In this document: in pieces, positions 1 through 64,000 of the stretch | Layout: every line of letters begins with the position of its first letter | Position numbering within the stretch: the first letter of the stretch is position 1 | Origin: Gemmatimonadota bacterium | Lineage (GTDB): Bacteria > Gemmatimonadota > Gemmatimonadetes > Gemmatimonadales > GWC2-71-9 | Direction of reading: 5' to 3' | Length of the DNA stretch: 64,000 nucleotides | Assembly: GCA_036679645.1 (NCBI GenBank) | Contig: JAZDCY010000014.1 | Coordinates: 64,001-128,000, forward strand | Notes under the pieces: generated by a model | Told to the model about the DNA's origin: nothing | The model's database searches: none | Seen by the model: the letters and a program-made list of their open reading frames with translations, nothing else | Translations under genes and position numbers: made by a program

Positions 1-2
1 GC

Positions 3-569
3 GGTATCCCGAGCAACGTTGCGCGCGATGTCAAACATGAGCTCGAGCAAACACAACGCCGGCTAGCGCGTCAGCCGGTGACGGCGCTCGAACCCAGTCC
101 CGCCGATCTTCTCGCGCGCGTACCGTTCTTCCAGGATCTCGAGCAGGCCGATCTCGACCGCGTGGTGACGCGCTTGGCACCACGCACGGTGTTCGAGGGT
201 GAGGAGATCATCCGTCAGGGCCAGAAAGGCAATTCGCTCTTCCTCGTCGCCCGTGGGGTCGTAGCCGTGTTCGTGGTGCGGGCCGGGGCGGACGAGGGGG
301 AACGGCGCATGGCGTCACTGTATGCCGGCGATTTCTTCGGCGAGATGGCGCTCCTGACCGCCGAGCGGCGTACCGCCACGGTGCGGGCCATGAGCGACTG
401 CCAACTCTACGAACTGGCCAAATCAGAGGTAGACGCCTTGTGCCTCACGTGCGCCGGAGTCAAGGAGGCGCTCGTACGCGCGTACGAGAACCGGCGACAG
501 GCGCTCGAGCGGCGACGTTCGTCACAGATTCTGCACGTGCCGCCTGAAGCGCTCGAGGAGACCGACTAG
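3..569 (+). CDS. C-terminal part of a cyclic-nucleotide-binding domain protein (5' truncated by the window edge; possibly a cation/H+ antiporter-cNMP fusion)
   Basis: The frame is open from position 3. CNB motifs IIRQGQKGNSLFLVARG, GDFFGEMALL and RTATVRA. Lies directly upstream of a K+ channel gene. Confidence 0.8.
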   Translation, partial: GIPSNVARDVKHELEQTQRRLARQPVTALEPSPADLLARVPFFQDLEQADLDRVVTRLAPRTVFEGEEIIRQGQKGNSLFLVARGVVAVFVVRAGADEGERRMASLYAGDFFGEMALLTAERRTATVRAMSDCQLYELAKSEVDALCLTCAGVKEALVRAYENRRQALERRRSSQILHVPPEALEETD

Positions 570-608
570 TCGTTGCCTCTCCTGCACTCGCATCTCATCT
601 TCACAGCA

Positions 609-1628
609 ATGCACGACGATCTTACCCAGGTACGGCGCCGCCTGGCGCTGTTCGCGCTCGTCTTGCTCCTCATGGCCGTGGCCGGAAGCATCGGGTTCGT
701 CCTGATCGAGGGGTGGACGTTCGCCGAGTCCCTGTACATGACCGTCCTGACGCTCTCCACGGTGGGGTTTGCGGAGGTCCATCCGCTCTCCACCGGCGGC
801 CGGGCATTCACGACGGCTCTGATCGTGGCGGGTATCGCCACCGTGGCCTACCTGTTCAGCGCTGTCAGCCAGTACGTGGTGAGCGGCGAACTGAGGGGCA
901 CTATCCGGAGCAGACGCATGAGACAACGCATCGAGGCCTTGACCGGCCATTACGTGGTGTGCGGATTCGGACGCGTGGGACGTGAGGTCGTCGCGGACCT
1001 ACGCGAGAAGGGACACGAGTGCGTCGTGGTTGAAATGCACTCTGCTGATCACGATCACGAGAAAGAGGACATTCTCTGGGTCAACGGAGATGCCGCAGAC
1101 GATGAGTCTTTGCGAAGCGCTGGTATCGAGCGGGCACGCGGGCTGGTGGTCGCAACGGGCGACGACCCGACGAATCTCTTCGTTACCGTCAGCGCGCACG
1201 CACTGAACCCCGACCTGTGCATCGTTGCACGCATGAACGACGAATCGTCCGGTCCCAAGCTGCTGCGGGCCGGCGCCACCCACGTCATCTCACCATACAC
1301 GATCAGCGGCCGGCGGATCGCAGCCCAATTGGTGTCGCCGGCGCTGACCGATTTTCTGGATGTCGTAATGCACTCGGGCGACCTCGAGTTGTGGCTCGAG
1401 GAGTGCCGGGTGTCAAACGACAGCGAAATCCAGGGTAAGACGGTGGGTGAAGCGAACGTGCGTCAGGCCACGGGCGCGAATGTCCTAGCAGTGCGGCGCG
1501 GCAAAGACGGCACAATTCTGACGAACCCCGCTCTGGATATGCGGTTCGAGTCCGGCGATGTGCTGATCGCGCTGGGAACGCGGGACCAGCTCAGCGAGTT
1601 GAACCGGGCTGCCGGGTTCCAGGCGTAG
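609..1628 (+). CDS. Potassium channel, 2TM pore plus TrkA-N/TrkA-C (RCK) domains
   Basis: Two TM helices around pore motif TLSTVGFAE, Rossmann VCGFGRVG, GDA motif, C-terminal TrkA-C. ATG at 609 preferred over TTG at 573. Confidence 0.9.
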   Translation: MHDDLTQVRRRLALFALVLLLMAVAGSIGFVLIEGWTFAESLYMTVLTLSTVGFAEVHPLSTGGRAFTTALIVAGIATVAYLFSAVSQYVVSGELRGTIRSRRMRQRIEALTGHYVVCGFGRVGREVVADLREKGHECVVVEMHSADHDHEKEDILWVNGDAADDESLRSAGIERARGLVVATGDDPTNLFVTVSAHALNPDLCIVARMNDESSGPKLLRAGATHVISPYTISGRRIAAQLVSPALTDFLDVVMHSGDLELWLEECRVSNDSEIQGKTVGEANVRQATGANVLAVRRGKDGTILTNPALDMRFESGDVLIALGTRDQLSELNRAAGFQA

Positions 1629-1655
1629 CAACCACACCGGGCGTGTAGGGCGGCG

Positions 1656-3044
1656 CTACCGGGGAAGCGTCTCTGCCAGATCCGCCACGACGTACGCCAT
1701 CACGGCCATCGTGGCCACACACATCGCCATCTCTCTCGGGTCGAGCTTGTCGATCGTATCGCTCGCGGTATGGTGGTACCAGAAGTAACGCGTGCCGTCG
1801 ACACGGAGTCCCATCCCCGGCACGCCCTCGCGCATGATCGGGCCGATGTCTGCGCCCCCACCGCCACGACGGATCTCTCCGGCACCGATCCGGTCGAGCA
1901 ACGCGCCCACCTGGCTCACGATCGCGTACGCGGCGTCCGATCCGGTAAAACCGAATCCGAGCGGCTGGAAAACGCCGCCATCGGACTCGATGGCCAGCAC
2001 ATGATTGTCCAACTCGCCTTCATGCTGTTCCAGATACGCTCGTCCGCCGCGTAGACCGTTCTCCTCGTTGGTCCATCCGACGACGCGTATGGTTCGCCGC
2101 GGACGCAACCCCAACGCCTTGAGCAATCGGATGGCCTCCCAAGCGGCGACCACACCACCACCGTCATCCATGGCCCCCTGGCCCACGTCCCACGAATCGA
2201 TGTGCCCCCCCATGACCACAACCTCATCGGGACGTTCAGTGCCGCGTAGCTCGGCGATGACGTTGCGGGACATCGCATCGGGAAGCGAATGCGCCGCCAT
2301 CGTGAGATGCACCACGATCCGCTCGCCGCGATCCTGCATACGCTGGAGCAGTTCCGCATCCTCGATGGTGATTGCGGCATGGGGAATACGCGGCACGCTG
2401 TCAGCATATCGCATGGCGCCGGTGTGCGGCGTTTGCTGAGAGTATGGTGTCACCGACCGGATGAGACTCGCTACCGCGCCCAGGCGCCCCGCGGCGACGG
2501 CCCCGTTCAGACGGTAACGCACGGTCCGCCCATAGCCTTCGAACGGCGCGTTGAAGAGCACGATCTTCCCGCGCGCCTCCTCTGCACGGGTTTCGAGTTC
2601 GTCGAAGGTCCCGACAACGAGAACTTCCGCCGTGATCCCTTCGGCGGGCGTCCCGATGCTCCCCCCCAGTCCCAGCATGGGCAGGCGATGCCGGCGTGGC
2701 TCGATTAGCTCGGCAGACTCCTCCCCACGCACCCAAACGGGGACCATCGCCTCTTCGCCGTGAACGTTCTCCAGTCCATCCGCCCGCATCTGCTCCAGCG
2801 TCCAGCCGATTGCACGTTCGAGACTTTCCGATCCGGACAACCGGTGGCCGAATAGATCGACAAAAAGCGCCAGCCGCTCATAGGCCGCGCTGTCCGCGAG
2901 CGCCGCCTCGATTATGCGGTCCGCAACGGCACTATACCGCTCGTCTATCGATTGCCCCCCCGCCACTCGGGGCAGCACCGGCAAGAGGGCTAAGCACAAG
3001 CCCAGCGACATGACGGCCCGGAATAATCGGCTCTTCACAAACAT
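1656..3044 (-). CDS. Secreted M28-family metallopeptidase (carboxypeptidase Q-like, PA domain)
   Basis: Signal peptide; GGHIDSWDVGQGAMDDGGG, NEENGL, IESD and YHHT metal/catalytic motifs. Confidence 0.9.
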   Translation of the reverse strand: MFVKSRLFRAVMSLGLCLALLPVLPRVAGGQSIDERYSAVADRIIEAALADSAAYERLALFVDLFGHRLSGSESLERAIGWTLEQMRADGLENVHGEEAMVPVWVRGEESAELIEPRRHRLPMLGLGGSIGTPAEGITAEVLVVGTFDELETRAEEARGKIVLFNAPFEGYGRTVRYRLNGAVAAGRLGAVASLIRSVTPYSQQTPHTGAMRYADSVPRIPHAAITIEDAELLQRMQDRGERIVVHLTMAAHSLPDAMSRNVIAELRGTERPDEVVVMGGHIDSWDVGQGAMDDGGGVVAAWEAIRLLKALGLRPRRTIRVVGWTNEENGLRGGRAYLEQHEGELDNHVLAIESDGGVFQPLGFGFTGSDAAYAIVSQVGALLDRIGAGEIRRGGGGADIGPIMREGVPGMGLRVDGTRYFWYHHTASDTIDKLDPREMAMCVATMAVMAYVVADLAETLPR

Positions 3045-3074
3045 TTCACGACACCTTTAAGGACACGAGGAGAA

Positions 3075-3092
3075 TTTGAACGGTGGTTCAAA
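3075..3092. promoter_or_regulatory. Palindromic operator TTTGAAC-N4-GTTCAAA, probable TetR binding site
   Basis: Perfect 7-4-7 inverted repeat in the short divergent intergenic region upstream of the TetR gene and bcr operon. Confidence 0.65.
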
Positions 3093-3124
3093 GAAACCAT
3101 TTTTCCCACGGGTAAGTGTACACG

Positions 3125-3724
3125 ATGTCGCAGGCCACCGCATCACCGAAGGTGCAAGCGAAGCGGCGCCGCCGTAGGGCGGAGATCCTCCAGGCGGCGC
3201 TGCGTGCCTTTCGGGACAAGGGCTATCACGCCACGACGCTCGACGATATCGCGGAGCGCATTGGGATTCGGAACACCGCCCTCTATCACTACTTCCCCGA
3301 CAAGGAAGCGATCCTCTACGCCTGTCATCGCGAGTCCCTCGCCGAGGTCGACCGCCTACTGGCCGAAGCGACGTCACACTGCGAGCGGGCGCCCGACCAA
3401 CTGACCTACATCATACGCGAGCACGTGCGCGTGATGACAGAGACGTTGCAGGGCTCTCCGCTCGGTCTCGAGGTCTCGTCGCTATCGCCAAGACACCAGT
3501 CGGAGGTCATCAGTGCGCGGGACCGGTACGAGCGTGGCTTGCGACGGATCATCATGCGGGGCCAGCGCGAGGGTGCGTTTCGGTCCGTCAACCCGAAGAT
3601 CGCCGTCTTTGCTATCCTCGGTGCGATCAACTGGATCGCCCGCTGGTACAGCCCGGACGGCTCCATTCAAACACAACAACTCGGGTCGGAATTTGCCGAC
3701 CACCTCGTTGGAGGTCTCTCATGA
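3125..3724 (+). CDS. TetR/AcrR family regulator (KstR2-like C-terminus), first gene of the benzoyl-CoA operon
   Basis: HTH ILQAALRAFRDKGYHATTLDDIA...LYHYFPDKEAIL; C-terminal NWIARWYSPDG; ATGA overlap with the next gene. Confidence 0.92.
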   Translation: MSQATASPKVQAKRRRRRAEILQAALRAFRDKGYHATTLDDIAERIGIRNTALYHYFPDKEAILYACHRESLAEVDRLLAEATSHCERAPDQLTYIIREHVRVMTETLQGSPLGLEVSSLSPRHQSEVISARDRYERGLRRIIMRGQREGAFRSVNPKIAVFAILGAINWIARWYSPDGSIQTQQLGSEFADHLVGGLS

Positions 3725-4785
3725 CGGCAACAACGGACGCGAGGCATTTCGCCTCACGACCTGCGCAGGACTTTGGCTTCTCCGACGTGCTCTACACGAA
3801 GGAGGATCAGATTGCCCGTATAACGATCAACCGGCCACACGCCTACAACTGCTACTCGACCGCTGCACTCGAGGAGTTGGCCACGGCATTCCGGGACGCG
3901 AGCTTCGACGACGCCGTCGGGGTCATCGTCTTCACGGGCGCCGGCGACCGGTCGTTCTGCACCGGCGGGGACGTGAAGGAATACGCAGACAGTTATGTCG
4001 GCACGCCGCGTGACTACTGGAAGTACATGGCGCTGTTCCGCGCGTACATCGAGAGCATCCTCAATACAGGTAAGCCGGTCGTGGCACGCCTCAACGGCAT
4101 GGCCGTGGGCGGCGGCAACGAGAGTCAACTGGCGTGCGATCTTACCGCCATGGCCCAGCATGCCTACATCAAGCAGGTGGGCACGCAGGTGGGTTCGGTG
4201 GCATGTGGTGGATCGACCCAGTGGCTCCCGCTCGTTGCCGGTGACAAGCGCGCGCGGGAGATTCTTTTCCTGAACGAGCCGATCAGTGCGGAGAAATCCA
4301 GGGAATGGGGGCTCGTGAACTGGGTGGTTCCGTCGGTGCGCCATCATGACGAGTGGGTCGAGCAGGCATCACCTGCGGAGATCAAGCAGGCCCAGAAAGG
4401 GCAGGACGGTTATCGCATCGATCTGAGCAAGCTCGACGAGTTCGTCGACGACCTTTGCAAGCGGCTGCTGGCAAGCTTCCCCGAATGTACGCGTTACACC
4501 AAACAGCAGCTCAACTTCTGGAAAGACCTTGCGTGGCACTCGACGGCACGACACGCACAGGATTGGCTTGCGCTACACTACGCCTGCTGGGAGCCGGTCG
4601 AGGGGATGCGCGCCTTTGTCGAAAAGCGCGCGCCTGACTATGCCATGCTGCGCAACCGGGCGGCAGACGGTGCATCAACCGAGCTGCCATGGGGCGCTCC
4701 CACCCGCGCGTGCAGTGCGTGCGGTTCGATCAATCTTCCGGCGGACCACGCGTTCTGCGGCGCATGCGGCCAACAGCTGTCGTAA
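3721..4785 (+). CDS. oah: 6-oxocyclohex-1-ene-1-carbonyl-CoA hydrolase (Oah/BamA/BzdY)
   Basis: Crotonase fold (FCTGGDVKEYA, NGMAVGGGNE, GSVACGGSTQWL) with C-terminal CxxC...CxxC; bcr operon context. Confidence 0.85.
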   Translation: MTATTDARHFASRPAQDFGFSDVLYTKEDQIARITINRPHAYNCYSTAALEELATAFRDASFDDAVGVIVFTGAGDRSFCTGGDVKEYADSYVGTPRDYWKYMALFRAYIESILNTGKPVVARLNGMAVGGGNESQLACDLTAMAQHAYIKQVGTQVGSVACGGSTQWLPLVAGDKRAREILFLNEPISAEKSREWGLVNWVVPSVRHHDEWVEQASPAEIKQAQKGQDGYRIDLSKLDEFVDDLCKRLLASFPECTRYTKQQLNFWKDLAWHSTARHAQDWLALHYACWEPVEGMRAFVEKRAPDYAMLRNRAADGASTELPWGAPTRACSACGSINLPADHAFCGACGQQLS

Positions 4786-5144
4786 CGGGCGCGGGGTCCG
4801 GGATCGGTCGCGCGGTCGCCGACGCCATCGCGGGTGATGCGTGGGTGGCCTCACTCGATCTGTCTTTCCCAGACGACGAAACGCGTGCGCACCACGCGGC
4901 CAAGGCCGACGTCACCAAGCCGTCAGAGATCGATGCCGCCATAGCACGCATCGTGGACGAGCGCGGTGGCATCGACTGGGTCGTCTGCGCCGCCGGCATC
5001 GTGCGCGACCGCGTCTCCTGGAAGATGTCCGACGCGGACGATGTGGCCACGGCCGTCCGGTTTCTTTGCAGCACCGGCGCCGCTTTCATCACCGGCGCGG
5101 TCTTGCCGGTCGACGGCGGCCAGCTACTGGGAGGGGCGTCGTAA
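4764..5144 (+). pseudogene. Short-chain dehydrogenase (FabG-like) with a large in-frame internal deletion
   Basis: TGAGSGIG Rossmann and AAGIVRD...KMSDAD join directly to C-terminal DVATAVRFLCS...FITGAVLPVDGG. 126 aa; no catalytic YxxxK. Confidence 0.8.
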
Positions 5145-5145
5145 C

Positions 5146-5907
5146 ATGTCTGCCATACGTCACTTCGTTCAGGACGGCATCGCCCGGGTCGCTCTCGACC
5201 ATCCCCCACTCAACATCCTGAACAGGGACGCGCTTGCCGCGCTGCGCGCCGCGCTGGCAGACCTGGCATCCGATCCCTCCGTGCGGGTCCTCGTGTTGAG
5301 CGCTGCGGGAAAACACTTCTCCGCCGGCGCGGATGTAGGCGAACACCTGCCGCCGGTGGTAGACGAGATGATCCCCGAGTTTCTCGAGACGGTGACGGCG
5401 CTCGACACGTTTCCGCTTCCAACCATCGCCGCGGTGCAGGGCAAGTGTCTTGGCGGAGGCTTCGAGATCGTACTGGGTACCGACCTCGTCATAGCCGCGG
5501 ACAACGCACTGTTCGGTCAGCCGGAGATCGTGCTCGGCGTCGTACCGCCTGCCGCGTGTGCAATGCTGCCGTCGCGCACCACGAGGGGTATCGCTGCCGA
5601 TCTGATCTTTACGGGCGACCCGTTGCCCGCCACGGAGGCGCTGCACGCCGGACTCGTGCGGCGCGTAGTGCCACTGGACGACCTCGAAACGGCCGCCCTG
5701 GACCTGGCGGCGCGGATCAGCCGGCACAGCGCGGCGGCTCTACGTGTCGCGAAACGATCACTGCGCGGTCCCGACCGCGAACACCAGGAGGCGGCAATGA
5801 CCACCGCACGCGCGGCGTACCTCGATGACCTGATGGCGACCGCGGACGCGCTCGAGGGCCTCACCGCCTTCGTCGAAAAACGACAGCCGACGTGGAGGCA
5901 CCGGTGA
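5146..5907 (+). CDS. dch: Cyclohexa-1,5-diene-1-carbonyl-CoA hydratase (Dch/BzdW-like enoyl-CoA hydratase)
   Basis: Crotonase motifs HFSAGADVGEH, CLGGGFE, FGQPEIVLGV; operon context. Confidence 0.82.
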   Translation: MSAIRHFVQDGIARVALDHPPLNILNRDALAALRAALADLASDPSVRVLVLSAAGKHFSAGADVGEHLPPVVDEMIPEFLETVTALDTFPLPTIAAVQGKCLGGGFEIVLGTDLVIAADNALFGQPEIVLGVVPPAACAMLPSRTTRGIAADLIFTGDPLPATEALHAGLVRRVVPLDDLETAALDLAARISRHSAAALRVAKRSLRGPDREHQEAAMTTARAAYLDDLMATADALEGLTAFVEKRQPTWRHR

Positions 5908-7070
5908 CGACTGCAGTCTTTACGGCGTGGCGCGACCGCTCGCTCGATGAGTCCCTGTACGAGTGCCGCGAAATGGTCGAGGATACCGACTTCCCAACGG
6001 TCCGTCGTTGGCGGGAGCAGGGCGGCAAGGTAATCGGTCACTTCCAGGTCTATTTCCCCGAGGAGATTGCGCACGCCGCCGGTGCCCTGCCATTCAAGGT
6101 GCGCGGCGCGCCCGTCGAGCCAATCCAATCCGACTCCCGTTTCGGGTCCTATCTCTGCTCCATTCTCAAGACGTCACTCGAGTTGGCACTGAGCGGCCGG
6201 GTCGAATTGGACATGTTCGTTACACACCCGATCTGTGACGCCGCCCGCAACCTCGCGGCCGTCTGGGGGCGTAACGCCGCGTATCCCTGTCAGATCCTCT
6301 ACCTGCCGCAGAACGCCAATTCGCAGCACGCAGCCACCTACCTGCGAGGGGAGTATGACCGTATCAAACGGTCCGTCGAAGAGATCGTCGGATGCGACAT
6401 AACCGATGAAGATCTCCGCCGGTCAGTAGGCGTCTTCAACGAGAATCGCGCGCTGCTTCGAGAACTGTACGAGATCAAGCGCGAAACCCCGTGGCTGATA
6501 TCCGCGGAGGACGGCTACGTCCTCGTCGCGCTGGGTGGCCTCATCCCGCGCGAGGAACACAACGAGTTGCTGCGCGCGCTGCTGCCACAAATCCGAGAGC
6601 GGCCCGGCAAGCGACAGGACCGGATCCGCATCGTGCTCGAAGGGGGGTTCTGCGAACAGCCTCCGCTAGATCTCATCCGAGCCATCGGGCGGTCGTGTTA
6701 CGTGGTGGACGACGACTTGTTGATCGGCATGCGCTGGCTCACGGACGACGTCCCGACCAAAGGCGATCCGCTCGCGAAGCTCGCGGAAGCCTATCTCGAA
6801 CGTTCCACGTACAGCCCGGTCCAGCACGACCTGCGCAAGCCCAAGGAACGCATGCTGCTCAAACGGATCGAAGGGTCGGCCGGCGAAGCTGCCGTGGTGA
6901 TGGCGGCCAAGATGTGTGAGCCCGGCCTCGAGGAGCAGGTCGTGTACACGCGCGAACTCGATACCGCGGGCATCCCGTACTTCGTGAGCGAGTTCGAGGA
7001 GAACATGACGAGCTTCGATCACCTCGAGATCCAGCTGGAAACGTTCGTGGAGAACATCTTGTTTGAGTAG
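5904..7070 (+). CDS. bcrC: Class I benzoyl-CoA reductase subunit C (BcrC/BadD; HgdB family)
   Basis: GGAGG RBS then GTG at 5904. Motifs YFPEEIAHAAG, SYLCSI, PICDAARNL, FCEQPP, KMCEPG, QLETF. Confidence 0.85.
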   Translation: MTTAVFTAWRDRSLDESLYECREMVEDTDFPTVRRWREQGGKVIGHFQVYFPEEIAHAAGALPFKVRGAPVEPIQSDSRFGSYLCSILKTSLELALSGRVELDMFVTHPICDAARNLAAVWGRNAAYPCQILYLPQNANSQHAATYLRGEYDRIKRSVEEIVGCDITDEDLRRSVGVFNENRALLRELYEIKRETPWLISAEDGYVLVALGGLIPREEHNELLRALLPQIRERPGKRQDRIRIVLEGGFCEQPPLDLIRAIGRSCYVVDDDLLIGMRWLTDDVPTKGDPLAKLAEAYLERSTYSPVQHDLRKPKERMLLKRIEGSAGEAAVVMAAKMCEPGLEEQVVYTRELDTAGIPYFVSEFEENMTSFDHLEIQLETFVENILFE

Positions 7071-7113
7071 GTGTGCAGAATGCGGAACGCATAGCGGAGT
7101 CCAATACGAACAT

Positions 7114-7152
7114 CCCCCTCTCCACGAAGTGGAGAGGGGGCAGGGGGTGAGG
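7114..7152. repeat. REP-like palindrome CCCCCTCTCCAC-GAA-GTGGAGAGGGGG followed by CAGGGGGTGAGG
   Basis: 12-bp perfect stem with 3-nt loop between bcrC and bcrB. Its 3' tail supplies the bcrB SD-like sequence. Confidence 0.7.
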
Positions 7153-7153
7153 T

Positions 7154-8455
7154 ATGAGCACAACTGCGTTAGACGAATCAATCGTCGGCAGAGGAAACCG
7201 GAACGGTGCCCGCTTGTTTCGGGAATGGTTCCAAGGGCTCACCCAGGCGGCCGAGGCAGGTCGCGGGTCGGCCTACGTCTTCGTCATGGGCAGCTTTGCC
7301 GAGTTGCTGCGGACGTTCGATTTTCCACTCGTTTTCCCGGAAATCAACTCGCTGCAAACTGCGGTACGGCATGTGGCCCATGAGTATCTCGATGAGGCGG
7401 AAGACTACGGGTACTCCCCGGACATCTGTGGCTACGTGAAGGCCGATGTCGCAACGCAGCTGCGGGGCGGCGAACATCCGATGGGGCGGATTCCCAAGCC
7501 GGCCATCGCCGTCTACACCAACGCCTGCAACACCTACATCAAGTGGGCCGAGATCTGGGAGCGGATGTACAAGATCCCCACCTTTGTGCTCGATATCCCG
7601 GGCACGCGGGCGGATGGCGCCCAGACTTACGCCGGCGACCGCGACTTCGAGAACGACCGCAAGTACGTGCTTGGTCAGTTGAGGGACTTGATCGGCTTGT
7701 GTGCAGAGGTGAGTGGCGTCCCCTTCGATATCGATCGGCTACGCGAGAGCATGGGACACGCAAACGCGATGTCGCGCGCCTGGAAGCATCTCCTGGAGTT
7801 GAATCAGGCCCGTCCGTCCGTATTCAGTGCACTCTCGGACGGAACGATCTACCTCGGTGTGGCCAACGGGTTTCGCGGCGCGGAAACAGGCGCCCGGTTC
7901 TTCGAGGAACTCGTTGACGAGATGGAATACAAGGCAGTGCACGGCATCGGCACGCTGACCGACGAGCAGTACCGTCTCATTTTTGTCGGCGTCCCATGCT
8001 ACCCGATCTTCCGCCGGTTCAACGAATTGTTTACCGATTGGGGCGGTACGTTCGTCAACTCGACCTATCTGTGGTTCGCATCTGGCGGGGCGAACCTCGG
8101 CTTCGAGTACGATCTGGCTCATCCCATCGAGAGTCTCGCAGAAGGCATCCTGCTCAGCGTGCGCGACGCCATGGACAGCATGTTCTTCCAGACGAAGATC
8201 CTGCGGACGATGGTCGACGACTTCCACGCAGACGGTGTCGTATACCACCCGATCAAGAGTTGCCGCACCGTGTCAACCGGCCTCGCCGACAACCGCCGGG
8301 CGCTCATGGCCGAACAGGATGTCGCAACACTGTTCATCGAATCCGACATGATGGACCGGCGTGTCGTATCCGAAGCGCAGCTCAAGAATAGGGTGGACGC
8401 CTTCTTCGAGGGTCTGGCGACACGACGGAACCCGACCGCTCGCACAACAGCTTAA
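7154..8455 (+). CDS. bcrB: Class I benzoyl-CoA reductase subunit B (BcrB/BadE; HgdA family)
   Basis: 433 aa; PEINSLQ, AEDYGYSPDICGYVKAD, NACNTYIKW, YHPIKSCR, FIESD...RVDAFFE. Confidence 0.85.
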   Translation: MSTTALDESIVGRGNRNGARLFREWFQGLTQAAEAGRGSAYVFVMGSFAELLRTFDFPLVFPEINSLQTAVRHVAHEYLDEAEDYGYSPDICGYVKADVATQLRGGEHPMGRIPKPAIAVYTNACNTYIKWAEIWERMYKIPTFVLDIPGTRADGAQTYAGDRDFENDRKYVLGQLRDLIGLCAEVSGVPFDIDRLRESMGHANAMSRAWKHLLELNQARPSVFSALSDGTIYLGVANGFRGAETGARFFEELVDEMEYKAVHGIGTLTDEQYRLIFVGVPCYPIFRRFNELFTDWGGTFVNSTYLWFASGGANLGFEYDLAHPIESLAEGILLSVRDAMDSMFFQTKILRTMVDDFHADGVVYHPIKSCRTVSTGLADNRRALMAEQDVATLFIESDMMDRRVVSEAQLKNRVDAFFEGLATRRNPTARTTA

Positions 8456-8473
8456 CGGGATCGAGGAGAGGTC

Positions 8474-9295
8474 ATGGCCTACGCCGCCGGCGTGGACGTC
8501 GGGTCCACACAAACGAAGGCCGTCATCATTGACGAGGCCCGTAACATCGTGAGCCGCGCGCTCACCGACACCGGGGCCAACGTGATTCGCGCCGCCGAAA
8601 ACGCTTTCCAGGAGTCCCTGCGCGCGGCCGACCTGCGTGAGGAAGAGGTCGAGTACGTCGTCGGCACCGGGTACGGTCGCTACAAGGTGACGTTCGGGAA
8701 CACGCAGGTGACCGAAATCAGCTGTCATGGCCGCGGCGCCGTCCACATGTTCCCCGCGACACGCACCGTCCTCGACATGGGCGGTCAGGACACGAAGGCT
8801 ATCAGCGTGTCGGATACGGGCGAGATCGTGGACTTCTGCATGAACGACAAGTGCGCCGCCGGTACGGGCCGGTTTCTCGGCGCAGCGTCGAGCGCGCTGG
8901 AGATCCCGCTGGACGAGCTGGGGCCGACGGCGCTCAACGGGGAGCGACCGGTGAAGATCAGTACCACCTGCACCGTCTTTGCCGAATCCGAGGTGCTATC
9001 GTGGCTCGGCAAGGGCAAGAAGATCGAGGACATCCTGCTCGGCGTGCACGAGTCGATCGCGACGCGGTCGGTGGGCCTCCTCAGACGGGTGGGCATCGCG
9101 AGCGAAGTGACGTTCACCGGCGGCGTCGCGCGCAACGTGGCCATGATCGACACGCTCAACCGGCGGCTGGGCATGGACGTGAATGTGAGCGAAGAGTCGC
9201 ACTACATGGGTGCACTGGGCGCCGCCCTCTTCGCCCTGGACCATATCGTGACGAGTCGCAGCCCCGCGAGCTCCGCCGCGCGGGAGACGGCATGA
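8474..9295 (+). CDS. bcrA: Benzoyl-CoA reductase ATPase subunit (BcrA/BadF/BzdQ-type ASKHA activase)
   Basis: [50 protein letters not shown] vs D assignment is uncertain. Confidence 0.8.
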
Positions 9296-10098
9296 CCCAT
9301 ACCGTCGGCATCGATGTCGGCTCGACCTACACAAAGGCCGCCGTGCTCGATGCCGATCTCCACCTCGTCGGCCGCGCCATGGCACCGACCGGATTCCGCC
9401 TAACGGAGATCGCGGAGCAGACGCTGCATGCCGCCGTGGCTGACGCTGGGCTCCGGCGTGACGAGATCGAGTACGTCGTCGCTACGGGGTTCGGCAGACA
9501 CCAGGCCACCATGAGCGACGTGCGAGTCACCGATCTGACGGCCAGCGCCAGGGGAGCGGCACACCTCTTTCCCAACACGCGAACCATCCTCGACGTCGGC
9601 GGCCAGACCATGAAAGCCAGCCGGCTGGGAGACAACGCTAAGGTCAAGTCGTTCCGCCTGAACGACAAGTGCGCGGCCGGCACCGGAGCCTTTCTCGAGA
9701 AGACCGCACGCTACATGGGCTATTCCACACAGGAAATCGGTCCCCTCGTCGCCACGTCGAAGCAGGCCGTATCGATCTCAGGCGTGTGTGCGGTATTTGC
9801 GGAATCGGAGGTCATCAACCACCTGTCCGAAGGGATGGCGCCGGCCGACATCATGCACGGGGCGATCGTATCGCTCGTGGGCCGGTCCGTGCAACTGATG
9901 AAACGGGTACGCATGGAGCCCGAGTTCACGCTGATCGGCGGCATCCTGCGGTTCGAGCGAATGGTGGACGTCGTGCGCGAGCAACTGGACGCGGACGTCA
10001 ACGTCGCCCCAGGCGATTTGGTACAGTTCACGCCGGCGTTCGGGGCGGCGCTCCTGGGCCACCGCCGCCTGGCCAAACTCAAGAGCGTCGCCGCCTGA
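9292..10098 (+). CDS. bcrD: Benzoyl-CoA reductase second ATPase subunit (BcrD/BadG/BzdP-type)
   Basis: ATG at 9292 overlaps the upstream stop (ATGA). [39 protein letters not shown]. Confidence 0.8.
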
Positions 10099-10100
10099 GC

Positions 10101-10412
10101 ATGCCGGCACAACCGCGTAACCCTGAGGACCTCATCAAGCCACTCGGCGCCCTTGTCGAGGGCGAGGCAAGGAGGGCCCTCTCGGAAGCGCAACTTGCAC
10201 CAGACCCGCAGCGACTCGCCGATGGATGGGAGCGGCGTTTCATCACCGACGCGCGCCGCGCGGAAGAAGTCATGGCACTGTACGAGCAACTCGGATTCGA
10301 GGTCGCCGCCGATGCAATTCGCCCGGAGGAGTTGGGCGACGAGTGCGACGATTGCCAACTGGCACTGCTCCAATTCAAGACGATCTACACCCGACCACGA
10401 CGCGCCGAATAG
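10101..10412 (+). CDS. Hypothetical 103-aa protein with a CxxC motif, inside the bcr operon
   Basis: Starts 2 nt after the bcrD stop and ends 20 nt before had; WERRF...ECDDC...TIYTR. Confidence 0.7.
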   Translation: MPAQPRNPEDLIKPLGALVEGEARRALSEAQLAPDPQRLADGWERRFITDARRAEEVMALYEQLGFEVAADAIRPEELGDECDDCQLALLQFKTIYTRPRRAE

Positions 10413-10432
10413 CGGCGCGCGGGAGAACCACA

Positions 10433-11455
10433 ATGCAAGCGGCAGTCTATCACGGTCCCAACCAGCCCCTTCGGATCGAGGACGTTCCGGTCCCCACCCC
10501 CGGCGCAGGAGAGGCACTCGTCAAGGTCGCAGGCTGCGGAATGTGCCACACCGATTTGCACTACCTCGACCATGGCGTGAAGCCGTTCAAGACACCGCCG
10601 CTCATTCTCGGGCACGAGGTCGCGGGTACCATCGAGCGCCTTGGCAGCGGGACGAACGGTTGGTCCGACGGAGATCGCGTTCTCATTCCCAGCGTGTTGT
10701 CATGCGGCCGGTGCCGGTACTGCCGGCAGGGACGGGAGAACCTGTGCGATGAGCTCGTCATGCTGGGCAACAACATCGACGGAGGATACGCCGAGTTCCT
10801 CACCGTCCCGGCACGGGAGATGATACGGGTTCCCGATACGCTGCCGCTCGAGCAGGCATGTGTCGTGGCCGATGCGCTCTCGACGCCGTTTCATGCGGTG
10901 AAACACCGCGGCAAGGTACGGCCCGGCGACGTTGTCGCCGTGATGGGATGCGGCGGCGTCGGACTGAACGTCGTGCAATGCGCCGCCATGGCCGGTGGAC
11001 GCGTCATTGCCATCGATCTCAACGACGACCGTCTTGCGCTCGCCAAACAGCTCGGAGCAGCGCAGACGATTAACCCCGCGGGCATCGAGCGTCTCGACAA
11101 ACACATCAAGAAACTCACCGGCGGAGGCGTGGACATCGCGTTCGAGGCAATCGGCAATCCCGACACGATGCGCGGTGCCTATGCCCTGCTCCGCAAGGGT
11201 GGCCGACTCTGCGTGATCGGCTACGCCGCGGGCGATGTCACGCTCTCGGCCGCGCGGCTCATGTACTACGAGCTGGAGGTCGTTGGCAGCCTGGGGTGCG
11301 GTGCCGGAGAGTACCCGGAGATTATTGCCCTGGTCGAAGCCGGGCGCCTTACGCTCGAGCCGATCGTGAGCGGCTGTCTGCCTCTCGAGCAAATCGACGA
11401 AGGGTTTGATCGGCTGCGACGGGGTGAGGGTGTGCGGTGGGTGGTGACTCCTTAG
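10433..11455 (+). CDS. had: 6-hydroxycyclohex-1-ene-1-carbonyl-CoA dehydrogenase (Had/BzdX; Zn-dependent MDR)
   Basis: CGMCHTD, LGHE, CGRCRYC..C, GCGGVG, VADALSTPFHA; operon context. Confidence 0.82.
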   Translation: MQAAVYHGPNQPLRIEDVPVPTPGAGEALVKVAGCGMCHTDLHYLDHGVKPFKTPPLILGHEVAGTIERLGSGTNGWSDGDRVLIPSVLSCGRCRYCRQGRENLCDELVMLGNNIDGGYAEFLTVPAREMIRVPDTLPLEQACVVADALSTPFHAVKHRGKVRPGDVVAVMGCGGVGLNVVQCAAMAGGRVIAIDLNDDRLALAKQLGAAQTINPAGIERLDKHIKKLTGGGVDIAFEAIGNPDTMRGAYALLRKGGRLCVIGYAAGDVTLSAARLMYYELEVVGSLGCGAGEYPEIIALVEAGRLTLEPIVSGCLPLEQIDEGFDRLRRGEGVRWVVTP

Positions 11456-11457
11456 AC

Positions 11458-11481
11458 GCTCAGGGGCTCAGGGGCTCAGAG
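11458..11481 (+). repeat. Short tandem repeat (GCTCAGGG)x3
   Basis: gctcaggg-gctcaggg-gctcagag immediately after the had stop. Confidence 0.6.
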
Positions 11482-11506
11482 GACGGTGTGGGCGTCCGGG
11501 CGCTCG

Positions 11507-11698
11507 TCAGCCGCCCTCGGGCCGCTCCCGCACGCGCAACCCATGTGACCGCCGCCGCCTGGCAAACAGCGCGGCCACCTCGCCCAATCGCTCAATCCGC
11601 TCGAGCTTCTCACGGAAGGGAAGCGCCAGGAAGTCCTGACGCTGCCGGCGGCGGTTCCCCTCCCATGTCGCGGTGCTCCAATCGGCCCGATCAACCAT
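11507..11698 (-). CDS. Small hypothetical protein, partner of the nucleotidyltransferase (TA-like)
   Basis: 63 aa MVDRADWSTATWEGNRRRQRQDFLALPFREKL...; overlaps the stop of the NTase gene. Confidence 0.6.
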   Translation of the reverse strand: MVDRADWSTATWEGNRRRQRQDFLALPFREKLERIERLGEVAALFARRRRSHGLRVRERPEGG

Positions 11699-12173
11699 CG
11701 CCGGCGTCCCCATGCAGCAGCCGCAGCTCCGCAACATCCGCGAGGTCCTGCGGTCGGCCCGCCTCTCGCTTGAGTCGGAGCAGGGCCTGCAACCGAACGA
11801 CGCGTACCGGGACGCCCGGGGCCACCTCCTCCACCAGCGCGCGCCGGTACTCGTCGTCGAAGTCGAACGGCTCGACGGCGAACACGTCCACCGGGGTCTC
11901 ACGGTGCCGTCCCTTTTCCGCGATCCATCGGGCCCGTACCGCAGGATCACTGAATCCCTCGGCTGTGACAGGCAGCCGCGGCTCATAACCAAGCGACTTC
12001 AGCGCCGCAAACGCCGCCCGCACGTGCTCAGGCACGAGTTTGATGACCAGGTCCAGGTCCTCCGTGAGCCGCCCGTAGCCGTGCGCGTTCACGGCGAGTC
12101 CCCCAACGACGATGTATGGGACACCGGCATCATTCAGCGCACGCGCCACGGCCTCCACGCTCGCAACCCTCAC
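11691..12173 (-). CDS. Nucleotidyltransferase-fold protein (DUF6036/AbiEii-like)
   Basis: VVGGLAVNAHG..RLTEDLDL, VDVF, LLRLKREAGRPQDLADV. Confidence 0.8.
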   Translation of the reverse strand: MRVASVEAVARALNDAGVPYIVVGGLAVNAHGYGRLTEDLDLVIKLVPEHVRAAFAALKSLGYEPRLPVTAEGFSDPAVRARWIAEKGRHRETPVDVFAVEPFDFDDEYRRALVEEVAPGVPVRVVRLQALLRLKREAGRPQDLADVAELRLLHGDAGDG

Positions 12174-12821
12174 CCACTCAACTCCAGCGGCGGTTCGAGG
12201 TCGCTGGTAATCTCATTTATGGTGCAACCGTGCTTGGTGTGACGTCCGGCCGTTATCAGCATCATGTCGTTCATGGCCATCCGGACACAGGGTAGCCTGA
12301 TACAACGGGGAGTCGACCCGAATGGGAAGTACTCCATGGTATGCGAGATCCACGGCACCCTTGTTGGTTCAATAATACCGAATTCTATCCCCCGCGCGCG
12401 TCAATCCAGTGAAAACGACGCCGGGCACCTTCATCGTGTCCGTCCGCCAGACGCTCAGACGCTCGATGGCTATCCAACAGCTATGCCCGGCCGCCAGGCG
12501 CGCGATTGGAGTGCTTGCACGTTGTGGATCACCGCGTCGAAGCACGCGTTGTGGCCCACCAGTGTTCTGAGCGCAGATTCGCCACGCCACTTGGAGATAC
12601 AAAGCAGCAACAACAGTCGCAAAGCGATGTGTCATAGTGGGGAAAAAGCGACGTGATTTCCGCCACCGGAGGATTGCCTGATCCATGAGTTCGACCGGAC
12701 TTGATAGATTCATAGATTTTTCATCGTGCCTTTAGGCCAGGCTCTCTAGACTTATGTGGGGTGCTTGGAAAGTTCGGATTGCCTTTCTGTTGCGGCTGTA
12801 GCTCCATTTGGGGGATCATCG

Positions 12822-13433
12822 ATGCCGCTCGATAGGCACCTCGCAGCTCTTGCGACGGCGGTCGCTATCGGAGCCACGAGCCTCGTAGTCGTGCTTGGCC
12901 TACAGAACCGGTCACTCGAGACTCGCTATGGCGAAGCACGGCGTCTTGCTACGGAACTGTATCCGGGATACGGCGTCCCGGAATTCGCTACTGCTACGCT
13001 GGAGGGTGACTCCGTCGTCCTCGGCGCCGCGCCAGAGTCCGTTCGCCAACTTCTCCTCGTATTTGACACAGAGTGCGACTACTGCCGCGCCACTGTACCG
13101 GCATGGAAACAAGTGCTCAGTGTCCTCGATTCTGCTTCGTATCGGCCGATCCAGGTTCTTGGCATCTCTCTCGACAGTGACAGCGCCACGCGAGTGTACC
13201 TGGAGGACCTCGAGTTCGCTCTTCCGACGGTCACGATGCGCGACCCGAAAACCCTCCAGCTGTATCGTCTTCGGTCAGTACCTCAGACGATCCTCCTGGG
13301 GCCGCGTGGATACGTCATGTTCGCGAGGACTGGCCAGCTCTCGACCCCCGAAGCGGTAGACACTCTGCTTCAAGTAATCAAGCGTGTCGCTGGTGACGTG
13401 TCTTCCACAGAAACTGCAATACGTTCGCATTAG
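12822..13433 (+). CDS. Membrane-anchored thioredoxin-fold (TlpA/redoxin-like) protein
   Basis: N-terminal TM helix, FDTECDYC active site, LGISLD, SVPQT cis-Pro loop. Confidence 0.85.
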   Translation: MPLDRHLAALATAVAIGATSLVVVLGLQNRSLETRYGEARRLATELYPGYGVPEFATATLEGDSVVLGAAPESVRQLLLVFDTECDYCRATVPAWKQVLSVLDSASYRPIQVLGISLDSDSATRVYLEDLEFALPTVTMRDPKTLQLYRLRSVPQTILLGPRGYVMFARTGQLSTPEAVDTLLQVIKRVAGDVSSTETAIRSH

Positions 13434-13506
13434 GGCCATGGAGAACTCCGTTGATTGGGAGCCCTGAGGAACCCACAGTGGGAACCGCAAACTGAAGGAG
13501 GACTGT

Positions 13507-13743
13507 ATGTCGCGCATCACGAAGGTTGCCGCACGAGCTTGTGGTGCGGCTATTGTCGTAGGTGGACTGCTCTTTGGCACGTCCCAAGCCCTTGCAGGCT
13601 CATCAGACGGCTGCTTGTGGGACCCTCCACACCTGGGGTCATGCGCCAACCAGGTCGACTGTCAGTACAAGTGTGATCAGTACTACGGCTATGGGTACTA
13701 CGGCAGCTGCACAGCTGGCTGTTGCCACTGTATCGAGTGGTAG
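13507..13743 (+). CDS. Secreted cysteine-rich peptide (8 Cys, CS-alpha-beta/defensin-like spacing)
   Basis: Strong RBS AAGGAGGA at 13495-13502; 30-aa Sec signal ending ALA; 48-aa mature region C-x9-C-x5-C-x3-C-x11-C-x3-CC-x-C. Confidence 0.8.
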   Translation: MSRITKVAARACGAAIVVGGLLFGTSQALAGSSDGCLWDPPHLGSCANQVDCQYKCDQYYGYGYYGSCTAGCCHCIEW

Positions 13744-13753
13744 CCCAGCGTGC

Positions 13754-13784
13754 CCGGCGGGGTGAGGCTCCCACACCTCGCCGG
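13754..13784 (+). terminator. GC-rich hairpin after the peptide gene (terminator or mRNA stabiliser)
   Basis: CCGGCGGGGTG...CACCTCGCCGG stem with one G-U pair; no U-tract. Confidence 0.45.
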
Positions 13785-13889
13785 CCCTCAGGCTCGGGAC
13801 CGTCAAAGGACGTCTGGAACAGGCGGACGCTACGTTTCCCGACCATAACGCCTCATTTTCGCGCGCGCCCCGGGTTCCGAGGTGCGGCC

Positions 13890-15173
13890 GTGTTGTTACC
13901 GGTGCTTCTTGCGGCGTGCCAGCAGGAGACGATTCTCTTGCCGGGTCGTGGGGCCGCACCTCGGGATTCCTCTGCGATTGATACAAGCGGCACGACAACG
14001 GACACAACGGTAGTCCAGCGCGTGGGACTCGTACTGGCCGTTCGAGTTGGCGGCGAAGATTCAGTGCTCGCGAATGCCCTAGGATGGCAGACCAACGCGA
14101 TTCCCGGCGCTGAAGTTACAGTGCAGCGATCAGGTTCATCGATCCGGCAGACCGATCGAACTGGATTGGATGGGTCGGTAGAATTCCCTGCGCTGTTGCC
14201 CGGCGAGTACCGGGTCTCGGCCATCCGAATTCTGACGCCCAGCGAATCATCCTTGCTGGGTCCTGGGAACGAGGATGTCGACGCCTTTGGGGGGAGTACA
14301 AGTCTCATACTCGAACCGCCTGCGGCCGAGGACACCCTCGTCATCGGTGCTGGTCGCCGTGGCTCACTCGTAATCAGCGAATGGTCTTTCTATATCGCGA
14401 TCATCAACGGGACGCCCTATGAGTTCGGCGGTTTTCTGGAACTCTACAATAACTCAGACAGGACCGTGTACCTCGACGGGAAGCTGTTCGGGGCCGGGTT
14501 TTCGGCGGCGTTTGAAAGCCCCGTCGAGCCCTGCAGCACTTGGGCCACGTACCGGAATGATCCACAAGGTGTCTGGACCGAGACAGTCTTTCGCTTTCCG
14601 GGCTCAGGCCAGGACTACCCCGTAGCGCCAGGGCAGACGATAGTGATGGCGACGGACGCGATTGACCACGGTCAACTTGTCACCGGCGGACTGAACCTTC
14701 GCAATGCACAATTTGAGTTTCTCGGTAGCGGCGATGTCGATAATCCCACCGCCGCGAACATGATTGACGTGGGTCCGCGCCCCTTCACGCTCTTCGCCCA
14801 CGGGTTCTTCTTCTTCACGACTGCGGCGCTTCCCTTTCTCGCTGACGCCGTTGACCTCAGTACCCTCCCGACAGCAAGGCTTTTCGCAAGCGGAAGAGAG
14901 TACGTCCGCATACCAGCCAACAAACTACTGGACGTTGCAGCCTTGCGTTACTTCGGACCGAGCCTCGGGCCAGCGTGTCCGGAAATGGTCCATGCCAGTA
15001 TCGACGGCGCAGCGTTTCTCATGCCAGAGGACAATCCGGGCGGGGCCCGTTCGGTGCAGCGACGCGTCATCGGTAGCTTCGCGACTGGTCGTCAGGTTCT
15101 GCTACGTACCCGTACCAGTGCTCGCGATTTCGACTATCGCGTTCGCACCCCTGGTAGCCTACCCAGGCCCTGA
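13890..15173 (+). CDS. DUF4876-like lipoprotein (Ig-like domain plus lamin-tail-like domain)
   Basis: Lipobox LLAAC (Cys codon 13917); LVISE, FLELYNNSDRTVYLDG, FRFPGSGQDYPVAPG, ATDAIDH, DVDNP, RTSARDF. Start uncertain: GTG 13890 or in-frame ATA 13845. Confidence 0.7.
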   Translation: MLLPVLLAACQQETILLPGRGAAPRDSSAIDTSGTTTDTTVVQRVGLVLAVRVGGEDSVLANALGWQTNAIPGAEVTVQRSGSSIRQTDRTGLDGSVEFPALLPGEYRVSAIRILTPSESSLLGPGNEDVDAFGGSTSLILEPPAAEDTLVIGAGRRGSLVISEWSFYIAIINGTPYEFGGFLELYNNSDRTVYLDGKLFGAGFSAAFESPVEPCSTWATYRNDPQGVWTETVFRFPGSGQDYPVAPGQTIVMATDAIDHGQLVTGGLNLRNAQFEFLGSGDVDNPTAANMIDVGPRPFTLFAHGFFFFTTAALPFLADAVDLSTLPTARLFASGREYVRIPANKLLDVAALRYFGPSLGPACPEMVHASIDGAAFLMPEDNPGGARSVQRRVIGSFATGRQVLLRTRTSARDFDYRVRTPGSLPRP

Positions 15174-15201
15174 TCGAACGGGCCACTGGAAGATCCCTGA
15201 C

Positions 15202-18039
15202 ATGTGCGGCCGTCGCGCAGTCCTCCCGTTCGTCCTCCTGCTGGGGGGAACCATGCACGGCACGCTTGTCTCGCAGGAGCAAGTGGTAGGTCCTCTGATC
15301 AGGGGACGGGTGACCGACCATGTGTCGGCGCTTCCCATCGCGGGAGCGATTGTGGCACTTGAGGGGAGCGGATTCAGTGCTATGACCGACACGGCTGGCA
15401 ACTACAACTTGATCAACTTGCGACCCGGACCGGCCATCCTGCTCGTTCGGATGATCGGATACGCCCCTGCCAGAGTACCGCTCGTTGTTCCACCGTCCGG
15501 CATTCTCCATCGCAACATCGCGCTGGCACGAAATGCCCTTGAACTCGCCGAGATCATCGTGACCGCTGATCCGGCCGGCCGCGCGCGCGGCGAATTGGGA
15601 ACAGCAAGTGTCATTGAACACGACGCCATCGTGAACCAGACGGCGGCGAGCATCGCTGGTATTCTCGAGCTAGTCCCCGGCATACCGCTCGCGGCTCCGG
15701 GCCTCGAGGAAGTGCAGCAGATCCAGCTCCGCACCGCCCCGGTGTCTAGCGGGGGAATAACGGCCGGCCCCAGTGGCGCCGATATCGCAGCGTTCGGCAC
15801 CACTATCATCCTCGACGGAGTTCCGCTGTCAAACAACGCCAACCTACAGAACACCGGACCGCGAGGTGAACTGCGGCCCCCTAGCTCCTCCGGGGGCGGC
15901 ATCGATCTTCGGCGCATTCCGGCATCAACTATCGAGCGCGTGGAGGTCATTCGGGGTGTGCCCTCCGCCCGCTACGGCGATCTGACTCACGGCGTGATCG
16001 TCGTCGATACGCGCGCGGGGCGAGTGTCGCCGGCAGCTACCGTCCGGTACGATGCGCGGACGACTGAAGCCAGCCTCGTCGGGGGATGGCGTTTGACCCC
16101 TGATCACACTGCCACCGCCCACTTCGACGTGGCCCGTACGAGGAAGAACCCCGGTATCACTGACGCCGATGTCCTACGCCTGACGGGACAACTGGCCCAC
16201 CGGGCGGCATTCGGGTTGCAACAGGACCAGCCCGCGACCCGTGCGCAGTTGGAGTTCGACACACGACTCGATTTCTTCCGGGTGGTCGAGGACAATCCGG
16301 AGCAGCCAGACGTTCTCCCTGGTTTCGCGACGCGCGCGAGCGACTTTGGCTTTCGGCTGTCCGAACGTGCCCGATTCCATCCGTCCCCGAACTCTGCCTT
16401 CGTGCTAACGCTGGCAATGGACCACACTCGACAGCGGTCATTTGTCCAGTCGTTCCGCCTCCGAGGAGCGCTCCCGTTCACTGATCGCCTCGAGGAAGGT
16501 CTGGCGATTGGCCGCTACGTGGGGGGCGAGTACTTGTCGCGCGTCGATCTCGAGGGAGATCCGTGGCTTGTTTATGGGCGTGGTGAGTGGGTGGGCGCGC
16601 CACGCGGTCTGGGAGGCCTGGACCATCTGTTGCGCGCGGGGTTCGAATTGCGGCGGGAGTGGAACGAGGGTGCAGGCTACCAATTCGACATCGAGTTCCC
16701 CCCCCAAGTTCGGTTCAACGGAGTACAGGGCTTTGACCGGCCAAGGCGATTCGACGCGGTGCCGCCTCTCGCGACCAGCGCCCTGTACCTGACGGACAGG
16801 ATCTCCGGGCAGCCGCTTCTTGGCATGCCCCTCCAAGTTCAGGTCGGTGCTCGCGTGGATGTTCTCCACCGTGGGACGACCTGGATCTCGGGGTACCGTG
16901 ATCTCGTCTGGCAGCCGCGCATGAACGTAGAGCTGGGGCCTCGTTGGTGGCTCCGCATCCGGGCGGGCGTCGGGAAAACGGCGAAATACCCGTCGCTTGG
17001 AAGCCTCTTCCCTCCCCCCCAATACTTCGACGTCGTCAACGTGAACTGGTTCGTGACCGATCCCGCCGAGCGTCTTGCTGTCTTGACCACGTCCATCAGC
17101 GATCCAACCAATCCAGATCTCGGACTCTCCGCCACCTGGAAGCGCGAGGTGGGCGCCGAAATGTCGCTCGGCCGGCGGGGCGGTTCTATCGCAGTCGTCC
17201 TCTTCGACGACCGAACAACAGGGGCAGTGGGGTTTCGCTCAGTCACTGGTTTCCTCACACGTGCTCGCTACGCCCTGTCCGATTCCTCCGAAGGCACCGG
17301 CGTACCCCCAACCATCATCCAACCACCGGCGTACACGGACACGGTTCCCATTCTGATCGACGAACCCACCAACAACTTGACGGTATCCAGTAAGGGCTGG
17401 GAGGTGTCCGCCAGCCTCCCGGAGATTCCCAAAACCCAAACCCGGCTTGACATCCAGGCGGCATTCATCGAGACAAGGGTCTCCCGCACGGATGTGGTTT
17501 TTGGATCCGGCACTCGGTTCTCCGAGTTTCAACTGAACGGCGCAGTTCCGCGAGCCCCATACTGGGAGGGCGCGACCGGTACCGGTCAGCGACTGACGGC
17601 CACGTTCCGCCTGGTTCACCACCAACCGCTCCTCGGCTTGGTCATCACCGGCACTATGCAGTTCATCCTGCGCGAGTCGAGACGCGACATAGGGGGAACC
17701 GATACGTTGTCTTTTGCCGGCTACGTCACGCGTGCCGGTGAGTTGGTTCCCGTCCCGACGAGTGACCGAACAGCACCCCAGTTCGCAGATCTTCGCCAAC
17801 CCCGTGGCGGCCTGCTGATCGAGCCGCGAGGCACGCCTGATGACTGGCTACTCAGTCTTCAGGTATCCAAAACGCTTCCACTGGGAGGTCGGTTTTCATT
17901 CTACGCGTTTAACGCTCTTGACCGCGAGGGCAGGTTTGCGCGTGCAGGGACCACACCGCGACCGTTTCCCAGGATGCGCTTCGGCCTCGACATCGCCATG
18001 CCGTTGCGCTCGGTTCTCGGTGCCTGGATGGATCCGTGA
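15202..18039 (+). CDS. TonB-dependent receptor with N-terminal carboxypeptidase-regulatory-like domain
   Basis: Signal peptide; IRGRVTD...MIGY; plug motif GGIDLRRIPASTIERVEVIRGVPSARYGDLTHG; long beta-barrel. Confidence 0.9.
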   Translation: MCGRRAVLPFVLLLGGTMHGTLVSQEQVVGPLIRGRVTDHVSALPIAGAIVALEGSGFSAMTDTAGNYNLINLRPGPAILLVRMIGYAPARVPLVVPPSGILHRNIALARNALELAEIIVTADPAGRARGELGTASVIEHDAIVNQTAASIAGILELVPGIPLAAPGLEEVQQIQLRTAPVSSGGITAGPSGADIAAFGTTIILDGVPLSNNANLQNTGPRGELRPPSSSGGGIDLRRIPASTIERVEVIRGVPSARYGDLTHGVIVVDTRAGRVSPAATVRYDARTTEASLVGGWRLTPDHTATAHFDVARTRKNPGITDADVLRLTGQLAHRAAFGLQQDQPATRAQLEFDTRLDFFRVVEDNPEQPDVLPGFATRASDFGFRLSERARFHPSPNSAFVLTLAMDHTRQRSFVQSFRLRGALPFTDRLEEGLAIGRYVGGEYLSRVDLEGDPWLVYGRGEWVGAPRGLGGLDHLLRAGFELRREWNEGAGYQFDIEFPPQVRFNGVQGFDRPRRFDAVPPLATSALYLTDRISGQPLLGMPLQVQVGARVDVLHRGTTWISGYRDLVWQPRMNVELGPRWWLRIRAGVGKTAKYPSLGSLFPPPQYFDVVNVNWFVTDPAERLAVLTTSISDPTNPDLGLSATWKREVGAEMSLGRRGGSIAVVLFDDRTTGAVGFRSVTGFLTRARYALSDSSEGTGVPPTIIQPPAYTDTVPILIDEPTNNLTVSSKGWEVSASLPEIPKTQTRLDIQAAFIETRVSRTDVVFGSGTRFSEFQLNGAVPRAPYWEGATGTGQRLTATFRLVHHQPLLGLVITGTMQFILRESRRDIGGTDTLSFAGYVTRAGELVPVPTSDRTAPQFADLRQPRGGLLIEPRGTPDDWLLSLQVSKTLPLGGRFSFYAFNALDREGRFARAGTTPRPFPRMRFGLDIAMPLRSVLGAWMDP

Positions 18040-19601
18040 CGCGCTTCGTCACCGTCGTCTTGTGGCTAGCCACAATGCAGTCGCTGCAGGCTCAAGAGTG
18101 GACTGACGTCTGGAGCCCCTTCCGCCCGCTCTCGGACGTACCGCGGCATGGACCTCAACCGCCACACATAGCGGTGCCGCTGCTTTTTGGACCCGCCCGG
18201 GTAGGGGAACTGTGGACCGCCGGCAACCCCGCCGGGGCCGCCTGGGACGTACGTGACGCACACACGTCATTTCTCTTGAGCTATGGTCGGGAGGATGGCG
18301 CGTTCCGGCGGCCCCTCGATCCAGAGGCGGTCAACAATCCTCGCCTGGCGGCGGTCGCTTGGAGGCCGGTGCGGAGCAACATCGCCGCCGTCGGTCGCCT
18401 CACCCTAGAGCAGCAACGGCACCGGCCCGGATCCAATGCGGCGGTGGCGTTTCCGTACGGGACGAGCCCACTCGTGCCCACCGACAGCTCATCGCCGCCT
18501 ACAACCCTGACCAGAGCCCGTCTGGAGGGGCTCGTTGCGTGGCGGTTCGACCAGTGGAGCTTCGGCCTCTCGTTGGGATACGAATCCTGGGACAACCGCA
18601 CCCGGGAAACACCAGTCCCGCGCATCGGTCGTCGCGTCGCACCGGCCGGCGCCTTCGGAATCGTTCGTGCAATAGGCAGGCTGTTTCTCCTGGGCCTGCA
18701 TGTGCGCGGACGACGTACCGTGGAAACCGTGACGATCAACCCGCTGGCCGGCACCAGTACCGTCCACGAACTTGATGGCTTCAGCGACCCCGAACCAATT
18801 CCCGTCATTGCCCTTCGATACCGCCGTCGGATCACCACGGATGAAAGGGCAGCAGGGACCTCCGCGACCGGTTCGTTGGGGCTAGTCCACTGGACAGCCT
18901 ACGGGCGCAAGGAGTGGCGAGACCAGTGGCACAGCAGCCTGGAGCAGGAGAATCCTCCCGTGGACGCTTGGCGCGCGTCAGGTATCACGCTCGGTGGCGC
19001 ACTCCAGTACGTAGCTTCCAATCGAATCCCGATGATCACTGTGCACGCGTCTCGAACCTCCATCAGCGGTCACGCTGAGCGCGCCGACCTTGACGGTACG
19101 ATCTTCCGCGCGAGCGAGCGCGTGACACGCGCCGGAATCGAACTCCGCTCGGATGACACCACCGCGACCTGGGCTGGTGCCATCGGGCTCACCATTACGC
19201 ACGAGTCCCGGTTCCGGGAGGATTTCCTGGTACAACACATCGCCGATCTAAGTGAATGGACGCCGGGTGCGACCGTCGAGATAGTGCATCGCTTCGAGAC
19301 CGGGACCAGCATGGCGGTCGCAGGCTCACTCGGGTGGCACTCGGCCGTTTCTCGCATTCCGGACCCTGCCACGCTGGGCCCAATCTATCAGCAGCTCATT
19401 GCGCCCGAACTGGCGCTCTATGCGCAACGTGCCTATCCGTGGCTGGTGCGGATATCCGTGCGTCAGCGTCTGAGTACGCACACGTCACTTCTGGTCTCGG
19501 CGTCCCATCGCGTTCTTCGGCCGGCGTCTACTTCGGCAGTCCCGGCAGCCCCTGGCGGCTTGCGCAGATCATGGCATTTCCTCGCTGGACTCGTGCTCTA
19601 G
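18036..19601 (+). CDS. Outer-membrane beta-barrel protein (DUF6850-like)
   Basis: Signal peptide, AGNPAG motif, amphipathic beta strands; GTGA-coupled to the TBDR. Confidence 0.6.
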   Translation: MTRFVTVVLWLATMQSLQAQEWTDVWSPFRPLSDVPRHGPQPPHIAVPLLFGPARVGELWTAGNPAGAAWDVRDAHTSFLLSYGREDGAFRRPLDPEAVNNPRLAAVAWRPVRSNIAAVGRLTLEQQRHRPGSNAAVAFPYGTSPLVPTDSSSPPTTLTRARLEGLVAWRFDQWSFGLSLGYESWDNRTRETPVPRIGRRVAPAGAFGIVRAIGRLFLLGLHVRGRRTVETVTINPLAGTSTVHELDGFSDPEPIPVIALRYRRRITTDERAAGTSATGSLGLVHWTAYGRKEWRDQWHSSLEQENPPVDAWRASGITLGGALQYVASNRIPMITVHASRTSISGHAERADLDGTIFRASERVTRAGIELRSDDTTATWAGAIGLTITHESRFREDFLVQHIADLSEWTPGATVEIVHRFETGTSMAVAGSLGWHSAVSRIPDPATLGPIYQQLIAPELALYAQRAYPWLVRISVRQRLSTHTSLLVSASHRVLRPASTSAVPAAPGGLRRSWHFLAGLVL

Positions 19602-19792
19602 GGTAACTCCCATGCGGGTATCGTCGTGCCGCCCCGCGACTTCCGTCCGCGAAGCGCGGGGCTGGACGTAACCGCGGATCGTGGCCATGACCGGGTTCTA
19701 CGCGTTCGACCTCAACGGCAACCGGCTCTGGGACGTGCATATGGGCGCCGGGGAAGAGCCGTGGTTTGCGGGGCCGCCCAGGCGCTCCGGGG

Positions 19793-21496
19793 TTACCCGA
19801 TAGCTGCACCTGGGCGCCAGCCGCGCGACTGGAGTGCCTGCACCTTGTGAATCACCGCGTCGCGCGCGGCGTGTATTGGGAGCACGATCAAGTCACCCTC
19901 CCGGGCCCACGCCAGCGCCTCGCGCAGGGCCCCCAACTCGTCGTCAACCCGTGCCACGCTTTCCTCGGCGACACCGAGTTTGTCCAGCTCGTCCGCGATG
20001 ATTGCCGCCACCTCCCCTTCCGGTCTGCCACGCAGGTAGGTCCGCATCTCCTTGATGATCACGCGATGGGGTGCGAACGTGATCGCCGCGCGCACGAGAT
20101 CACGAATGTCGTCGTCGCTCCGGTCGCCTGCCTGGCCGATTACCACGAGCCGACGTTTGGCGGGCATCGCTTGGACCATCTCGCCTACCGCTCGCATACC
20201 GTGCGGGTTGTGCGCGAAATCCAGAAAGACCCGCACTCCACCCAGATCGAACAGATGCCCTCGGCCGGGGTTCGCGTCCGGTGTACTCGCGAAGTGGTGG
20301 ATCGCCGCGCGAATGGCCGCTGATGACACACCAATGGCGCGCGCGACGGGAATGGCACCGAGAATGTTGGAGGTATTGAATTGCGCCGCACCACCGAAGG
20401 TGATCGGCGCATCGGCAACCGCACCGTAGTCTTCGGTAACCCCGCAGGTACGAAACGCAAAACGCCCATCCGCCACGAACGCGGCGTCGTCATCCGGCAT
20501 CGTATCGGTCATGCCGAACCACACGTGTGCGGCGACCTCGACATCACGAGCGCGGCGCATGACCACCGGATCGTCCGCGTTCGCCACGAGTACCCCACTC
20601 GCCCGCACGGCATGTGCGATCACGAGCTTCGCCCGGGCGATATCGTCGACGGTGGTCACGCCAAACTCACCCAGATGATCCGAGGCGACGTTGGTGAGCA
20701 GCGCGGCGTCCGCACGTTCCACCATCAAGCCTCGGCGGAGCAGCCCGCCACGGGCGGTTTCCAGCACGGCGACCTCCACGCGTCGGTCGCGCAAGATTGC
20801 GCGCGCCCCTCCCGGACCGGACCAGTCACCGGCATCGATCCGATCTCGACCGACGTAGAGCCCATCCGTATTGCTGCAACCCGCGACCTGGCCGTCTTGC
20901 GCGATCATCGCCGCAAGCAACCGTACGGTCGTGGTCTTCCCGTTGGAGCCCGTGACGAGCGCCACCCGCACGTCGTGAATCCCGTTCCAGTCCACCGCTG
21001 ACGGTGCCGGCAGGACGTGCGTGGGCCACGTCAGTGAGCCCACGCCCATCCCAACCGACACTTGATCGTCATCCCACAAGAACGCCACCCCATGGGCGCG
21101 CGCCGCTTCCCGGAGCGCGAGCATCGCAGGGTTCCGCTCAGCGGCAATGGTCGCCTGCAACCGCGGCGCAACGACCTCGAGCGGCGACGGCGACGCTCCA
21201 CCAAAGTCGGCGCAGGTGGCGGCCCAGGCCCACTCGTTCACCTCTGTCGCCGCGTAAAGCGCGTCGATGGGCACCGTGAGCACGAGACTCGCACCTCCCG
21301 GAAACGTCCGAACGGCTGTGCGCTGGTCCTTCCACCCAACCGCGTCGAGGGCGTCTCTCGCGTGCACCTTCCAGCGCGCGATGACGGCATCTCCGTCGAC
21401 GCCGGCGATATGAACGTCGAGCACCGCGCCAGCGACACTGGTCTGGAGATTGGGACCGGTCAGTCGGCGCGAGTCACGCTGTTCGAGCGTCGGCAC
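19793..21496 (-). CDS. Cyanophycin synthetase-like Mur-ligase protein (N-like domain plus M domain, no ATP-grasp)
   Basis: GTG 2 nt after the cphA stop; DSRRLTGPN N-terminus; VTGSNGKTTT, LETARGGLLRRG, DHLG, NADD, PGR, DFAHNPH, GDR. Confidence 0.85.
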   Translation of the reverse strand: MPTLEQRDSRRLTGPNLQTSVAGAVLDVHIAGVDGDAVIARWKVHARDALDAVGWKDQRTAVRTFPGGASLVLTVPIDALYAATEVNEWAWAATCADFGGASPSPLEVVAPRLQATIAAERNPAMLALREAARAHGVAFLWDDDQVSVGMGVGSLTWPTHVLPAPSAVDWNGIHDVRVALVTGSNGKTTTVRLLAAMIAQDGQVAGCSNTDGLYVGRDRIDAGDWSGPGGARAILRDRRVEVAVLETARGGLLRRGLMVERADAALLTNVASDHLGEFGVTTVDDIARAKLVIAHAVRASGVLVANADDPVVMRRARDVEVAAHVWFGMTDTMPDDDAAFVADGRFAFRTCGVTEDYGAVADAPITFGGAAQFNTSNILGAIPVARAIGVSSAAIRAAIHHFASTPDANPGRGHLFDLGGVRVFLDFAHNPHGMRAVGEMVQAMPAKRRLVVIGQAGDRSDDDIRDLVRAAITFAPHRVIIKEMRTYLRGRPEGEVAAIIADELDKLGVAEESVARVDDELGALREALAWAREGDLIVLPIHAARDAVIHKVQALQSRGWRPGAAIG

Positions 21497-21498
21497 CC

Positions 21499-24285
21499 TC
21501 AGTCTTCGGTATCGCGGGCTAGGCGCACGCCGCGCTCGTCCCGGATGACCTCCTGGCCGGCATCGATATCGATCGTCGGTAGGTCCGGCAGCTCCGGTGC
21601 TGGCCGCTTCGCGACCTCGCACCCGTCGCGCGTCGTTCCATCACTCGTGTAGTTCACCACCTGCTTCCAGGTCCGCCCAATCTGATCGGCGAAGAGCACG
21701 AGCAGATCGTCCGGCCGCGCGGCCTCGAGAGCCGCCGCCACGGCGGCCCGTTCCTCCGGGATGGTCTCGACCGCGTCCGTGGCAACACCATTGTCGATGA
21801 GGGCACGCTGCAGCATGCGGGGTACCTCATCCCCGTCTCGCCCGCGCAGGGCATCGTCGCGCCGGCAGATGTAGTGGTCGAACGCGCCCGCCGCGATCGT
21901 TCCCATTTCGATGATATCCTCGTCCCGCCGGTCGCCGGGAGCGGCTAGCACGCATAGCCGCCGGCCGACCACGTCCAAGCGGCCCACGAGATCGCACATG
22001 ACCTGAATTGCGTGGGGGTTGTGCGCGTAGTCTACGATCACCTTGAACGGCAACTCGTTGTATACGTTGAGCCGGCCCGGTGCCTGAAAGTAAGTGGAGT
22101 CGAAGGTACGGAGCCCGTGTCGGACATCTTCGAGCTTGAGACCAGCGCTGTACGCCATGGCCGCCGCGAACATGGCGTTCTGCACGTTGTGGATGGCTTT
22201 GCCCTCGATCGTCGCCGGGATGAGATGGGTCCACAGCAACGGCAAGTGCGCGCCCTTGTCGTAGAACGTGATCATGTGCCCGCTGATCGCCTGCTCGAGC
22301 ACCACCGCTCGCCCACCCGCCTGGATGTGCTCGCGGACGAGCGCGTGCTGCGGGTTCATCGTTACGTAGCAGACGTGTTCCGCATCGGAATAGTCCGCCA
22401 TCTTGAGACACAACGGGTCGTCGGCATTGAGCACGGCGGTGTTCTTCGCAATCTCGATGACCACCCGCTTCACCTCGGCCAGTTGCTCGAGCGTATCGAT
22501 ACCGCGTAGGCCAAGGTGATCGGCCTGCACGTTGAGACACGCGCTCACGTCGCTGCGGCGGTACCCCATGCCGGCGCGCAGCAGTCCACCCCGTGCCGTC
22601 TCGAGCACCGCGACCTCCACCGACGGGTCACGCAAGACCATACGCGCCGCCACTGGACCGGTCATGTCGCCTTCGACCGTCCGCTGCCCGTCGATGTACA
22701 CGCCGTCCGTCGTGGCCACGCCGACGGTGTGTCCTGCCATCTTGTAGATGTGGGCCAGCATCCGCGTCGTCGTCGTCTTGCCGTTGGTACCGGTGATTGC
22801 GAGGATGGGAATGCGGGCCGGTGTACCGGGCGGGAAGAGCATGTCCATGACCGGTCCTGCGACATCACGGGGTATCCCCTCACTCGGCTGGACGTGCATG
22901 CGGAATCCGGGAGCCGCGTTCACCTCGCAGATTGCACCGCCGATGTCCTTGTAGGACTTGGTAATGTCCGACGTGAGGAAATCCACGCCAGCCACGTCCA
23001 GGCCAATCGCCTGCGCCGCACGGACGGCCATCTCACGGTTATCCGGGTGAAGCACGTCGGTCTGATCGACCGCGGTCCCACCGGTTGATAAGTTGCCCGT
23101 CGATCGGAGGTAGACCACTTCGCCTTTGGGCAGCACGGTCTCGGACGTGTACCCCAGCAATCCGAGCAGCCGGTTAGCCTGGTAATCGAATTCGATCCGC
23201 GTCAACACCTTCTCGTGTCCGATCCCGCGTCGCGGATCGGCATTCACCTCGTCGACCAACTCCGCGATCGTGTGTACCCCATCCCCAACGACGTGCCCGG
23301 GGACACGTTTCGCCACGGCGACGAGATCACCGTTCACGACCAGCATTCTATGATCGAAGCCCGCAATGTACGACTCGATCAAGACACCGCGTGAATGCTC
23401 CCGCGCCTGGGAAAACGCCGCACGCACGTGGTCGCGGTCACCAATGTTGATCGAAACACCGCGACCGTGGTTCGCGTTCAACGGTTTGACCACTACCGGA
23501 TAGCCCATGCGTTCCGCTGCCCGCAGTGCGTCCTCTTCGGAGTAGACGAGTCGCTGCTTGGGAACGGGAAGACCAAGATCGCCGAGGATACGATTGGTCT
23601 CGTCCTTGTCGGACGAGATCTCGACCGCGATATGCGGTGTTCTACTGGTGACGGTGGCTTGGATGCGCTGCTGATAGCGACCGTGTCCGAATTGGACGAG
23701 GCTGTACTGGTTCAGCCGCAGCATGGGGATGTCGCGTTCGCGCGCCGCGCGGACGAGTGCCGCCGTTGAGGGTCCCAGGGCATGGCGCTGCGTATACCGG
23801 ATGAACGCATCGCGCTCAGTCGCGAAATCATAGTCATCGGCGACGGCACCCGCGGGCTGCAGTTCCCGCGGGAGAAGCGAATGGAGGAGATTCAGTCCCA
23901 CGCGACCGGCCTCGAGACCGACCCGTGCCTCCTCGTACTCGTACACGACGTTGTACCGTCCCGGCGCACCGGTCGTCCGCGTCCGACCAAAGGTGACTTG
24001 CTCACCGGCGGCATTCTGCAACTCGAGCGCCGTGTGTTCCAGCACGTGCCCGAGCCACGTACCTTCATCCTCCCGCAACCGCCGTACGAACCCACCGGGC
24101 TCACCGTACGAGCACCCGTGTTCGCCGAGACCCGGGAGCGCCTCCAACAACCCATCGATGAACGCGTTGCCCAGGCGCACGCTGGGCCACTCCTCGAGCG
24201 TGCCCAGGTCGAGCACGAACCGAATCACGGGGAAGTGCGCGTAGAGATTCGGGCCCAGGTAGACGGAGCGTTCGACGATGTCCAT
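21499..24285 (-). CDS. cphA: Cyanophycin synthetase CphA1
   Basis: N domain CSYGEPGGF...GHVLEH; LGPST; ATP-grasp VVKPLNANHGRGV, NLSTGG, EVNAAPGFRMH; Mur domain TGTNGKTT, DYAHNPH. Confidence 0.96.
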   Translation of the reverse strand: MDIVERSVYLGPNLYAHFPVIRFVLDLGTLEEWPSVRLGNAFIDGLLEALPGLGEHGCSYGEPGGFVRRLREDEGTWLGHVLEHTALELQNAAGEQVTFGRTRTTGAPGRYNVVYEYEEARVGLEAGRVGLNLLHSLLPRELQPAGAVADDYDFATERDAFIRYTQRHALGPSTAALVRAARERDIPMLRLNQYSLVQFGHGRYQQRIQATVTSRTPHIAVEISSDKDETNRILGDLGLPVPKQRLVYSEEDALRAAERMGYPVVVKPLNANHGRGVSINIGDRDHVRAAFSQAREHSRGVLIESYIAGFDHRMLVVNGDLVAVAKRVPGHVVGDGVHTIAELVDEVNADPRRGIGHEKVLTRIEFDYQANRLLGLLGYTSETVLPKGEVVYLRSTGNLSTGGTAVDQTDVLHPDNREMAVRAAQAIGLDVAGVDFLTSDITKSYKDIGGAICEVNAAPGFRMHVQPSEGIPRDVAGPVMDMLFPPGTPARIPILAITGTNGKTTTTRMLAHIYKMAGHTVGVATTDGVYIDGQRTVEGDMTGPVAARMVLRDPSVEVAVLETARGGLLRAGMGYRRSDVSACLNVQADHLGLRGIDTLEQLAEVKRVVIEIAKNTAVLNADDPLCLKMADYSDAEHVCYVTMNPQHALVREHIQAGGRAVVLEQAISGHMITFYDKGAHLPLLWTHLIPATIEGKAIHNVQNAMFAAAMAYSAGLKLEDVRHGLRTFDSTYFQAPGRLNVYNELPFKVIVDYAHNPHAIQVMCDLVGRLDVVGRRLCVLAAPGDRRDEDIIEMGTIAAGAFDHYICRRDDALRGRDGDEVPRMLQRALIDNGVATDAVETIPEERAAVAAALEAARPDDLLVLFADQIGRTWKQVVNYTSDGTTRDGCEVAKRPAPELPDLPTIDIDAGQEVIRDERGVRLARDTED

Positions 24286-24289
24286 GGGA

Positions 24290-25129
24290 TTAGTGCTGGG
24301 CTACGTCTGCCGGTTCCGCGGCCGTCCGCGTGGCAATGTCGAACGTCCAACCGGCCACGAGCACGTGAATCTTCAGGCCGACCAGACACACTGGGTCGTC
24401 CTGCCGCGCGGAATCCATTGAGGAGAACTCGAGTTCATGTCCGTCAGCAATCGTGAGCCCGCCCGTTCCCACCACTTCGAGACGATCGTCGGGATCGATG
24501 AATGCAGCGGTATCCTCGTCCAGCCCAACCCCGATCACGAACGGGTTGTACCCAATGGCCGTCAGCAACCGGCCCAATCGCTCCCGCTGACGAAAATGAT
24601 GATCGACCACTACCCGATTCGTGAGCCCCAACCCGGGCGCCAGCGTCACGCTGTTGGCGCGGGGCGAGAACCCTTCGTCCCCAAAGGCAATCATGTGCTC
24701 CGACAAGAAACCCGCGCCCGCCGACGTTCCGGCAACAGGCACACCCGATGCATTCAACCGACGGATCGTCCGCGCTACAGCCGTGCCTCCCATGGTGGTC
24801 GAGAGACGCAACTGGTTCCCGCCGGTGAGAAAAACACCCGTTGAGTTTTCGAAGTCCGCCAAGAGATCCTCTCGCTCGCAGTCGCCACGGGACATGAACG
24901 GATACGCTCGCGCCTCGCCCACACCCAGCTCGCCAAACACCTTCTCGTAGCGCCGCCCCGTCTCCGTCAGCTCGGACGCTGTCGGCACGATCGCGATCCG
25001 CGCGTCGTTGCCACCACACAGTTGCACAAACCGCCGGAGAATGTCCGGGTTCCGCATCTTCTTCTCGGCACCCCCAATGGGAATGATGTACCCGCGCGTG
25101 CGCCCTTCCGGGACCTGCGATGGGCTCAT
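24290..25129 (-). CDS. cphB: Cyanophycinase
   Basis: IIPIGGAE, TGGNQLRL, GTSAGA nucleophile, DHHFRQRERLGRL, GLDEDTA. Confidence 0.93.
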   Translation of the reverse strand: MSPSQVPEGRTRGYIIPIGGAEKKMRNPDILRRFVQLCGGNDARIAIVPTASELTETGRRYEKVFGELGVGEARAYPFMSRGDCEREDLLADFENSTGVFLTGGNQLRLSTTMGGTAVARTIRRLNASGVPVAGTSAGAGFLSEHMIAFGDEGFSPRANSVTLAPGLGLTNRVVVDHHFRQRERLGRLLTAIGYNPFVIGVGLDEDTAAFIDPDDRLEVVGTGGLTIADGHELEFSSMDSARQDDPVCLVGLKIHVLVAGWTFDIATRTAAEPADVAQH

Positions 25130-26310
25130 GGCGTTGCCTCGAACGCTCCGTGAATCACCTGTTCTCCTTTGTGAACGTGCCACACACCGCGAGCCATCAC
25201 GTCGGTAACGACTAGGGACGCATCGACGACCACGAGGTCGGCGTCCGCACCGGCGGCGAGCTGCCCCTTGCGACGCAGGCGCAGCAGGTCTGCCACGTTG
25301 GACGTGAACGGGGCAAGTACCTGTCCAAGATGGTGCCCCGCCTCGGTAAGCGTTCTGATGGTGTGCATGAGCGCGCCGCTTTTTCCCACGTCGTAGCGGG
25401 TAATGCGGCCATCCGCACCGAACTCGGGAAAGCAGCCGCCAGCATCTGAAGAGACCGTGATGCGGTTTGCGGGTATGTCCGCCCCCGCCCCCGCCCCCGC
25501 CCCCCACAACCGATCGAGCGCCTCCGCCGCCGAACAGCCATCGTCGGGTACGTCAGGCGGCATGCTCGTGATATCGATTGTGACCCCGTGCTGCGTCAGG
25601 GCGGCGGCCTCCTCGAGCAGCGCCTGGCTGCGATTCACGTGAGTGGGATGGAAAACGCTCGCGGGCAGGTCCGATCCGCTCATCGCGCAGCGCACCGGCT
25701 CGAGTCCTCCCTTGCCGTCACCCACGTGCAGATGAAGCGTCCCCGCCTTGCCGGTCATCATCCCTGCCACATGGGCGTCGCTCGCGAGCCGAATGAGCTC
25801 GGTCGTGGTCGGCTGGCTGGACCTGTGATCGCTGATAGCCGTCTCCCCCACACCGATGACGCGATCGACGTGGACGATATCCCCCTGCACGCTTCCCGTG
25901 AGCGTAGTGGGAGGCAGGTGGTAGCCACCCGTATAGCAGAACGCGGTGAGCCCCTCCTCCTCTAGCCCCCGCGCCGCCGCGAGCAACGAGCCGGTGTTCC
26001 GCGTAACGTCGTCCGTACCGAGGAGTCCAACAACAGTCGTGACTCCCGCTCCGGTGAAGCGGGACACGCCAACCGGCGGGACGCGGCTCCGGGCACCCGC
26101 CTCTCCGCCCCCGCCCGTGACGTGGACGTGGCCGTCGATGAGTCCCGGAAACACACGCGCGCCATCGAGGTCGACCTCCGTGACCTCATAAGCATCAGCG
26201 AGGGGTGGGGCCTTCGTCCCGATCCAGGCAATGCGGTCCTCCACGATCAGTAGATCGCACATTCCCAGATGTTCGGGGGCATACGTGTCGGCGTTGCGGA
26301 ACAGGATCAT
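25126..26310 (-). CDS. iadA: Isoaspartyl dipeptidase (beta-aspartyl peptidase)
   Basis: DGHVHVTGGGGE, GVTTVVGLLGTD, AISDHRSSQP, HLHVGDG, PTHVNR, SSDAGG. Confidence 0.93.
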   Translation of the reverse strand: MILFRNADTYAPEHLGMCDLLIVEDRIAWIGTKAPPLADAYEVTEVDLDGARVFPGLIDGHVHVTGGGGEAGARSRVPPVGVSRFTGAGVTTVVGLLGTDDVTRNTGSLLAAARGLEEEGLTAFCYTGGYHLPPTTLTGSVQGDIVHVDRVIGVGETAISDHRSSQPTTTELIRLASDAHVAGMMTGKAGTLHLHVGDGKGGLEPVRCAMSGSDLPASVFHPTHVNRSQALLEEAAALTQHGVTIDITSMPPDVPDDGCSAAEALDRLWGAGAGAGADIPANRITVSSDAGGCFPEFGADGRITRYDVGKSGALMHTIRTLTEAGHHLGQVLAPFTSNVADLLRLRRKGQLAAGADADLVVVDASLVVTDVMARGVWHVHKGEQVIHGAFEATP

Positions 26311-26444
26311 GAGATAGAGAGGCAAATCTAGACACCACACGCTCCCAAAGGGAGAGCGACCGTGCCGCGCGCCGATGCTGCCGGTGGACCGCGTTGGCCC
26401 TGTGAGGGTATTCTCCGTCTCCCGAGCCGGATGCCGGAGGCCTC

Positions 26445-27071
26445 ATGCGTTTGCTGCTATTGATGTTCGCCACGTCGCTCCTCACTGGGCCCCTACCCCT
26501 GGCCGCCCAGGACGAGGAGCTGACATCCCCACCCACCTGGAGAGTACGCCTGGACCGCTCGACCGCGTCCATGGACGATCTGTACTACGTCGACATGCCG
26601 CCTGGGTGGCACGTCACTACCGGTCCCGCCGCGATTCTGTACGACCCGGCTCGAGTCGGTGAGGGCACGTTCACCATCGACGCTGAGATCTTCCAGTTTC
26701 CCACGACCCGGGTGCGGGAGGCGTACGGTATCATCTTTGGTGGCCGGGACCTCGAGGGCGACGGACAGGCCTACGTGTATTTCCTCATCAGGGGCGACGG
26801 TCGCTTCCTCGTGAAGCGGCGCGCGGGAAGTGCAACCGAGACGTTAGTTCCGTGGACGGCACACGAGGTGATCGTTCCGCGCGGTCCGGGTGAGGAGAAC
26901 ATCAAGAATACGCTGCGCGTCGTCGCGGGCGGGGATACCGTCTCCTTCTTCGTGAACGGCACCGAGGTGGGCAGCGTACCGCGAGCGGGCCTCGAGTGTG
27001 ACGGGATTGTCGGTCTCCGCGTGAATCACAGCGTGAACCTGCACGTGACGAATCTCGACGTGACGCAGTAG
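26445..27071 (+). CDS. Secreted concanavalin-like / DUF1080-like beta-sandwich protein
   Basis: Signal peptide; GWHVTTGPA, EAYGIIFGG, FFVNG, GIVGLRVNH. Confidence 0.7.
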   Translation: MRLLLLMFATSLLTGPLPLAAQDEELTSPPTWRVRLDRSTASMDDLYYVDMPPGWHVTTGPAAILYDPARVGEGTFTIDAEIFQFPTTRVREAYGIIFGGRDLEGDGQAYVYFLIRGDGRFLVKRRAGSATETLVPWTAHEVIVPRGPGEENIKNTLRVVAGGDTVSFFVNGTEVGSVPRAGLECDGIVGLRVNHSVNLHVTNLDVTQ

Positions 27072-27370
27072 CGACTGGCCGGTGGGTCAGGAAGAAGACG
27101 ACCAACGTGAAAACACGACGCCCGCCCACCCCGCCGACTCGGCGACGGTGGCGCGGGCGTCGGCGCGTCCGTCTACGCCGACACATACCGGCTGCGCGCT
27201 GCCGTGCTCCGCCGCCGTCGTCGACCACTCAGCCGCCAGGCGCCGTAGATGCACGATGGCGCGGGACTCCGTGACGTGATCATACCGCACGATCGGAACT
27301 GGCCGCCGCAACCGGGATGACCGCGGGTGCAGGGCTTCCAACAGTGCCGCGAAGAGCAACCGTGGCAGCA

Positions 27371-29089
27371 CTAGGCAAACTCGGGTGGGTGACGCCGGTG
27401 AAAATCGGTCGCGTCCTGAAACGCCTTTGCGACCGCGAGCACTTGCGCGTCGCCATGCATCGTTCCGATGAACGAGATGCTCGTAGGCGTACCGCTCTCC
27501 CGGAACCCGTTGGGCAGGACGACGCATGGATGCCCGGTGAGATTCGTGATCTGCAGTAGCCTGGGGGCAAACGACGGTGCGATGAACACATCGACGTTGC
27601 CAAACAGATCGTCCATCGCCTCCATCAGCAGCGTGCGGAGGCGATTGGCCTGGATGTACTCGACGGCGGGTACCAGTCGCGACTGCCGGAAGACGTTGGG
27701 CCATGCGCGCCGCTGCTGGCGCACGAGCAAGTCGTCCTGTCCGGTGCGCGTCAGCTCGTCGAACGCGGCCGCTGCCTCGGCGCTCAGGATGAAGCCCATC
27801 GCCTGTGTGGGATACGCATCGTTACTCGGCAGCTCGACATCGACCAGACTAGGTACGAGGGATCGCATCGTCTCGAGCGATTGATCGTCAATCGCTTGCC
27901 ACTCGGCCCCTCTCTCGCCGCGGTCGCGCTCGAATGCGCTCTGCAAGTACCCGATACGGATCCCGGCGGTGCCGGCGGTACCGTCCCAGTTGAACGGGAC
28001 ATCCTTCACGGTCGGATCCTTGCCGTCCGGTCCATGGATCGCGTGCATCACGAGAGCGCAGTCCTCGACGGCGCGGCAGATGGGACCCAGCTTGTCCATG
28101 CTCCACGAGAGCGCCATCGCTCCGGCGCGGCTTACCCAGCCGAACGAGGGCCGGAAACCCGTGGCCCCGCACCGCGTCGACGGGGAGACGATCGAGCCCA
28201 GGGTCTCGCTCCCGATCGAGAAGCCCACTAGCCCCGCCACGGTCGCCGAAGCCGGTCCCGCCGACGACCCGCTCGACCCCTGCTCGAGATTCCACGGGTT
28301 GCGCGTCCGGCCGCCATACCACACGTCACCCCAGGCCAGCGCGCCGAGCGTGAGCTTCGCGACGAGCACCGCACCCGCGTCGTCGAGCCGACTCACGACG
28401 GTGGCGTTATCGTCGATTTGTCGCTCCTCGAACGGTTTCGCGCCCCAGGTGGTCCGATAGCCGGTGGCGGCGAGCAGGTCCTTTGCACCCCACGGAATAC
28501 CATGGAGCGGTCCGCGATAACGGCCGGCGGCGATCTCCCTGTCCGCCTCCCGGGCCATCGTCATCGCCCGTTCCTCGGTCAACTCGATCACGCATTCCAA
28601 CCGCGGCCCGTGAGTCTTGAGCCGGTTCAGGTACATCTGAGTCAGCTGGACCGACGTGACCCGCCGCGTGCGTACCAACTCTGCCAACTCGACAACCGAG
28701 AGAAACGCCAGCTCCTCGAGATTCGCGGTCACGCGGGGCAAGCGCGCCGGGCGGCTCGTCACGAGCGGCGTGCGCTCCGTTGGCAGATTGCGCGGGACGA
28801 CCGGATCGAAGGAGAGCGCGGGTCGCACCTGGTTGGGAATCGAAACCGACCGGAGCCGCTCGTAGGCCTCGAGGTTGTCGTTGAGATCCTCGAGCATGAG
28901 CTCGCGCTCTTCGTCAGTGAAGTCGAGGCCAGCTACCGCCTCAGCGTCGGCGAGCATCTCCTTGGTGATCTCGCCCTCGTCTTGAACGCGTCCCCACAGG
29001 ACGCCGGGGAAGAGCGTCGTGCCGAGGCCAAGACCGGAGAAGTAGCCCATGAAGGCGCGGCGATCGAGATCAGAAGCACGAGGAGGCAT
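27371..29089 (-). CDS. Amidase-signature family amidase with Tat signal
   Basis: DRRAF twin-Arg; GPLHGIPWGAKDL, GSSGSSAG, GSETLGSIVSP. Confidence 0.92.
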   Translation of the reverse strand: MPPRASDLDRRAFMGYFSGLGLGTTLFPGVLWGRVQDEGEITKEMLADAEAVAGLDFTDEERELMLEDLNDNLEAYERLRSVSIPNQVRPALSFDPVVPRNLPTERTPLVTSRPARLPRVTANLEELAFLSVVELAELVRTRRVTSVQLTQMYLNRLKTHGPRLECVIELTEERAMTMAREADREIAAGRYRGPLHGIPWGAKDLLAATGYRTTWGAKPFEERQIDDNATVVSRLDDAGAVLVAKLTLGALAWGDVWYGGRTRNPWNLEQGSSGSSAGPASATVAGLVGFSIGSETLGSIVSPSTRCGATGFRPSFGWVSRAGAMALSWSMDKLGPICRAVEDCALVMHAIHGPDGKDPTVKDVPFNWDGTAGTAGIRIGYLQSAFERDRGERGAEWQAIDDQSLETMRSLVPSLVDVELPSNDAYPTQAMGFILSAEAAAAFDELTRTGQDDLLVRQQRRAWPNVFRQSRLVPAVEYIQANRLRTLLMEAMDDLFGNVDVFIAPSFAPRLLQITNLTGHPCVVLPNGFRESGTPTSISFIGTMHGDAQVLAVAKAFQDATDFHRRHPPEFA

Positions 29090-29166
29090 CTGGCTTATTC
29101 CGGTTAGAGGAACCTCATACCAATAGGACAATCGTGCTGCGACAACAGCATCGGCGCAAGAGCGAG

Positions 29167-29194
29167 AGAGTGCAGAGTGCAGAGTGCAGAGTGC
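29167..29194 (+). repeat. Heptamer tandem repeat (AGAGTGC)x4
   Basis: Four perfect units, 24 nt beyond the four-helix-bundle stop codon. Confidence 0.9.
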
Positions 29195-29218
29195 AGAACG
29201 GACTTCCGACCTACACGG

Positions 29219-29599
29219 TCACCGGTTGCTTGCGCTCTTCTTGGCAGTTCGGATGCTTGTGACGAATATCGCTGTCAACTCGTCGCATTCTTGGACGATC
29301 TCACTGGTTTCGAGACGCCGTTCGTATACGTAGTCCGCCAGCCGCAACCAAACCGATGTTTCGCGCAGTTCTTTCAGGCAAAGATGCATCTTGTGCGCAA
29401 AATCCCTGGGAGATTCGGCGCCTCGTGCCTCTGCGTAGTTGGCGGCCGGCGACGTAGCTGATCGAACGAGTTGCCTGCTCAGATGCACGCCAACCACATC
29501 TCGCGGAATCCGGCGCATCATCCTGCAAACATTGGCGCTGAACCTTAGTAGTCGGTCTTCGAGCGCCGCTGGTGAGCGACGCGCTGGAGTTCGTAACAT
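29219..29599 (-). CDS. Four-helix-bundle protein (23S rRNA IVP-like / TIGR02436-type)
   Basis: LEDRLLRF, QLVRSATSPAANYAEA..AESPRDFAHKM..CLKELRET..WL, ECDELTAIF. Confidence 0.9.
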   Translation of the reverse strand: MLRTPARRSPAALEDRLLRFSANVCRMMRRIPRDVVGVHLSRQLVRSATSPAANYAEARGAESPRDFAHKMHLCLKELRETSVWLRLADYVYERRLETSEIVQECDELTAIFVTSIRTAKKSASNR

Positions 29600-29636
29600 T
29601 CTGCGATCTGCAATCTGCAATCAGTAATCTGCAATC
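29600..29636 (+). repeat. Heptamer tandem repeat (TCTGCAA consensus) x5, inverted relative to 29167-29194
   Basis: tctgcga-tctgcaa-tctgcaa-tcagtaa-tctgcaa directly abutting the ATG of the four-helix gene. Confidence 0.88.
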
Positions 29637-29677
29637 ACTCCGACTCACTCGTGATCAAAACTACGCGTCATGAGTCT

Positions 29678-32284
29678 TCAGGACCCATCCCCTCGGGAAA
29701 GCGTCGCCATCCAGTTGAGCACGACGCTCACCGAACGCGGCGCAGATTCATCGACCGTCTTCACGACCAGCAAACTCCCGTTGGGTGCAACGTGCCAGCT
29801 CACCAGGCCTTCTATCCGAGGAAGCGCCTCGGCCCGGCCTACGGTGCCTGTTGCCAGATCGACCGGAGCACGAAAGATCTGTCGCGAGCGCTGGTAGTAG
29901 ATTGCACGGCCGTCGGGAGCCCACTGGGGATTCTCGCCACCGTCGAGCGAAACCCGCTCTCGCCTCGGCCCCCGGTCGAGCGGGAACGGAACGAGATACA
30001 CCTCGTCCCGTCCTGATTCGTTGGACTGGTACGCGATCCAGTCGCCATCGGGAGAGAAGCCGCCTACTCGCTGAGCGCCGGGCCCACCGAGGAACGTGGC
30101 AGCCGTATCGTCCGAAGACGGCGAGAACTTCGCGACCTTCAGGTCGCGGTGCTCATCGTAGAGCAGATACAGACCGTCCGGGGACAACCCACCAGGCCGC
30201 TTGTCGCGGGACGAAGTAATCACTAACTCCTCCGGCGCGCTTGCGTTCGCCACCCGCTTGAAGACATCGAACTGTGGCACATCCCGCCGATATACTACCT
30301 CGCGCGAGTCAGGCGTCCAGATCAACCAATTTTCGATCTGCTCACTATTGGTAAGCCGCGTAAAAAAGCGCCGCGAGAGATCGAACGTCCAGACATCACC
30401 GTCGCGCACGACCGCCAGCTGTGTTCCGTCTGGAGACGGCACCGCCTCCCGATACCGGGCGGCCGAGTCGACCGCTGGTCTTTCGACACCTGCGTCGTCG
30501 ATCCATCGAATGGCACGATCCGCCGAGCCGGCTTTCAGATAGGCGAGTGTCCCGTCTCCGCCAAGAGCGAAAGCCGCGGAGCCGCTCGTGGGAGTGAATA
30601 GCACATCCTGAAGCACGGGAGCCGGGGTTCCCGCCGTTTCCATGCGACGGAGGTCGAACAGCACGGCCATTATGGCCGATCCGCGCATGAAGAAGAGGTA
30701 GCCATCCGCGTACCGTCCGAAGTAACCACCCTCCTGAATGACGGTGCGTTTGCCACTCTCGAGCGAGAGGACCTCGAGCCAGGAACGATCCGCCGGCGTC
30801 GTGAAGTTGGTGAACAGCACGTGGTCGCCATCCGGGAGCACCTGCGGCCACCAGTGACCCAGGCGGCCCTGCTCCCGCTCGGGTCGGGTCAGCTCGGTCG
30901 TATCCCGGCCTTCTGCCGAAACGCGCCAGAGACCGTCATCATAGTCCGGCGTATAGATCACGGCTTCGCTGCCAAGCCACGCAAGGTGCCCCCAGGCAGC
31001 GCGACTCAGCGCGATGCGCGCTCCGCCAGCGACGGGCGTCTTGTAGAGGGTCCCGTCGGTGCTGAAGGCAAGCCACCGACTATCTGCCGAGAAGGCCACG
31101 TTACCGGTCACGCCCTGGGTTTCCGGCACGATGTAGACCGAATCCTCATCGAGATTCCGCATCAGCACGTGCTTGACGCCATCGACCTCGGCGGTCAGCG
31201 CAAGCGTGCGGCCGTTCCGGCTCAACGCAACCTGATTCTCTCCGACAAGGGGCGTCCCGGGCGGTAGGACCACTGATAGTCGTGTTGTAAGTGGAAACAG
31301 GGAGCGCTCGGCGGATCGAAATGCCAGCATCAACGTCACGATGGCCAACAGCCCCGCGACTCCCCACGCGATGGCAGGGCGACGCCAAAACGGTACCTCG
31401 ATCGCGCGCGATTGCACCGATCCGTCTCCGAACGTGGCCAGCGGTCCCGCACCGGCGTGGGCCAATGCGTCGGCGAATGCCGCGGCGTCGGAAAACCGAT
31501 CCGCGGGAAGCTTCTGTAGTGCAGCGTGCACCGCCACGGCTACGTGGTCGGGTACGGTCTTGCGCAGTGTTCGCACCGGTTCCGGCTCGGACGCCAGCAC
31601 CTTGGCCACGATTGCCTGTGCCGTGGGGCCGGTGAAGGGCGGTTCGCCCGTCAACATCTCGTACAGCGTGGCACCCAGCGCGTACACGTCACTCCGCGCA
31701 TCCAGGTCCCGCTCCCCCATGGCCTGTTCGGGACTCATGTAGTGCGGCGTGCCGAGTGACATGCCCGTCTCGGTCATACGCGTGCCCCCCGCACTGCTCG
31801 CTGCCAGCGCAATCCCAAAATCCGCGACGAGCGCCTGTCCGTCGTGCAGCAGGATGTTCTCGGGCTTGATGTCGCGGTGGATGATGTCCTTGCGGTGCGC
31901 GTAGTCGAGCGCTGCCGCTACTTCCGTCGCGATGCGCAGGGCGTCGGCGATCGGCAGTTGTTTCTCGCGATCGAGCCGGTCACGCAGCGACTCGCCCTCG
32001 ACGAACGGCATCACGTAGAAAACCGTCCCGTCCACTTCGCCCGAGTCGTGCAAGGGCAGGATATGCGGATGCTGCAGATTCGCGGTGGTCTTGATCTCGG
32101 CGAGGAACCGGTCGGCCCCGATTACCGCGGCGAGTTCGGGCCGCAGCACCTTGAGCGCCACGTTGCGATCGTGCTTGACGTCGTGTGCGAGATAGACGGT
32201 GGCCATTCCACCTGCGCCGAGTTCGCGATCGATCTTGTAACGATCGGCGATCGCTGCAGATAGGCGTTCCATTGCTTCGCTCAT
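29678..32284 (-). CDS. Hanks-type Ser/Thr protein kinase with TM helix and TolB/PD40 beta-propeller
   Basis: LGAGGMATVY, ALKVL, HRDIKPEN, DFG, GTPHYMSPEQ; repeated SPDG motifs. Confidence 0.95.
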   Translation of the reverse strand: MSEAMERLSAAIADRYKIDRELGAGGMATVYLAHDVKHDRNVALKVLRPELAAVIGADRFLAEIKTTANLQHPHILPLHDSGEVDGTVFYVMPFVEGESLRDRLDREKQLPIADALRIATEVAAALDYAHRKDIIHRDIKPENILLHDGQALVADFGIALAASSAGGTRMTETGMSLGTPHYMSPEQAMGERDLDARSDVYALGATLYEMLTGEPPFTGPTAQAIVAKVLASEPEPVRTLRKTVPDHVAVAVHAALQKLPADRFSDAAAFADALAHAGAGPLATFGDGSVQSRAIEVPFWRRPAIAWGVAGLLAIVTLMLAFRSAERSLFPLTTRLSVVLPPGTPLVGENQVALSRNGRTLALTAEVDGVKHVLMRNLDEDSVYIVPETQGVTGNVAFSADSRWLAFSTDGTLYKTPVAGGARIALSRAAWGHLAWLGSEAVIYTPDYDDGLWRVSAEGRDTTELTRPEREQGRLGHWWPQVLPDGDHVLFTNFTTPADRSWLEVLSLESGKRTVIQEGGYFGRYADGYLFFMRGSAIMAVLFDLRRMETAGTPAPVLQDVLFTPTSGSAAFALGGDGTLAYLKAGSADRAIRWIDDAGVERPAVDSAARYREAVPSPDGTQLAVVRDGDVWTFDLSRRFFTRLTNSEQIENWLIWTPDSREVVYRRDVPQFDVFKRVANASAPEELVITSSRDKRPGGLSPDGLYLLYDEHRDLKVAKFSPSSDDTAATFLGGPGAQRVGGFSPDGDWIAYQSNESGRDEVYLVPFPLDRGPRRERVSLDGGENPQWAPDGRAIYYQRSRQIFRAPVDLATGTVGRAEALPRIEGLVSWHVAPNGSLLVVKTVDESAPRSVSVVLNWMATLSRGDGS

Positions 32285-32335
32285 GTCACCATGAAAGGCA
32301 GAGGAATTGCAGATTACTGAAATCGGCGGCGATGT

Positions 32336-32740
32336 TCACGCGTCAGGCTCCGTTCGCACAATTCCCTTGATCAAATCGAAGTCCCGGTCATAGCTGCATA
32401 CCGCCTCGAGACCCTCCGCCATGACGACCGCGGCGTGCAGCGCGTCGCGCGCCATGATCTGAAGATCGCTGTCGAGCAAGCGCCGCGCACGATCGAGAAC
32501 GTTGGCGGTCACCGGGACGACCGCGGGGAAGATCTGCCGGGTGAAACCGAACACGCGGCGCCCGTCATCCCAGCGCCCGATGGCCCGGTACCGATGCAAG
32601 ATCTCTTGCAGCACCTCGGCGTCAATCGTGGCCTCCACCTCACCACCGGCCACCCGCTCGAGCAACGCGACGCTCGGCCCCTTGTGAGGGTGGTCTGCAC
32701 CGGCCGCGTACATGATGACGTTTGTGTCGACGAGGATCAC
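32336..32740 (-). CDS. vapC: VapC PIN-domain toxin
   Basis: MILVDTN, EVLQE, RDALHAA, SYDRDFD. Confidence 0.9.
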   Translation of the reverse strand: MILVDTNVIMYAAGADHPHKGPSVALLERVAGGEVEATIDAEVLQEILHRYRAIGRWDDGRRVFGFTRQIFPAVVPVTANVLDRARRLLDSDLQIMARDALHAAVVMAEGLEAVCSYDRDFDLIKGIVRTEPDA

Positions 32741-32988
32741 GGCAGGAGCGAGTCCGGGTCGGGCTGCGATTCGCGCTTCAATTGACCTGGCGAGCCGACG
32801 GGCAAGTCGAGCGCCGCCAGCGCGCCGACCGCTTCGAGCCGAGCTGCACTGCCGATCACGCCGTAGCGCACCTCGCAGGCCTCGCGCACTAGTTCACCGA
32901 GGCTCACGCCGCGCCGCGCCGCCAGTTGAGAAAGCCGCGTATGCAATTCGGGAGAGAAAAGGATGGTCGTCTTTTTGGAAAGCTCCAT
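32737..32988 (-). CDS. vapB: Ribbon-helix-helix antitoxin (VapB/CopG-like)
   Basis: KKTTILF...LSQLAARRGVSLGELVREA; 4-nt overlap with the toxin. An alternative ATG lies at 33000. Confidence 0.85.
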   Translation of the reverse strand: MELSKKTTILFSPELHTRLSQLAARRGVSLGELVREACEVRYGVIGSAARLEAVGALAALDLPVGSPGQLKRESQPDPDSLLP

Positions 32989-32994
32989 ATCCAC

Positions 32995-33034
32995 CTCCAT
33001 ATATGGAGAATATCGCGCGTGATTCTGAGGTCAA
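32995..33034 (-). promoter_or_regulatory. TA promoter (TTGACC-16-TATTCT) with 14-bp palindromic operator CTCCATATATGGAG
   Basis: Perfect palindrome at 32995-33008 overlapping the RBS and start region. Confidence 0.65.
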
Positions 33035-33194
33035 GGCGTTGACGTCCGGATCGCGGCGCCGCCAAGAAGCACATACGGGACTAGACTAGTCTCAATTGTA
33101 CCCGGCGGATACCTTTTCCCCCCTCTGAGCAACCACCCCAAGGACGTAGCAGAGCATAGACGGCAACTCAGGTACCCACTCTTCGGAGGACTTC

Positions 33195-33956
33195 ATGCGC
33201 ACCAAGACGCTGCTCTTTACCGCCCTCGCGGCCGCGGCGTTCGCCGCAGGCAGTCAGGCCCTTGCCGCGCAGCAGACTGTCGCGCGGCTCTACGTGATCA
33301 AGCCTCAACCCGGACATGAGGTGCTGTTCGAAGCGGCGCTTGCCGAGCATGCGGAGTGGCGACGCCAGAACAACGACCCGTGGAGCTGGAGTGTGGCCCA
33401 AGTAGTGGCCGGCAACGACCTCGGGCTGTGGCACATCCGATCAGGCGAACATCAGTGGGCCGACTTCGACGGCTACGACGCGGGGTTCGTGCCGGCGGCG
33501 ACCGAGCACTGGATGACCAACGTGAACCCGCACGTGGCGAACGCCGCGAGCATGATCATGACGGGCGACACCACTAACCTTAGGTGGCCGGACGACCCCT
33601 CGGCGGTACGATTCGTGACGCTGATCGACTTCTACCTGAGGCCGGGACAGCAACAGGCTTTCTTCGAGGTGGTTAGCAAGTTCCACGAAGCCATCGTGCA
33701 GACCGACTTCCACGCCTACTACTCGTTCAACTGGTCGGTTGCAGGTGGCCCTGGCGACATGATCAGACTAGTTCTGCCGTACGAAAACTGGGCGGACATG
33801 GCTCCGCCGGAGACGACAATGGCCGCCATGCTTGCGGAGGTGTATGGACCGGAAGAGGCCCAGGCCATGAACGAGCGGTTCAGCAACACGTTACGACGTA
33901 GCCAGACGACGGTCCTCATGATACGGCCCGACTTGTCGGTCAATATGGAGATGTAG
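33195..33956 (+). CDS. Secreted hypothetical protein (two NIPSNAP-like alpha/beta-barrel repeats)
   Basis: GGAGG RBS, signal peptide ending ALA, two similar halves (KPQPGHEVLFE / LRPGQQQAFFE; WADFD / WADMA). Confidence 0.7.
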   Translation: MRTKTLLFTALAAAAFAAGSQALAAQQTVARLYVIKPQPGHEVLFEAALAEHAEWRRQNNDPWSWSVAQVVAGNDLGLWHIRSGEHQWADFDGYDAGFVPAATEHWMTNVNPHVANAASMIMTGDTTNLRWPDDPSAVRFVTLIDFYLRPGQQQAFFEVVSKFHEAIVQTDFHAYYSFNWSVAGGPGDMIRLVLPYENWADMAPPETTMAAMLAEVYGPEEAQAMNERFSNTLRRSQTTVLMIRPDLSVNMEM

Positions 33957-33992
33957 CCTCACGTCACTCAGTAGCGAATCCACAGGAACGCA

Positions 33993-34024
33993 TCGAGCCC
34001 GGCTGCAGCGCGAGCCGGGCTCGA
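33993..34024. terminator. 12-bp hairpin between convergent units
   Basis: TCGAGCCCGGCT-N8-AGCCGGGCTCGA. Confidence 0.55.
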
Positions 34025-34053
34025 GAATCCCTTAGCGGTTCCGATGACCCGCG

Positions 34054-34296
34054 CTATTGCCCGTCGCGGCGGTTTCATGGTGGAACGAGATGATTCATAC
34101 GCGCGTACGCGATCGACTGGCCGAGGTGCTCGTGCATATCGTTGGCCATCAGGTCGATCGCCGTGCCGAGGTCGACCTCGCGACCGAAGAACTCGACATG
34201 CCGCGCGAAGGTCCTCGTCGGTCAGACCTCTTACGAGATCCAGGAGGTGCGCTCGATCAGGACTTCGTAACGGCGGGATTCGAACTCCTGGCATAG
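34054..34296. pseudogene. Remnant: 3' end of a DinB paralog (minus strand) fused to the 3' end of a PIN toxin (plus strand)
   Basis: 34054-34250 aligns to 39330-39525, with a frameshift and TGG>TGA at 34075. 34250-34296 aligns to about 41642-41689. Confidence 0.85.
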
Positions 34297-34326
34297 GGAC
34301 GGAACGCATCGCCTTCCCCGCCACCC

Positions 34327-35988
34327 TCACCGCTGGATTCCCGACGTCACTTCACGCGCGATGACGTAGTAGTCTGGATCGAGCGCGAGCGTGGCCACAT
34401 CGGCAAGGTCGTGTGCCACAACCTGCCAGTCCTCGGTCGGGCGAATCACGGTGAAGCCGTCGCGTGACAGGGTCACGCCGACCTGCATGTCGAATCCCGG
34501 CACGACCTCGGCCCAGCGGTACCGCACCGACCCGTACTCGATCGTGTATTCCAGAACCGGGATCTGGACAGTCCGAAGATACTGATTGAAAATCCTGGAC
34601 AGATCTACGCCGGCCTCGCGGGAGATGTACTCCTCGACTTGCCATCCCATGACGGTCTGCCGCCCGAAAGTCGCGTTCAGGCCGCGCAGGATCCCGCGCC
34701 ACCGTTCGTCGTCGTCAACGATCTGGCGGATCGTGTGCAGCATGTTGCCGCCCTTGGGATACATATCGCCCGAACCTTGTGCGTTGACGTTGTACGCCGG
34801 CACGATGGGCCGGTCATTCCTGATCCCACTGCGCGTCCCGATGACGTAGCGCGCACCTGCTTCCTTCCCAAACAGGCACTCGGTATAGAGGTTCTCGGAA
34901 TAATTCGCAAAACTCTCGTGCACCCACATGTCGGCGAGATCTTTCGTCGTGATGTTGTTGCCGAACCACTCGTGTGCGCTCTCGTGCACAATGATGAAGT
35001 CCCAGCGCATGCCGAGTCCGGTTCCGGAGGCGTCCCGACCCTGGTAGCCGTTGGCGTACCGGTTACCGTAGGCGATCGCGCTCTGATGTTCCATGCCGTT
35101 GTTCGGCACCTCCACCAGCTTGTAGCCGTCCTCGTACCAGGGATAGGGCCCGAACCAGTGCTCGAAGCATTGCAGCAGCGTCTTCGCCTGGGGGAACTGC
35201 CGTCGCGCTGCGTCAAGGTGATAGTCGAGCGGCCAGAAGTCGAGCGTCAGGTCGCCTTTCTCGCCTAGGAACACGTCGCTGTAGTGCGCGTAGTGCCCAG
35301 CGGCGACGGCAACGGCGTAGTTGTTGATGGGATTCACCACGAACCATTCGTAGGTGGTAGTGCCGTCTGCGTGGGGAGTGGTGCTTCTGAGGCGCCCATT
35401 GGATACGTCGATCATCTGGCCGGGGACGGTGAGCGCGACGCGCTGGCTGTCGGGCTCGTCGGCCTGGGTGTCCTTGTTGGGCCACCACACGCTGGCGCCC
35501 ATCCCCTGGTCGGTCGTGACCACCCATGTCCGGCCCAGACTGTCCGCTGCCCAGCTGAACCCGCCCTGCCAAGGTGGGCGCACGGCAGCGTGGGGCTTCC
35601 CGTGGTAGTAGATCGTGATAGTCTCGTACGCCCCGGCCCGGCGCGGTTCCGGGAACGTCGCGAAGTAGGCGTTTCCGTCGCGGTGAAACGCCACCAGTTG
35701 GCCACTGTGCACCATGCTGTCGACGATCAATGGCTCCATCAGGTCGATTTGCATCTCACGGCCAGGCTGGAGCACGCGGTAGGTGATTCCGTTGTGGCCG
35801 CGGATGCTGCTATCGGCTGGGTTGATCGACACGTGGAGGTCGTAGAACGTCACGTCCCACCAGACCCGACCGGGCGTCGAGAACGAGCCGCGCAGCGTAT
35901 CCGCGTGGGTCCATGTCTCCGACGTCTGTGCACGAGCCTGAACGAGCGGGGCGAGGGCGAGCGCGATGGCGATCACACGTGGTCGCAT
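34327..35988 (-). CDS. Secreted M1-family aminopeptidase
   Basis: Signal peptide from ATG 35988; GMEHQS, HESAHEWFGN...WVHESFANY, MYPKG. Confidence 0.92.
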   Translation of the reverse strand: MRPRVIAIALALAPLVQARAQTSETWTHADTLRGSFSTPGRVWWDVTFYDLHVSINPADSSIRGHNGITYRVLQPGREMQIDLMEPLIVDSMVHSGQLVAFHRDGNAYFATFPEPRRAGAYETITIYYHGKPHAAVRPPWQGGFSWAADSLGRTWVVTTDQGMGASVWWPNKDTQADEPDSQRVALTVPGQMIDVSNGRLRSTTPHADGTTTYEWFVVNPINNYAVAVAAGHYAHYSDVFLGEKGDLTLDFWPLDYHLDAARRQFPQAKTLLQCFEHWFGPYPWYEDGYKLVEVPNNGMEHQSAIAYGNRYANGYQGRDASGTGLGMRWDFIIVHESAHEWFGNNITTKDLADMWVHESFANYSENLYTECLFGKEAGARYVIGTRSGIRNDRPIVPAYNVNAQGSGDMYPKGGNMLHTIRQIVDDDERWRGILRGLNATFGRQTVMGWQVEEYISREAGVDLSRIFNQYLRTVQIPVLEYTIEYGSVRYRWAEVVPGFDMQVGVTLSRDGFTVIRPTEDWQVVAHDLADVATLALDPDYYVIAREVTSGIQR

Positions 35989-36001
35989 GCGGAAAGGACG
36001 C

Positions 36002-36843
36002 CTATCGCAACCGGCGGAGTTCGGCTTCAGCGGCGATGAATCCGAACGCGGGCCACCCGCCCGAACGCACCGAGCGCTCGAACCACTCGCGGGCCCGCGC
36101 CGTATCGCCCTGCAACAGGTACCAATTGCCAACTCCGTAGCTCAGCGTCGCCACCGCGACGTCGCCCGTGTCGGCCGGCGTGAGGACCTCGTCCGGACCG
36201 ATCAGTCCGCGATACAACCTGATGCGCTGCACGTACGCGTTCTCCACCGGCAACGAGTCGCCTTCCACCGCGAGCATCGCGTTCGCTTCGTCGGACCGCC
36301 CGGCTCGCGACAGCGACATCCACAGCCAATCGATGGAGCCCGCACGCTCGCCGCCGCCACCCAGTGCAATCGGGAGCGCGCGGGCAAACAATTCCGCCGC
36401 GCTCGAGAACTCCCCAGTTACGAATCGGACAATCCCCAGATGGTAGAGCACGCCGTAGTTGGTGGGATCGAGCGCGAGCCCACGGTCCAGGTCCGCGCGC
36501 GCGAGGTCGAGTTCGCGAACCGACAGGTGGCGGTGGCCACGCCAACGATACAGCACCGGGTTGTCGGGCTCAATCTCGAGACCGCGGGTAAACGTGGCGA
36601 TCGCCTCCTGGTATTGCCGGATTCCGGACTGCGCAAGACCGAGTGCAATAATGCGTTCGACGTTGCGCGGAGCGGCGGCCAACGCGGACTTGGCGTGGGC
36701 CACGGCCCCCGTGTCAGGTAACGAGACGTACGCAACGCCGGCCGGAGAACGATACTGCGTCGTCGGCCGACCGTGATCGTCGGCCCGAGGAGGGCCAAGG
36801 CAAAAAACGTCGTCAGGGTCGTGATCGCATGGCGTGCGCGCAT
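36002..36843 (-). pseudogene. Secreted TPR protein with a 1-nt frameshift right after the signal peptide
   Basis: The signal peptide ORF (ATG 36843) and the TPR ORF are in different frames. One added base at 36764/36765 gives ...TVGQTTQYRSPAGVAYVSLPDTGAVAHAK. Confidence 0.75.
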
Positions 36844-37059
36844 CCAGCCAGCTCCGGTAACGGGGTCCCTAATGTGATGCTGAGGTACGCCGAGCGGAAC
36901 CGCATACCGGAGCCATGGCGGGAGGTCCGTCTATCGGCCGCTCGCGCCGCTCCCTAGCTTAGAGGGCGCTCGCGATAACTCGATCACATCCAACCGCCAC
37001 GTTTAAGGCTATCGAGGCGACCCCGGGCGACAACTGACTTGGACTGACGCCCGAACCCG

Positions 37060-38361
37060 ATGACCGAACCGAGTCCACCGCCTTCGGGCTCCCCCGACCA
37101 GGGGTTGCGACACGCCGCCGCCGCGGTGCTTGCCGGCGAGAGCCGTCACGGGTTCTTTCGGCGGCTGCTGCCGTTCCTGGGACCGGCCTTCATCGCCAGC
37201 GTTGCCTACATCGACCCGGGCAACTTCGCGACGAACATCCAGGGCGGTGCCCGGTTCGGCTACACGCTCTTGTGGGTGGTGGTCGCCAGCAATATGATGG
37301 CGATGCTGCTCCAGGCGCTCTCCGCCAAGCTCGGCATTGCGAGTCGGCGCAATCTCGCCGAGCTGTGTCGCGAGCATTTCCCCCGATGGCTGACGCTCAC
37401 CATGTGGGTGATCATGGAGCTGGTCGCCATGGCGACCGACCTAGCCGAGTTCCTCGGCGCCGCGGTAGGCTTCAACCTCCTGTTTGGCGTTCCCCTGTGG
37501 GCGGCCGGCCTTGCCACCGCCGTCGTGACGATTCTGATCCTCGGTCTCGAGCGGTTCGGTTTCCGGCCTATCGAGGCCGTGATCGCCGCGTTCGTGGGAG
37601 TGGTGGGGATCAGTTATGTCATCGAGACCCTGCTCGACCACCCGGACTGGGGCGCCCTCCTTGGCGGCGCCGTGACGCCGCGGTTTGCAGGTCCAGAGAG
37701 CGTACTCCTCGCCACCGGGATACTGGGCGCCACGGTCATGCCGCACGTGATCTTCCTGCACTCGGCGCTCACGCAGCGACGGGTGATGGTGGAGGGAGCC
37801 ACACGCCTCAAAAGCCTGTTCCGGTTCCAGTTGATTGACGTGGGTGTGGCGATGACCATCGCCGGTATCGTCAACGGCGCGATGCTGGTCATGGCGGCGG
37901 CGACCTTCTACCGGACAGGCCTCACGGATATTGGGACCATCGAGGAGGCTCACCGCACTCTGACACCGCTGCTGGGCGGCGCTGCGTCCACGGTATTCGC
38001 GGTTTCCCTCCTTGCGTCCGGCCTTTCTTCGGCGTCGGTCGGAACGATGTCCGGTCAGGTCATCATGCAGGGCTTCCTGCGCCGACGCATTCCCGTGTGG
38101 GTACGCCGTCTGGTGACGATGGCACCGTCCCTCGTGGTGATCGCGATTGGCCTGGACCCGACGCGCACGCTCGTGATCAGTCAGGTCGTTCTGAGCTTCG
38201 GGTTGCCGTTCGCCGTGGTGCCGCTCGTCCTCTTTACCAGCCGGCGTGCAGTGATGGGACCACTCGTGAACCATCGGATCACAACCGTCATCACGTGGAT
38301 CGTGACCGGCCTGATCGTCGGTCTCAATATGTTCTTACTCGTCGACCTGCTCGCGGGATAA
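37060..38361 (+). CDS. mntH: Nramp divalent metal (Mn2+) transporter
   Basis: AYIDPGNFATN, ATDLAEFLG, GATVMPHVIFLHS, SQVVLS. Confidence 0.95.
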   Translation: MTEPSPPPSGSPDQGLRHAAAAVLAGESRHGFFRRLLPFLGPAFIASVAYIDPGNFATNIQGGARFGYTLLWVVVASNMMAMLLQALSAKLGIASRRNLAELCREHFPRWLTLTMWVIMELVAMATDLAEFLGAAVGFNLLFGVPLWAAGLATAVVTILILGLERFGFRPIEAVIAAFVGVVGISYVIETLLDHPDWGALLGGAVTPRFAGPESVLLATGILGATVMPHVIFLHSALTQRRVMVEGATRLKSLFRFQLIDVGVAMTIAGIVNGAMLVMAAATFYRTGLTDIGTIEEAHRTLTPLLGGAASTVFAVSLLASGLSSASVGTMSGQVIMQGFLRRRIPVWVRRLVTMAPSLVVIAIGLDPTRTLVISQVVLSFGLPFAVVPLVLFTSRRAVMGPLVNHRITTVITWIVTGLIVGLNMFLLVDLLAG

Positions 38362-38364
38362 CCC

Positions 38365-39270
38365 ATGTTTCGACACCTGCTGGTCCCGCTCGACGGCTCC
38401 AATGTCGCGGAACGTGTCCTCCCGGCGGCAGCGGCCCTCGCCAGCCACCTTGGCGCCCGAACGACGTTGCTCCATGTGATCGAGCGAGATGCACCGAGCG
38501 CCGTGCACGGCGATGCGCACATCACGGACGGCGCCGAGGCAGAAGCCTATCTCATGGGGTGTGCACAGCAAGCCTTTTCTGGGACCGTCGTGGTCGCGCG
38601 ACATGTGCATGCAACCGCTGAATCGAACGTCGCGCAGAGCATCGCGGACCACGCGGTGGAGCTGTCGGCTGATCTGGTCATCCTGTGCACACACGGGAGC
38701 CGCGGGCTGCGGCATCGGCTGTTCGGGAGCGTGGCGCAGGCGGTTGCCGGTGCCGGCGCCGGACCGGTGCTCCTGATCCCACCGGAAGGGATCGGCGAGC
38801 ACTGGTGGCCGGTTCGTCGCATTCTGGTTGCGGTCGACGGCCGGCCCGAGCATGCGCGGGCGGTACCGCTCGCCGTGGAGTGCGCGAGCGCATGCACAGC
38901 GTCGCTTCGATTGCTGTGGGTGGTGCCGACGCTTGGCACGCTGACGCCCGAGCACGCCGCCTCCGGCCAGCGGCTTCCGGGAACGACAGCAGCGCTGTTG
39001 GAGTTGGAGCGGGAAGAAGCCTACGCGGCCGCGCGCAAGGAACTGGCCGGCGCAGGTGGTGACGACCTGGATACCAGTGTCGTCATCGTGCGGGGGAATC
39101 CGCTCAAGGAGATCCGCAAGGCGGCCGACACGTTCACGGCCGAACTCGTGGTCCTCGGAACGCATGGGAGGAGCGGGTTCGATGCGGTGGCCTCGGGCAG
39201 CGTGGCTCCTCAGCTCGCCGGCCGCGCCCGATGGCCCATCCTGCTCGTACCTATCGCGCGCACGACGTAG
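38365..39270 (+). CDS. Tandem universal stress protein
   Basis: Two UspA domains: LLVPLDGS...THGSRG..GSVA and ILVAVDG...THGRSG..GSVA. Confidence 0.92.
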   Translation: MFRHLLVPLDGSNVAERVLPAAAALASHLGARTTLLHVIERDAPSAVHGDAHITDGAEAEAYLMGCAQQAFSGTVVVARHVHATAESNVAQSIADHAVELSADLVILCTHGSRGLRHRLFGSVAQAVAGAGAGPVLLIPPEGIGEHWWPVRRILVAVDGRPEHARAVPLAVECASACTASLRLLWVVPTLGTLTPEHAASGQRLPGTTAALLELEREEAYAAARKELAGAGGDDLDTSVVIVRGNPLKEIRKAADTFTAELVVLGTHGRSGFDAVASGSVAPQLAGRARWPILLVPIARTT

Positions 39271-39329
39271 GACGCCCTCCTCGTTCATTCACCCAACACC
39301 CGCGGGTCGCGGCTGAAGCCGCAACCGCA

Positions 39330-39905
39330 CTATTGCCCGTCGCGACGGCTCCACGGCGGAACGATCTCATTGGTGCGCGCGTATGCGATCGCCTGACCAA
39401 GGTGTTCGTGCATGTCGTTCGCCATGAGATCGATGGCGGTACCGAGATCGACCTCACGACCGAAAAAGTTTACGTGCCGCGCACGGTCCTCGTCGGTCAG
39501 ACCACTTACGAGATCCAGCAGGTGCTCGAACGACCGTCGCAACTCCACGATGACTTCGTCCTTGGACAGCTCGGACAGCCGGCTCATCTCACCCCGGAAC
39601 CCCTCACCCGCCCATTCCGCCGAATCGAACCCCCACATGGTCGGAAAGAGCACGCACTCCGCCGCCATCAGCGCCATGACGTCCTGAACCGAACGCACAC
39701 CCTCCATGGGGCGCCACGCGTACGTCTCTTCTGGGAACGCCTCGGCAATGGCGATGAACTTGTCACGCATCTGTTCGAGATCGGCGATCTGCGTCTCGAC
39801 GGCATTCCGGTACTGCGCGCTGGCCGGTCCGGCGGCGGCGATGAGGACCGCCGTCAGAAGGAGCGCTCGGCGGACCCGTCGTCGGCTCGAATGGTACTCG
39901 GTCAT
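39330..39905 (-). CDS. Secreted DinB-family protein
   Basis: Signal peptide from ATG 39905; AEAFPEETYAWRPMEGVRS, HEHLGQAIAYARTNEIVPPWS. Confidence 0.88.
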   Translation of the reverse strand: MTEYHSSRRRVRRALLLTAVLIAAAGPASAQYRNAVETQIADLEQMRDKFIAIAEAFPEETYAWRPMEGVRSVQDVMALMAAECVLFPTMWGFDSAEWAGEGFRGEMSRLSELSKDEVIVELRRSFEHLLDLVSGLTDEDRARHVNFFGREVDLGTAIDLMANDMHEHLGQAIAYARTNEIVPPWSRRDGQ

Positions 39906-40130
39906 GGTCTGCTCTCCAGTGGGTATCGGCCGCTCCATCTTACCCACGAGATCACCGACCGATCCAGTCCCCTGGGCTTGGGCAGTCAATGCCCCACGAT
40001 GACCCACTCGACGGAGCGACGACACCGTGTAACACGGCCGTCCTTCCGCACGGCAACCTCCACGTGCAGCTTCATCGAGGCGGCACGGCAGCGTGTCGGT
40101 AGCGTGCGTTCCGGTATCAAGGAGGGAACC

Positions 40131-40925
40131 GTGATCATCTACGGCACCAAGGGTATGCGATCGAAGGACGGGGCGGGGGATTTCTACTGTCCGCAATGCA
40201 GCCGGCCCAGCGAGTACGACGAGTACAAGGTCCGACGCTGGTTTACGCTCTACTTCATCCCGCTCATCCCGATGAACATCGCCGCCCGATACCTCGAGTG
40301 CCGCTCCTGCCTCGGGACCTTCAAGACCGACGCGCGGGACCACGGCCCCGAACACTACGCGGCGGAAACCCAGAAGTTCGAGGCCGAGTTCCACCAGGCA
40401 ATGAAGGGGACCATGATCCTGATGCTGCTCGCCGACGGACGCATCGAACCCCAGGAAATCCAGACCATCCAATCCATCTACGGCCGGCTCACCAACCAGG
40501 AATACGGGGCCGATGCCATCGCCAACGACATCAACGAGCTGCAGAGAAGCGCTCCCGGAATCAAGGACTACCTCGCCGATATCGCTAGCCGACTCAACGA
40601 CAGCGGCAAAGCCATGGTGTACCAAGCCGCCGTCCTCGTCGCACTCGCGGACGGAGACGTCGCGAAGGAGGAAGAAGCGCTACTCAAGTCCACCTCCAAG
40701 GCGCTCGGGCTCCGGCACCCGTCCTACTCGGCAATTCTTCTCATTCTCATGGGCGTGAACTTCACGCTGGCGAGCGTCTGGGGACTCATCTGCTGGACCA
40801 CTGTCATCGTGCCAATCGTGCTGGTCCGGGTGGCTGCGGAGGAGCGAATGCTCGTCGAGGGCTTCGGCGATTCCTACCTGGAGTACAGGGGTCACACCGA
40901 GAGGCTGATCCCGGCCGTGTTTTGA
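40131..40925 (+). CDS. Zinc-ribbon plus TerB-like protein fused in frame to an ICMT/PEMT methyltransferase C-terminal fragment
   Basis: GGAGG RBS; FYCPQC...WFTLYFIP...ECRSC; two ADG..E..E TerB motifs; then LRHPSY...EERML..FG..Y..Y..TERLIP. Confidence 0.75.
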   Translation: MIIYGTKGMRSKDGAGDFYCPQCSRPSEYDEYKVRRWFTLYFIPLIPMNIAARYLECRSCLGTFKTDARDHGPEHYAAETQKFEAEFHQAMKGTMILMLLADGRIEPQEIQTIQSIYGRLTNQEYGADAIANDINELQRSAPGIKDYLADIASRLNDSGKAMVYQAAVLVALADGDVAKEEEALLKSTSKALGLRHPSYSAILLILMGVNFTLASVWGLICWTTVIVPIVLVRVAAEERMLVEGFGDSYLEYRGHTERLIPAVF

Positions 40926-40949
40926 GCATTTTGCCCGGGCCAGGCAGAT

Positions 40950-40995
40950 TACATGTATAAGTTACATTGACGAATGTTCTCAGTACATGTAGATT
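40950..40995 (+). promoter_or_regulatory. Sigma70 promoter TTGACG-17-TAGATT with two TACATGTA palindromes
   Basis: -35 at 40967-40972, -10 at 40990-40995; palindromes at 40950-40957 and 40984-40991; ATG at 41002 without an SD sequence. Confidence 0.7.
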
Positions 40996-41001
40996 GGTCG
41001 G

Positions 41002-41298
41002 ATGGGAAAGCGCCCATCCAAACGCGTCAAGGAGCCGGTCCAGGTCTATCTGGACGGGGCCGATCGCGACCTCTTGAAGGCCCTCGCGGAAAAGACGGGT
41101 TTGACCAAAGCCGAATTGCTGCGGCGCGGTCTCCGACAGCTCGCGGCCGGTGAGCTGGCAGAGAAGCCTCCCGGCTGGTCACTCGAGGCACTCGCGGGGC
41201 TAATCGTCGGCGGACCGGCCGACCTCTCAACTCGGCACGACGACTACCTCGCCGACGCCATAGAGGAGAAAAAGGGTGCCGGGGCGCGCTCTCGCTGA
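41002..41298 (+). CDS. vapB: RHH/CopG antitoxin
   Basis: PVQVYLD...LAEKTGLTKAELLRRGL; C-terminal DLSTRHDDYL typical of VapB. Confidence 0.85.
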   Translation: MGKRPSKRVKEPVQVYLDGADRDLLKALAEKTGLTKAELLRRGLRQLAAGELAEKPPGWSLEALAGLIVGGPADLSTRHDDYLADAIEEKKGAGARSR

Positions 41299-41689
41299 CA
41301 CAAGCGCGCTGTTGGCGCTCGCGGCACGCGACGATCAGTATCATCAGCGCGCGCATCAAGTCGCGACAGGCTTCATTGCGGCTGGCGGCCGGTTGGTCGG
41401 AACCGCACTCATCCTCGCAGAGCTGCACACGCTTCTGCTCCGTCGTACGGAGCCTATGGTGGCGCGTTCCGCACTAACTGCCCTTCTCGCAGACCCCGCC
41501 TATCAATGGCTGGATGTTCCCGTCGCACTGGAGCAGGCCGCTATGGATTCCTGGCTGGCTCGCTTCCAAGACCAGCGCTTCTCCCTCACCGACGCCGTGA
41601 GCTTCGAGGTGATGCGGCGCGAGCACATTCGCCACGCGTTCGCGTTCGATCAGGACTTCGTAACGGCGGGATTCGAGCTACTGGGATAG
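41276..41689 (+). CDS. vapC: VapC PIN-domain toxin
   Basis: ADTSA, DQYH, AE, FSLTDAVSF, FAFDQDF. Confidence 0.9.
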   Translation: MPGRALADTSALLALAARDDQYHQRAHQVATGFIAAGGRLVGTALILAELHTLLLRRTEPMVARSALTALLADPAYQWLDVPVALEQAAMDSWLARFQDQRFSLTDAVSFEVMRREHIRHAFAFDQDFVTAGFELLG

Positions 41690-41722
41690 GCGGGGCGCCC
41701 CCCCGGTCCCCCCCCACCCCGT

Positions 41723-43375
41723 TCACTCACCGATCGGCTCTCCAAGCATCTCCCACCGAATGAGGGACACGGGAATCAGACCGGCCGCCGTGAACTCGTC
41801 GACGAACTGGCGCAGGGTGAAGCGGTCGCCCTGCTGGCGGGCGCGATCGGCGAGGAGCCGTTCGATCTGCATCTTGCCAATCAGGTAGCTGGTCCCGTAA
41901 CCCGGTTGCTGCAGGTACAGGTGCTGCTCGAACCAGACCGTGTTCGCGTCCTCACGCAGCCAGCCACGGGGCGTCTGCGCCACGGTAAAGCGCGCGGTCT
42001 GCTCGAGCGTCATCCGATTGGCGTGCATCATGAGGTCCCCCAGCGCGCGCGCCGCCCGCTGCGCAATGAGGATGTAGATGAGTTCGCGTCCACGGGGATG
42101 GCCGTCGAGGAAGCCCGCGTGCATCATCATCTCTTCCATCGCGGTCGCAAATCCCTCGGTGCGACTCACGAAGATGTTGTACAGCAGCGGGCCGCGGCGG
42201 ATCGGATCCGGATGCGGGTCGTGTTCCATGCGCGCCAGATCGATCCAGTGGAAGTCGTGGGTCCGCATCACGATCGGATCGCGATAGCTAACCTCGCTGA
42301 AAAACTCGCGGGGCTCCGGCGTGTACGCCCCTTCCTGCGCGATGAGCGCCGGCTCCATGTAGTCACGAACCGACAGCACACTCTGCTCCTGCAGGAACGC
42401 CGCGTACTCGTGGACGGCGGCCTCGAACCGGCGTCCCCATTCGGCGGGGTCATTGATCGACGCGAGCACCGGTAGTCCGCTATTCCGGCCCTCTTCCAGC
42501 GCGAGCGCCGCGCGCGAACGCGCCAGTTCGCGGCGCATCAACGTGACCTCTTCCTGCCAGGTGTACGGCACGAGCTGCACGTTGCGCAGGTACCAATCGT
42601 AGTTCTCGACTCCAACACCGGAGGGGCCCGTCTTGGACGACGCTTCGTGTTCCAGCCACTCGCGGAAGCGATCGGTCGCCTCACGGGCTCGGCGGACGTC
42701 TGCCACCAGCTCCGCCTTCCCTGCGACCCTCGCCGCCAGCCGTTCCAGGTCGCCCGACTGCTCGCGCATGCTGCGGATCCCCATGACCCAGAGATCCTTC
42801 GCGTTGCCGACCAGGTTCCCGCGGGCCTGCTCCAGCAGTTTGGGTACCGTCCGCAACGCCGCGCGCAGGTCGGTGGCGCGTTGAGTCGAGAGCGGGAACT
42901 CGTACTGCCATAGTTCGATCGACCCTCGCGCCTGGTGGCCTTCCCGGGCCGGCTGATCGCTCTGATACCAGAACACCGTGAGGTAGAACGCGGGATTCTG
43001 CGCCCACGGCCGCAACACCCGGTGATCGAAGTCGAGTCCGTTCATCTCCGCACGGATGAGGTGGAGATCCACCTGCTGGGCCGTTGTCCAGCCCGTGGTG
43101 TCGAATGCGGCAAGCCGGCGCTGGTATTCCGGCAGGCCCCGTTGTTGGGCGGCCATCGCGCTGGCGGTGTAGTCGGGAACGCCGTCGACCATTGCCGGTC
43201 GCTGGAAATCGCGCCACTGCTCGAACAGCGTAACGAGATCCTCGTCGCGCGAGGGCCGGGGGAGCGCCGCGGGCCGGTGCGCGGAGGTGAATACCGCGCC
43301 GGTAGAGATCACCGCGACCACGCCGAGCATTGCTCGGCGGGACGTGCGCGCGAGTGCGTTACGTTGTCGACGCAT
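41723..43375 (-). CDS. DUF885-family secreted protein
   Basis: Signal peptide; RPWAQNP, RTEGFATAMEE, RAARALGD, YLQQPGYGTSYLIGK. Confidence 0.8.
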   Translation of the reverse strand: MRRQRNALARTSRRAMLGVVAVISTGAVFTSAHRPAALPRPSRDEDLVTLFEQWRDFQRPAMVDGVPDYTASAMAAQQRGLPEYQRRLAAFDTTGWTTAQQVDLHLIRAEMNGLDFDHRVLRPWAQNPAFYLTVFWYQSDQPAREGHQARGSIELWQYEFPLSTQRATDLRAALRTVPKLLEQARGNLVGNAKDLWVMGIRSMREQSGDLERLAARVAGKAELVADVRRAREATDRFREWLEHEASSKTGPSGVGVENYDWYLRNVQLVPYTWQEEVTLMRRELARSRAALALEEGRNSGLPVLASINDPAEWGRRFEAAVHEYAAFLQEQSVLSVRDYMEPALIAQEGAYTPEPREFFSEVSYRDPIVMRTHDFHWIDLARMEHDPHPDPIRRGPLLYNIFVSRTEGFATAMEEMMMHAGFLDGHPRGRELIYILIAQRAARALGDLMMHANRMTLEQTARFTVAQTPRGWLREDANTVWFEQHLYLQQPGYGTSYLIGKMQIERLLADRARQQGDRFTLRQFVDEFTAAGLIPVSLIRWEMLGEPIGE

Positions 43376-43552
43376 GGCTCGCTCCGATAGGCGCCAGTCC
43401 GGTAAGGCGGTCGGGGTTCTCCCTCATGCCCGAGGAAGATGCGGTGCCGTGGCCCAAATCGCGAGAGAGGCCAGCCGTCTCGACGCCATGGCGGTGTCCG
43501 CACTGAGCACCGTACCTTGCGCCCTTTTCTGCCGTGGCGTAGTTACGTCAGC

Positions 43553-44386
43553 ATGCGAAGCTACATTCTCGTCCTCGCGATCACGGCCACCGCCGCTACC
43601 CGCGGCGTCGCACAGAACCCGCAATACGAAGTCTTCGCGCTCCGCTACGCGACCGTCCCCGACTTCCCTACGTCCGCTCTCGTGATTGGCGCCGACGCGG
43701 ACGAACGCATCGACATCGCGATGGTTTTCTGGCTGGTCCGAGGCGACGGCCACGTCATCCTATTCGACAGCGGATTCCACCGTGCGGCGTGGTTCGAGCG
43801 GTTCGACATCCACGACTACATGCGACCCGATTCCGTGCTGCGGCTCGCCGGGGTGGAGCCTGAAACGGTGACGGACATCATCGTGAGTCACGCGCACTGG
43901 GATCACATGGGCGGAATCGACCTGTTCCCCAACGCGGTCATCTGGATCCAGCGCGACGAGTTCGCATGGTACACCGGCCCGGCATGGCAGAACGGCGGGC
44001 GCGGCGGTGGCGCAGACCCCGGTGATCTCGTGGAGTTGGTACGGGGGAACACGCAGGGAAACGTGCGACTCATTGACGGCGACGACGTGGAGATTCTGCC
44101 CGGGATCCGTGTGTACACCGGCGCACGACACACGTACGCATCACAGTACGTCCGCGTCGCCGGCGGGGTGCCGGTGATCCTAGCGTCCGACAATGCGTAT
44201 CTCTATCGCAACCTCATGCAACATCGGCCCGGGGCCACCTTCGCCCGCGCCGACACGACAGCGAACCTGGAAGCTCAGACGCGGATGCTCAGGTTGGCAG
44301 GCGGGATCCAGCATGTAGTGCCGGGACACGACCCGGAACAGTTCCGGCGATTTCCAACCGAGGGGCGGGTGGCCCGCATCCGCTGA
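43553..44386 (+). CDS. N-acyl-homoserine-lactonase-like metallo-beta-lactamase-fold hydrolase, secreted
   Basis: Signal peptide; DSG, SHAHWDHMGG, HT, ASD, PGHD. Confidence 0.85.
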   Translation: MRSYILVLAITATAATRGVAQNPQYEVFALRYATVPDFPTSALVIGADADERIDIAMVFWLVRGDGHVILFDSGFHRAAWFERFDIHDYMRPDSVLRLAGVEPETVTDIIVSHAHWDHMGGIDLFPNAVIWIQRDEFAWYTGPAWQNGGRGGGADPGDLVELVRGNTQGNVRLIDGDDVEILPGIRVYTGARHTYASQYVRVAGGVPVILASDNAYLYRNLMQHRPGATFARADTTANLEAQTRMLRLAGGIQHVVPGHDPEQFRRFPTEGRVARIR

Positions 44387-44502
44387 CCACTACCTGCTTG
44401 GCGAGCCCAGACCGGTTCGGCGTCTTGGTCAGCGTGCCATTCCCAGTCGATCCGCAAAGGCGCGGTACTCGGGGACCTGGCACGCGTGCCGCCCTTGCAC
44501 GA

Positions 44503-44901
44503 CTACCGGAGCAGCCGCTCGATGCCGGGAACTTCGTCGAACGCGGAGTCGAACGTCAGAATTCTCTGCACTCCATGCCGCTCCATGGCCGCGACATGAA
44601 TCGCATCCCGCGCGGAAAGACGCTCTCTCTCGAGCACAACTGTCTTGGCTCGTTCGACGTCGGTGCGCTCTACCGGGAACACCTCATCGACAATGCCGAG
44701 GACCGCGTCGAACGCTGGCTGAATGGCCTCCCGACGACCGATCGCGACATAACGATGCAGGAGCTCCTGAAGCACCTCCGCATCGGTCACGAGTCGCTCT
44801 CGCTCGACAATGGCGCGCTCGAGCGCGTGCTGCGCCGTGGTCTTGTTGGGATGTGCGGACCCGACGAGATACATCGGGATACTGGAATCGACAAAGATCA
44901 C
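44503..44901 (-). CDS. vapC: VapC PIN-domain toxin
   Basis: MIFVDSS, DAEVLQE, ARDAIH, TFDSAFD; paralog of 32336-32740. Confidence 0.9.
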
Positions 44902-45152
44902 AGCCGCTCTCTGGCGTAGCCCCGCTCGATGTCACCCAACATCTCATCGATCTCGCCCGTGGGATACTCGTGGCGTACCGCCTCGCGAACCACGTGGAGC
45001 TTCCGGTCTGTGGGGGCCACCGCCTGACGCCGGCGCGCCGCACGCAGAGCCTGGCGGACCCACTCCGCGACGGTCATGCGGTTGCGTCGCGCCACCTGCT
45101 TGATCTCGCGCAACTCGGCGTCGTCCATGACCACCTGGAGTCTCTTACTCAT
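44898..45152 (-). CDS. vapB: RHH antitoxin
   Basis: [36 protein letters not shown]; overlaps the toxin start. Confidence 0.85.
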
Positions 45153-45187
45153 CGTATGAGTATAATTGACTCATATATTTGAGTCAA
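45146..45187 (-). promoter_or_regulatory. Promoter TTGACT-17-TATACT with two inverted-repeat operators
   Basis: TACTCAT-N3-ATGAGTA at 45146-45162 and TTGACTCA-N6-TGAGTCAA at 45166-45187; the ATG sits at the predicted +1. Confidence 0.72.
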
Positions 45188-45241
45188 GCATGCCAGCCTC
45201 CCTCGGTTCCGGATGCGGGACGGTGCCGTTACTCATTGGGT

Positions 45242-45508
45242 ATGTCGCGAGCATTCGTCAACGAAGACGCCGAAGGACCCGAGCACATCTACACCCTGCC
45301 GGACCGCGACGACCCTGGTTTCGACGAGGCGGCCGCACGGACGCTCATCGAAGGGTGGAACCAGGGCGACACGCACGGAGCAGAGCGCGCAACCGGATAC
45401 AAGTGGGGCGAGCCGAAACTGCGCCCGCATGTCGAGAAAATCCTGGCGCATGCGCTGGACCGGAAGGACGAGCGCATCGAGCAGTTGGCACGGCGCTTCC
45501 TGCGCTGA
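45242..45508 (+). CDS. Small hypothetical protein (MSRAFVNED N-terminus)
   Basis: 88-aa ORF with host-like codon usage. The N-terminus resembles that of some GreA/GreB-like proteins, but there is no Gre domain. Confidence 0.6.
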   Translation: MSRAFVNEDAEGPEHIYTLPDRDDPGFDEAAARTLIEGWNQGDTHGAERATGYKWGEPKLRPHVEKILAHALDRKDERIEQLARRFLR

Positions 45509-45541
45509 TGCCGGTGCCCCGCATAGCGGTGCGGACGCGTC

Positions 45542-45847
45542 ATGCCCGGTGAGTGGTATCTCTACCTGATACGAACGCGCGACGGCGCGCTCTATACCGG
45601 TATCGCGACCGACGTCGACCGCCGCGTGGCAGAACACGAGACCGGCGGTGTACGAGGGTCGAAGTACCTGCGCTCACGCGCGCCGCTCGCGCTCGTCTAT
45701 CACACCAAGATTGGCAGCCGCGCGCTCGCACTGCGGGCGGAAGCCCGTGTCAAGAAGCTGCCAAAGCGTCGGAAAGAGGAGATTGCCGCGGGGAGTCCGA
45801 GAGTGACGGAGTTGCTGGAGATGCTTGCCATCCAGGCGACGGCATGA
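45542..45847 (+). CDS. GIY-YIG nuclease (UPF0213/YhbQ-like)
   Basis: WYLYLI...LYTGIATDVDRRVAEH..G.KY, ALRAEARVKKL. Confidence 0.9.
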   Translation: MPGEWYLYLIRTRDGALYTGIATDVDRRVAEHETGGVRGSKYLRSRAPLALVYHTKIGSRALALRAEARVKKLPKRRKEEIAAGSPRVTELLEMLAIQATA

Positions 45848-45872
45848 CCGAGTGGGTGCGAGCGCAGTATCG

Positions 45873-46913
45873 CTACACGTTGAACCGCACGTGCATGATG
45901 TCGCCGTCGGACACGACGTAGTCCTTGCCCTCGACCTGAAGCCGCCCGGCTTCCTTGACGGCGTGCTCGGAGCCGTACTCCATGAAGAGGTCGAACGGCG
46001 TGATCTCCGCCCGAATGAACCCCCGCTCGAGATCGGAGTGGATACGCCCCGCGGCCGGTCGCGCGGTTGTACCGCGCCTGATGGGCCACGCGCGCACCTC
46101 GTCCTCACCCACCGTGAAGAACGAGATGAGATCCAGCAGCCCGTACGCCGTGCAGATGAACCGCGCCAAGGCGGACTCGTGCAGACCGAGGTCCTCGAGA
46201 AACGCCGCCTGGTCCTCCGCGTCCATACTCACAATCTCGGCCTCGACGCTGGCCGAGAGCACGAGTCCGGCAGCGCCCAACTCCGCAATTAGGGTGACGA
46301 GCGCCTCGGGCGACGGTACCGACGCCTCGTCCTCACGGCGATTCAGCACGACCAACAGCGGACGATCGGTCAACAATCCGTAGCCGCTGAGAAAACCGCG
46401 GTTTAGTTCCTCGGGTGTGAGAGACCGGATCGGCCGCTCCTGTTCCATGGTCGCCTTCATCTTCTCGAACGCCGCAATCTCCACGGCATCGGGCTTGTCC
46501 TTCTTGGCGCGATCGAGGCGGCGCTCGACGATCTCGAGATCTGCGAAGAGGCACTCCGTATGGAACGCCCCGAGATCGCCGAGCGGATCGGGGTCTCCCT
46601 CGAGCGCGGGATTGGGAAAATCCCGCAGCACGAAACAGAGCACGTCCTGATCTCGGATCTGCTGCAGGGCTTTGCGCGAGAGTCCCTTCTTCTCTGCTCC
46701 GTGCTCGCCGGGGATGTCACAGAACGTGATTTCGGCGTAGGTCGTCTTCTTGGGCGAGAAGATCTCGCTCAACGTATCGATGCGTTCGTCCGGCACCTTG
46801 ACCGTCCCGAGGCGCACCTCGCCACCGAACCCCACGGGCACGTCGAGACCCGTCATCGTATTGAAAACGGTCGTCTTGCCCGACCCCGCAAATCCCACCA
46901 ACCCAATTCTCAT
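45873..46913 (-). CDS. ychF: YchF/Obg-like ATPase (C-terminal DUF933/TGS domain)
   Basis: GFAGSGKTT, VKVPDERI, DIPG, SFFTVGEDEVRAW, IHSDLERGFIRAE, EGKDYVVSDGD. Confidence 0.9.
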   Translation of the reverse strand: MRIGLVGFAGSGKTTVFNTMTGLDVPVGFGGEVRLGTVKVPDERIDTLSEIFSPKKTTYAEITFCDIPGEHGAEKKGLSRKALQQIRDQDVLCFVLRDFPNPALEGDPDPLGDLGAFHTECLFADLEIVERRLDRAKKDKPDAVEIAAFEKMKATMEQERPIRSLTPEELNRGFLSGYGLLTDRPLLVVLNRREDEASVPSPEALVTLIAELGAAGLVLSASVEAEIVSMDAEDQAAFLEDLGLHESALARFICTAYGLLDLISFFTVGEDEVRAWPIRRGTTARPAAGRIHSDLERGFIRAEITPFDLFMEYGSEHAVKEAGRLQVEGKDYVVSDGDIMHVRFNV

Positions 46914-46932
46914 CCTGGTTCATCTCCCCACA

Positions 46933-47328
46933 TCAGTATGAGGCAGCCTCTATGTCCGTTCGGGCAAAGTCGTCGCCGGTGAACAACAACGCTTCGTCCG
47001 CGAGACGGGCGGTCGCATAGGCCAGACAGTCGCCAAAGTTCAACGCCGCGGCATGTCGCCCGCGTCCGTAACGTAGCCACGCATTCATCGCCGTTCCGTA
47101 ATGCGCATCGGTAAACGGCACGATGGCGATATCGCCCTCGAGCAACAGACGCCCAACAATGCCGCGCGCATCGTGGTCCAGTCGTGCGGACAACACAATA
47201 GTCGTCTCGACGAGCGACGGCGCTCCGACGCTGATCTCCCGCGGCTCAGCCGCGATGGCATTCAGCAGACGATCGTGCATCGGTTCGCGCAGCGCGATGG
47301 CAACGAGCGCGGACGAGTCCACGATCAT
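46933..47328 (-). CDS. vapC: VapC PIN-domain toxin (VapC30-like)
   Basis: MIVDSSAL, E, YGRGRHAAALNFGDC, LLFTGDDF. Confidence 0.92.
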   Translation of the reverse strand: MIVDSSALVAIALREPMHDRLLNAIAAEPREISVGAPSLVETTIVLSARLDHDARGIVGRLLLEGDIAIVPFTDAHYGTAMNAWLRYGRGRHAAALNFGDCLAYATARLADEALLFTGDDFARTDIEAASY

Positions 47329-47642
47329 GCGCCGTGCGCACCGTAGCCGAGAATCGCGTCTTCTTCCTCGCGAGAGAGCACTTGTCCCAATTGATCCGTG
47401 GGCACCAGGGGCCAAACCTCTTGCTCCAGACAGCGCCGGAGCCGCTCGCCGCGATCGGCCAGCGGCGGTGCCGCCAGGTGCGCCTCACGAACCCTCGCCG
47501 CCCTGACAGCTCGTCCAACCGGAATCAGGAGCGCGACCGGAGTCCCCGCCTTGGCTATCGTTATCGTTGCCCCACGACGCACCCGTTCCAGGAGTCGGGA
47601 CAGATGTGTCTTCGCTTCGTGGATATTCACCATGTTGGACAT
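47325..47642 (-). CDS. Chimeric antitoxin: Phd/YefM N-terminus plus VapB (Rv0623-like) C-terminus
   Basis: VNIHEAKTHLSRLLERVRRG..ITIAKAGTPVA followed by ...EVWP...LSREEEDAILGYG. Confidence 0.75.
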   Translation of the reverse strand: MSNMVNIHEAKTHLSRLLERVRRGATITIAKAGTPVALLIPVGRAVRAARVREAHLAAPPLADRGERLRRCLEQEVWPLVPTDQLGQVLSREEEDAILGYGAHGA

Positions 47643-47728
47643 GCGCACCTCACTTGGTGCACACAAGTTAGTCTAGTTGCAGGACTAAGTCCATCTGTAG
47701 CCTCGCCCCGCCTCCACCTTGCCCTCTT

Positions 47729-50268
47729 CTAGTGTACCGGCGGCAGAAAGGGCCTCAGGTCCATCACTCGCACGTCGTCGCGACCGCGCAACCGGTCGAG
47801 CAACCAGTACTTGTGCCCCGCCCCGAACGTAATCAGCACGCGCTCGCCACGGTGATGTGTAATCGCTCGACCGATGAGCTGCAGATGTGCTTCGTTGATG
47901 TTCGTCCATCCACCCGGTCCGATGAGATCGTTCTGGTACTCGTCGTAGAGCGACAGCTCCTCGCACGTGCGTTCGTCGTACACACGGGAATGGATGTAGC
48001 GCGGATCTTCGTTAGCGGCTATCGGCTCGCCGTACCGGGCACGTACGCCGGCAAGACGACGGGCGTATGCATCGCGCTGCGCGGCGAACGCGGGCTCGGT
48101 GTTGAACTGCGCAATACGCGCCTGCCGCAGGTCCGACATCTCTTGCGTCCAGCCCGCACACGGGACGATCTCGAATCCCATCTGGACTGACAACTCGAGG
48201 ATCGCATCGACGTACTCGGGAAACCGGAGCACACGCGGGTCCTCGATCACGTTCCGTTCTGTGAAGTCGCTCCAGACCCGCTCCCAGCGATCGGGCGCGA
48301 TCTCCGCACAGACCACATCGGGCGCGAACGAACGAATGGTTTCCTTCACCTGCTCGATGCCCCACAACTCGCTAGCGGGATGCCGGCCATGGATCATCCC
48401 CATCACCGCTACCTCGGTCACCTCATCTTCGTTGTCCGCCGCGGACGGATTGACACGCCAGCGCTCGGGGATGGAGATGACCGTGAGTTCATGGCTCCCT
48501 TCCGATGACACCCAGAGTGTCTCGCCGGACGGATGCACACCCATCACAATGGGAATCTCACCCACCGGAATGCGCGCAACCACGCGCCGCTCCGGAAGTG
48601 CGATGACCGATACGTCGTGGCTCGCCGTGTTGTTGACGAAGGCGACCCGCCCATCTACGGATACGACCACCGAAAAGGGCGATTCGCCAATCCCATCGGT
48701 CAACGTACCGGTAACCAGATGCGACGCCGTATTAATGAAAGCAATCTCGTTCTCCCCACGCACCGCGACCGCGTACTCCATGTCACCCGGAAGGACCGCG
48801 CCTCCGCTTGGACGGTCGCCCACGGCAACCGTGTCGAGGATGCGCTGGTTCCACAGGTCTATGACCTCGACCGATCCGTCGTTGTAACTCGGGACGAACG
48901 CCAGTCGGCCATCGGACGTCGCGGCAGGTGGAAACGGACGATCGCCGGTCGCGTACGCGTGCTCGAGCGAGAAACTGCCGGGATCGAAGACCCACAGCCG
49001 ATCGATTTGCTCGACCGACACGAGATACCGGCCATCGGGAAGCGGTGCGAAGAGCGACGCGCCGGCGCCCGATCCGACCACACCCGTCTCTCGTCCGTCG
49101 GCAACGTCGTACCGCGCGATGCCATCGCCGCCAAACCGGGTAGCTGCCACCTCAGTTCCTCCGGGCAGCGGCAGGACACCCAACGGCGTGCCGGCGACGG
49201 CGAGCGCATCGATGACCGCCAGCGACTCGACGTCTATCAGCGTGACCGTATCCGAACCCGCCGCCGCGACATAGGCAATCGCACCGTCGTCGGAGAACGA
49301 TATCTGATGCGGATTCCTCCCCACGTCGAGCGTGGCAACCACGTGGAATCCCGCCAACTCGCCGCGCGGCGCGGGCTGGTTGGCGAACGCGCGCATCACA
49401 TCGCGTATGTTGCCCTCGAACGTCGCATTGAACTGCGGATACTGGGCAAAGTCCCGAAACTCGGGGAACCGCACGACCTCAGGGATACTCTCGGCCGAGA
49501 CACCGCGCGCCAGTGCCTCGTCGACCTGCGTCACGAGCGACCGCATGTAGTCACGAAAGCGTGTGAGATCACTCGGATCGCTGGGCCCGAAGTGTCCCGC
49601 AACGACAGCGACGGGATCCAACGCAACCAATCGATCGAGCACATCAGCCCAGATACGTGGATTCGCCTCGCCCATGAAGGGGCTCGCCTCGTGCATGAAC
49701 ACATCACCCGTAACCAGCACCCGTTCGTCCCGCGACCAGACGACCAGGTCACCGGACGTGTGCGCCGCCCCCGCCCCGGGGTGAAACACCTCGACGCTGT
49801 GCCCGCCGAGATCGAGGAGATGCCGTTCGGGCACGATCACATCCGCCAGGCGGACGCTACACGCCTCGAAGTCAGCCCGCTCACGCGCATCCGGCGCATT
49901 TGCTGCGAGCCCGGCGGCCGCCTGTGCCCCGCGTTCCGCAAGTGAGCGGCGCGTTCTGGGATGCGCGATGATCGCGATCTGGGGTTCTTCCACGCACGTG
50001 ATGCCCAGTGCATGGTCCGGATGCCAGTGCGTGAGCACGGCGTACCGCACTGGCTTGTCCGTCACCGTGGCAACCGCGGCAAGGAAATCGCGCGTGAAGC
50101 CGGGCGTGAGGCCCGGATCGACCACCAACGCCGCGGAGTCACCGACAAACGCTGGCTCTCTCGAGCGACAGCGGTGGGTCTGGCCGGACCAGGCACACCA
50201 ACCACGGCAATTGCCAACGCGGCGCCTGTCACGCGAGCGCGCAACGAGCCAGCGCCGTACCGCCGCAT
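47729..50268 (-). pseudogene. Multidomain secreted protein (MBL-fold, YVTN beta-propeller, C-terminal alpha/beta domain), frameshifted near the 5' end
   Basis: The main ORF 47729-50128 has THWHPDH, HTSGD, GH and about 7 propeller repeats. The signal peptide (ATG 50268) is in another frame; the junction is near 50150-50160. Confidence 0.7.
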
Positions 50269-50273
50269 GGGTA

Positions 50274-51086
50274 TCAACCGAGCACCCGGCTCAGGAAGCT
50301 CTTGAGCCGGCCCCACGCATTCCGCGCGGGCTCCTCACGCAGCTCGCGATCCTGGCCCACGCGCAACCAGAAACCGTGATTCACCGCGTCGTAGACATGG
50401 ATGTCGTTGTCGATACCGATCGAGTCGAGCGCCGCCGCGAACCGCTCGACCTGGTCCGGCGGAATCCCCCGGTCCATCTCCGCGAACGTGCCGTAGACTG
50501 GGTGATCGAGACGTGCCAGCTCGGCGGGGTCTTCAACCAATGAGCCGTAGAAGATTGCCGTCGCGTCGTGGTGTGCCCCGCCGAGCGCGTAACTCAGGGC
50601 GATCCCACCCCCAAAGCACCAACCCATGACCCCGATCTTGCCGGTGACGTCAGCGCGGTCACGCAGTAGCCGTTGGGCCGCATCGAGGTTGCTGATGACC
50701 GCACCCATGTTCCCACGTGCTCCCTGCACCAGCGCCATGTTCTCGTCGCGATTCGCTCCCGTCTGTCCGCTGTAGAGATCGGCCGCGAGCGCGATGTATC
50801 CCTCGTCCGCGAACGCGTCCGCCACCTGGCGCACGCGATCGCCGAGCCCGTTCCACTCGTGAATGAGAATCAGCGCGGGGAACGGCCCGTCACCCTCGGG
50901 AACCGCGAGATACCCGCGGGTCGCGGTGTCTCCGTCCAGGTACATGACGGTCTCGCCGCGCGGAGGCGGCGCCGAGCCCAGGATGGCATCGGGAATGGAG
51001 GAGGTGACGGGTTCGTCCGCGGTCTCTTCGGCGGGCGCACAGGCAAGCGCGGCAGTCGCGAGTGCCAGAACAGCGTATCGATACAT
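50274..51086 (-). CDS. Dienelactone hydrolase family lipoprotein
   Basis: Lipobox ALAC; IHEWNGL, GWCFGGG, D, HGF; GGAG RBS before ATG 51086. Confidence 0.92.
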   Translation of the reverse strand: MYRYAVLALATAALACAPAEETADEPVTSSIPDAILGSAPPPRGETVMYLDGDTATRGYLAVPEGDGPFPALILIHEWNGLGDRVRQVADAFADEGYIALAADLYSGQTGANRDENMALVQGARGNMGAVISNLDAAQRLLRDRADVTGKIGVMGWCFGGGIALSYALGGAHHDATAIFYGSLVEDPAELARLDHPVYGTFAEMDRGIPPDQVERFAAALDSIGIDNDIHVYDAVNHGFWLRVGQDRELREEPARNAWGRLKSFLSRVLG

Positions 51087-51260
51087 GGGCTCGTCTCCTT
51101 TGACGTCTGGTCGTCGATCGTCACCCCATAGCACGCCTGGGGTGGGAACAAAGATGTGCTCGCCTGGTGAGATACGCGAGCGGACCGGTCGGCGTTGAGG
51201 CCCGCTCGCAGCGCCGCGTCGGACGCTGTAACTTGTACCGTCCTCGCATGAGATCTGGCC

Positions 51261-52025
51261 GTGACACCAACCGCTAAGCAGGTTCTGCTGACCGCCCTGG
51301 TCGCGAGCTTCGCGATCCAGACGGCACTCGTCTACAGTGACGAGCGCGGCGAGCGGCTGACGGAGACGGCCATTCGCGGTCGGGAACTGTGGCACAAGAA
51401 CGCGTGTCAGGTCTGTCATCAGGTCTACGGCAACGGCGGCTTTCTGGGCCCCGACCTCACCAACGCCGCGAGCCGGGTCGATTCGATCCGGCTTGTTTCG
51501 CTACTGACCGCGGCAAGCGGGCAGATGCCCGCATTTCATTTCACGGATCAGGAGATCGCCGACCTGCGCGCGTATCTCGAAGCTCTGGATCGTCCCGATC
51601 TGGGACGCGGGCAGTTGCGTCTCGGGACGGCGGGAGCGGCACCGTGGCAACGGTTCACCGCTGTGATGGACGACGCGCTTCCCAAGGCCGACGCCGCCGT
51701 CCTGCGCGGTTGGGAGGTGTTGAGCAGGCGGCCCTGCACCGGATGTCATCTTCCGCTCGCCGCCGCGCCCGGCGGCGCTCCGGATCTCTCGCTCGCGGCG
51801 CGCGCGCTCTCGCCCAACGACCTTGCGGCGGTCCTTGCGGAGGGGAGACCGTCGAAAGGCATGCCACCACCAATACCCCCGCTCAACCCACAGGAACGCG
51901 ATGACCTCACGGCGCTCCTCATCTGGTTCGCGGAGCGACGCGACACGTTGGTAGCGTCGCTGCGCGCGCTCGAGGAGCAACGATCATTTCAGTGGCGTGC
52001 GATCCCGTGGTGGGAATACAGGTGA
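51261..52025 (+). CDS. Membrane-anchored diheme cytochrome c (NorC-like N-terminal domain)
   Basis: TM anchor; CQVCH..G.GGFLGPDLTN...QMP; second heme CTGCH...GMP. Confidence 0.88.
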   Translation: MTPTAKQVLLTALVASFAIQTALVYSDERGERLTETAIRGRELWHKNACQVCHQVYGNGGFLGPDLTNAASRVDSIRLVSLLTAASGQMPAFHFTDQEIADLRAYLEALDRPDLGRGQLRLGTAGAAPWQRFTAVMDDALPKADAAVLRGWEVLSRRPCTGCHLPLAAAPGGAPDLSLAARALSPNDLAAVLAEGRPSKGMPPPIPPLNPQERDDLTALLIWFAERRDTLVASLRALEEQRSFQWRAIPWWEYR

Positions 52026-53461
52026 CCGACACAGCGCGCAGGCTCGAAGAGGGCGCCGATTTCGGCGACGCGGCACCGGACCATGCTGTCGAGGTCGATC
52101 CCGTCCGGCGATTCGCCACGATCATCTTCTTCCGCGGGTCCTTGGTGGCCATCGCGGTCACGCTCGCCGCCGGTCTCCTGGCGGCACTCTATTCGATCCC
52201 GTCGTTCGCTCCCGTCATGCAGGGTATCGGCCTCGACATGCGACAGCTACGGCCAATCCACACGACATTCGCCGGGGCCTGGATCTTCCTCGGCGGGGCG
52301 ACGGTCGTGTATCGGTTCCTGGAAGATCAGGCGGGCCCCATCACGGAGGGTGATAGGTGGCGCTTGCGCGCGCAGGTCGTGGTGTGGGCCGCCGCGGGGG
52401 CCGGCATTCTCATCACGCTGTTGCTTGGGATCGGGTCGGGCCGGGAGTACGTGGGGTTCCATCCCGGGTTCTCACTGCTGATCGTGCTGGGCTGGCTCTG
52501 CTACGTCTGGAACTTCTATCGTGTGATGCGCCATTCGTTCTGGAAGCAGCCGCTGCACGTCACCATGTGGGGCGTCGCCCTGCTCTTCTTCCTGTACACA
52601 TTCACCGAGCAACATGCGTACCTGCTTCCGGGCATCTTTGCCGACCCCATTCACGACCTGCGGGTGCAGTGGAAGGCCACCGGCACCCTGGTGGGGAGTT
52701 TCAATCTCTTCGTCTACGGCACGATCATCTACGCGAGCGCGCGCATCTCCGGAAACGAGAGCTACTGCTACTCCAAGACTGCCTACGCCCTCTTCACCGT
52801 GGGACTACTCAATTCGTTCACGAACTTCGGCCACCACACATACCATCTCCCCCAACGCGCGTTGGTGAACTGGATTTCGTTCGTGGTGAGCATGACGGAG
52901 ATCATCATCCTCACCCGCGCCGTGTCCGATCTCTGGCACATCATCCGCGACAAGGTCACCCAACCGTTCAGCGCCGCACGCGCGTGCTTCCTCGCCGCCA
53001 AGTGGTGGACGATCGCCATCCTACTCACATCGGTGATCATCTCCGTTCCGCCGCTCAATGCGATCATTCATGGCACTTATGCGGTCACCGGACACGCTAT
53101 GGGCGCTACGATCGGGATCGATACCATGATCCTGCTGGGCGCGTTGTTCTGGATCCTCCCGCGCATTGCGGGGGACACGAACACGCTGGTGGATACACGC
53201 GGCATGCAGATGGCGATTGTGGGACTGAACGTCGCGGTGGCGGCGCTGGTGCTCTGGCTCCACATCTCGGGCCTCACAACAGGCATCACGCGCGCCGCAT
53301 TCGCGCCCGGTGAAGCGTACGTGCAGCCTGCGTGGTTGAGCGCATCCAACGGCATCGCGTTTGCCGTCACGGGCAGCCTGTCAATCGTGTTCTTCACGAT
53401 CCTTCTCGCCGCACTGATACCGGCTGCGTTCCGATCACCCGACGGCGGAGGCGTCACGTGA
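52022..53461 (+). CDS. Heme-copper oxidase superfamily subunit I, NorB-like with atypical ligands
   Basis: About 12 TM helices; RPIHT, GREY, FGHHTYH, SMTE, NAIIHGTYAVTGHAM; GTGA-coupled to the cytochrome c. Confidence 0.8.
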   Translation: MTDTARRLEEGADFGDAAPDHAVEVDPVRRFATIIFFRGSLVAIAVTLAAGLLAALYSIPSFAPVMQGIGLDMRQLRPIHTTFAGAWIFLGGATVVYRFLEDQAGPITEGDRWRLRAQVVVWAAAGAGILITLLLGIGSGREYVGFHPGFSLLIVLGWLCYVWNFYRVMRHSFWKQPLHVTMWGVALLFFLYTFTEQHAYLLPGIFADPIHDLRVQWKATGTLVGSFNLFVYGTIIYASARISGNESYCYSKTAYALFTVGLLNSFTNFGHHTYHLPQRALVNWISFVVSMTEIIILTRAVSDLWHIIRDKVTQPFSAARACFLAAKWWTIAILLTSVIISVPPLNAIIHGTYAVTGHAMGATIGIDTMILLGALFWILPRIAGDTNTLVDTRGMQMAIVGLNVAVAALVLWLHISGLTTGITRAAFAPGEAYVQPAWLSASNGIAFAVTGSLSIVFFTILLAALIPAAFRSPDGGGVT

Positions 53462-54465
53462 GTTGTCTCGTGATCTCGGCCGCTGAGGTGCGCGCCCTGT
53501 TGCCAATGCAGGTGTGTATCGACCTGATGGCAGAGGCGCTTGAGACCCTGGCGCGCGGGGGCGGCATCAATCCGCTGCGCACCGGGATCCGCCTGCCGCA
53601 CGATCGCGGCATCCTGGGGATGATGCCTGGTCAGATGGACACGCCAGACACGTTCGGACTCAAGGTCGTCTCGGTCTTCCCCGGCAATCACGGCACGGCG
53701 TACGACTCACATCAGGGTACCGTGATGCTCTTCGAGACCGACCACGGCACGCCGGTCGCCATCGTTGACGCGAGCGCCATCACCGCCATTCGCACTGCAG
53801 CGGCGAGTGGCGTCGCCACGCGGTTGCTCGCCCGGGAAAACGCGAAGGAACTTGCGGTGCTCGGCTCAGGTGTGCAGGCGCGGTCCCACCTGGAGGCGAT
53901 GACCTGCGTCAGGCCCATCACACGTGCCCGCGTGTTCGGGCGCGACCGCCACCGGCGCGAGCGTTGCGCTCGCGACGCCGCCAGCACGCTAGGGATTGCC
54001 GTCGAGCCGGTGGAGTCGGCGCGGGCCGCCGTGGACCACGCCGATATAGTCTGCACGACGACGTCTTCGAAGGAACCGGTCCTCATGGGCGATTGGCTCA
54101 CACCGGGATGCCACATCAACGCGGTCGGTTCGAGCGTCCGCTGGACCCGCGAACTGGACACGGCCGCAGTGCTCGCGTCGCGCCTGTTCGTCGACCGCGT
54201 GGAGTCTACGGTGAACGAGGCCGGTGATTTCCTGTTTCCCAAGCAGGAAGGAGCGCTCGACGAGAGTCACATCGTGGGCGAGATCGGCGACATCCTCACA
54301 GGCGCGATCGACGGCCGGGGTTCCGAACACGAGATCACACTCTTCAAGTCGTTGGGGCTCGCGGTGGAGGACCTCGCCGCCGCACACTACGTGTACCAAC
54401 GGGCGGTAGAGACCGGTGCCGGGACGTCGGTGGAATTGGGCGGCGAGGGCAGTGCGCCCGCTTGA
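53458..54465 (+). CDS. Ornithine cyclodeaminase / mu-crystallin family protein
   Basis: GLKVVSVFPGN, ITAIRTAAAS, GSGVQA, HINAVGS, FKSLGLAVEDL. Confidence 0.92.
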   Translation: MSCLVISAAEVRALLPMQVCIDLMAEALETLARGGGINPLRTGIRLPHDRGILGMMPGQMDTPDTFGLKVVSVFPGNHGTAYDSHQGTVMLFETDHGTPVAIVDASAITAIRTAAASGVATRLLARENAKELAVLGSGVQARSHLEAMTCVRPITRARVFGRDRHRRERCARDAASTLGIAVEPVESARAAVDHADIVCTTTSSKEPVLMGDWLTPGCHINAVGSSVRWTRELDTAAVLASRLFVDRVESTVNEAGDFLFPKQEGALDESHIVGEIGDILTGAIDGRGSEHEITLFKSLGLAVEDLAAAHYVYQRAVETGAGTSVELGGEGSAPA

Positions 54466-55414
54466 GCCGGTAGCGCTCGATGAGATCGTCGCCGCACGCG
54501 AGCGCATAGCCGGCAGCGCGCTCCGCACCCCACTGGTTCGGCTGAACGCCGAGACAGACCACGAGATCTACCTCAAGCTCGAGAACCTGCAGCCGATCGG
54601 GTCGTTCAAGCTGCGTGGCGCCGGCAACGCGTTACGGAAGATGGAGCGTGCGTTACTCGCGAACGGAGTGTACACAGCGAGCGCCGGCAATATGGCTCAG
54701 GGACTTGCGTGGAGCGCGCGCGAACTCGGGGTTCCGTGTCACGTAGTCGTCCCCGACAACGCACCGCAGACGAAGCTCGACGCCATCGCGCGCCTCGGCG
54801 GCAGCGTCATCAAGGTGCCGTTCGACGAGTGGTGGAACGTGATCGTCACGCACGAATACGCGGGTCTAGACGCCACATTCGTCCACCCCGTGAGCAACGC
54901 GGATGTCATGGCGGGGAATGGAACCATCGGGCTCGAGATCCTCGAGGATCTTCCCGACGTGGAGACGGTTCTGGTTCCCTTCGGTGGCGGCGGGCTGAGC
55001 TGCGGCATCGCCGCCGCACTGCGCGCAAAACGCCCGTCCGCAAGCGTCTATGCATGTGAGGTAGAGACCGCGGCCCCGCTCGCGGCGTCGTTCCAAGCTG
55101 GCCGGGCAACCGAGGTGAAACGGGTACAGACGTTCATCGACGGTATTGGCGGCAAGAGTGTGCTCGAGGAGATGTGGCCGGTCGCCAAGGAACTGCTCGC
55201 CGGATCGCTCGTTACGTCCGTTGCGGAGATCGTAGCCGCGGTGAAGCTGCTGGTCGAGCGCAACCGGGTGATCGCCGAAGGAGCAGGAGCGGCACCGGTG
55301 GCGGTGGCGCTTGGAGGAGCCGTCGACCGGGGACCGGTTGTGTGTGTCGTGTCGGGTGGGAACATCGATCTTCGGAAACTCGAAATGATTCTCCGCGGAG
55401 AGGTGCCCGGTTGA
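54452..55414 (+). CDS. PLP-dependent threonine/serine dehydratase family protein
   Basis: LKLENLQPIGSFKLRGA, ASAGN, PFGGGGL, SGGN. Confidence 0.92.
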   Translation: MRPLEPVALDEIVAARERIAGSALRTPLVRLNAETDHEIYLKLENLQPIGSFKLRGAGNALRKMERALLANGVYTASAGNMAQGLAWSARELGVPCHVVVPDNAPQTKLDAIARLGGSVIKVPFDEWWNVIVTHEYAGLDATFVHPVSNADVMAGNGTIGLEILEDLPDVETVLVPFGGGGLSCGIAAALRAKRPSASVYACEVETAAPLAASFQAGRATEVKRVQTFIDGIGGKSVLEEMWPVAKELLAGSLVTSVAEIVAAVKLLVERNRVIAEGAGAAPVAVALGGAVDRGPVVCVVSGGNIDLRKLEMILRGEVPG

Positions 55415-55494
55415 TTGGTGATTAGTGAATACTGAATAGTGATTGGTGATTGTTCCACCCAATCACTAATCGCCAATCAGTAATCACCAATCAT
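55412..55494. repeat. Inverted heptamer-array hairpin: (TGATTGG-like)x6 / (CAATCAC-like)x5
   Basis: 55412-55453 and 55460-55494 are mutually complementary degenerate 7-mer arrays between convergent genes. Confidence 0.88.
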
Positions 55495-55497
55495 CCG

Positions 55498-56184
55498 TCA
55501 GTTCACCTGCACGCGTCCATTTTGGGCGGGGAATCCGTGCACGAGGCAGCCGTAGTCGAACGCACCCCGCTCCGTAAAGCGGTGTTGCCATGAGCCCGAC
55601 CGGCGGATGGTAGTGCCACCCACGGAGTTTCGGGGCGTGATCGTCGTATCCATGAAGACGACGTTATGCGGTTCAGCACCGACCCAATGCCATTCAACGA
55701 TCTGTCCACGCTCGATCGAGACGACCTTCGGATCAAAGAACGAATCGCCCACCTCGACGATCACATCCGGTATCCCGCCCGATCCAGGCGCCGCATTCAC
55801 GAACACCAGGAAGTCCGTGCGCACCTTCGGGTCGCCCACCAACGCCGCATGGACCGTCCGGTCACCGGCATCGTCCGTTAGGCGTACGTGGGTGGAGGCC
55901 TTGCCACCGACATCAGTACGCACGGTGTCCGGGGTAGCGACGCCCCCACCCTGCACCGACCACGTCACGAGTACCTCGGGCACGACAACGCCCGCCGAGT
56001 CGGTCACGCGGACGACCAACCGCTGGGGCAAATCTTCGCTCGCGTCGGATGTCTGGGAATCCCCACTCAGCCGTTGCATCACCGCAGGCGGTCCGGGCTT
56101 GGGCGCCAGCGTATCGGTGCCGCAGCCGATCGTGAGAAACGGCCCAATCGAGCACGCGATCAGGCGTGTGGGAACGCGCGTGAT
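55498..56184 (-). CDS. Lipoprotein with Big_1 Ig-like domain and C-terminal cupredoxin domain
   Basis: SGDSQT..LVVRVTD..G..V.V.W Ig-like domain; FDP, PHNV, YGCLVH. The frame is open upstream of 56082 through lipobox TIGC; the start is uncertain (ATC 56184). Confidence 0.75.
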   Translation of the reverse strand: MTRVPTRLIACSIGPFLTIGCGTDTLAPKPGPPAVMQRLSGDSQTSDASEDLPQRLVVRVTDSAGVVVPEVLVTWSVQGGGVATPDTVRTDVGGKASTHVRLTDDAGDRTVHAALVGDPKVRTDFLVFVNAAPGSGGIPDVIVEVGDSFFDPKVVSIERGQIVEWHWVGAEPHNVVFMDTTITPRNSVGGTTIRRSGSWQHRFTERGAFDYGCLVHGFPAQNGRVQVN

Positions 56185-56298
56185 GCACCTCGAGAGAAGG
56201 GTGGATCTCTTGGCAAACCCCTGTCTCGGGCCCGAGGTTCCCGATGGCTGCCGTAACGGTCGGCGACCGTGACCGACCCGTCACGCCCTCCCATTTTG

Positions 56299-57840
56299 TC
56301 AGGGCGTGAGGACCGTTCTCCCCGAGGTCCGCTCGATGAACGCGTCCAACGTCTGCTTCCATTGCGCCAGAAGGTTCTGCTCGACGTACATCATATGCCC
56401 TGCCGCAAAATCCGCCCGCTGAATGTTGTCGCGCAGATCGGGCGGAAGTCCCATGTTGTCCATCGTCCACACCGCGGCGAAATACGGGGTCGCAAGATCG
56501 TAGATCCCGGCGATCAGCAACACCTCCAGCCGCGGGTTGCGCTGCAACGCCGTCGCGAGGTCAGGCGCGACATTCGGAATGCCCGGCAGACCAAAGCCGA
56601 TGTTGTTCCCCTCGCGCGTCCAGTTCCACGGTCGCGCACGGCCACTTGGCACGTACTCGCGGTCGCCGTCGTAGCCCAACTCGTCGCGCAAATAGGCATT
56701 GAACGCCGAGGTGTAGGCGGAACTGATCGCGGTCGATTGCGGATCGTGTGAGGGCCGTGTCTCGAGCACGTCACCGGTGGGGCCGGTGAAGCGCGCGTCG
56801 AGCCGGCCCACGACGAGACCGCGCTCCCGCAGCAACTCCTTCTCGAATTCGGGAGCTGACACCCGCATGTTGGCCTTGTCGAGGAATTCACGACTCAGGC
56901 CGGTGTACTGGTGCATCTGCTCGATGACACGGGAGCGTTGCTCGACATTCACCGCGCTTCCCGAGAGAAGCGTCGTCGCATAGTCGGTGATCGCCCAGTG
57001 CTCGACCTCGCTCATGAACGCCTCGAGGTCCGGCGGTGCGCCACCGGGAAGCACGCCCAGGTACGCTGCTGTCACGGCATAAGACGGCACGTTCACGATG
57101 TACGGTATGATCGCGCCCTCCGGAAACAGAATCGTGTTGAAGTCGAGCACCGTCGATACGAGCACGATGCCATTGAGGTCAATGTTCGCGCGTTGCAGAT
57201 GTCGAGCGAGCACCGCTGATCGCGTGGTGCCATAGCTCTCGCCCAGGAGATAGCGTGGCGAGTTCCAGCGCTCGTACTCACTGAGAAACCGGCGGACGAA
57301 CTGCGTGAGGGATCGCGCGTCTTCGTCGAGTCCCCAAAAGTCCTTTCCTTCCGCCTCGCCGGCGGGACGACTGAACCCCGTGCCGACGGGATCGATCATG
57401 ACGATGTCGGCCTTGTCGAGCAACGCGTAATTGTTGTCCGCCATCGGGTACGGTGGCGGTGCCTGCTGTCCGACATTGGGCGTGACGACCCGACGTGGAC
57501 CCATGATGCCCATGTGCAACCAGAACGACGCGGAGCCAGGCCCGCCGTTGTATGCGAAGATGACGGGCCGGTCGGCAGGATTACCGCCGTTGGTCCGGAA
57601 ATACGCGGTATAGAACAGTTCCGCGATAGCCTGTTCCTCGTCGTCTCTGAGGATGATGCTGCCCACCACGGCATCGTAGGCGACGGTCTCCCGACCGACG
57701 ACGATGGAGTGGCTACTCTCCCAGCGCGAGGGCGTGGGTTCCGCAGCCGGTTGGCGCGGTGCCGGCGCGTCCTGCGCGACGAGCACACTCGAGAGAGATA
57801 GAGTCAGCGTTAGCCACGCGAGTACGAGCGCGCGTTTCAT
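56299..57840 (-). CDS. Secreted S10 serine carboxypeptidase
   Basis: NGGPGSAS, IDPVGTGFS, GESYG, YDLATP, GHMMY; GGAGG RBS. Confidence 0.93.
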   Translation of the reverse strand: MKRALVLAWLTLTLSLSSVLVAQDAPAPRQPAAEPTPSRWESSHSIVVGRETVAYDAVVGSIILRDDEEQAIAELFYTAYFRTNGGNPADRPVIFAYNGGPGSASFWLHMGIMGPRRVVTPNVGQQAPPPYPMADNNYALLDKADIVMIDPVGTGFSRPAGEAEGKDFWGLDEDARSLTQFVRRFLSEYERWNSPRYLLGESYGTTRSAVLARHLQRANIDLNGIVLVSTVLDFNTILFPEGAIIPYIVNVPSYAVTAAYLGVLPGGAPPDLEAFMSEVEHWAITDYATTLLSGSAVNVEQRSRVIEQMHQYTGLSREFLDKANMRVSAPEFEKELLRERGLVVGRLDARFTGPTGDVLETRPSHDPQSTAISSAYTSAFNAYLRDELGYDGDREYVPSGRARPWNWTREGNNIGFGLPGIPNVAPDLATALQRNPRLEVLLIAGIYDLATPYFAAVWTMDNMGLPPDLRDNIQRADFAAGHMMYVEQNLLAQWKQTLDAFIERTSGRTVLTP

Positions 57841-58005
57841 GTATCCTCCGGCGTCAGTGGCCAGGTAAGCGTCAGTACTTGGAGCTCGGAAGCCTCACAC
57901 GAACAACGGTGGCGTTCGCCCACGAGTAGTGCGCATGCGAGTCCTCGGCTCAGTACAGATATCTGCACGAGTCCATTTGAGGTTGGCCCGTCAATTCGCA
58001 CGCGA

Positions 58006-60780
58006 CTAGCGATCTCTAAACTGTTCGTACAGTCGCCGGTGCTTGTTGTCCCTCGGATCGACCTGCCTGCCTCCCACCCACATCATCTCAACGCTGGTGA
58101 GAATCTGGAGCGGGTCGCCATCTGTTACGATGACGTCCGCCCGTGCGCCTGGTTCCAAACGTCCGGCGTCGATTCCCAAGATCCTGGCCGGGTTCATGGT
58201 GACTGCGCGTAGCCCACCGTCGGGCGTGAGTCCAAACGCGATGGAGTGCGCCGCGTGGTAGGGCAGGTTGCGGACGTCGGCGTCGCTCCCGGTCCCGAAC
58301 GCGAACGTCACGCCCGCGGCCTCGAGCACGCTCGCGTTGCGGAAGTTCGCGTTGACCGACTCGTCCCTATTCCCCGTCGGGCTGTAGGCTGATGTGACGA
58401 TGACGGGAATGCGCCGTGTCGCCAGCTCGTCCGCCACTTTCCACGCTTCGGTTCCGCCTACCACGACAGGGCGGACTTCGGGGAAGCTATCGGCGAACAC
58501 GAACAGCGTTCTTATCTGCCATTCGCTCTCGGCCTTGAAGAAGACGGGCATTTCGCCTCGCATGGCCGGTCCCATCGCTTCGAGAAGGACTCTTTCACCG
58601 CCCCACACGTTCGCTTCGAATGGTGCGGTTGGATCGTCACTTACCGATGGGTTCGCCGTAAATACGCGTGCCCGTCTGAAGAATTCGACCAACTCCTCCA
58701 TGCGCCGGCCCTTCAACTCGGGCTGCTTCTCTTCATCCTCGTCCTCGTCCTGGCCGCGCCATCTCGCCTCGGCCTCTGCCGCCAGCACGAACGACGACAT
58801 GGTGTGCGCGGTGCCGCCATGGAGATCACCATCATCGAGCACATCACGCCAGTTCTCATCGTCGCCGCCGCCCTCCCGGGGAGCCGGGAAGTCCACGACG
58901 ATGGCTGCCTCGCGCTTGACCGCCACCTGTTCCCACGTGTCGCCGTCGTTGAAGCCAATGACCGCCGCAGTGCCCGAAATCAGGCCGGAGGTTTGGGCCG
59001 TGAGTACCGTGGTGATCCCGTTCGCCCGCGCGACGTTGAGGCTCGGATAGTGCGGCATCACGCCAACGATGGCGCGGATGTGCGGATTGTAGGTACCGAT
59101 CTCACCCTGATCGGTGGCCTGCCCTACCTGACCGAACTCGAAGAGTCCGATCGTGGTGAGCGGATCGATCATGCCCGGGTAGACGTGCTTCCCACCGACG
59201 TCGATTCGCGTCGCGCCGGCAGGCACGCTGACCTCGGCGACGCTGCCAACCGCTTGAATGCGCCCACCAGCCAGGATAACCGTCCCATTGTCGATCGGCG
59301 GCCCCGACACGGGGTGCACGGTTCCCCCTACGAGCGCTACGACATCATCCTGCCCGCCGGCTGGAGGAACATCGCCATCGGCCATTGACGCACTGGGTTC
59401 CGCCGCACGGGCGGCAGTAGGCGTCGCGGTGCTGCGTTCAGGGAACGCGTTGAAGGGCTCGTCCCTCGTGCCGGCCTCGTTCGACGCGTCGTAGTAGACG
59501 ATGCCGTCCACGATCGTCTTCTCGACACGCGCCTGGCTGTTGAACGGCGACGCCGTCAGCAGAACGACATCTCCTTCTTTCCCCTCCTCTAGCGATCCCA
59601 CCCTGTCATCGATGTACATCATCCGGGCAGGATTGAGCGTCAACATCTGTAGCGCCACGAGCTGCGAGACGCCGCCGTACTTGATCGGCTTCGGGATCTC
59701 CAGGTGCATGAAGGGCTGGAGTGAGGGGATATCGGAGTTCAGAGCCGTGAGCACGCCGTGCTGTTGCATGATGGCGGCGTTGTACGGTATGGCGTCGAAC
59801 GCTTCGCGTTTGTACTGCCACCAATCGCTGAACGTCGCGCCGGCCGCACCGTGTGCGGCCATCTCACTCGCTACCCGGTATCCTTCGAGCACGTGCGTGA
59901 ACACGTCGATGCGAAATCCAAACCGCTCCGCCACGCGCATGAGCATGAGGATCTCGTCGCTGCGATACGAGTGCGCGTGGATACGGATGCGCCCTTCCAT
60001 GATGTCCACCAGCGCTTCGAGCCGAAAGTCGCGGCGGGGCGGTACGCGGAAGGCATTGCGGTTCTGTTCGTACTCGGCCCAGGCTGCGCGGTAGGCCTGT
60101 GCGGCGGTGAACGCCTCGACGTACGTGGCTTCCACCCCCGGTCTGGAACGAGGAAACCGGCTGGCGGCATTCTGCGGTGAGCCCTTGCGCGTAACGTTCT
60201 CGCCGAGTGCAAACTTGACGAAACGGGGTGCACCAGGGATTAACAGTTGTTCTGCCCGATCCATACCCCATCGCATCTTGATGACCGCACTCTGTCCGCC
60301 GATCGGGTTGGCGCTCCCATGCATGATCCGAGCGGTCGTCACGCCGCCCGACAGCGCCTGATAGATAGCAAAACTCTCGGCATCCAGCGCGTCCAACACA
60401 CGCACCTCCGGGACCACCGGAGCCGATCCTTCGTTGGTTGCCACCATGGCAACGTGCGAGTGCTCGTCGACGATACCGGGCATGGCCTGCAAGCCCGTGC
60501 CGTCGATGACGAGCACGTTGTTCGGTGCGCGCAGGTCCGTGCCGATAGAGCGGATGATGCCGTCACGAATGAGGATCGATGCGCCGACAATGGGAGCACC
60601 CGCGGCCGTCCACACTGTATCAAGATTTGCGATGAACAGATCACCGGTCGGGTAGCTTCCCCGCCCTTCTGGGAGCTGGACGTCGTAGTTGGGTCGCTCT
60701 TGTGCGCCGGCCGGGGCAACCAACGCTCCGAGCGTGAGCGCGACGAACGCAGTCCGCGTTGCTACACTGATGCGCTTCAT
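58006..60780 (-). CDS. Secreted amidohydrolase with two tandem amidohydrolase domains
   Basis: Domain 1 has PGIVDEHSH, KFALGEN, HAH, TH, NSD. Domain 2 has PGMID without HxH. Confidence 0.9.
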   Translation of the reverse strand: MKRISVATRTAFVALTLGALVAPAGAQERPNYDVQLPEGRGSYPTGDLFIANLDTVWTAAGAPIVGASILIRDGIIRSIGTDLRAPNNVLVIDGTGLQAMPGIVDEHSHVAMVATNEGSAPVVPEVRVLDALDAESFAIYQALSGGVTTARIMHGSANPIGGQSAVIKMRWGMDRAEQLLIPGAPRFVKFALGENVTRKGSPQNAASRFPRSRPGVEATYVEAFTAAQAYRAAWAEYEQNRNAFRVPPRRDFRLEALVDIMEGRIRIHAHSYRSDEILMLMRVAERFGFRIDVFTHVLEGYRVASEMAAHGAAGATFSDWWQYKREAFDAIPYNAAIMQQHGVLTALNSDIPSLQPFMHLEIPKPIKYGGVSQLVALQMLTLNPARMMYIDDRVGSLEEGKEGDVVLLTASPFNSQARVEKTIVDGIVYYDASNEAGTRDEPFNAFPERSTATPTAARAAEPSASMADGDVPPAGGQDDVVALVGGTVHPVSGPPIDNGTVILAGGRIQAVGSVAEVSVPAGATRIDVGGKHVYPGMIDPLTTIGLFEFGQVGQATDQGEIGTYNPHIRAIVGVMPHYPSLNVARANGITTVLTAQTSGLISGTAAVIGFNDGDTWEQVAVKREAAIVVDFPAPREGGGDDENWRDVLDDGDLHGGTAHTMSSFVLAAEAEARWRGQDEDEDEEKQPELKGRRMEELVEFFRRARVFTANPSVSDDPTAPFEANVWGGERVLLEAMGPAMRGEMPVFFKAESEWQIRTLFVFADSFPEVRPVVVGGTEAWKVADELATRRIPVIVTSAYSPTGNRDESVNANFRNASVLEAAGVTFAFGTGSDADVRNLPYHAAHSIAFGLTPDGGLRAVTMNPARILGIDAGRLEPGARADVIVTDGDPLQILTSVEMMWVGGRQVDPRDNKHRRLYEQFRDR

Positions 60781-62459
60781 CGGGCACCTCCGGGGCTCTT
60801 GCGGCCGGTGAACGTGAAGCTGCCAAACGGGCTCTCTCCGCTCCCCGACATGCGGTCTCCCTCCACCGTGCCCTCGGCGGTCAACTCGATCTGTTGGCCA
60901 CCGGCACTGATGTTGATCGTGAAACTGATGTTGTTGCCGGATACCCGGCCGCGCATCGATGCCGTACCCATCTGATCGCTCACGGCAGTGCCGCTGAACG
61001 ACCCGTCCGGGTCCATGTCGATGCTCGCCTCCATGGGAAATTCCTGACCCATGGCGCTCATGGTGATGGTCCAGTCGCCTGTTACGACGACAGCGGGCGC
61101 TCCGCCAGCCCCCGCACCGCCTCCGCCCTTCTCGTAGTTCCCTTCGACAAACGTGTAGCTGATCTCAGTGTCCTCGTCGAAGAGCGGCCCGGTCACGACC
61201 ACGAACGTCGCCGCCATCCCTTGGCCGATTCGTGCGACGTTGGGGATTCCGAGCAACGTCGCCGGGACCGTCGTGACCGCGCGAAGGGCAGTTGCCTCAG
61301 AGAGACCGAACTCAATGGACTTGCGAACCGCGGCTCGCAGATCGGCCTCGCCGCCACCCGTCGTGATGGCGAACGTCACCCCGGCTGCCTCGAGACGGCC
61401 GGCGTTGGACCAGATGTTCTCGAGACGCTCCTTCTCCCGCGCGGCGGCGGGCTCGAGTTCCTCCGGCTCGGTGACCTCGGGCGCTGCGGCCGGCTCCGGC
61501 TCGGCCTTTGGTTCTTTCCATTTGTCCCGATCCGGAAAGTCGCCGTCGATCAACACGGCCACACCGCGCTCGGCGAGGTCCGCGGCCACTCGCCACGCTT
61601 CCTGTCCACCGACGATTACGGGTCGTATTCCGTATTCATCAGATAGCGCCAGGACACGCCTGATGTCCTCGGCACCGTTGGCCGCGAAGAACACTGGGAT
61701 TTCGCCCGCCATTGCCTGTCGCAACACGGCGTAGTCCGGGTCGAAACTGGGTATTCCAAGCCCTTCGGGATCGCGCGCGTACGCGTCGCGCACCATCGCG
61801 TCGCGCCGTGCGTCCTCGAACGCCTGTCTCATGTAGGCGATGATGCCGAACAGTGTCCCGGGGTATACTCGCTGACCGCTCTTGAACGCCATGCTGAGGC
61901 CGACGTTGTCGTTCGCGATCAGTTGCCATGGGCGATCGACATCGGTCCGATACAGGATCGCTGCGCCGAGTCCGGCCGCCAACGCTCCATCGGGATGGAT
62001 GCCGGCGGCCACGAGACCCGCGGCGCGTTGCTCTTTGCCATCCTGGCCGGTGTGCGTTAGGAAGTCGGCGACTCGTCGGTGAGCCAGCATGCCCTGTAGA
62101 TCTCGCGGTCCATCCCACGAACGAACGCTGTCGCCAGGCTCGATCTCGGGAAACCCGACCTCCGCTTTGCCCTGGGCGTCGACGAGTCCGGGATAGACAA
62201 GGAGAGAGTCGCCTTCGAGCACCTGAGCATCACCGGGGATTGGGATACCGACCCCCAACGCTTCGATGAGCCCGCCCCGGACGACCAGGTTCACGCCCGG
62301 TTCCCGACGCCCGTCCGCATGGACGACCGTCACGTTCTGGAGTGCATATGCAGGCGGTGGTGGCGGCTCGCGGAATTGCGCAGCGCCGGCCTTAGGCAGG
62401 CCAATCGTCGCCAGCAGCGCCGCCCCACCAATCAGATTTCGGAGCGAAGGTCTGTTCAT
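60777..62459 (-). CDS. Secreted amidohydrolase-like protein (degenerate metal site) with C-terminal beta domain
   Basis: YPGLVDAQ lacking HxH; ALRAVTTVPA..LG; ATGA-coupled to the downstream amidohydrolase. Confidence 0.85.
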   Translation of the reverse strand: MNRPSLRNLIGGAALLATIGLPKAGAAQFREPPPPPAYALQNVTVVHADGRREPGVNLVVRGGLIEALGVGIPIPGDAQVLEGDSLLVYPGLVDAQGKAEVGFPEIEPGDSVRSWDGPRDLQGMLAHRRVADFLTHTGQDGKEQRAAGLVAAGIHPDGALAAGLGAAILYRTDVDRPWQLIANDNVGLSMAFKSGQRVYPGTLFGIIAYMRQAFEDARRDAMVRDAYARDPEGLGIPSFDPDYAVLRQAMAGEIPVFFAANGAEDIRRVLALSDEYGIRPVIVGGQEAWRVAADLAERGVAVLIDGDFPDRDKWKEPKAEPEPAAAPEVTEPEELEPAAAREKERLENIWSNAGRLEAAGVTFAITTGGGEADLRAAVRKSIEFGLSEATALRAVTTVPATLLGIPNVARIGQGMAATFVVVTGPLFDEDTEISYTFVEGNYEKGGGGAGAGGAPAVVVTGDWTITMSAMGQEFPMEASIDMDPDGSFSGTAVSDQMGTASMRGRVSGNNISFTINISAGGQQIELTAEGTVEGDRMSGSGESPFGSFTFTGRKSPGGAR

Positions 62460-62625
62460 ATCAATGTCCCATGCGGTTGTTTCGCTGAACCACTGAGCGG
62501 GAAGCTAAGTGAAGCGGCAGCGCTGGCGCTGTCAAGCGCCAACACAACCACATCGTCCTCGTTCATGATTACGCATCCGCCGATGACTACGATTCTGGAT
62601 AGGTGGCAGCTTCACATCCTCGAAC

Positions 62626-62674
62626 AGTATGTCAATACTTATGTATTGACATACTACGACCCTTACAATACGTT
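62626..62674 (+). promoter_or_regulatory. 13-bp inverted-repeat operator overlapping promoter TTGACA-17-TACGTT
   Basis: AGTATGTCAATAC-N4-GTATTGACATACT at 62626-62655; -35 at 62646, -10 at 62669; ATG at 62683 lacks an SD sequence. Confidence 0.72.
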
Positions 62675-62682
62675 CCCACACG

Positions 62683-63171
62683 ATGACCAAGACCCAACAG
62701 CTGCAAATCCGCGTGTCACCAACGGAGAAGGCTCGCGTCAAGCGGCTTGCCCGCCAGGCGGGGCAGGACGTGTCCGCGTACGTCCTCTCGCGGGTGTTTT
62801 CCCCTAGTGCGGATCGGTTCGCCGCGCTGTTGCGGCTGCTTCGGCGTGACCGTGATCGTCGGTTTGCGCTGGCCGAGCTGAATGACTTTTTGAGTGCGCT
62901 CGCGCCTGTGCAGGTCCCCGACGCGGTGGCGCATGCCGACCTTGGCGCTCTCTCGCCGTTTCTCGGGAACTATGTCGCCGCGATGGTAGAGCAGGCCGCC
63001 GGTCAGAAGGGCGTCGAGCCGCCCGAGTGGGTTCGGGATGTCGCGCCCCTCGACGAGCCACACTTCGGTGCGGATCTGAAACGTCTGCGTATGTATTTGT
63101 TGCGCGCGGCACCGGTGGCGTTCAAGCGTCGCAACATCTTCGTCGATGCCGCGGTCGGTGACCGGGTGTAA
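62683..63171 (+). CDS. RHH-domain protein, putative antitoxin/regulator of the NTase
   Basis: QLQIRVSPTEKARVKRLARQAGQDVSAYVL; C-terminal PPEW...P.F...PVAFKRRNIFVD. Confidence 0.75.
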   Translation: MTKTQQLQIRVSPTEKARVKRLARQAGQDVSAYVLSRVFSPSADRFAALLRLLRRDRDRRFALAELNDFLSALAPVQVPDAVAHADLGALSPFLGNYVAAMVEQAAGQKGVEPPEWVRDVAPLDEPHFGADLKRLRMYLLRAAPVAFKRRNIFVDAAVGDRV

Positions 63172-63177
63172 CGGAGC

Positions 63178-63705
63178 GTGCACCCGATCAAGCTGACCAG
63201 GGCCGATATCAACCGGCTCCTCGAACTGTTGAACGACGAGCTCGCCGAGGACGGTACGGAAGCTGAGGTGTACCTGGTTGGCGGTGCCGTCATGTGTCTG
63301 GCGCTCGACGCGCGAGCGGCGACCCGCGACGTGGATGCGTACTTTCGACCCACGCAACGCGTTCGCGAAGCGGCAGCCAGGGTGGCGGCAAAGGCCGGTG
63401 TCCCCGACACGTGGCTGAACGACGCGGTAAAGGGATACCTGAGTCCTCGCGGCGACTTCGACGCCTACCTAGAACTCTCACATCTCCGCGTCTTCGTGGC
63501 GCAACCAGCGTACCTGCTCGCCATGAAATGTGCGGCAATGCGTCTTGGCGAAGAGTTCCACGACCTGGACGATGTCCGCTTCCTGCTACGCTACCTCAAC
63601 ATCACGAGGGTGGAGGAAGCACTCGGGTTGGTCAACAAGTACTTCTCCGAGTCGGAGCTTCTCCCCAAGACGCGATTAGTGTTGGAGGAACTGCTCGCTG
63701 GGTAG
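63178..63705 (+). CDS. Nucleotidyltransferase-fold protein (DUF6036-like)
   Basis: YLVGGAVM, RAATRDVDA, WLND, YLLAMKC..R...DLDD. Confidence 0.82.
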   Translation: MHPIKLTRADINRLLELLNDELAEDGTEAEVYLVGGAVMCLALDARAATRDVDAYFRPTQRVREAAARVAAKAGVPDTWLNDAVKGYLSPRGDFDAYLELSHLRVFVAQPAYLLAMKCAAMRLGEEFHDLDDVRFLLRYLNITRVEEALGLVNKYFSESELLPKTRLVLEELLAG

Positions 63706-63750
63706 GTTGGGCGGTCCGCCGCGGATGAGAGAGAGCAGCCGGTAGAACCT

Positions 63751-63940
63751 ACGCCCTCTCGGCGTGCGGGTCGGGCGCCTGCCCAGCACGTCGTTTGGGA
63801 GGGAACCCATCAGCTCGGCGGTTAGAAAACCGGTACCTTCGGGGAGTCCGGCAGAAGCGGAGACTGCCACGGCAAACTACACGGACCAGCCACGAAGGCT
63901 GGTCCCCTGCAAGCACGAGAGACTATGGCACCCGAAGGAG
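63751..63940. ncRNA. Candidate structured RNA / regulatory leader (unidentified)
   Basis: Dense hairpins: ACGCC/GGCGT (63751-63765), CC-TTCG-GG (63836-63843), GGCAG/CTGCC (63850-63868), GGACCAGCC/GGCTGGTCC (63883-63905). No convincing ORF. Confidence 0.3.
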
Positions 63941-64000
63941 GGGTTCTGCTTTTGGGCCGGCTACGGATGGGAGCGTCACGGCATTCGTTTCGGGGACGAG

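What the first reader, a model, noticed from the sequence alone, without database searches (positions are those of the whole stretch)
12822..19601. Five-gene unit: redoxin, Cys peptide, DUF4876-like lipoprotein, TonB receptor, second beta-barrel
Seen: five co-oriented genes between a TA-like module with degraded DNA on the left and a gene scrap on the right, with visibly less GC-biased codons than the flanks. From recall, the lipoprotein/TBDR/barrel trio resembles the uncharacterised DUF4876-TBDR-DUF6850 cassette of Bacteroidota. Inference: an outer-membrane import or display system whose ligand could be the adjacent disulfide peptide or a metal bound by it. The hairpin after the peptide gene would let peptide mRNA accumulate in excess.
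Basis: partly seen in the sequence, partly recalled or inferred. Interest (0 to 1): 0.7.

Follow-up and report, generated by a model that had tools for sequence, protein, structure and literature searches.

The report
Defensin-fold peptides paired with TonB lids
Some Gemmatimonadota bacteria carry a highly variable eight-cysteine peptide gene and its own thiol-redox enzyme gene right beside an outer-membrane TonB transporter cassette; the peptide is predicted to fold like a defensin and is likely secreted and recaptured by its neighbouring lid lipoprotein, probably as a metal carrier, which would give an orphan transporter family its first candidate ligand.

Summary
All five genes are real: a CxxC redoxin, a 78-aa signal-bearing 8-Cys peptide, a DUF4876 lipoprotein, a TonB-dependent transporter (TBDT) and a DUF6850 barrel.

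The link is conserved. The genome holds four more such loci. Redoxin and/or peptide lie beside 27 of 36 related TBDT loci and 55 of 69 metagenome lipoprotein loci, often as repeated peptide-lipoprotein units.

It is two modules, not one operon. The peptide is on the opposite strand to the lipoprotein in 31 of 84 cases. Four genomes have only the pair and 11 only the lipoprotein side.

Best reading (0.42): a self-made peptide carrier recaptured by cognate lids, probably for metals, as Bacteroidota homologues are iron-induced. Binding and cargo are not shown; a bacteriocin/immunity system is the main rival.

The parts
12822..13433 (+). Membrane-anchored thioredoxin-fold thiol-disulfide oxidoreductase with a CxxC motif and the conserved Pro loop
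   Evidence: AhpC-TSA 26.1 bits; weak ResA/StoA/MauD hits below cut-offs; C85, C88 and P154 invariant in 24 homologues
13507..13743 (+). 78-aa precursor: about 30-aa Sec-type signal, then a 48-aa anionic 8-Cys peptide predicted to fold as CS-alpha-beta
   Evidence: Cys spacing 9-5-3-11-3-0-1; AF2 pLDDT 78.8, strand-helix-strand-strand; Foldseek rows are scorpion-toxin-fold peptides and plant defensins, best E 0.032
13744..13798 (+). Weak hairpin without U-tail after the peptide gene
   Evidence: z -2.04, 10 of 200 shuffles as good; not listed by the terminator scan
13722..15173 (+). DUF4876 lipoprotein, a putative TBDT lid; lipobox Cys at 13917-13919, start codon unresolved
   Evidence: PF16215 30.6 vs cut-off 27.9; profile matches PDB 4q1z at E 3e-25; lid role from Price 2023
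15202..18039 (+). Non-SusC TonB-dependent transporter: CarboxypepD N-terminal extension, plug, barrel region
   Evidence: Plug 44.4 bits; TIGR04056 59 vs cut-off 368; 24% identity over 789 aa to a Prevotella TBDT that lies in a DUF4876/DUF6850 locus
18036..19601 (+). DUF6850 outer-membrane beta-barrel, predicted about 18 strands plus an N-terminal segment of about 55 residues
   Evidence: PF21012 42.4 vs 27; AF2 pLDDT 93.3, strand count is my reading of the DSSP line; only generic barrel matches
12452..12539 (-). Left copy of a direct repeat: in-frame copy of the last codons and stop of the cphA-like gene
   Evidence: 88 nt, 78% identity; 8 synonymous and 4 non-synonymous codon differences in 23 codons
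19775..19862 (-). Right copy of the repeat: 3' end of the cphA-like gene 19793-21622
11507..12255 (-). Nucleotidyltransferase module left of the cassette; flanking, not part of the conserved unit
   Evidence: DUF2204; 88% DNA identity to own contig C49; not among recurrent neighbours
19688..19779 (+). Gene scrap, 92% identical to the 3' part of a lipoprotein-like gene on own contig C49

Best explanation
The locus joins two modules, a peptide module and an uptake module, and the peptide is likely secreted, likely folded by its neighbouring redoxin into a predicted defensin-type four-disulfide mini-protein, and likely recaptured by its cognate DUF4876 lid and drawn in through the TBDT, probably as a carrier of a scarce metal. 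Shown by sequence: the gene set, its recurrence, tandem peptide-lipoprotein units, 8 conserved Cys, anionic charge and hypervariability. Predicted: the CS-alpha-beta fold and the barrel. Inferred: Sec export, disulfide catalysis by the redoxin, exit across the outer membrane (possibly through DUF6850), lid binding, import and metal cargo. Variable peptides with matching lids would privatise the cargo; extra lids and lid-only genomes would scavenge the peptides of others.
For: (1) Linkage: 4 further loci in the genome; a genome-wide pattern scan gave 6 peptides, all 6 in these loci; 27 of 36 related TBDT loci; 55 of 69 metagenome lipoprotein loci, 23 of 28 among those of 6 kb or more; 16 genomes with both redoxin and lipoprotein out of 20 and 27 positives among 400, about 1.4 expected by chance (my arithmetic). 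(2) The duplicated unit is peptide plus lipoprotein (with or without redoxin), not the TBDT: own C19/C24, L038, L073, L106, L159, L163, L170. A lipoprotein lies directly after the peptide in 62 of 84 cases, in either orientation. (3) DUF4876 proteins are predicted TBDT lids with an opening of about 20 A, and a homologue is surface exposed (bioRxiv 2023.03.17.533168). (4) Metal context: PG1019-22 up 20.8-214.5-fold and BT3625-33 up 36.7-128-fold under iron depletion (PMC10434189); a distant-clade trio in G176 sits beside CobW and, about 5 kb away, a Fur-family gene. (5) The peptides are anionic (141 of 149), unlike the cationic defensins described in the abstracts. (6) TBDT import of a small folded protein has precedent (FusA-ferredoxin, PMC11658791 passages).
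Against: (1) No His/Asp/Glu column reaches 50% conservation in 136 peptides, so there is no conserved metal site. (2) No reductase, protease or ABC transporter recurs beside the cassettes (114 loci considered, neighbours found in 87), unlike BT3625-33. (3) Four genomes keep the pair with no lipoprotein or TBDT of this clade found; of 10 redoxin places found without prior cassette ascertainment, 7 are not adjacent to a cassette. (4) The one Bacteroidota locus examined has the trio without the pair, so the trio functions without it. (5) Peptide distance tracks lipoprotein only slightly better than redoxin (partial rho 0.24 vs 0.10; bootstrap interval of the difference -0.07 to 0.24; 37 triples). 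(6) The profiles were built from cassette members and kin are not independent, which inflates co-occurrence counts. (7) The metal evidence comes from homologues at about 24% identity.
Confidence: 0.42

Rival explanations
1. Polymorphic narrow-spectrum bacteriocin. The defensin-fold peptide enters related cells through this TBDT family, and the DUF4876 lipoproteins act as cognate immunity proteins or decoys; extra lipoproteins are orphan immunity genes.
For: CS-alpha-beta is the fold of the bacteriocin actifensin, also hypervariable and multi-copy (PMC6989792). Pair-only genomes lack the receptor and would need no immunity. Lipoproteins often outnumber peptides in arrays. Mature peptides diverge faster than leaders, redoxins or lipoproteins (52% vs 71-73% identity).
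Against: Anionic charge. DUF4876 exists without the pair in the Prevotella locus and is a predicted uptake lid in iron-induced loci. A toxin gene encoded beside its own entry receptor is unusual (recalled knowledge). Pooled dN/dS of mature peptides was 0.38, with synonymous sites near saturation.
Confidence: 0.2
2. Kin-recognition or density signal. The peptide is a strain-specific pheromone read by cognate lids, and uptake or binding changes gene expression.
For: Lock-and-key variability with no conserved chemistry beyond the scaffold. An ECF sigma with zf-HC2 anti-sigma precedes the TBDT in one clade, and AraC-like HTH genes lie near five other loci and own C97.
Against: No regulator in the window's cassette or in most loci; no signalling-domain hit on the TBDT; one ECF clade member keeps the regulator after losing the pair (L063).
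Confidence: 0.14
3. Export or display machine. The DUF6850 barrel and/or the TBDT secrete or display the peptide, or surface the lipoprotein, in the manner of type 11 secretion; nothing is re-imported.
For: A plug-less extra barrel always follows the TBDT. Type 11 barrels export both lipoproteins and soluble proteins (PMC8406197 abstract). TonB-dependent export of a protease is noted in PMC11658791.
Against: No DUF560 hit. Pair-only genomes lack this machinery and trio-only genomes would have nothing to export. It does not explain 1:1 peptide-lipoprotein duplication.
Confidence: 0.12
4. Loose co-location. Pair and trio are unrelated in function and travel together on mobile islands.
For: Both modules occur alone. 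The window's copy is an insertion relative to a congener, and IS genes lie near some loci.
Against: Adjacency survives inversions and reordering across several families. Joint tandem duplication. No other gene family recurs in more than 6 loci.
Confidence: 0.07

Closest known systems
DUF4876 lid / non-SusC TBDT pairs of Bacteroidota (BT1938-BT1939, BT3632-BT3633, PG1019-22; Price et al., bioRxiv 2023.03.17.533168)
   Same: DUF4876 lipoprotein next to a related TBDT, often in more than one copy; a DUF6850-like barrel in the Prevotella locus.
   Different: Here a redoxin-peptide module is attached and duplicates with the lipoprotein. The Prevotella locus has none. BT3625-33 has PepSY and ABC genes that do not recur here.
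Bacterial CS-alpha-beta peptides: actifensin (PMC6989792) and AdDLP (PMC5116183)
   Same: Near-identical core Cys spacing, strong sequence diversity, several copies per locus.
   Different: 8 Cys rather than 6 or 4; anionic; Sec-type signal rather than an ABC-type leader; dedicated CxxC redoxin; linked to a TBDT cassette rather than ABC transporters; Gram-negative host.
Type 11 secretion (DUF560/Slam) loci with TBDT and secreted or lipidated cargo (PMC8406197)
   Same: Gene logic of TBDT, second barrel, lipoprotein and a small secreted protein.
   Different: Barrel is DUF6850, not DUF560, with about 18 predicted strands; the cargo candidate is a 5-kDa disulfide peptide.
FusA ferredoxin uptake of Pectobacterium (PMC11658791 passages; PMC6042079 listing)
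   Same: Precedent for a TBDT that imports a small folded protein for its metal.
   Different: FusA takes a host protein and uses a periplasmic protease; here the candidate ligand is self-encoded, a lid lipoprotein is present, and no protease recurs.
MauD / ResA-type dedicated thiol-disulfide oxidoreductases
   Same: Membrane anchor, thioredoxin fold, CxxC, gene adjacent to a Cys-rich exported substrate (MauD's role recalled).
   Different: Scores far below family cut-offs; forms its own clade, commonest motif CPYC.

Membership tests
DUF4876 (PF16215) | Score above the gathering threshold | tested here: met
   30.6 vs 27.9 bits; PDB 4q1z match
DUF4876 TBDT lids | Binds the outer face of the adjacent TBDT | not tested
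   Predicted for Bacteroides pairs; not modelled for this pair
DUF6850 (PF21012) | Score above threshold and beta-barrel fold | tested here: met
   42.4 vs 27 bits; AF2 barrel, pLDDT 93.3
TonB-dependent transporter | Plug domain | tested here: met
   PF07715 44.4 vs 23.9
TonB-dependent transporter | 22-strand barrel and TonB box | tested here: inconclusive
   PF00593 not hit for the window protein but hit in a distant homologue (L035); no structure run; TonB box not examined
SusC/RagA with SusD | TIGR04056 above cut-off and a SusD partner | tested here: not met
   59.3 vs 368.25; partner is DUF4876
CS-alpha-beta (cis-defensin) superfamily | Motif C-X5-12-C-X3-C-X9-10-C-X4-5-C-X-C (from PMC6989792) | tested here: inconclusive
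   Window peptide fits except X11 for X9-10; 58 of 149 fit strictly, 144 of 149 a relaxed form
CS-alpha-beta (cis-defensin) superfamily | Helix packed on a beta-hairpin | tested here: met
   Predicted only: AF2 single sequence; listed Foldseek rows all of this fold, none at E 0.001 or better; AtDEF-like in 32 and Gamma-thionin in 26 of 136 members at E 0.05 or better
CS-alpha-beta (cis-defensin) superfamily | Disulfide connectivity | not testable with these tools
   Needs mass spectrometry or NMR
Actifensin-type bacteriocin | ABC-transporter export genes and ABC-type leader | tested here: not met
   No ABC exporter recurs; the leader is a hydrophobic Sec-type signal
Actifensin-type bacteriocin | Antibacterial activity | not testable with these tools
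   Bench assay needed
Type 11 secretion system | DUF560/Slam barrel | tested here: not met
   No DUF560 hit in Pfam at E 0.1; the fold search is inconclusive on this point
Capnocytophaga iron capture system (ICS) | SusC, RagB/SusD and zinc metallohydrolase core | tested here: not met
   Riemerella homologues of icsC/D/E are annotated SusC/RagA, RagB and zinc metallohydrolase (PMC5429918); none found here
ResA / MauD / DsbE | NCBIfam cut-offs | tested here: not met
   25.9 vs 170, 21.1 vs 188.6, 16.4 vs 123
Modified peptide metallophores (bufferin type; features recalled) | Co-encoded tailoring enzyme | tested here: not met
   No such enzyme among recurrent neighbours within 4 kb

The most novel reading that the evidence does not exclude
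A polymorphic lock-and-key uptake system: Gram-negative bacteria secrete hypervariable defensin-fold mini-proteins and recapture them with co-duplicated cognate lids on a TBDT, privatising a scavenged nutrient while lid-only strains pirate it. This would also mean the whole DUF4876-TBDT-DUF6850 family, including the iron-induced gut and oral Bacteroidota loci that make no peptide, imports disulfide-rich mini-proteins made by others.
Probability: 0.25. Interest if true: 0.9.

Novelty: new variant of a known kind. Interest (0 to 1): 0.72.

Why it matters
DUF4876-lidded TBDTs are among the most iron-responsive loci of Bacteroides and Porphyromonas, yet have no known substrate or mutant phenotype. 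These cassettes name a concrete, synthesizable candidate ligand and supply natural cognate and non-cognate pairs, which makes the question testable. They also reveal a large unannotated bacterial family (789 clusters at 50% identity with E up to 0.001; only the top 150 inspected) of four-disulfide, defensin-like peptides with a dedicated folding catalyst. That bears on the origin and roles of the CS-alpha-beta fold. Each part has known relatives; I found no description of the combination in the held library: DUF6850 gave 0 papers, DUF4876 gave 5 (two read, the other three seen as listings), and combined-term searches gave nothing relevant. Most subscription papers were not searched.

Tried and rejected
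Complex prediction of lipoprotein with mature peptide: no verdict (scores 0.05 and 0.02, controls not run); not evidence either way.

RNA data: no RNA holder listed; expression and co-transcription untested.

VIA-align search of the peptide model never ran. The barrel fold searches gave only generic barrels (best CymA Z 18.1, rmsd 5.3, 286 aligned); the absence of a Slam-type row is not exclusion. Sequence search of the barrel profile in the PDB found nothing credible.

ICS identity was a recalled lead, rejected on Riemerella annotations; the original paper is not held.

Positive selection: pooled dN/dS 0.38 for mature peptides, 0.32 leader, 0.27 redoxin, 0.20 lipoprotein, with dS near saturation and non-independent pairs; not shown.

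Co-evolution: Mantel-type test inconclusive. In the lipoprotein tree, register-B peptides group in one poorly supported clade plus L052, and peptide-less loci are nested in several clades; kin share labels, so this does not show co-evolution. Variable lipoprotein columns show no charge or aromatic enrichment.

Atlas: one hypothetical cluster at 0.78, commonest phylum Acidobacteriota; a lead only.

Pfam DUF6850 under-detects this clade in genome search (1 of 4 own copies), so it was not used for counts. Weak peptide-profile hits in G170, G312, G373 and G328 were rejected as wrong-frame ORFs or non-members, and those in G349 and G281 as different small Cys proteins without a redoxin.

A single five-gene operon as the conserved unit was rejected.
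Full report
OBSERVATION. The five + strand genes are present: redoxin 12822-13433, peptide 13507-13743, lipoprotein ORF 13722-15173, TBDT 15202-18039, barrel 18036-19601. Pfam confirms DUF4876 (30.6 vs 27.9 bits), Plug, DUF6850 (42.4 vs 27) and a borderline AhpC-TSA; the peptide has no hit. The lipoprotein has a lipobox Cys at 13917 but no clear canonical start: TTG 13722 overlaps the peptide gene, and GTG 13890 leaves too short a signal (read). GC3 is low for the first three genes (0.63-0.65) and ordinary for TBDT and barrel (0.71), against a crude genome median of 0.75. The host is inferred to be Gemmatimonadales from record titles of same-family genomes.

INSERTION. An 88-nt direct repeat at 78% identity brackets the unit; it is an in-frame copy of the end of the cphA-like gene. 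In congener G002 the alcohol dehydrogenase gene and the cphA-like 3' end are about 450 bp apart, against 8.3 kb here. The cassette plus the nucleotidyltransferase module is therefore an insertion relative to that genome. I saw no integrase between the repeats.

OWN GENOME. Four more loci exist. C97 has the same order, with a frameshifted barrel. C8 has the pair divergent from the trio. C24 has lipoprotein, a broken peptide and redoxin, then TBDT and barrel. C19 has three tandem units of lipoprotein facing peptide, with redoxin upstream of the peptide where the contig reaches; C19 and C24 both start at contig ends and may join (inference). A genome-wide pattern scan returned 6 peptides, all in these loci.

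ACROSS GENOMES. The TBDT clade is patchy: 3 of 60 relatives. I examined 42 loci and dropped 6 (two distant-clade loci, one without a trio, three duplicates). Of the remaining 36, 27 carry redoxin and/or peptide, 7 carry neither and 2 are too short. Among metagenome loci (best 80 of 296 stretches, 69 loci, some redundant), 55 of 69 carry them, 23 of 28 among loci of 6 kb or more. Among 400 phylum genomes, 20 have the redoxin, 27 the lipoprotein and 16 both; independence would give about 1.4. These counts are inflated by seeds taken from cassettes and by kinship.

SEPARABILITY. Four genomes have redoxin and peptide with no lipoprotein or TBDT of this clade found (95-99% complete). Of 10 redoxin places not previously tied to a cassette, 3 adjoin a lipoprotein and 7 do not, though all 7 have a peptide gene downstream (one looks frameshifted, one lies about 8.5 kb from a cassette). 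Eleven genomes have the lipoprotein without the redoxin; three of these are partial lipoprotein hits and two are of the distant clade. Peptide-less loci are nested in several lipoprotein clades, which suggests repeated loss. The peptide is co-oriented with a following lipoprotein in 31 cases, convergent in 31 and otherwise placed in 22. No other gene family recurs in more than 6 loci. The one Bacteroidota locus examined (Prevotella) has lipoprotein, TBDT and a DUF6850-like barrel but no pair.

THE PEPTIDE. All 29 peptides aligned have 8 Cys, in two registers that share a C..CxxxC..C..CxC core and differ in the position of one Cys; my inference is that this is the partner of the first Cys. A profile search found 789 representatives at E up to 0.001. 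Of the top 150, one was an unrelated long protein; 147 of the other 149 have 8 Cys and 141 are net negative, median -4. Ten of ten looked up are singletons at 90% identity, unnamed or 'hypothetical'. Outside Cys, Gly and the signal region nothing is well conserved, and no His/Asp/Glu column reaches 50%. AF2 from the single sequence gives strand-helix-strand-strand at pLDDT 78.8. The listed Foldseek rows are CS-alpha-beta structures, best E 0.032, none at 0.001. Defensin Pfams hit 32 and 26 of 136 members weakly. The fold call is thus consistent across three weak lines and remains a prediction.

OTHER PARTS. The redoxin has an N-terminal hydrophobic anchor, invariant CxxC and Pro loop, commonest motif CPYC (32 of 83 tallied); whether it oxidises, isomerises or reduces is not shown. 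The barrel models confidently with about 18 strands and no specific structural relative. Within own arrays, lipoprotein differences cluster in short segments.

MECHANISM. Best reading (0.42): Sec export, redoxin-assisted folding, release, recapture by a cognate lid and TBDT import, probably carrying a metal. For: joint duplication of peptide and lipoprotein, the published lid prediction with a wide opening, strong iron induction of homologous loci, CobW and Fur-family neighbours of a distant-clade trio, anionic charge. Against: no conserved metal ligands, no recurrent downstream uptake genes, pair-only genomes, an inconclusive co-evolution test and dN/dS below 1. Rivals: bacteriocin with immunity lipoproteins (0.20), which explains pair-only genomes and surplus lipoproteins well; signal (0.14); export or display (0.12); loose co-location (0.07).

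COMPARISON AND NOVELTY. The trio belongs to the known but uncharacterised DUF4876-lidded TBDT class. It is not SusCD, not ICS and not type 11 secretion, though it may work like a haemophore-type capture system. The peptide resembles actifensin and AdDLP in fold only. Searches for the combination found nothing. An earlier AI note from this scan on another genome (e1-3055937) reached a similar reading; I saw it after forming mine and do not count it as support.

PAPERS SEEN. bioRxiv 2023.03.17.533168: parts 1 and 2 of 3 of the text, with tables and figures not held. PMC10434189, PMC5429918, PMC6989792, PMC5116183, PMC11658791: passages. PMC8406197: abstract and outline. PMC6042079: listing. Manfredi 2015: not held. 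No supplements were read; those of the iron-stimulon paper could bear on which neighbouring genes are co-induced. The roles of MauD, bufferins and haemophores are recalled.

VERDICT. A real, conserved but modular system whose distinguishing part, a hypervariable anionic defensin-like peptide with its own redoxin, appears undescribed. New variant of a known kind under the best reading; interest 0.72.

Noticed in passing
window 12452-12539 and 19775-19862: Diverged, in-frame duplicate of the 3' end of the cphA-like gene brackets the cassette; congener G002 lacks the 8.3-kb insert at this site. No integrase seen.
   Followed up: partly
window 11507-12255 and 19688-19779; G000:C49:14433-18328: Both outer flanks match the two ends of one region on own contig C49 (88% and 92% DNA identity) in the same order, with different genes between them; possibly a shared mobile framework with swapped cargo. 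The window's nucleotidyltransferase lacks about 9 residues present in the C49 copy.
   Followed up: partly
window 19793-25123 (-): Cyanophycinase-like gene (from the ORF list, not scanned), full cyanophycin synthetase and a second shorter cphA-like gene with only Mur-ligase domains.
   Followed up: no
window 7154-11455 (+): Genes resembling 2-hydroxyacyl-CoA dehydratase or benzoyl-CoA reductase subunits with two activase genes and a Zn alcohol dehydrogenase (recalled resemblance translations; not scanned).
   Followed up: no
L035 8268-19460 (G176): Distant-clade TBDT-DUF4876-DUF6850 trio divergent from a CobW GTPase and near a Fur-family gene, which suggests zinc or metal starvation control.
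   Followed up: partly
L057, L060, L063, L065, L067, L069: ECF sigma factor and zf-HC2 anti-sigma genes between the pair and the TBDT in one Longimicrobiales clade; L063 keeps them but lacks the pair.
   Followed up: partly
G000:C97:2745-4237 (-): A second type of secreted Cys-rich protein followed by a long exported protein, next to the C97 cassette; AraC-like HTH genes flank that cassette on both sides.
   Followed up: no
L110 9133-11710, L111, L113, L122: Stand-alone pairs: G274 has three peptides and two redoxin-like genes; others adjoin CarboxypepD/plug proteins without a barrel hit or a TolB-like propeller, possible alternative partners.
   Followed up: partly
L053 (G289:C50): Two identical-scoring tandem copies of the whole trio without a pair, in a genome that also has full cassettes and stand-alone pairs; could be an assembly repeat.
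   Followed up: no

Follow-up and report, generated by a model that had tools for sequence, protein, structure and literature searches.

Cyanophycin is described as the product of CphA1 (from Asp plus Arg) or of CphA2 (from dipeptides). CphA1 (TIGR02068; PDB 7LG5, 7LGQ, 7WAE, 7LGN, and 7LGM) joins an N domain, an ATP-grasp (G) domain of about 280 residues, and a Mur ligase-like M domain with core and lid. Its Cx19HxxEH motif is the primer-generating site and is present in 83% of CphA1 enzymes (PMC9262961). CphA2 (PDB 7TA5 and 8FXH) is a CphA1 derivative with a single active site: the G domain is active, the N domain lacks the hydrolase motif, and the M domain lacks the P-loop and lid.

One further type of cphA-like gene has been catalogued. 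Vollmers et al. (2013) recorded in Octadecabacter arcticus the gene order cphB-cphA-cphA'-iaaA, in which cphA belongs to group VI and cphA', labeled "cyanophycin ligase-like," to group VII (PMC3646047). Table S2 of that paper lists 28 group VII proteins (among them YP_268602 and ZP_05064377), whose sources are Colwellia, Francisella, Octadecabacter, Congregibacter, NOR5-3, Plesiocystis, and Herpetosiphon and whose accessions mostly adjoin those of group VI proteins; the paper credits group VII to Füser and Steinbüchel (2007) and lists the Acinetobacter CphA1 in group VI. Its main text places the Octadecabacter CphA in group IV, and Fig. S2, Fig. S3, and Table S2 place it in group VI. In the parts of its text and supplements covered here, no domain map, pocket analysis, or function is given for group VII. 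A Lysobacter genome paper only mentions cphA-cphB (PMC4742617), and a sludge study reports that Tetrasphaera has two cphA genes in series, one longer than the other (PMC10687191). The family treated below is not described in the covered parts of PMC11915815, PMC8050183, PMC3060825, PMC10273328, PMC7564069, and PMC2211553, and no functional or structural study of it was found in a literature search whose scope excluded subscription papers and bioRxiv supplements.

In the window, the whole 64,000-nucleotide stretch of Gemmatimonadota DNA that was analyzed, a gene of this kind directly follows cphA:

19793..21496, minus strand: cphA' (probable group VII), N-stub-M cyanophycin synthetase paralog, 567 aa, without ATP-grasp (Pfam, NCBIfam, AlphaFold)
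21499..24285, minus strand: cphA, complete group VI-type CphA1, 928 aa, with N site C58/H80/E83/H84, intact G and M sites, and a C-terminal RDERGV tail
24290..25129, minus strand: cphB, cyanophycinase (TIGR02069 above cut-off)
25126..26340, minus strand: iadA, beta-aspartyl (isoaspartyl) dipeptidase (TIGR01975 above cut-off)

Gene, operon, and family

As originally predicted, the 567-aa gene is coupled to cphA. It runs on the minus strand from 21496 to 19793, has a GTG start and 567 codons, begins 2 nt past the cphA stop codon, and completes the order iadA-cphB-cphA-paralog, all on the minus strand, in which the iadA stop overlaps the cphB start. The products of iadA, cphB, and cphA all pass their NCBIfam cut-offs, and the codon GC pattern of the paralog is like that of the rest of the operon. 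Identity to the neighboring CphA is 34% across the M domain. MurE is encoded separately, on contig C30 of the genome, and the paralog lies outside any cell wall cluster. A scan of the locus for promoters and terminators returned matches at chance level only.

Several peculiarities of the surroundings were recorded. A second, distant cphB-like sequence, matched in two pieces, lies elsewhere in the genome (G000:C56:1322-1995). At 12452-12539 of the window (minus strand), 7.3 kb from the gene, there is a degenerate 88-bp copy of the paralog 3' end (19775-19862; 78% identical; E value, 5e-16). The two copies flank a plus-strand block (about 12756-19601) encoding a thioredoxin-like protein, a DUF4876 protein, a TonB-dependent receptor, and a DUF6850 protein, and the end of the paralog gene may have been the site where this block integrated. 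Two overlapping open reading frames in different frames at 11507-12173 (minus strand) look like one gene, presumably nucleotidyltransferase-like, that was broken by a frameshift.

The best 120 matches to the paralog show 49 to 100% identity at a query coverage of 91 to 100%, the first being the window's own protein. Among the best 150 representatives at 50% identity, 140 are 520 to 660 aa long, 6 are shorter, and 4 are longer, which excludes the possibility, raised with the original prediction, that all homologs are full length. A local deletion, pseudogene, or assembly artefact of cphA, for which only the adjacency to cphA speaks, was rejected on these lengths and coverages; it is further contradicted by the occurrence of the family in many phyla, by the 34% identity to the neighbor, and by a tree position that is not nested in the neighbor's clade, and we consider its probability negligible.

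Genomic context was surveyed in the best 80 of 626 confirmed GTDB loci, which is a selected set. Their hosts are Gemmatimonadota, Acidobacteriota, Planctomycetota, Alpha- and Gammaproteobacteria, Bacteroidota, Rhodothermales, myxobacteria, and Acidimicrobiia. The paralog lies immediately downstream of cphA in 71 of the 80; the other 9 have an insertion after cphA (2 loci), cphA on the opposite strand (3 loci), cphA elsewhere in the genome (2 loci), or a cut by contig ends (2 loci). Neighbors in these 80 loci include cphB (66), iadA (31), and an iaaA-like gene (5), besides which no conserved neighbor that hints at a substrate was found. In a sample of 400 genomes the paralog occurs in 2, both times right behind a group VI-type cphA, and 24 genomes carry other CphA types only. 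The family genes are variously annotated as "Mur ligase family protein," "UDP-N-acetylmuramyl tripeptide synthase," or "cyanophycin synthetase," and such mixed annotations can inflate cphA counts. In one family member, represented by two records (P0168), a DUF559 domain is inserted in the N region.

Because gene order, hosts, and partner clade match, the family is very probably the group VII CphA' of Füser and Steinbüchel (2007), a comparison drawn from these three characters and not from sequences. The Octadecabacter order, including the iaaA-like gene, recurs in 5 of the best 80 loci, 4 of them alphaproteobacterial. The kinds of hosts are the same (Colwellia, roseobacters, and myxobacteria), and we found the family in the genus Colwellia and in roseobacters in strains other than those on the 2013 list. 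Group VII lies beside group VI cphA; correspondingly, the paralog stands in tandem with a cphA (71 of the best 80 of 626 loci), and the best PDB matches of its partner are the Tatumella and Acinetobacter enzymes (TmCphA1, 1052 bits; AbCphA1, 1031 bits; SuCphA1 reaches 795).

Domain architecture and catalytic site

From the profile, fold, and motif results, the paralog consists of a shortened N domain, a G-core stub of about 40 residues, a linker, an M core, and an M lid:

21137..21496, minus strand: N-like domain, about residues 1 to 120, without the Cx19HxxEH primer-making site; family motifs SRRLxG and APxDxLY
21017..21136, minus strand: G-core stub, about residues 121 to 160, one helix and three short strands resembling CphA1 residues about 170 to 206
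20282..20971, minus strand: M core, about residues 176 to 405, with P-loop TGSNGKTT (182 to 189), T210, E246, D273-H274, K290, and N377
19796..20281, minus strand: M lid, about residues 406 to 567, with R412, H429, GDR, and RGR kept and S460, M484, and H542 corresponding to CphA1 R787, D810, and D867

Pfam detects only Mur_ligase_M (residues 181 to 384) and Mur_ligase_C (residues 414 to 539) in the paralog and no ATP-grasp family, the domain whose absence had been noted originally, whereas the neighboring CphA shows N, ATP-grasp, and Mur domains. Of the 862 positions of the TIGR02068 profile, 480 to 853 align, and the score of 325 bits stays below the cut-off of 850. The P-loop TGSNGKTT, ETARGG, DHLG, and DFAHN motifs are all present, so that the reading of a complete M domain holds. 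The proposed G-domain start, NPAMLALREAARAHGV aligned with GPSTAALVRAARERDI, was recovered, albeit weakly: a profile-profile alignment pairs paralog residues 105 to 155 with CphA residues 153 to 206 (E value, 0.0012; probability, 19%). This is also the best profile match of the N region, which is barely detectable by sequence, and for the rest of the G domain beyond the stub profile-profile alignment gave no significant match in the paralog. The P-loop lies 142 to 210 residues downstream of the N-terminal RRLxG motif (n = 180 family members). As an HxxEH motif upstream of the P-loop occurs in only 1 of 210 family members, the primer-making site is absent from the paralog, in agreement with the N-like start without a hydrolase motif that had been read from the sequence.

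An AlphaFold model of the paralog (47-sequence alignment; pLDDT, 95; pTM, 0.93) superimposes on CphA1 chains (1-873) over 541 to 547 of its 567 residues (Z score, 34 to 38; rmsd, 3.7 to 5.5), and the domain mapping against CphA1 structures suggested with the original prediction thus bears it out. Against a lid-less chain, 398 residues align with an rmsd of 2.8. When residues 1 to 175 were modeled separately (pLDDT, 97), the best 15 Foldseek rows were all CphA1 or CphA2 chains; in the models, the N region has the fold of the CphA N domain. All leads from the ESM Atlas, one of them to PF18921, stayed below 0.9.

The paralog thus shares with CphA1 an N-like domain, the M core and lid, the ATP and acceptor residues, and their arrangement, and differs from it in lacking the ATP-grasp domain, the Cx19HxxEH motif, and three lid residues. 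Like CphA2, it has an N domain without the hydrolase motif; in contrast to CphA2, it keeps the M site and lacks the G domain, the opposite pattern, and the description of the protein as a mirror image of CphA2 is apt. With MurE-type ligases (DNPR in Escherichia coli and DNPA in Staphylococcus aureus) it has in common the catalytic core, the GDR motif, and the Arg of the DNPR loop (R489). MurE, however, has a UDP-MurNAc-binding N domain, whereas the N region of the paralog is CphA-like, and the TIGR01085 score is 90 against a cut-off of 257. The N-stub-M protein is a real, conserved architectural variant of cyanophycin synthetases, probably already catalogued, for which we found no functional study.

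In the M domain of TeCphA1, ATP and Mg are contacted by K499, T500, T522, E558, R731, and H748 (PMC9427784), and that of SuCphA1 is inactivated by D585A/H586A (PMC9262961). At least 98% of 209 paralogs retain the equivalent residues K187, T/S188, T/S210, E246, R412, H429, D273, and H274, with Ser counted for Thr and two sequences without a regex-matching P-loop left out of the set. K290 and N377 are likewise kept in at least 98% of the 209; from the alignment to MurE, we take K290 to be the carbamoylated Lys. The signature of the Mur ligase superfamily (P-loop, catalytic Glu, DH motif, Lys, and ATP-binding Asn/Arg/Asp) was found in the paralog. On the acceptor side, D224, G227-P228, A248-R249-G250-G251, and R254 are common to the paralog and CphA1 and are not shared by MurE. 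The segments matching these residues reportedly hold the C terminus of cyanophycin, in the 2021 work of Sharon. Two extra arginines are near invariant in the paralog (R232, 97%; R255, 99%). Judged by its residues, the Mur ligase site of the paralog is apparently active.

The lid pocket

In MurE, the Asp of the DNPR/DNPA loop and a Glu in the loop after the last strand bind the amine on the side chain of Lys or diaminopimelate (DAP) (PMC3829189). In CphA1, acidic residues are conserved in both equivalent loops, as is the second Arg of GDRR. A CphA1 Arg pocket with Arg bound was not found in the literature covered, and the assignment of the pocket therefore rests on homology to MurE. By this analogy, positions 460, 484, and 542 of the paralog would lie in the amino acid pocket, the match to MurE being one of loops and not residue for residue.

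Gap-free anchoring of the lids pairs these positions with R787, D810, and D867 of the window CphA. The R787 position is Arg in 98% of 65 group VI and 92% of 40 other CphA1 sequences; paralog position 460 is Ser (39%), Asp (25%), or Thr (15%) (n = 206). At the D810 position, 100% of 63 group VI and 92% of 40 other CphA1 sequences are acidic, compared with 1% at paralog position 484, which is hydrophobic in 86% (n = 194), has Leu, Met, or Ile as the replacing residues, and lies in a loop that is one residue longer than that of CphA1 and has a conserved Tyr-Leu. The D867 position is acidic in 100% of 61 group VI and 87% of 38 other CphA1 sequences; at paralog position 542, for which 143 of 209 sequences could be parsed, His (64%) and Leu (29%) prevail and acidic residues amount to 0%. 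R459, R489, and R491 are kept in the paralog lid. Position 483 is acidic (Glu or Asp) in 88% of 194 paralogs versus 3% of group VI and 52% of other CphA1 sequences, and this residue could take over the binding of a cation.

Since the lid pocket is changed, the residue that the paralog attaches is likely other than arginine. The loss of two acidic positions that are 87 to 100% acidic in CphA1 and 0 to 1% acidic in the paralog argues against Lys and Orn, which, along with Arg, had been put forward as substrates in the original prediction; citrulline or another neutral residue could still be the substrate. From that prediction, the conserved N-stub-M side-chain ligase with an apparently active site stands, and Arg, Lys, and Orn as the residues added are now less well supported.

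Pairing with group VI CphA1 and proposed function

Co-occurrence with cphA, proposed at the outset as a check, is strict within the window's phylum. A survey of 301 Gemmatimonadota genomes found 89 with a match to the window CphA. A group VI-type cphA (at least 63% identity) is present in 68 genomes, near complete in 64 and split over contigs in 4, and the paralog was found in all 68; it was recognized in 54 by a second, M-only match (34 to 41% identity), in 5 from fetched regions, and in 9 with an N-region profile. The 54 paralogs inferred from the M-only match are adjacent to cphA except in one genome (G179). The N-region profile found the paralog in none of 16 genomes with other CphA types only (42 to 57% identity), and it had no match in 4 genomes with weak single matches and 1 with a cphA fragment at a contig end. 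Because related genomes are not independent, the contrast of 68 of 68 with 0 of 16 describes a pattern and does not serve as a test.

Pairwise distances of paralogs and partners correlate (Mantel r = 0.70 for 61 pairs; maximum of 999 permutations, 0.12), which shows joint inheritance, not contact. A FastTree phylogeny was built from 61 M domains and rooted with the MurE of the genome; it groups the 23 paralogs in a single clade (support, 0.80), which falls outside both the group VI clade (1.0) and the sampled CphA1 as a whole (0.72). As the tree contains no cyanobacterial CphA1 and its root is distant, the secure conclusion is that the paralog is not a recent copy of its neighbor.

Some loci hold further cphA-like genes. 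Two different full cphA genes lie beside the paralog in L127, L128, L129, and L130, and in L129 the second cphA stands between the group VI cphA and the paralog. In L111, L113 to L121, and L130, another cphA type (41 to 47% identity to the window CphA) is followed by an N-domain-only gene and then by cphB; the N-domain-only gene encodes a stand-alone protein matching CphA residues about 11 to 140 at 38 to 45% identity.

The partner CphA1 is complete. All 20 checked N-, G-, and M-site residues, including the Cx19-21HxxEH motif, are kept in 65 of 65 sequences, which rules out a split CphA1 whose partner has a dead M domain and makes it unlikely that the paralog is needed to add Arg to poly-Asp. 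TmCphA1, a close relative of the partner, is highly active alone when primer is given (PMC9262961). With a complete partner and a relative that is active alone, the paralog is to be seen as an accessory and not as a missing half, and a second Arg ligase would be redundant. Group VI CphA1 proteins end in a C-terminal tail, RDERGV...D, with an invariant final Asp (window, 21499-21570; L001 to L079). We considered this tail as a dock specific for the paralog and rejected it, since a similar tail occurs in TmCphA1 and AbCphA1 and tail-less acidobacterial CphA1 proteins occur in paralog-bearing genomes.

One natural fusion joins the two types of M domain. P0135 and P0467 (964 of 972 residues identical; contigs up to 84 and 48 kb) are 972-aa proteins in which a CphA1-type M domain with the acidic lid is followed by a short linker and a complete paralog with the changed lid; the evidence is one cluster of two records, and the DNA context of P0467 was not found among metagenome contigs. 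Two different M domains in one chain would fit nonredundant functions. The fusion begins right at the M domain, and its origin may lie in a CphA1 whose N-G and M portions had become separate. A search for longer fused forms in the range of 1268 to 3620 aa returned two matches, both rejected: P0465 has shifted reading frames and looks like a sequencing artefact, and P0466 is an unrelated, divergent CphA-like protein of 1295 aa with a C-terminal PF09587 domain.

The explanation that we tentatively prefer, at close to an even chance, is that the paralog is an accessory side-chain ligase for a non-arginine, probably noncationic, amino acid. The N-like domain would hold the polymer made by CphA1, and the M core would use ATP to phosphorylate the Asp beta-carboxylate as CphA1 does. 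The rebuilt lid pocket would then pick a different incoming amino acid, probably a noncationic one, so that the product would be either a mixed cyanophycin or a chain with a cap. Such a polymer could later be recycled by CphB and by IadA/IaaA, isoaspartyl peptidases that are promiscuous (PMC10206079). Literature searches found no variant cyanophycin from paralog-bearing organisms.

The paralog might instead be a second Arg (or Lys/Orn) ligase that fills unmodified Asp residues or balances the rates of the half-reactions, so that the polymer would be ordinary cyanophycin. Its catalytic and acceptor residues are those of CphA1, the acidic residue 483 (88%) could bind a cation, and R232 and R255 would suit an Asp-rich acceptor; however, three lid residues conserved in CphA1 are consistently replaced, the M domain of the partner is itself intact, and the related TmCphA1 reaches high activity with no helper of this kind. 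We give this explanation a limited chance. A role mainly as a hetero-oligomeric or regulatory subunit, docked on the CphA1 oligomer and with any catalysis secondary, would account for genes 2 nt apart here and in tandem in 71 of the best 80 of 626 loci, the restriction to one CphA1 clade, the correlated distances (Mantel r = 0.70; 61 pairs), and the natural fusion. Yet the paralog is without most of the G core, the main dimer module of CphA1 and CphA2, the near-total conservation of its catalytic residues is not expected of a scaffold, and the RDERGV tail of the partner is not paralog specific, and a chiefly docking role seems unlikely to us. Rather unlikely, finally, is a ligase for a small or nonpolymer acceptor (free Asp, a beta-Asp dipeptide, or short primers) that feeds or drains the cyanophycin pool. 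The shrunken N domain without a primer-making site, its conserved surface unlike that of CphA1, and the isoaspartyl peptidase genes nearby (iadA in 31 and iaaA-like in 5 of the best 80 of 626 loci) are consistent with such a role, but the kept N-M arrangement of CphA1 fits a polymer substrate, and primers are already supplied by the partner itself, whose Cx19-21HxxEH residues are present in 65 of 65 sequences.

New here, beyond what had been catalogued, are the pairing with a single CphA1 clade, the altered lid pocket, and the fusion of two M domains. A widespread M-only partner whose pocket differs would bring into cyanophycin synthesis a step that has not been studied, and the polymer stored by many heterotrophs of the sea, soil, and sediments may then be something other than plain beta-Asp-Arg. 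We consider it a realistic, if somewhat less than even, prospect that the paralogs form a third class of cyanophycin synthetase: a stand-alone side-chain ligase working with group VI CphA1 in many heterotrophic phyla to build a natural poly-Asp copolymer that bears a noncationic amino acid (or to cap chains with this residue). The aims of cyanophycin engineering include side-chain diversification (PMC8050183). If this reading is true, it would point to an unrecognized storage polymer and provide an enzyme with which the side chains of cyanophycin could be tailored directly.

Follow-up and report, generated by a model that had tools for sequence, protein, structure and literature searches.

Known relatives and variants of nitric-oxide reductase

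Bacterial nitric-oxide reductases of the cNOR type, such as those of P. aeruginosa (3O0R) and R. denitrificans (4XYD), are encoded in the order norC-norB and combine a membrane-anchored cytochrome c with a large heme-copper subunit. Numbering of cNOR residues follows P. aeruginosa NorB, in which we take H60, H207, H258, H259, H347 and H349 to be the haem and metal positions. The positions R57, R134, E135, E138, D198, E211, E215 and E280 are those given in the available text of PMC3431322, which describes E135 as a ligand of Ca2+.

Several other families of the superfamily have altered ligands. The low-spin haem of nNOR is ligated by His and Met, and both nNOR and gNOR are derived from the B-family and carry cupredoxin subunits (available text of PMC11214002). 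One metal His is replaced in gNOR and likewise in NOD; the latter, according to the accessible part of PMC3413370, is a fused qNOR derivative, a single chain without haem c in which the change is from His to Asn. A further family, related to cNOR, was delineated by Murali et al. (2024, PNAS; PMC11214002). The accessible portion of that paper names it a putative N2O reductase (N2Ored), reports it from 293 GTDB genomes and states that it 'might serve' as an N2O reductase that is insensitive to sulfide and acetylene. The preprint, as far as available, makes the same proposal in a single sentence. The available text of PMC10390337 and PMC8879329 contains nothing about this family. We found neither an assay nor a residue-level account of N2Ored in the literature covered; the supplementary information of Murali et al., which lies outside that coverage, may hold one.

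A NorCB-like gene pair

The pair lies in a 64,000-nucleotide stretch of a Gemmatimonadota genome (hereafter the window) and consists of two plus-strand genes, at 51261-52025 and 52022-53461, that overlap by the sequence GTGA. To judge from sequence, they encode a membrane haem complex related to bacterial nitric-oxide reductase. The product of the first gene is a NorC-like small subunit of 254 amino acids with a membrane helix at its N-terminus, two class I cytochrome c domains (Pfam cytochrome c) and a conserved PWWE tail at its C-terminus. The second gene encodes a NorB-like heme-copper superfamily subunit I of 479 amino acids that has 12 membrane helices, matches PF00115 COX1 (E 1.4e-21) and very probably belongs to the N2Ored family. 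A promoter scan returned none, compared with 0.7 expected.

The earlier note had assigned an extra haem c to the NorC-like partner, and two CxxCH motifs bear this out. Site 1 (C49-x2-C52-H53, 51405-51419, plus strand) aligns with the haem site of four NorC proteins and has its axial ligand in Met89 (51525-51527). Site 2 (C159-x2-C162-H163, 51735-51749), with axial Met201 (51861-51863), is likely to be the outer haem through which electrons enter. Both motifs are invariant (30/30 each). For comparison we used the best 80 of 552 GTDB loci confirmed among 600 candidates, mostly from Gemmatimonadota and Planctomycetota; the NorC-like gene is present in 76 of these 80, and 70 of 77 partner ORFs are dihaem. 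A second set comprises 80 metagenome loci of the Bacteroidota type, the taxon being inferred from named relatives, and there the partners are monohaem in 69 of 69 cases. On these counts the second haem c is specific to the clade of the present pair. Some relatives of the large subunit carry fused C-terminal cytochromes c.

The two subunits are predicted to bind each other. The modelled two-subunit complex scores 0.90, against 0.02 for the best control, and thereby passes a mark that is reached by 116 of 157 solved pairs and by 2 of 215 mismatched pairs, although this pass may stem from resemblance to solved cNOR. Contact agreement between runs is at least 89%, and the partner pLDDT is at least 83. 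The small subunit is predicted to contact the large one through its anchor helix, its first haem domain and its PWWE tail; its residues 126-240 are absent from the confident interface residues. Lys218 of the large subunit had been considered as a metal ligand; this candidate is weakened by the model, which sets Lys218 against the end of the partner's helix, opposite V24.

Fold and phylogenetic placement

An AlphaFold model of the large subunit contains 12 helices (pLDDT 91.7), and its best structural matches are cbb3 and cNOR, which are tied (Z 36-38, rmsd of about 3 Å, 425-445 aligned residues). A single-sequence search of the PDB with the large subunit gave no match. In a profile search of the PDB the closest solved relatives were cNORs (4xyd, E 3e-30; 3o0r, E 3e-23), and the B-family enzyme ba3 reached only E 0.005. 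The NCBIfam CcoNO model scored 14.6 bits, against a cut-off of 1080.

In a quick tree (65 rows, no bootstrap), 53 family rows fall on one side of a branch with an SH-aLRT value of 99. The clades of cNOR plus qNOR (100) and of the C-family (100) are separate from it, the order among the three not being fixed. The references in this tree are few, and the present protein falls outside a cNOR clade that is represented by four proteobacterial sequences only. On sequence evidence, the family is a separate clade in the C/cNOR branch, which agrees with the earlier note's proposal of a distinct heme-copper subfamily.

Residues of the large subunit

All of the motifs that had been read from the sequence, namely RPIHT, FGHHTYH, SMTE, WKATGTLVGSFN and GHAM, are present in the product of 52022-53461. 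We aligned this product with four cNOR, one qNOR and three CcoN sequences and used the PDB profile search in addition. The resulting map equates R77 with R57 of NorB, H80 with H60, R141/E142 with R134/E135, G145 with E138, D212 with D198, G221 with H207, N228 with E215, H271/H272 with H258/H259, E293 with E280, H358 with H347 and M360 with H349, E211 being deleted. The cNOR positions H60, H258, H259, H347, E135, E280, R57, R134 and D198 are thus kept, including four of the six conserved His, and of the site residues Glu211, Glu215 and Glu280 only the last has a counterpart. The pair shares with cNOR the gene order and the anchored cytochrome c. However, it differs at H207 (Gly), E211 (deleted), E215 (Asn), H349 (Met) and E138 (Gly), as well as in its second haem c, its low identity (14-18%) and its separate clade.

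Arg77 and His80, in helix II, lie at 52250-52261 (this and all following features are on the plus strand), His80 being the first ligand of the low-spin haem b. The GREY motif contributes Arg141-Glu142 (52442-52447), of which Glu142 occupies the Ca2+ ligand position, and Gly145 stands at the position of cNOR E138. His271-His272 in helix VII (52832-52837) are the remaining two ligand positions of the non-haem metal, and Glu293 in helix VIII (52898-52900) is predicted to act either as a third ligand of the metal or as a proton donor. In helix X, His358-Ala-Met360 (53093-53101) combines the position of the proximal haem b3 ligand with a Met that replaces the second His of the low-spin haem. The ligands that the earlier note considered to be kept (H80, H271/H272, E293 and H358) are confirmed by the alignment, as is the replacement by Met of the second His in helix X. 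The residues also favor its suggestion that the non-haem metal site is lost or remodelled and that the low-spin haem is probably His/Met-ligated.

Helix VI is rebuilt from Q216 to N228 (52667-52705), a segment that includes Lys218. The earlier note had recognized three substitutions here, of which the change from Glu to Asn stands as Asn228 in place of Glu215. The other two require correction. The helix aligns without gaps to that of cbb3 CcoN (D-x3-QWWYGHNAVG in CcoN, D-x3-QWKATGTLVG here), and therefore the lost His corresponds to Gly221, which stands where the metal-ligating residue would be, and not to Thr220. A register that pairs this His with Thr220 disrupts the alignment of D-x3-QW and VG with CcoN, and was dropped. 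The supposed change from Glu to Val is a one-residue deletion at the Glu211 position, which is found in CcoN as well.

The large subunit further resembles CcoN in a helix VI register that lacks the Glu insert (QW..VG), in the RPxH and REY motifs and in fold (Z 37-38). However, it lacks the helix VI His and helix VII Tyr, has a Glu of the E280 type and is not accompanied by a ccoOQP operon. The position of the CcoN active-site Tyr falls on S265 or N264 depending on the alignment. Neither is Tyr, and the cross-link His is absent. Because the helix VI His and the helix VII Tyr are both missing, a His-Tyr cofactor is not to be expected, and the combination of three CuB His with a cross-linked helix VII Tyr that marks the C-family is not found. 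The His/Met low-spin haem recalls nNOR, and the replacement of one metal His recalls gNOR and NOD. However, the partner here is a cytochrome c and not a cupredoxin, and two genes with c haems take the place of the single NOD chain. The ligand changes in these three families and in the present one are convergent.

Conservation of the altered site

A homologue search identified 427 homologues among 7,999 candidates, and 307 representatives were found at 50% clustering. In an alignment of the query with 119 non-self sequences, which together make up the best 120 listed, G221, N228, H271, H272, E293, H358 and M360 are identical in 120 of 120 rows. We also divided a pooled set of 343 distinct proteins of at least 340 amino acids according to residue 218, which is Lys in 325, His in 16 and of neither type in 2. 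Conservation in the Lys218 group (n=325) is nearly complete at E196 (325), G221 (324), N228 (325), Y232 (324), N264 (320), H271 and H272 (322 each), E293 (323), H358 (323), M360 (319) and H80 (321), and only 2 of the 325 have any His among residues 215-236. The substitutions are accompanied in family members by new invariant polar residues. Glu196 (52607-52609) is a family-specific example that is also present in 16 of 16 members of the His218 sister subclade. In this subclade residue 221 is Asp and residue 293 is Ala (15/16 each). The carboxylate thus shifts from position 293 to that of the lost His, which suggests that the pocket requires one carboxylate.

Strain-specific decay of a cNOR, for which we found no evidence, is practically untenable as an explanation, because the same pattern is conserved in all of the close rows and in over 98% of the 325 members at key sites, and because the family is a well-supported clade of its own. 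The conservation among homologues that had been proposed as a check is therefore present and, as far as alignments can tell, the active site is real, conserved and unusual. An enzyme of the heme-copper type in which the helix VI His is missing would offer a test of what share of the binuclear site is needed for NO chemistry. A search of plasmids produced weak matches at the cbb3/cNOR level only and no family member.

Relationship to N2Ored

Like N2Ored, the present protein is a heme-copper subunit I in the C-family/cNOR/qNOR branch that forms its own clade and lacks the active-site Tyr. Both occur in Bacteroidota, Planctomycetota, marine Gemmatimonadota, Vicinamibacterales and Gammaproteobacteria; N2Ored is listed for marine Gemmatimonadota in the part of Dataset S6 of PMC11214002 that was available. 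The SZUA-318 row of that part reads A1 C1 eNOR1 N2Ored1, and the four COX1 matches in this genome are an A, a C, an eNOR-like protein and a homologue 64% identical to the query. Similarly, the WSZJ01 row reads A2 NOD1 N2Ored1, and the genome contains two A, one qNOR/NOD-like protein and one 43% identical homologue. Since both inventories match their rows, the homologue is N2Ored by elimination in two of two cases. The inventories of four further genomes (G002-G005) are compatible with N2Ored, without a tie to specific rows.

Two observations count against membership. None of 11 N2Ored leaf accessions is among the cluster members examined, and the available text of PMC11214002 describes gNOR as the first family in which a His was lost, although NOD too has lost a metal His (PMC3413370, accessible part). 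On balance we are confident that the pair belongs to N2Ored; very likely it adds a member to a published family and does not represent a new one. One of the cluster members (L078) is MBU21765.1. The earlier note had allowed that the protein might fall in an already characterised family; N2Ored has indeed been delineated, though not characterised. Within it, the clade of the present pair differs in its dihaem partner, in Gly at the E138 position and in the lack of nos or NO-stress neighbours. The present analysis contributes one added family member, a corrected residue map, a sister subclade and doubt about the N2O label.

Proposed function

Our preferred reading, to which we assign a probability of roughly 0.45, is that the pair would be a cytochrome c-fed NO reductase (2 NO to N2O) with a 2-His/1-Glu site. 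Its role would likely be mainly the removal of NO, not the driving of classical denitrification, and the family more likely removes NO than N2O. Electrons would pass from a periplasmic donor to the outer haem c, the NorC-like haem c, the His80/Met360 low-spin haem b and finally haem b3 (His358), with Ca2+ at Glu142/Arg77 bridging the two b haems. Met ligation would raise the potential of the low-spin haem b; the value that Murali et al. expect for the His/Met ligation of nNOR is about +150 mV (PMC11214002, available text). A second metal, probably Fe, would be bound beside haem b3 by His271, His272 and Glu293 as a 2-His-1-carboxylate site, at which together with haem b3 two NO would be reduced to N2O. 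N228, Y232, N264, N268 and S290 may form part of the pocket wall or of a route for protons.

Several observations are consistent with NO reduction, among them the profile matches to cNORs, the predicted complex and the carboxylate shift in the sister subclade. Selection has maintained every haem and Ca2+ position and two of the metal His positions, and the O2-reducing Tyr is absent. In addition, a 2-His-1-Glu iron beside the haem of a myoglobin model reduced NO, as related in the available text of Murali et al. (PMC11214002). However, Glu211 and Glu138 are reported to be essential in cNOR (PMC3431322, available text), and Glu211 is gone in the family and Glu138 in the present clade. The accessible part of PMC12067857 regards FeB as indispensable to every NOR mechanism, and alignment of the partner with four NorC shows that the channel residues E57c and E70c of NorC are not conserved in it.

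With two of the three metal His left and Glu211 deleted, the site might hold no second metal at all. Haem b3 alone would then slowly reduce O2, H2O2 or NO when oxygen is low and serve as a protective sink for electrons, with His271, His272 and Glu293 acting as acid-base residues. A T. thermophilus cNOR lacking the non-haem iron retained similar low activity, according to the same part of PMC12067857. We regard this explanation as possible but unlikely, given that the two neighbouring His and the Glu hardly vary and that the carboxylate shifts in the sister clade, as metal ligands would, and given that the Tyr for four-electron O2 chemistry is missing.

Other nitrogen-oxide chemistry, such as NO dismutation or the reduction of nitrite or hydroxylamine, is brought to mind by NOD, which is likewise without one metal His and one Glu (accessible part of PMC3413370). 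The His lost in NOD is a different one, however, and NOD lies on a different branch. It has also lost the electron-entry site, whereas in the N2Ored family the c haems are retained or increased in number, which indicates net reduction; we consider such chemistry improbable here. The loss of catalytic residues and the extra haem c could also fit a gas sensor or a pure electron-transfer module, the alternatives of the earlier note. However, the six longest members scanned show no signalling domain (five of the six have cytochrome c domains only), no regulator recurs near the best 80 GTDB loci, and the haem chain ends at an open b3 site without an evident exit. A role of either kind is highly improbable, and the sensing proposal finds no support.

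Genomic context

The source genome (92.7% complete) encodes narG with narHJI, narK and ric, as well as a NirK-like gene that scores below the curated cut-off. Its only heme-copper enzymes besides the pair are two A-type oxidases, and we found no other NO reductase, NosZ, NorQ, Hcp or flavodiiron protein in it. The presence of Nar and a NirK-like protein in a genome where no other NO reductase was found favors NO reduction. Against it, the pair is missing from another genome of the genus (G073), which does have narG and the NirK-like gene. The earlier note had remarked on the absence of norQ and norD next to the pair; for norQ this extends to the whole genome as assembled and would suit a site that is free of a second metal, but it is not diagnostic, since 34 of 259 cNORs also lack norQD (PMC12067857, accessible part).

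The family is carried by 22 of 301 genomes in the phylum, a set that includes one genome (G160) flagged as unpublished. In favor of the NO reading, narG is more frequent in carriers (4/22) than in other genomes (11/279, p 0.017), and likewise by genera (4/9 compared with 10/117, p 0.009), although the p values in all of these tallies overstate the effect because kin genomes are not independent. However, most carriers are without nar, nir and nos, and nirK-like matches are rarer among them (2/22 compared with 106/279). A single genus (g77) accounts for 14 of the 22, and none of these has narG, nirK or nosZ matches. The many carriers without nitrogen-oxide enzyme matches count against NO reduction and for the haem b3 electron sink described above.

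Murali et al. proposed N2O reduction to N2, independent of NosZ and resistant to sulfide and acetylene, and a high-potential His/Met haem with an enlarged pocket might suit a gas other than NO. Phylum carriers seldom have nosZ (3/22 compared with 112/279, p 0.013). However, this negative link rests on the one genus, and it is not general: in a Planctomycetota class (111 genomes), nosZ occurs in 6 of 29 carriers and 14 of 82 others (p 0.78), so that exclusion of nosZ was dropped as support. Co-occurrence with nirK in the same class (7/29 carriers compared with 2/82 others) was likewise dropped as support for NO reduction, because all nine nirK genomes own a canonical cNOR or eNOR-like enzyme and the pair therefore fills no gap there. 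A search of this class for nirS gave no match anywhere, controls included, and is hence uninformative.

The organism behind the N2O proposal also weakens it. We take Flexibacter canadensis to be the same organism as Solitalea canadensis. The available text of PMC11214002 cites two papers on Flexibacter canadensis for the proposal and lists its genome with one N2Ored but also with nosZ and nosD; F. croceum, C. normanense, J022 and SZUA-318 are listed likewise. The N2O label is thus weakly based, since the organism in question has NosZ as well. In addition, no other enzyme that makes N2O was found in the source genome. We therefore hold N2O reduction to be quite unlikely.

In the best 80 GTDB loci, tblastn identified no homologues of NosZ, NosD, NosL, Ric, Rrf2 or hemerythrin, a result that counts against NO reduction; shadow ORFs and the partner aside, any other neighbour is shared by at most 16 loci. 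Among the 39 Bacteroidota-type loci of at least 9 kb (41 shorter loci were excluded), 10 have NosZ, NosD or NosL, 15 have Rrf2, Ric or hemerythrin, and 19 have either. These neighbours count for NO reduction, and the frequent adjacency of NosZ, NosD or NosL counts against N2O reduction. The Bacteroidota-type neighbours also include Crp/Fnr, tryptophanase-like, NadB and proline dehydrogenase genes, which we read as a general low-oxygen set of the kind that an electron sink at haem b3 might accompany.

Source and sink counts depend on whether N2O is a product of the family, a substrate or neither, as N2Ored members enter N2O inventories under a putative name. A widespread, copper-free, NosZ-independent sink for nitrogen oxides, in which a two-His haem enzyme would reduce N2O, or NO fully, to N2, is quite doubtful; if it were true, the marine and freshwater bacteria concerned would number in the thousands, and their genes, at present annotated as norB or ccoN and counted as N2O sources, would be sinks. 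Family proteins are automatically named norB or cbb3 subunit I, and a search with a single Bacteroidota-type query returned 3,105 proteins at E ≤1e-50.

A sister subclade with a second rebuilt site

We identified a sister subclade of the N2Ored-like large subunits with an SH-aLRT value of 100 in a quick tree (P0225, P0230, P0232, P0234, P0239, P0246, P0251, P0255, P0257, P0261, P0262 and P0268-P0270). In the alignment all 16 sister sequences carry histidine at position 218, and 15 have aspartate at position 221, where the helix VI metal histidine is lost. Glu293 is replaced by alanine, also in 15 of 16, and helix VII reads HHH in 11. The His/Met pattern of the low-spin haem ligands is retained. 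From these residues, the active site of the subclade appears to have been rebuilt in a second way.

Five other family proteins (P0146, P0166, P0182, P0183 and P0206) join the large subunit to C-terminal cytochrome c domains in one chain according to a domain scan, and some additionally contain a FixO-like piece.

Representation in published datasets

In Murali et al. 2024 (PMC11214002), Dataset S6 lists F. croceum and C. normanense with CNOR 0 and N2Ored 1, whereas Dataset S8 gives CNOR 1 for both. The N2Ored family may therefore have been entered as cNOR in the pathway tallies of that paper. The text also names gNOR as the first family with loss of an active-site histidine, which is at odds with both NOD and the N2Ored-like family.

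Genomic context

Among the 80 metagenome loci of the Bacteroidota-type clade (L162-L241), the neighbourhood of the copies includes tryptophanase-like genes in 17 loci and MbnP/MbnH-like pairs in seven. A membrane protein of 408 aa also recurs there in 16 loci and a protein of 603 aa in 13; neither matched Pfam or NCBIfam.

In the window, the NorCB-like pair is preceded by a divergent dienelactone hydrolase-family gene (50274-51086) and followed by ornithine cyclodeaminase-family and PLP-dependent genes (53470-55414). These flanking genes showed no evident functional connection with the pair. Four small two-gene units (41002-41689, 44503-45152, 46933-47666 and 62683-63705) presumably resemble antitoxin/PIN-domain or nucleotidyltransferase pairs.

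Elsewhere in the window's own genome (G000), a single cluster on contig C11 (22466-34300) encodes a cytochrome c, narGHJI, narK-like transporters and ric. The genome also encodes a short NirK-like protein (C54:29436-30521), an HAO-like eight-haem protein (C6:44415-45671) and a second eight-haem protein (C73:9224-11191).

In five Planctomycetota genomes (L133, L135, L138, L156 and L161), the gene for an eNOR-like subunit I is immediately preceded by a degenerate COX1-like gene, which is without the HH pair and retains PAHYH.
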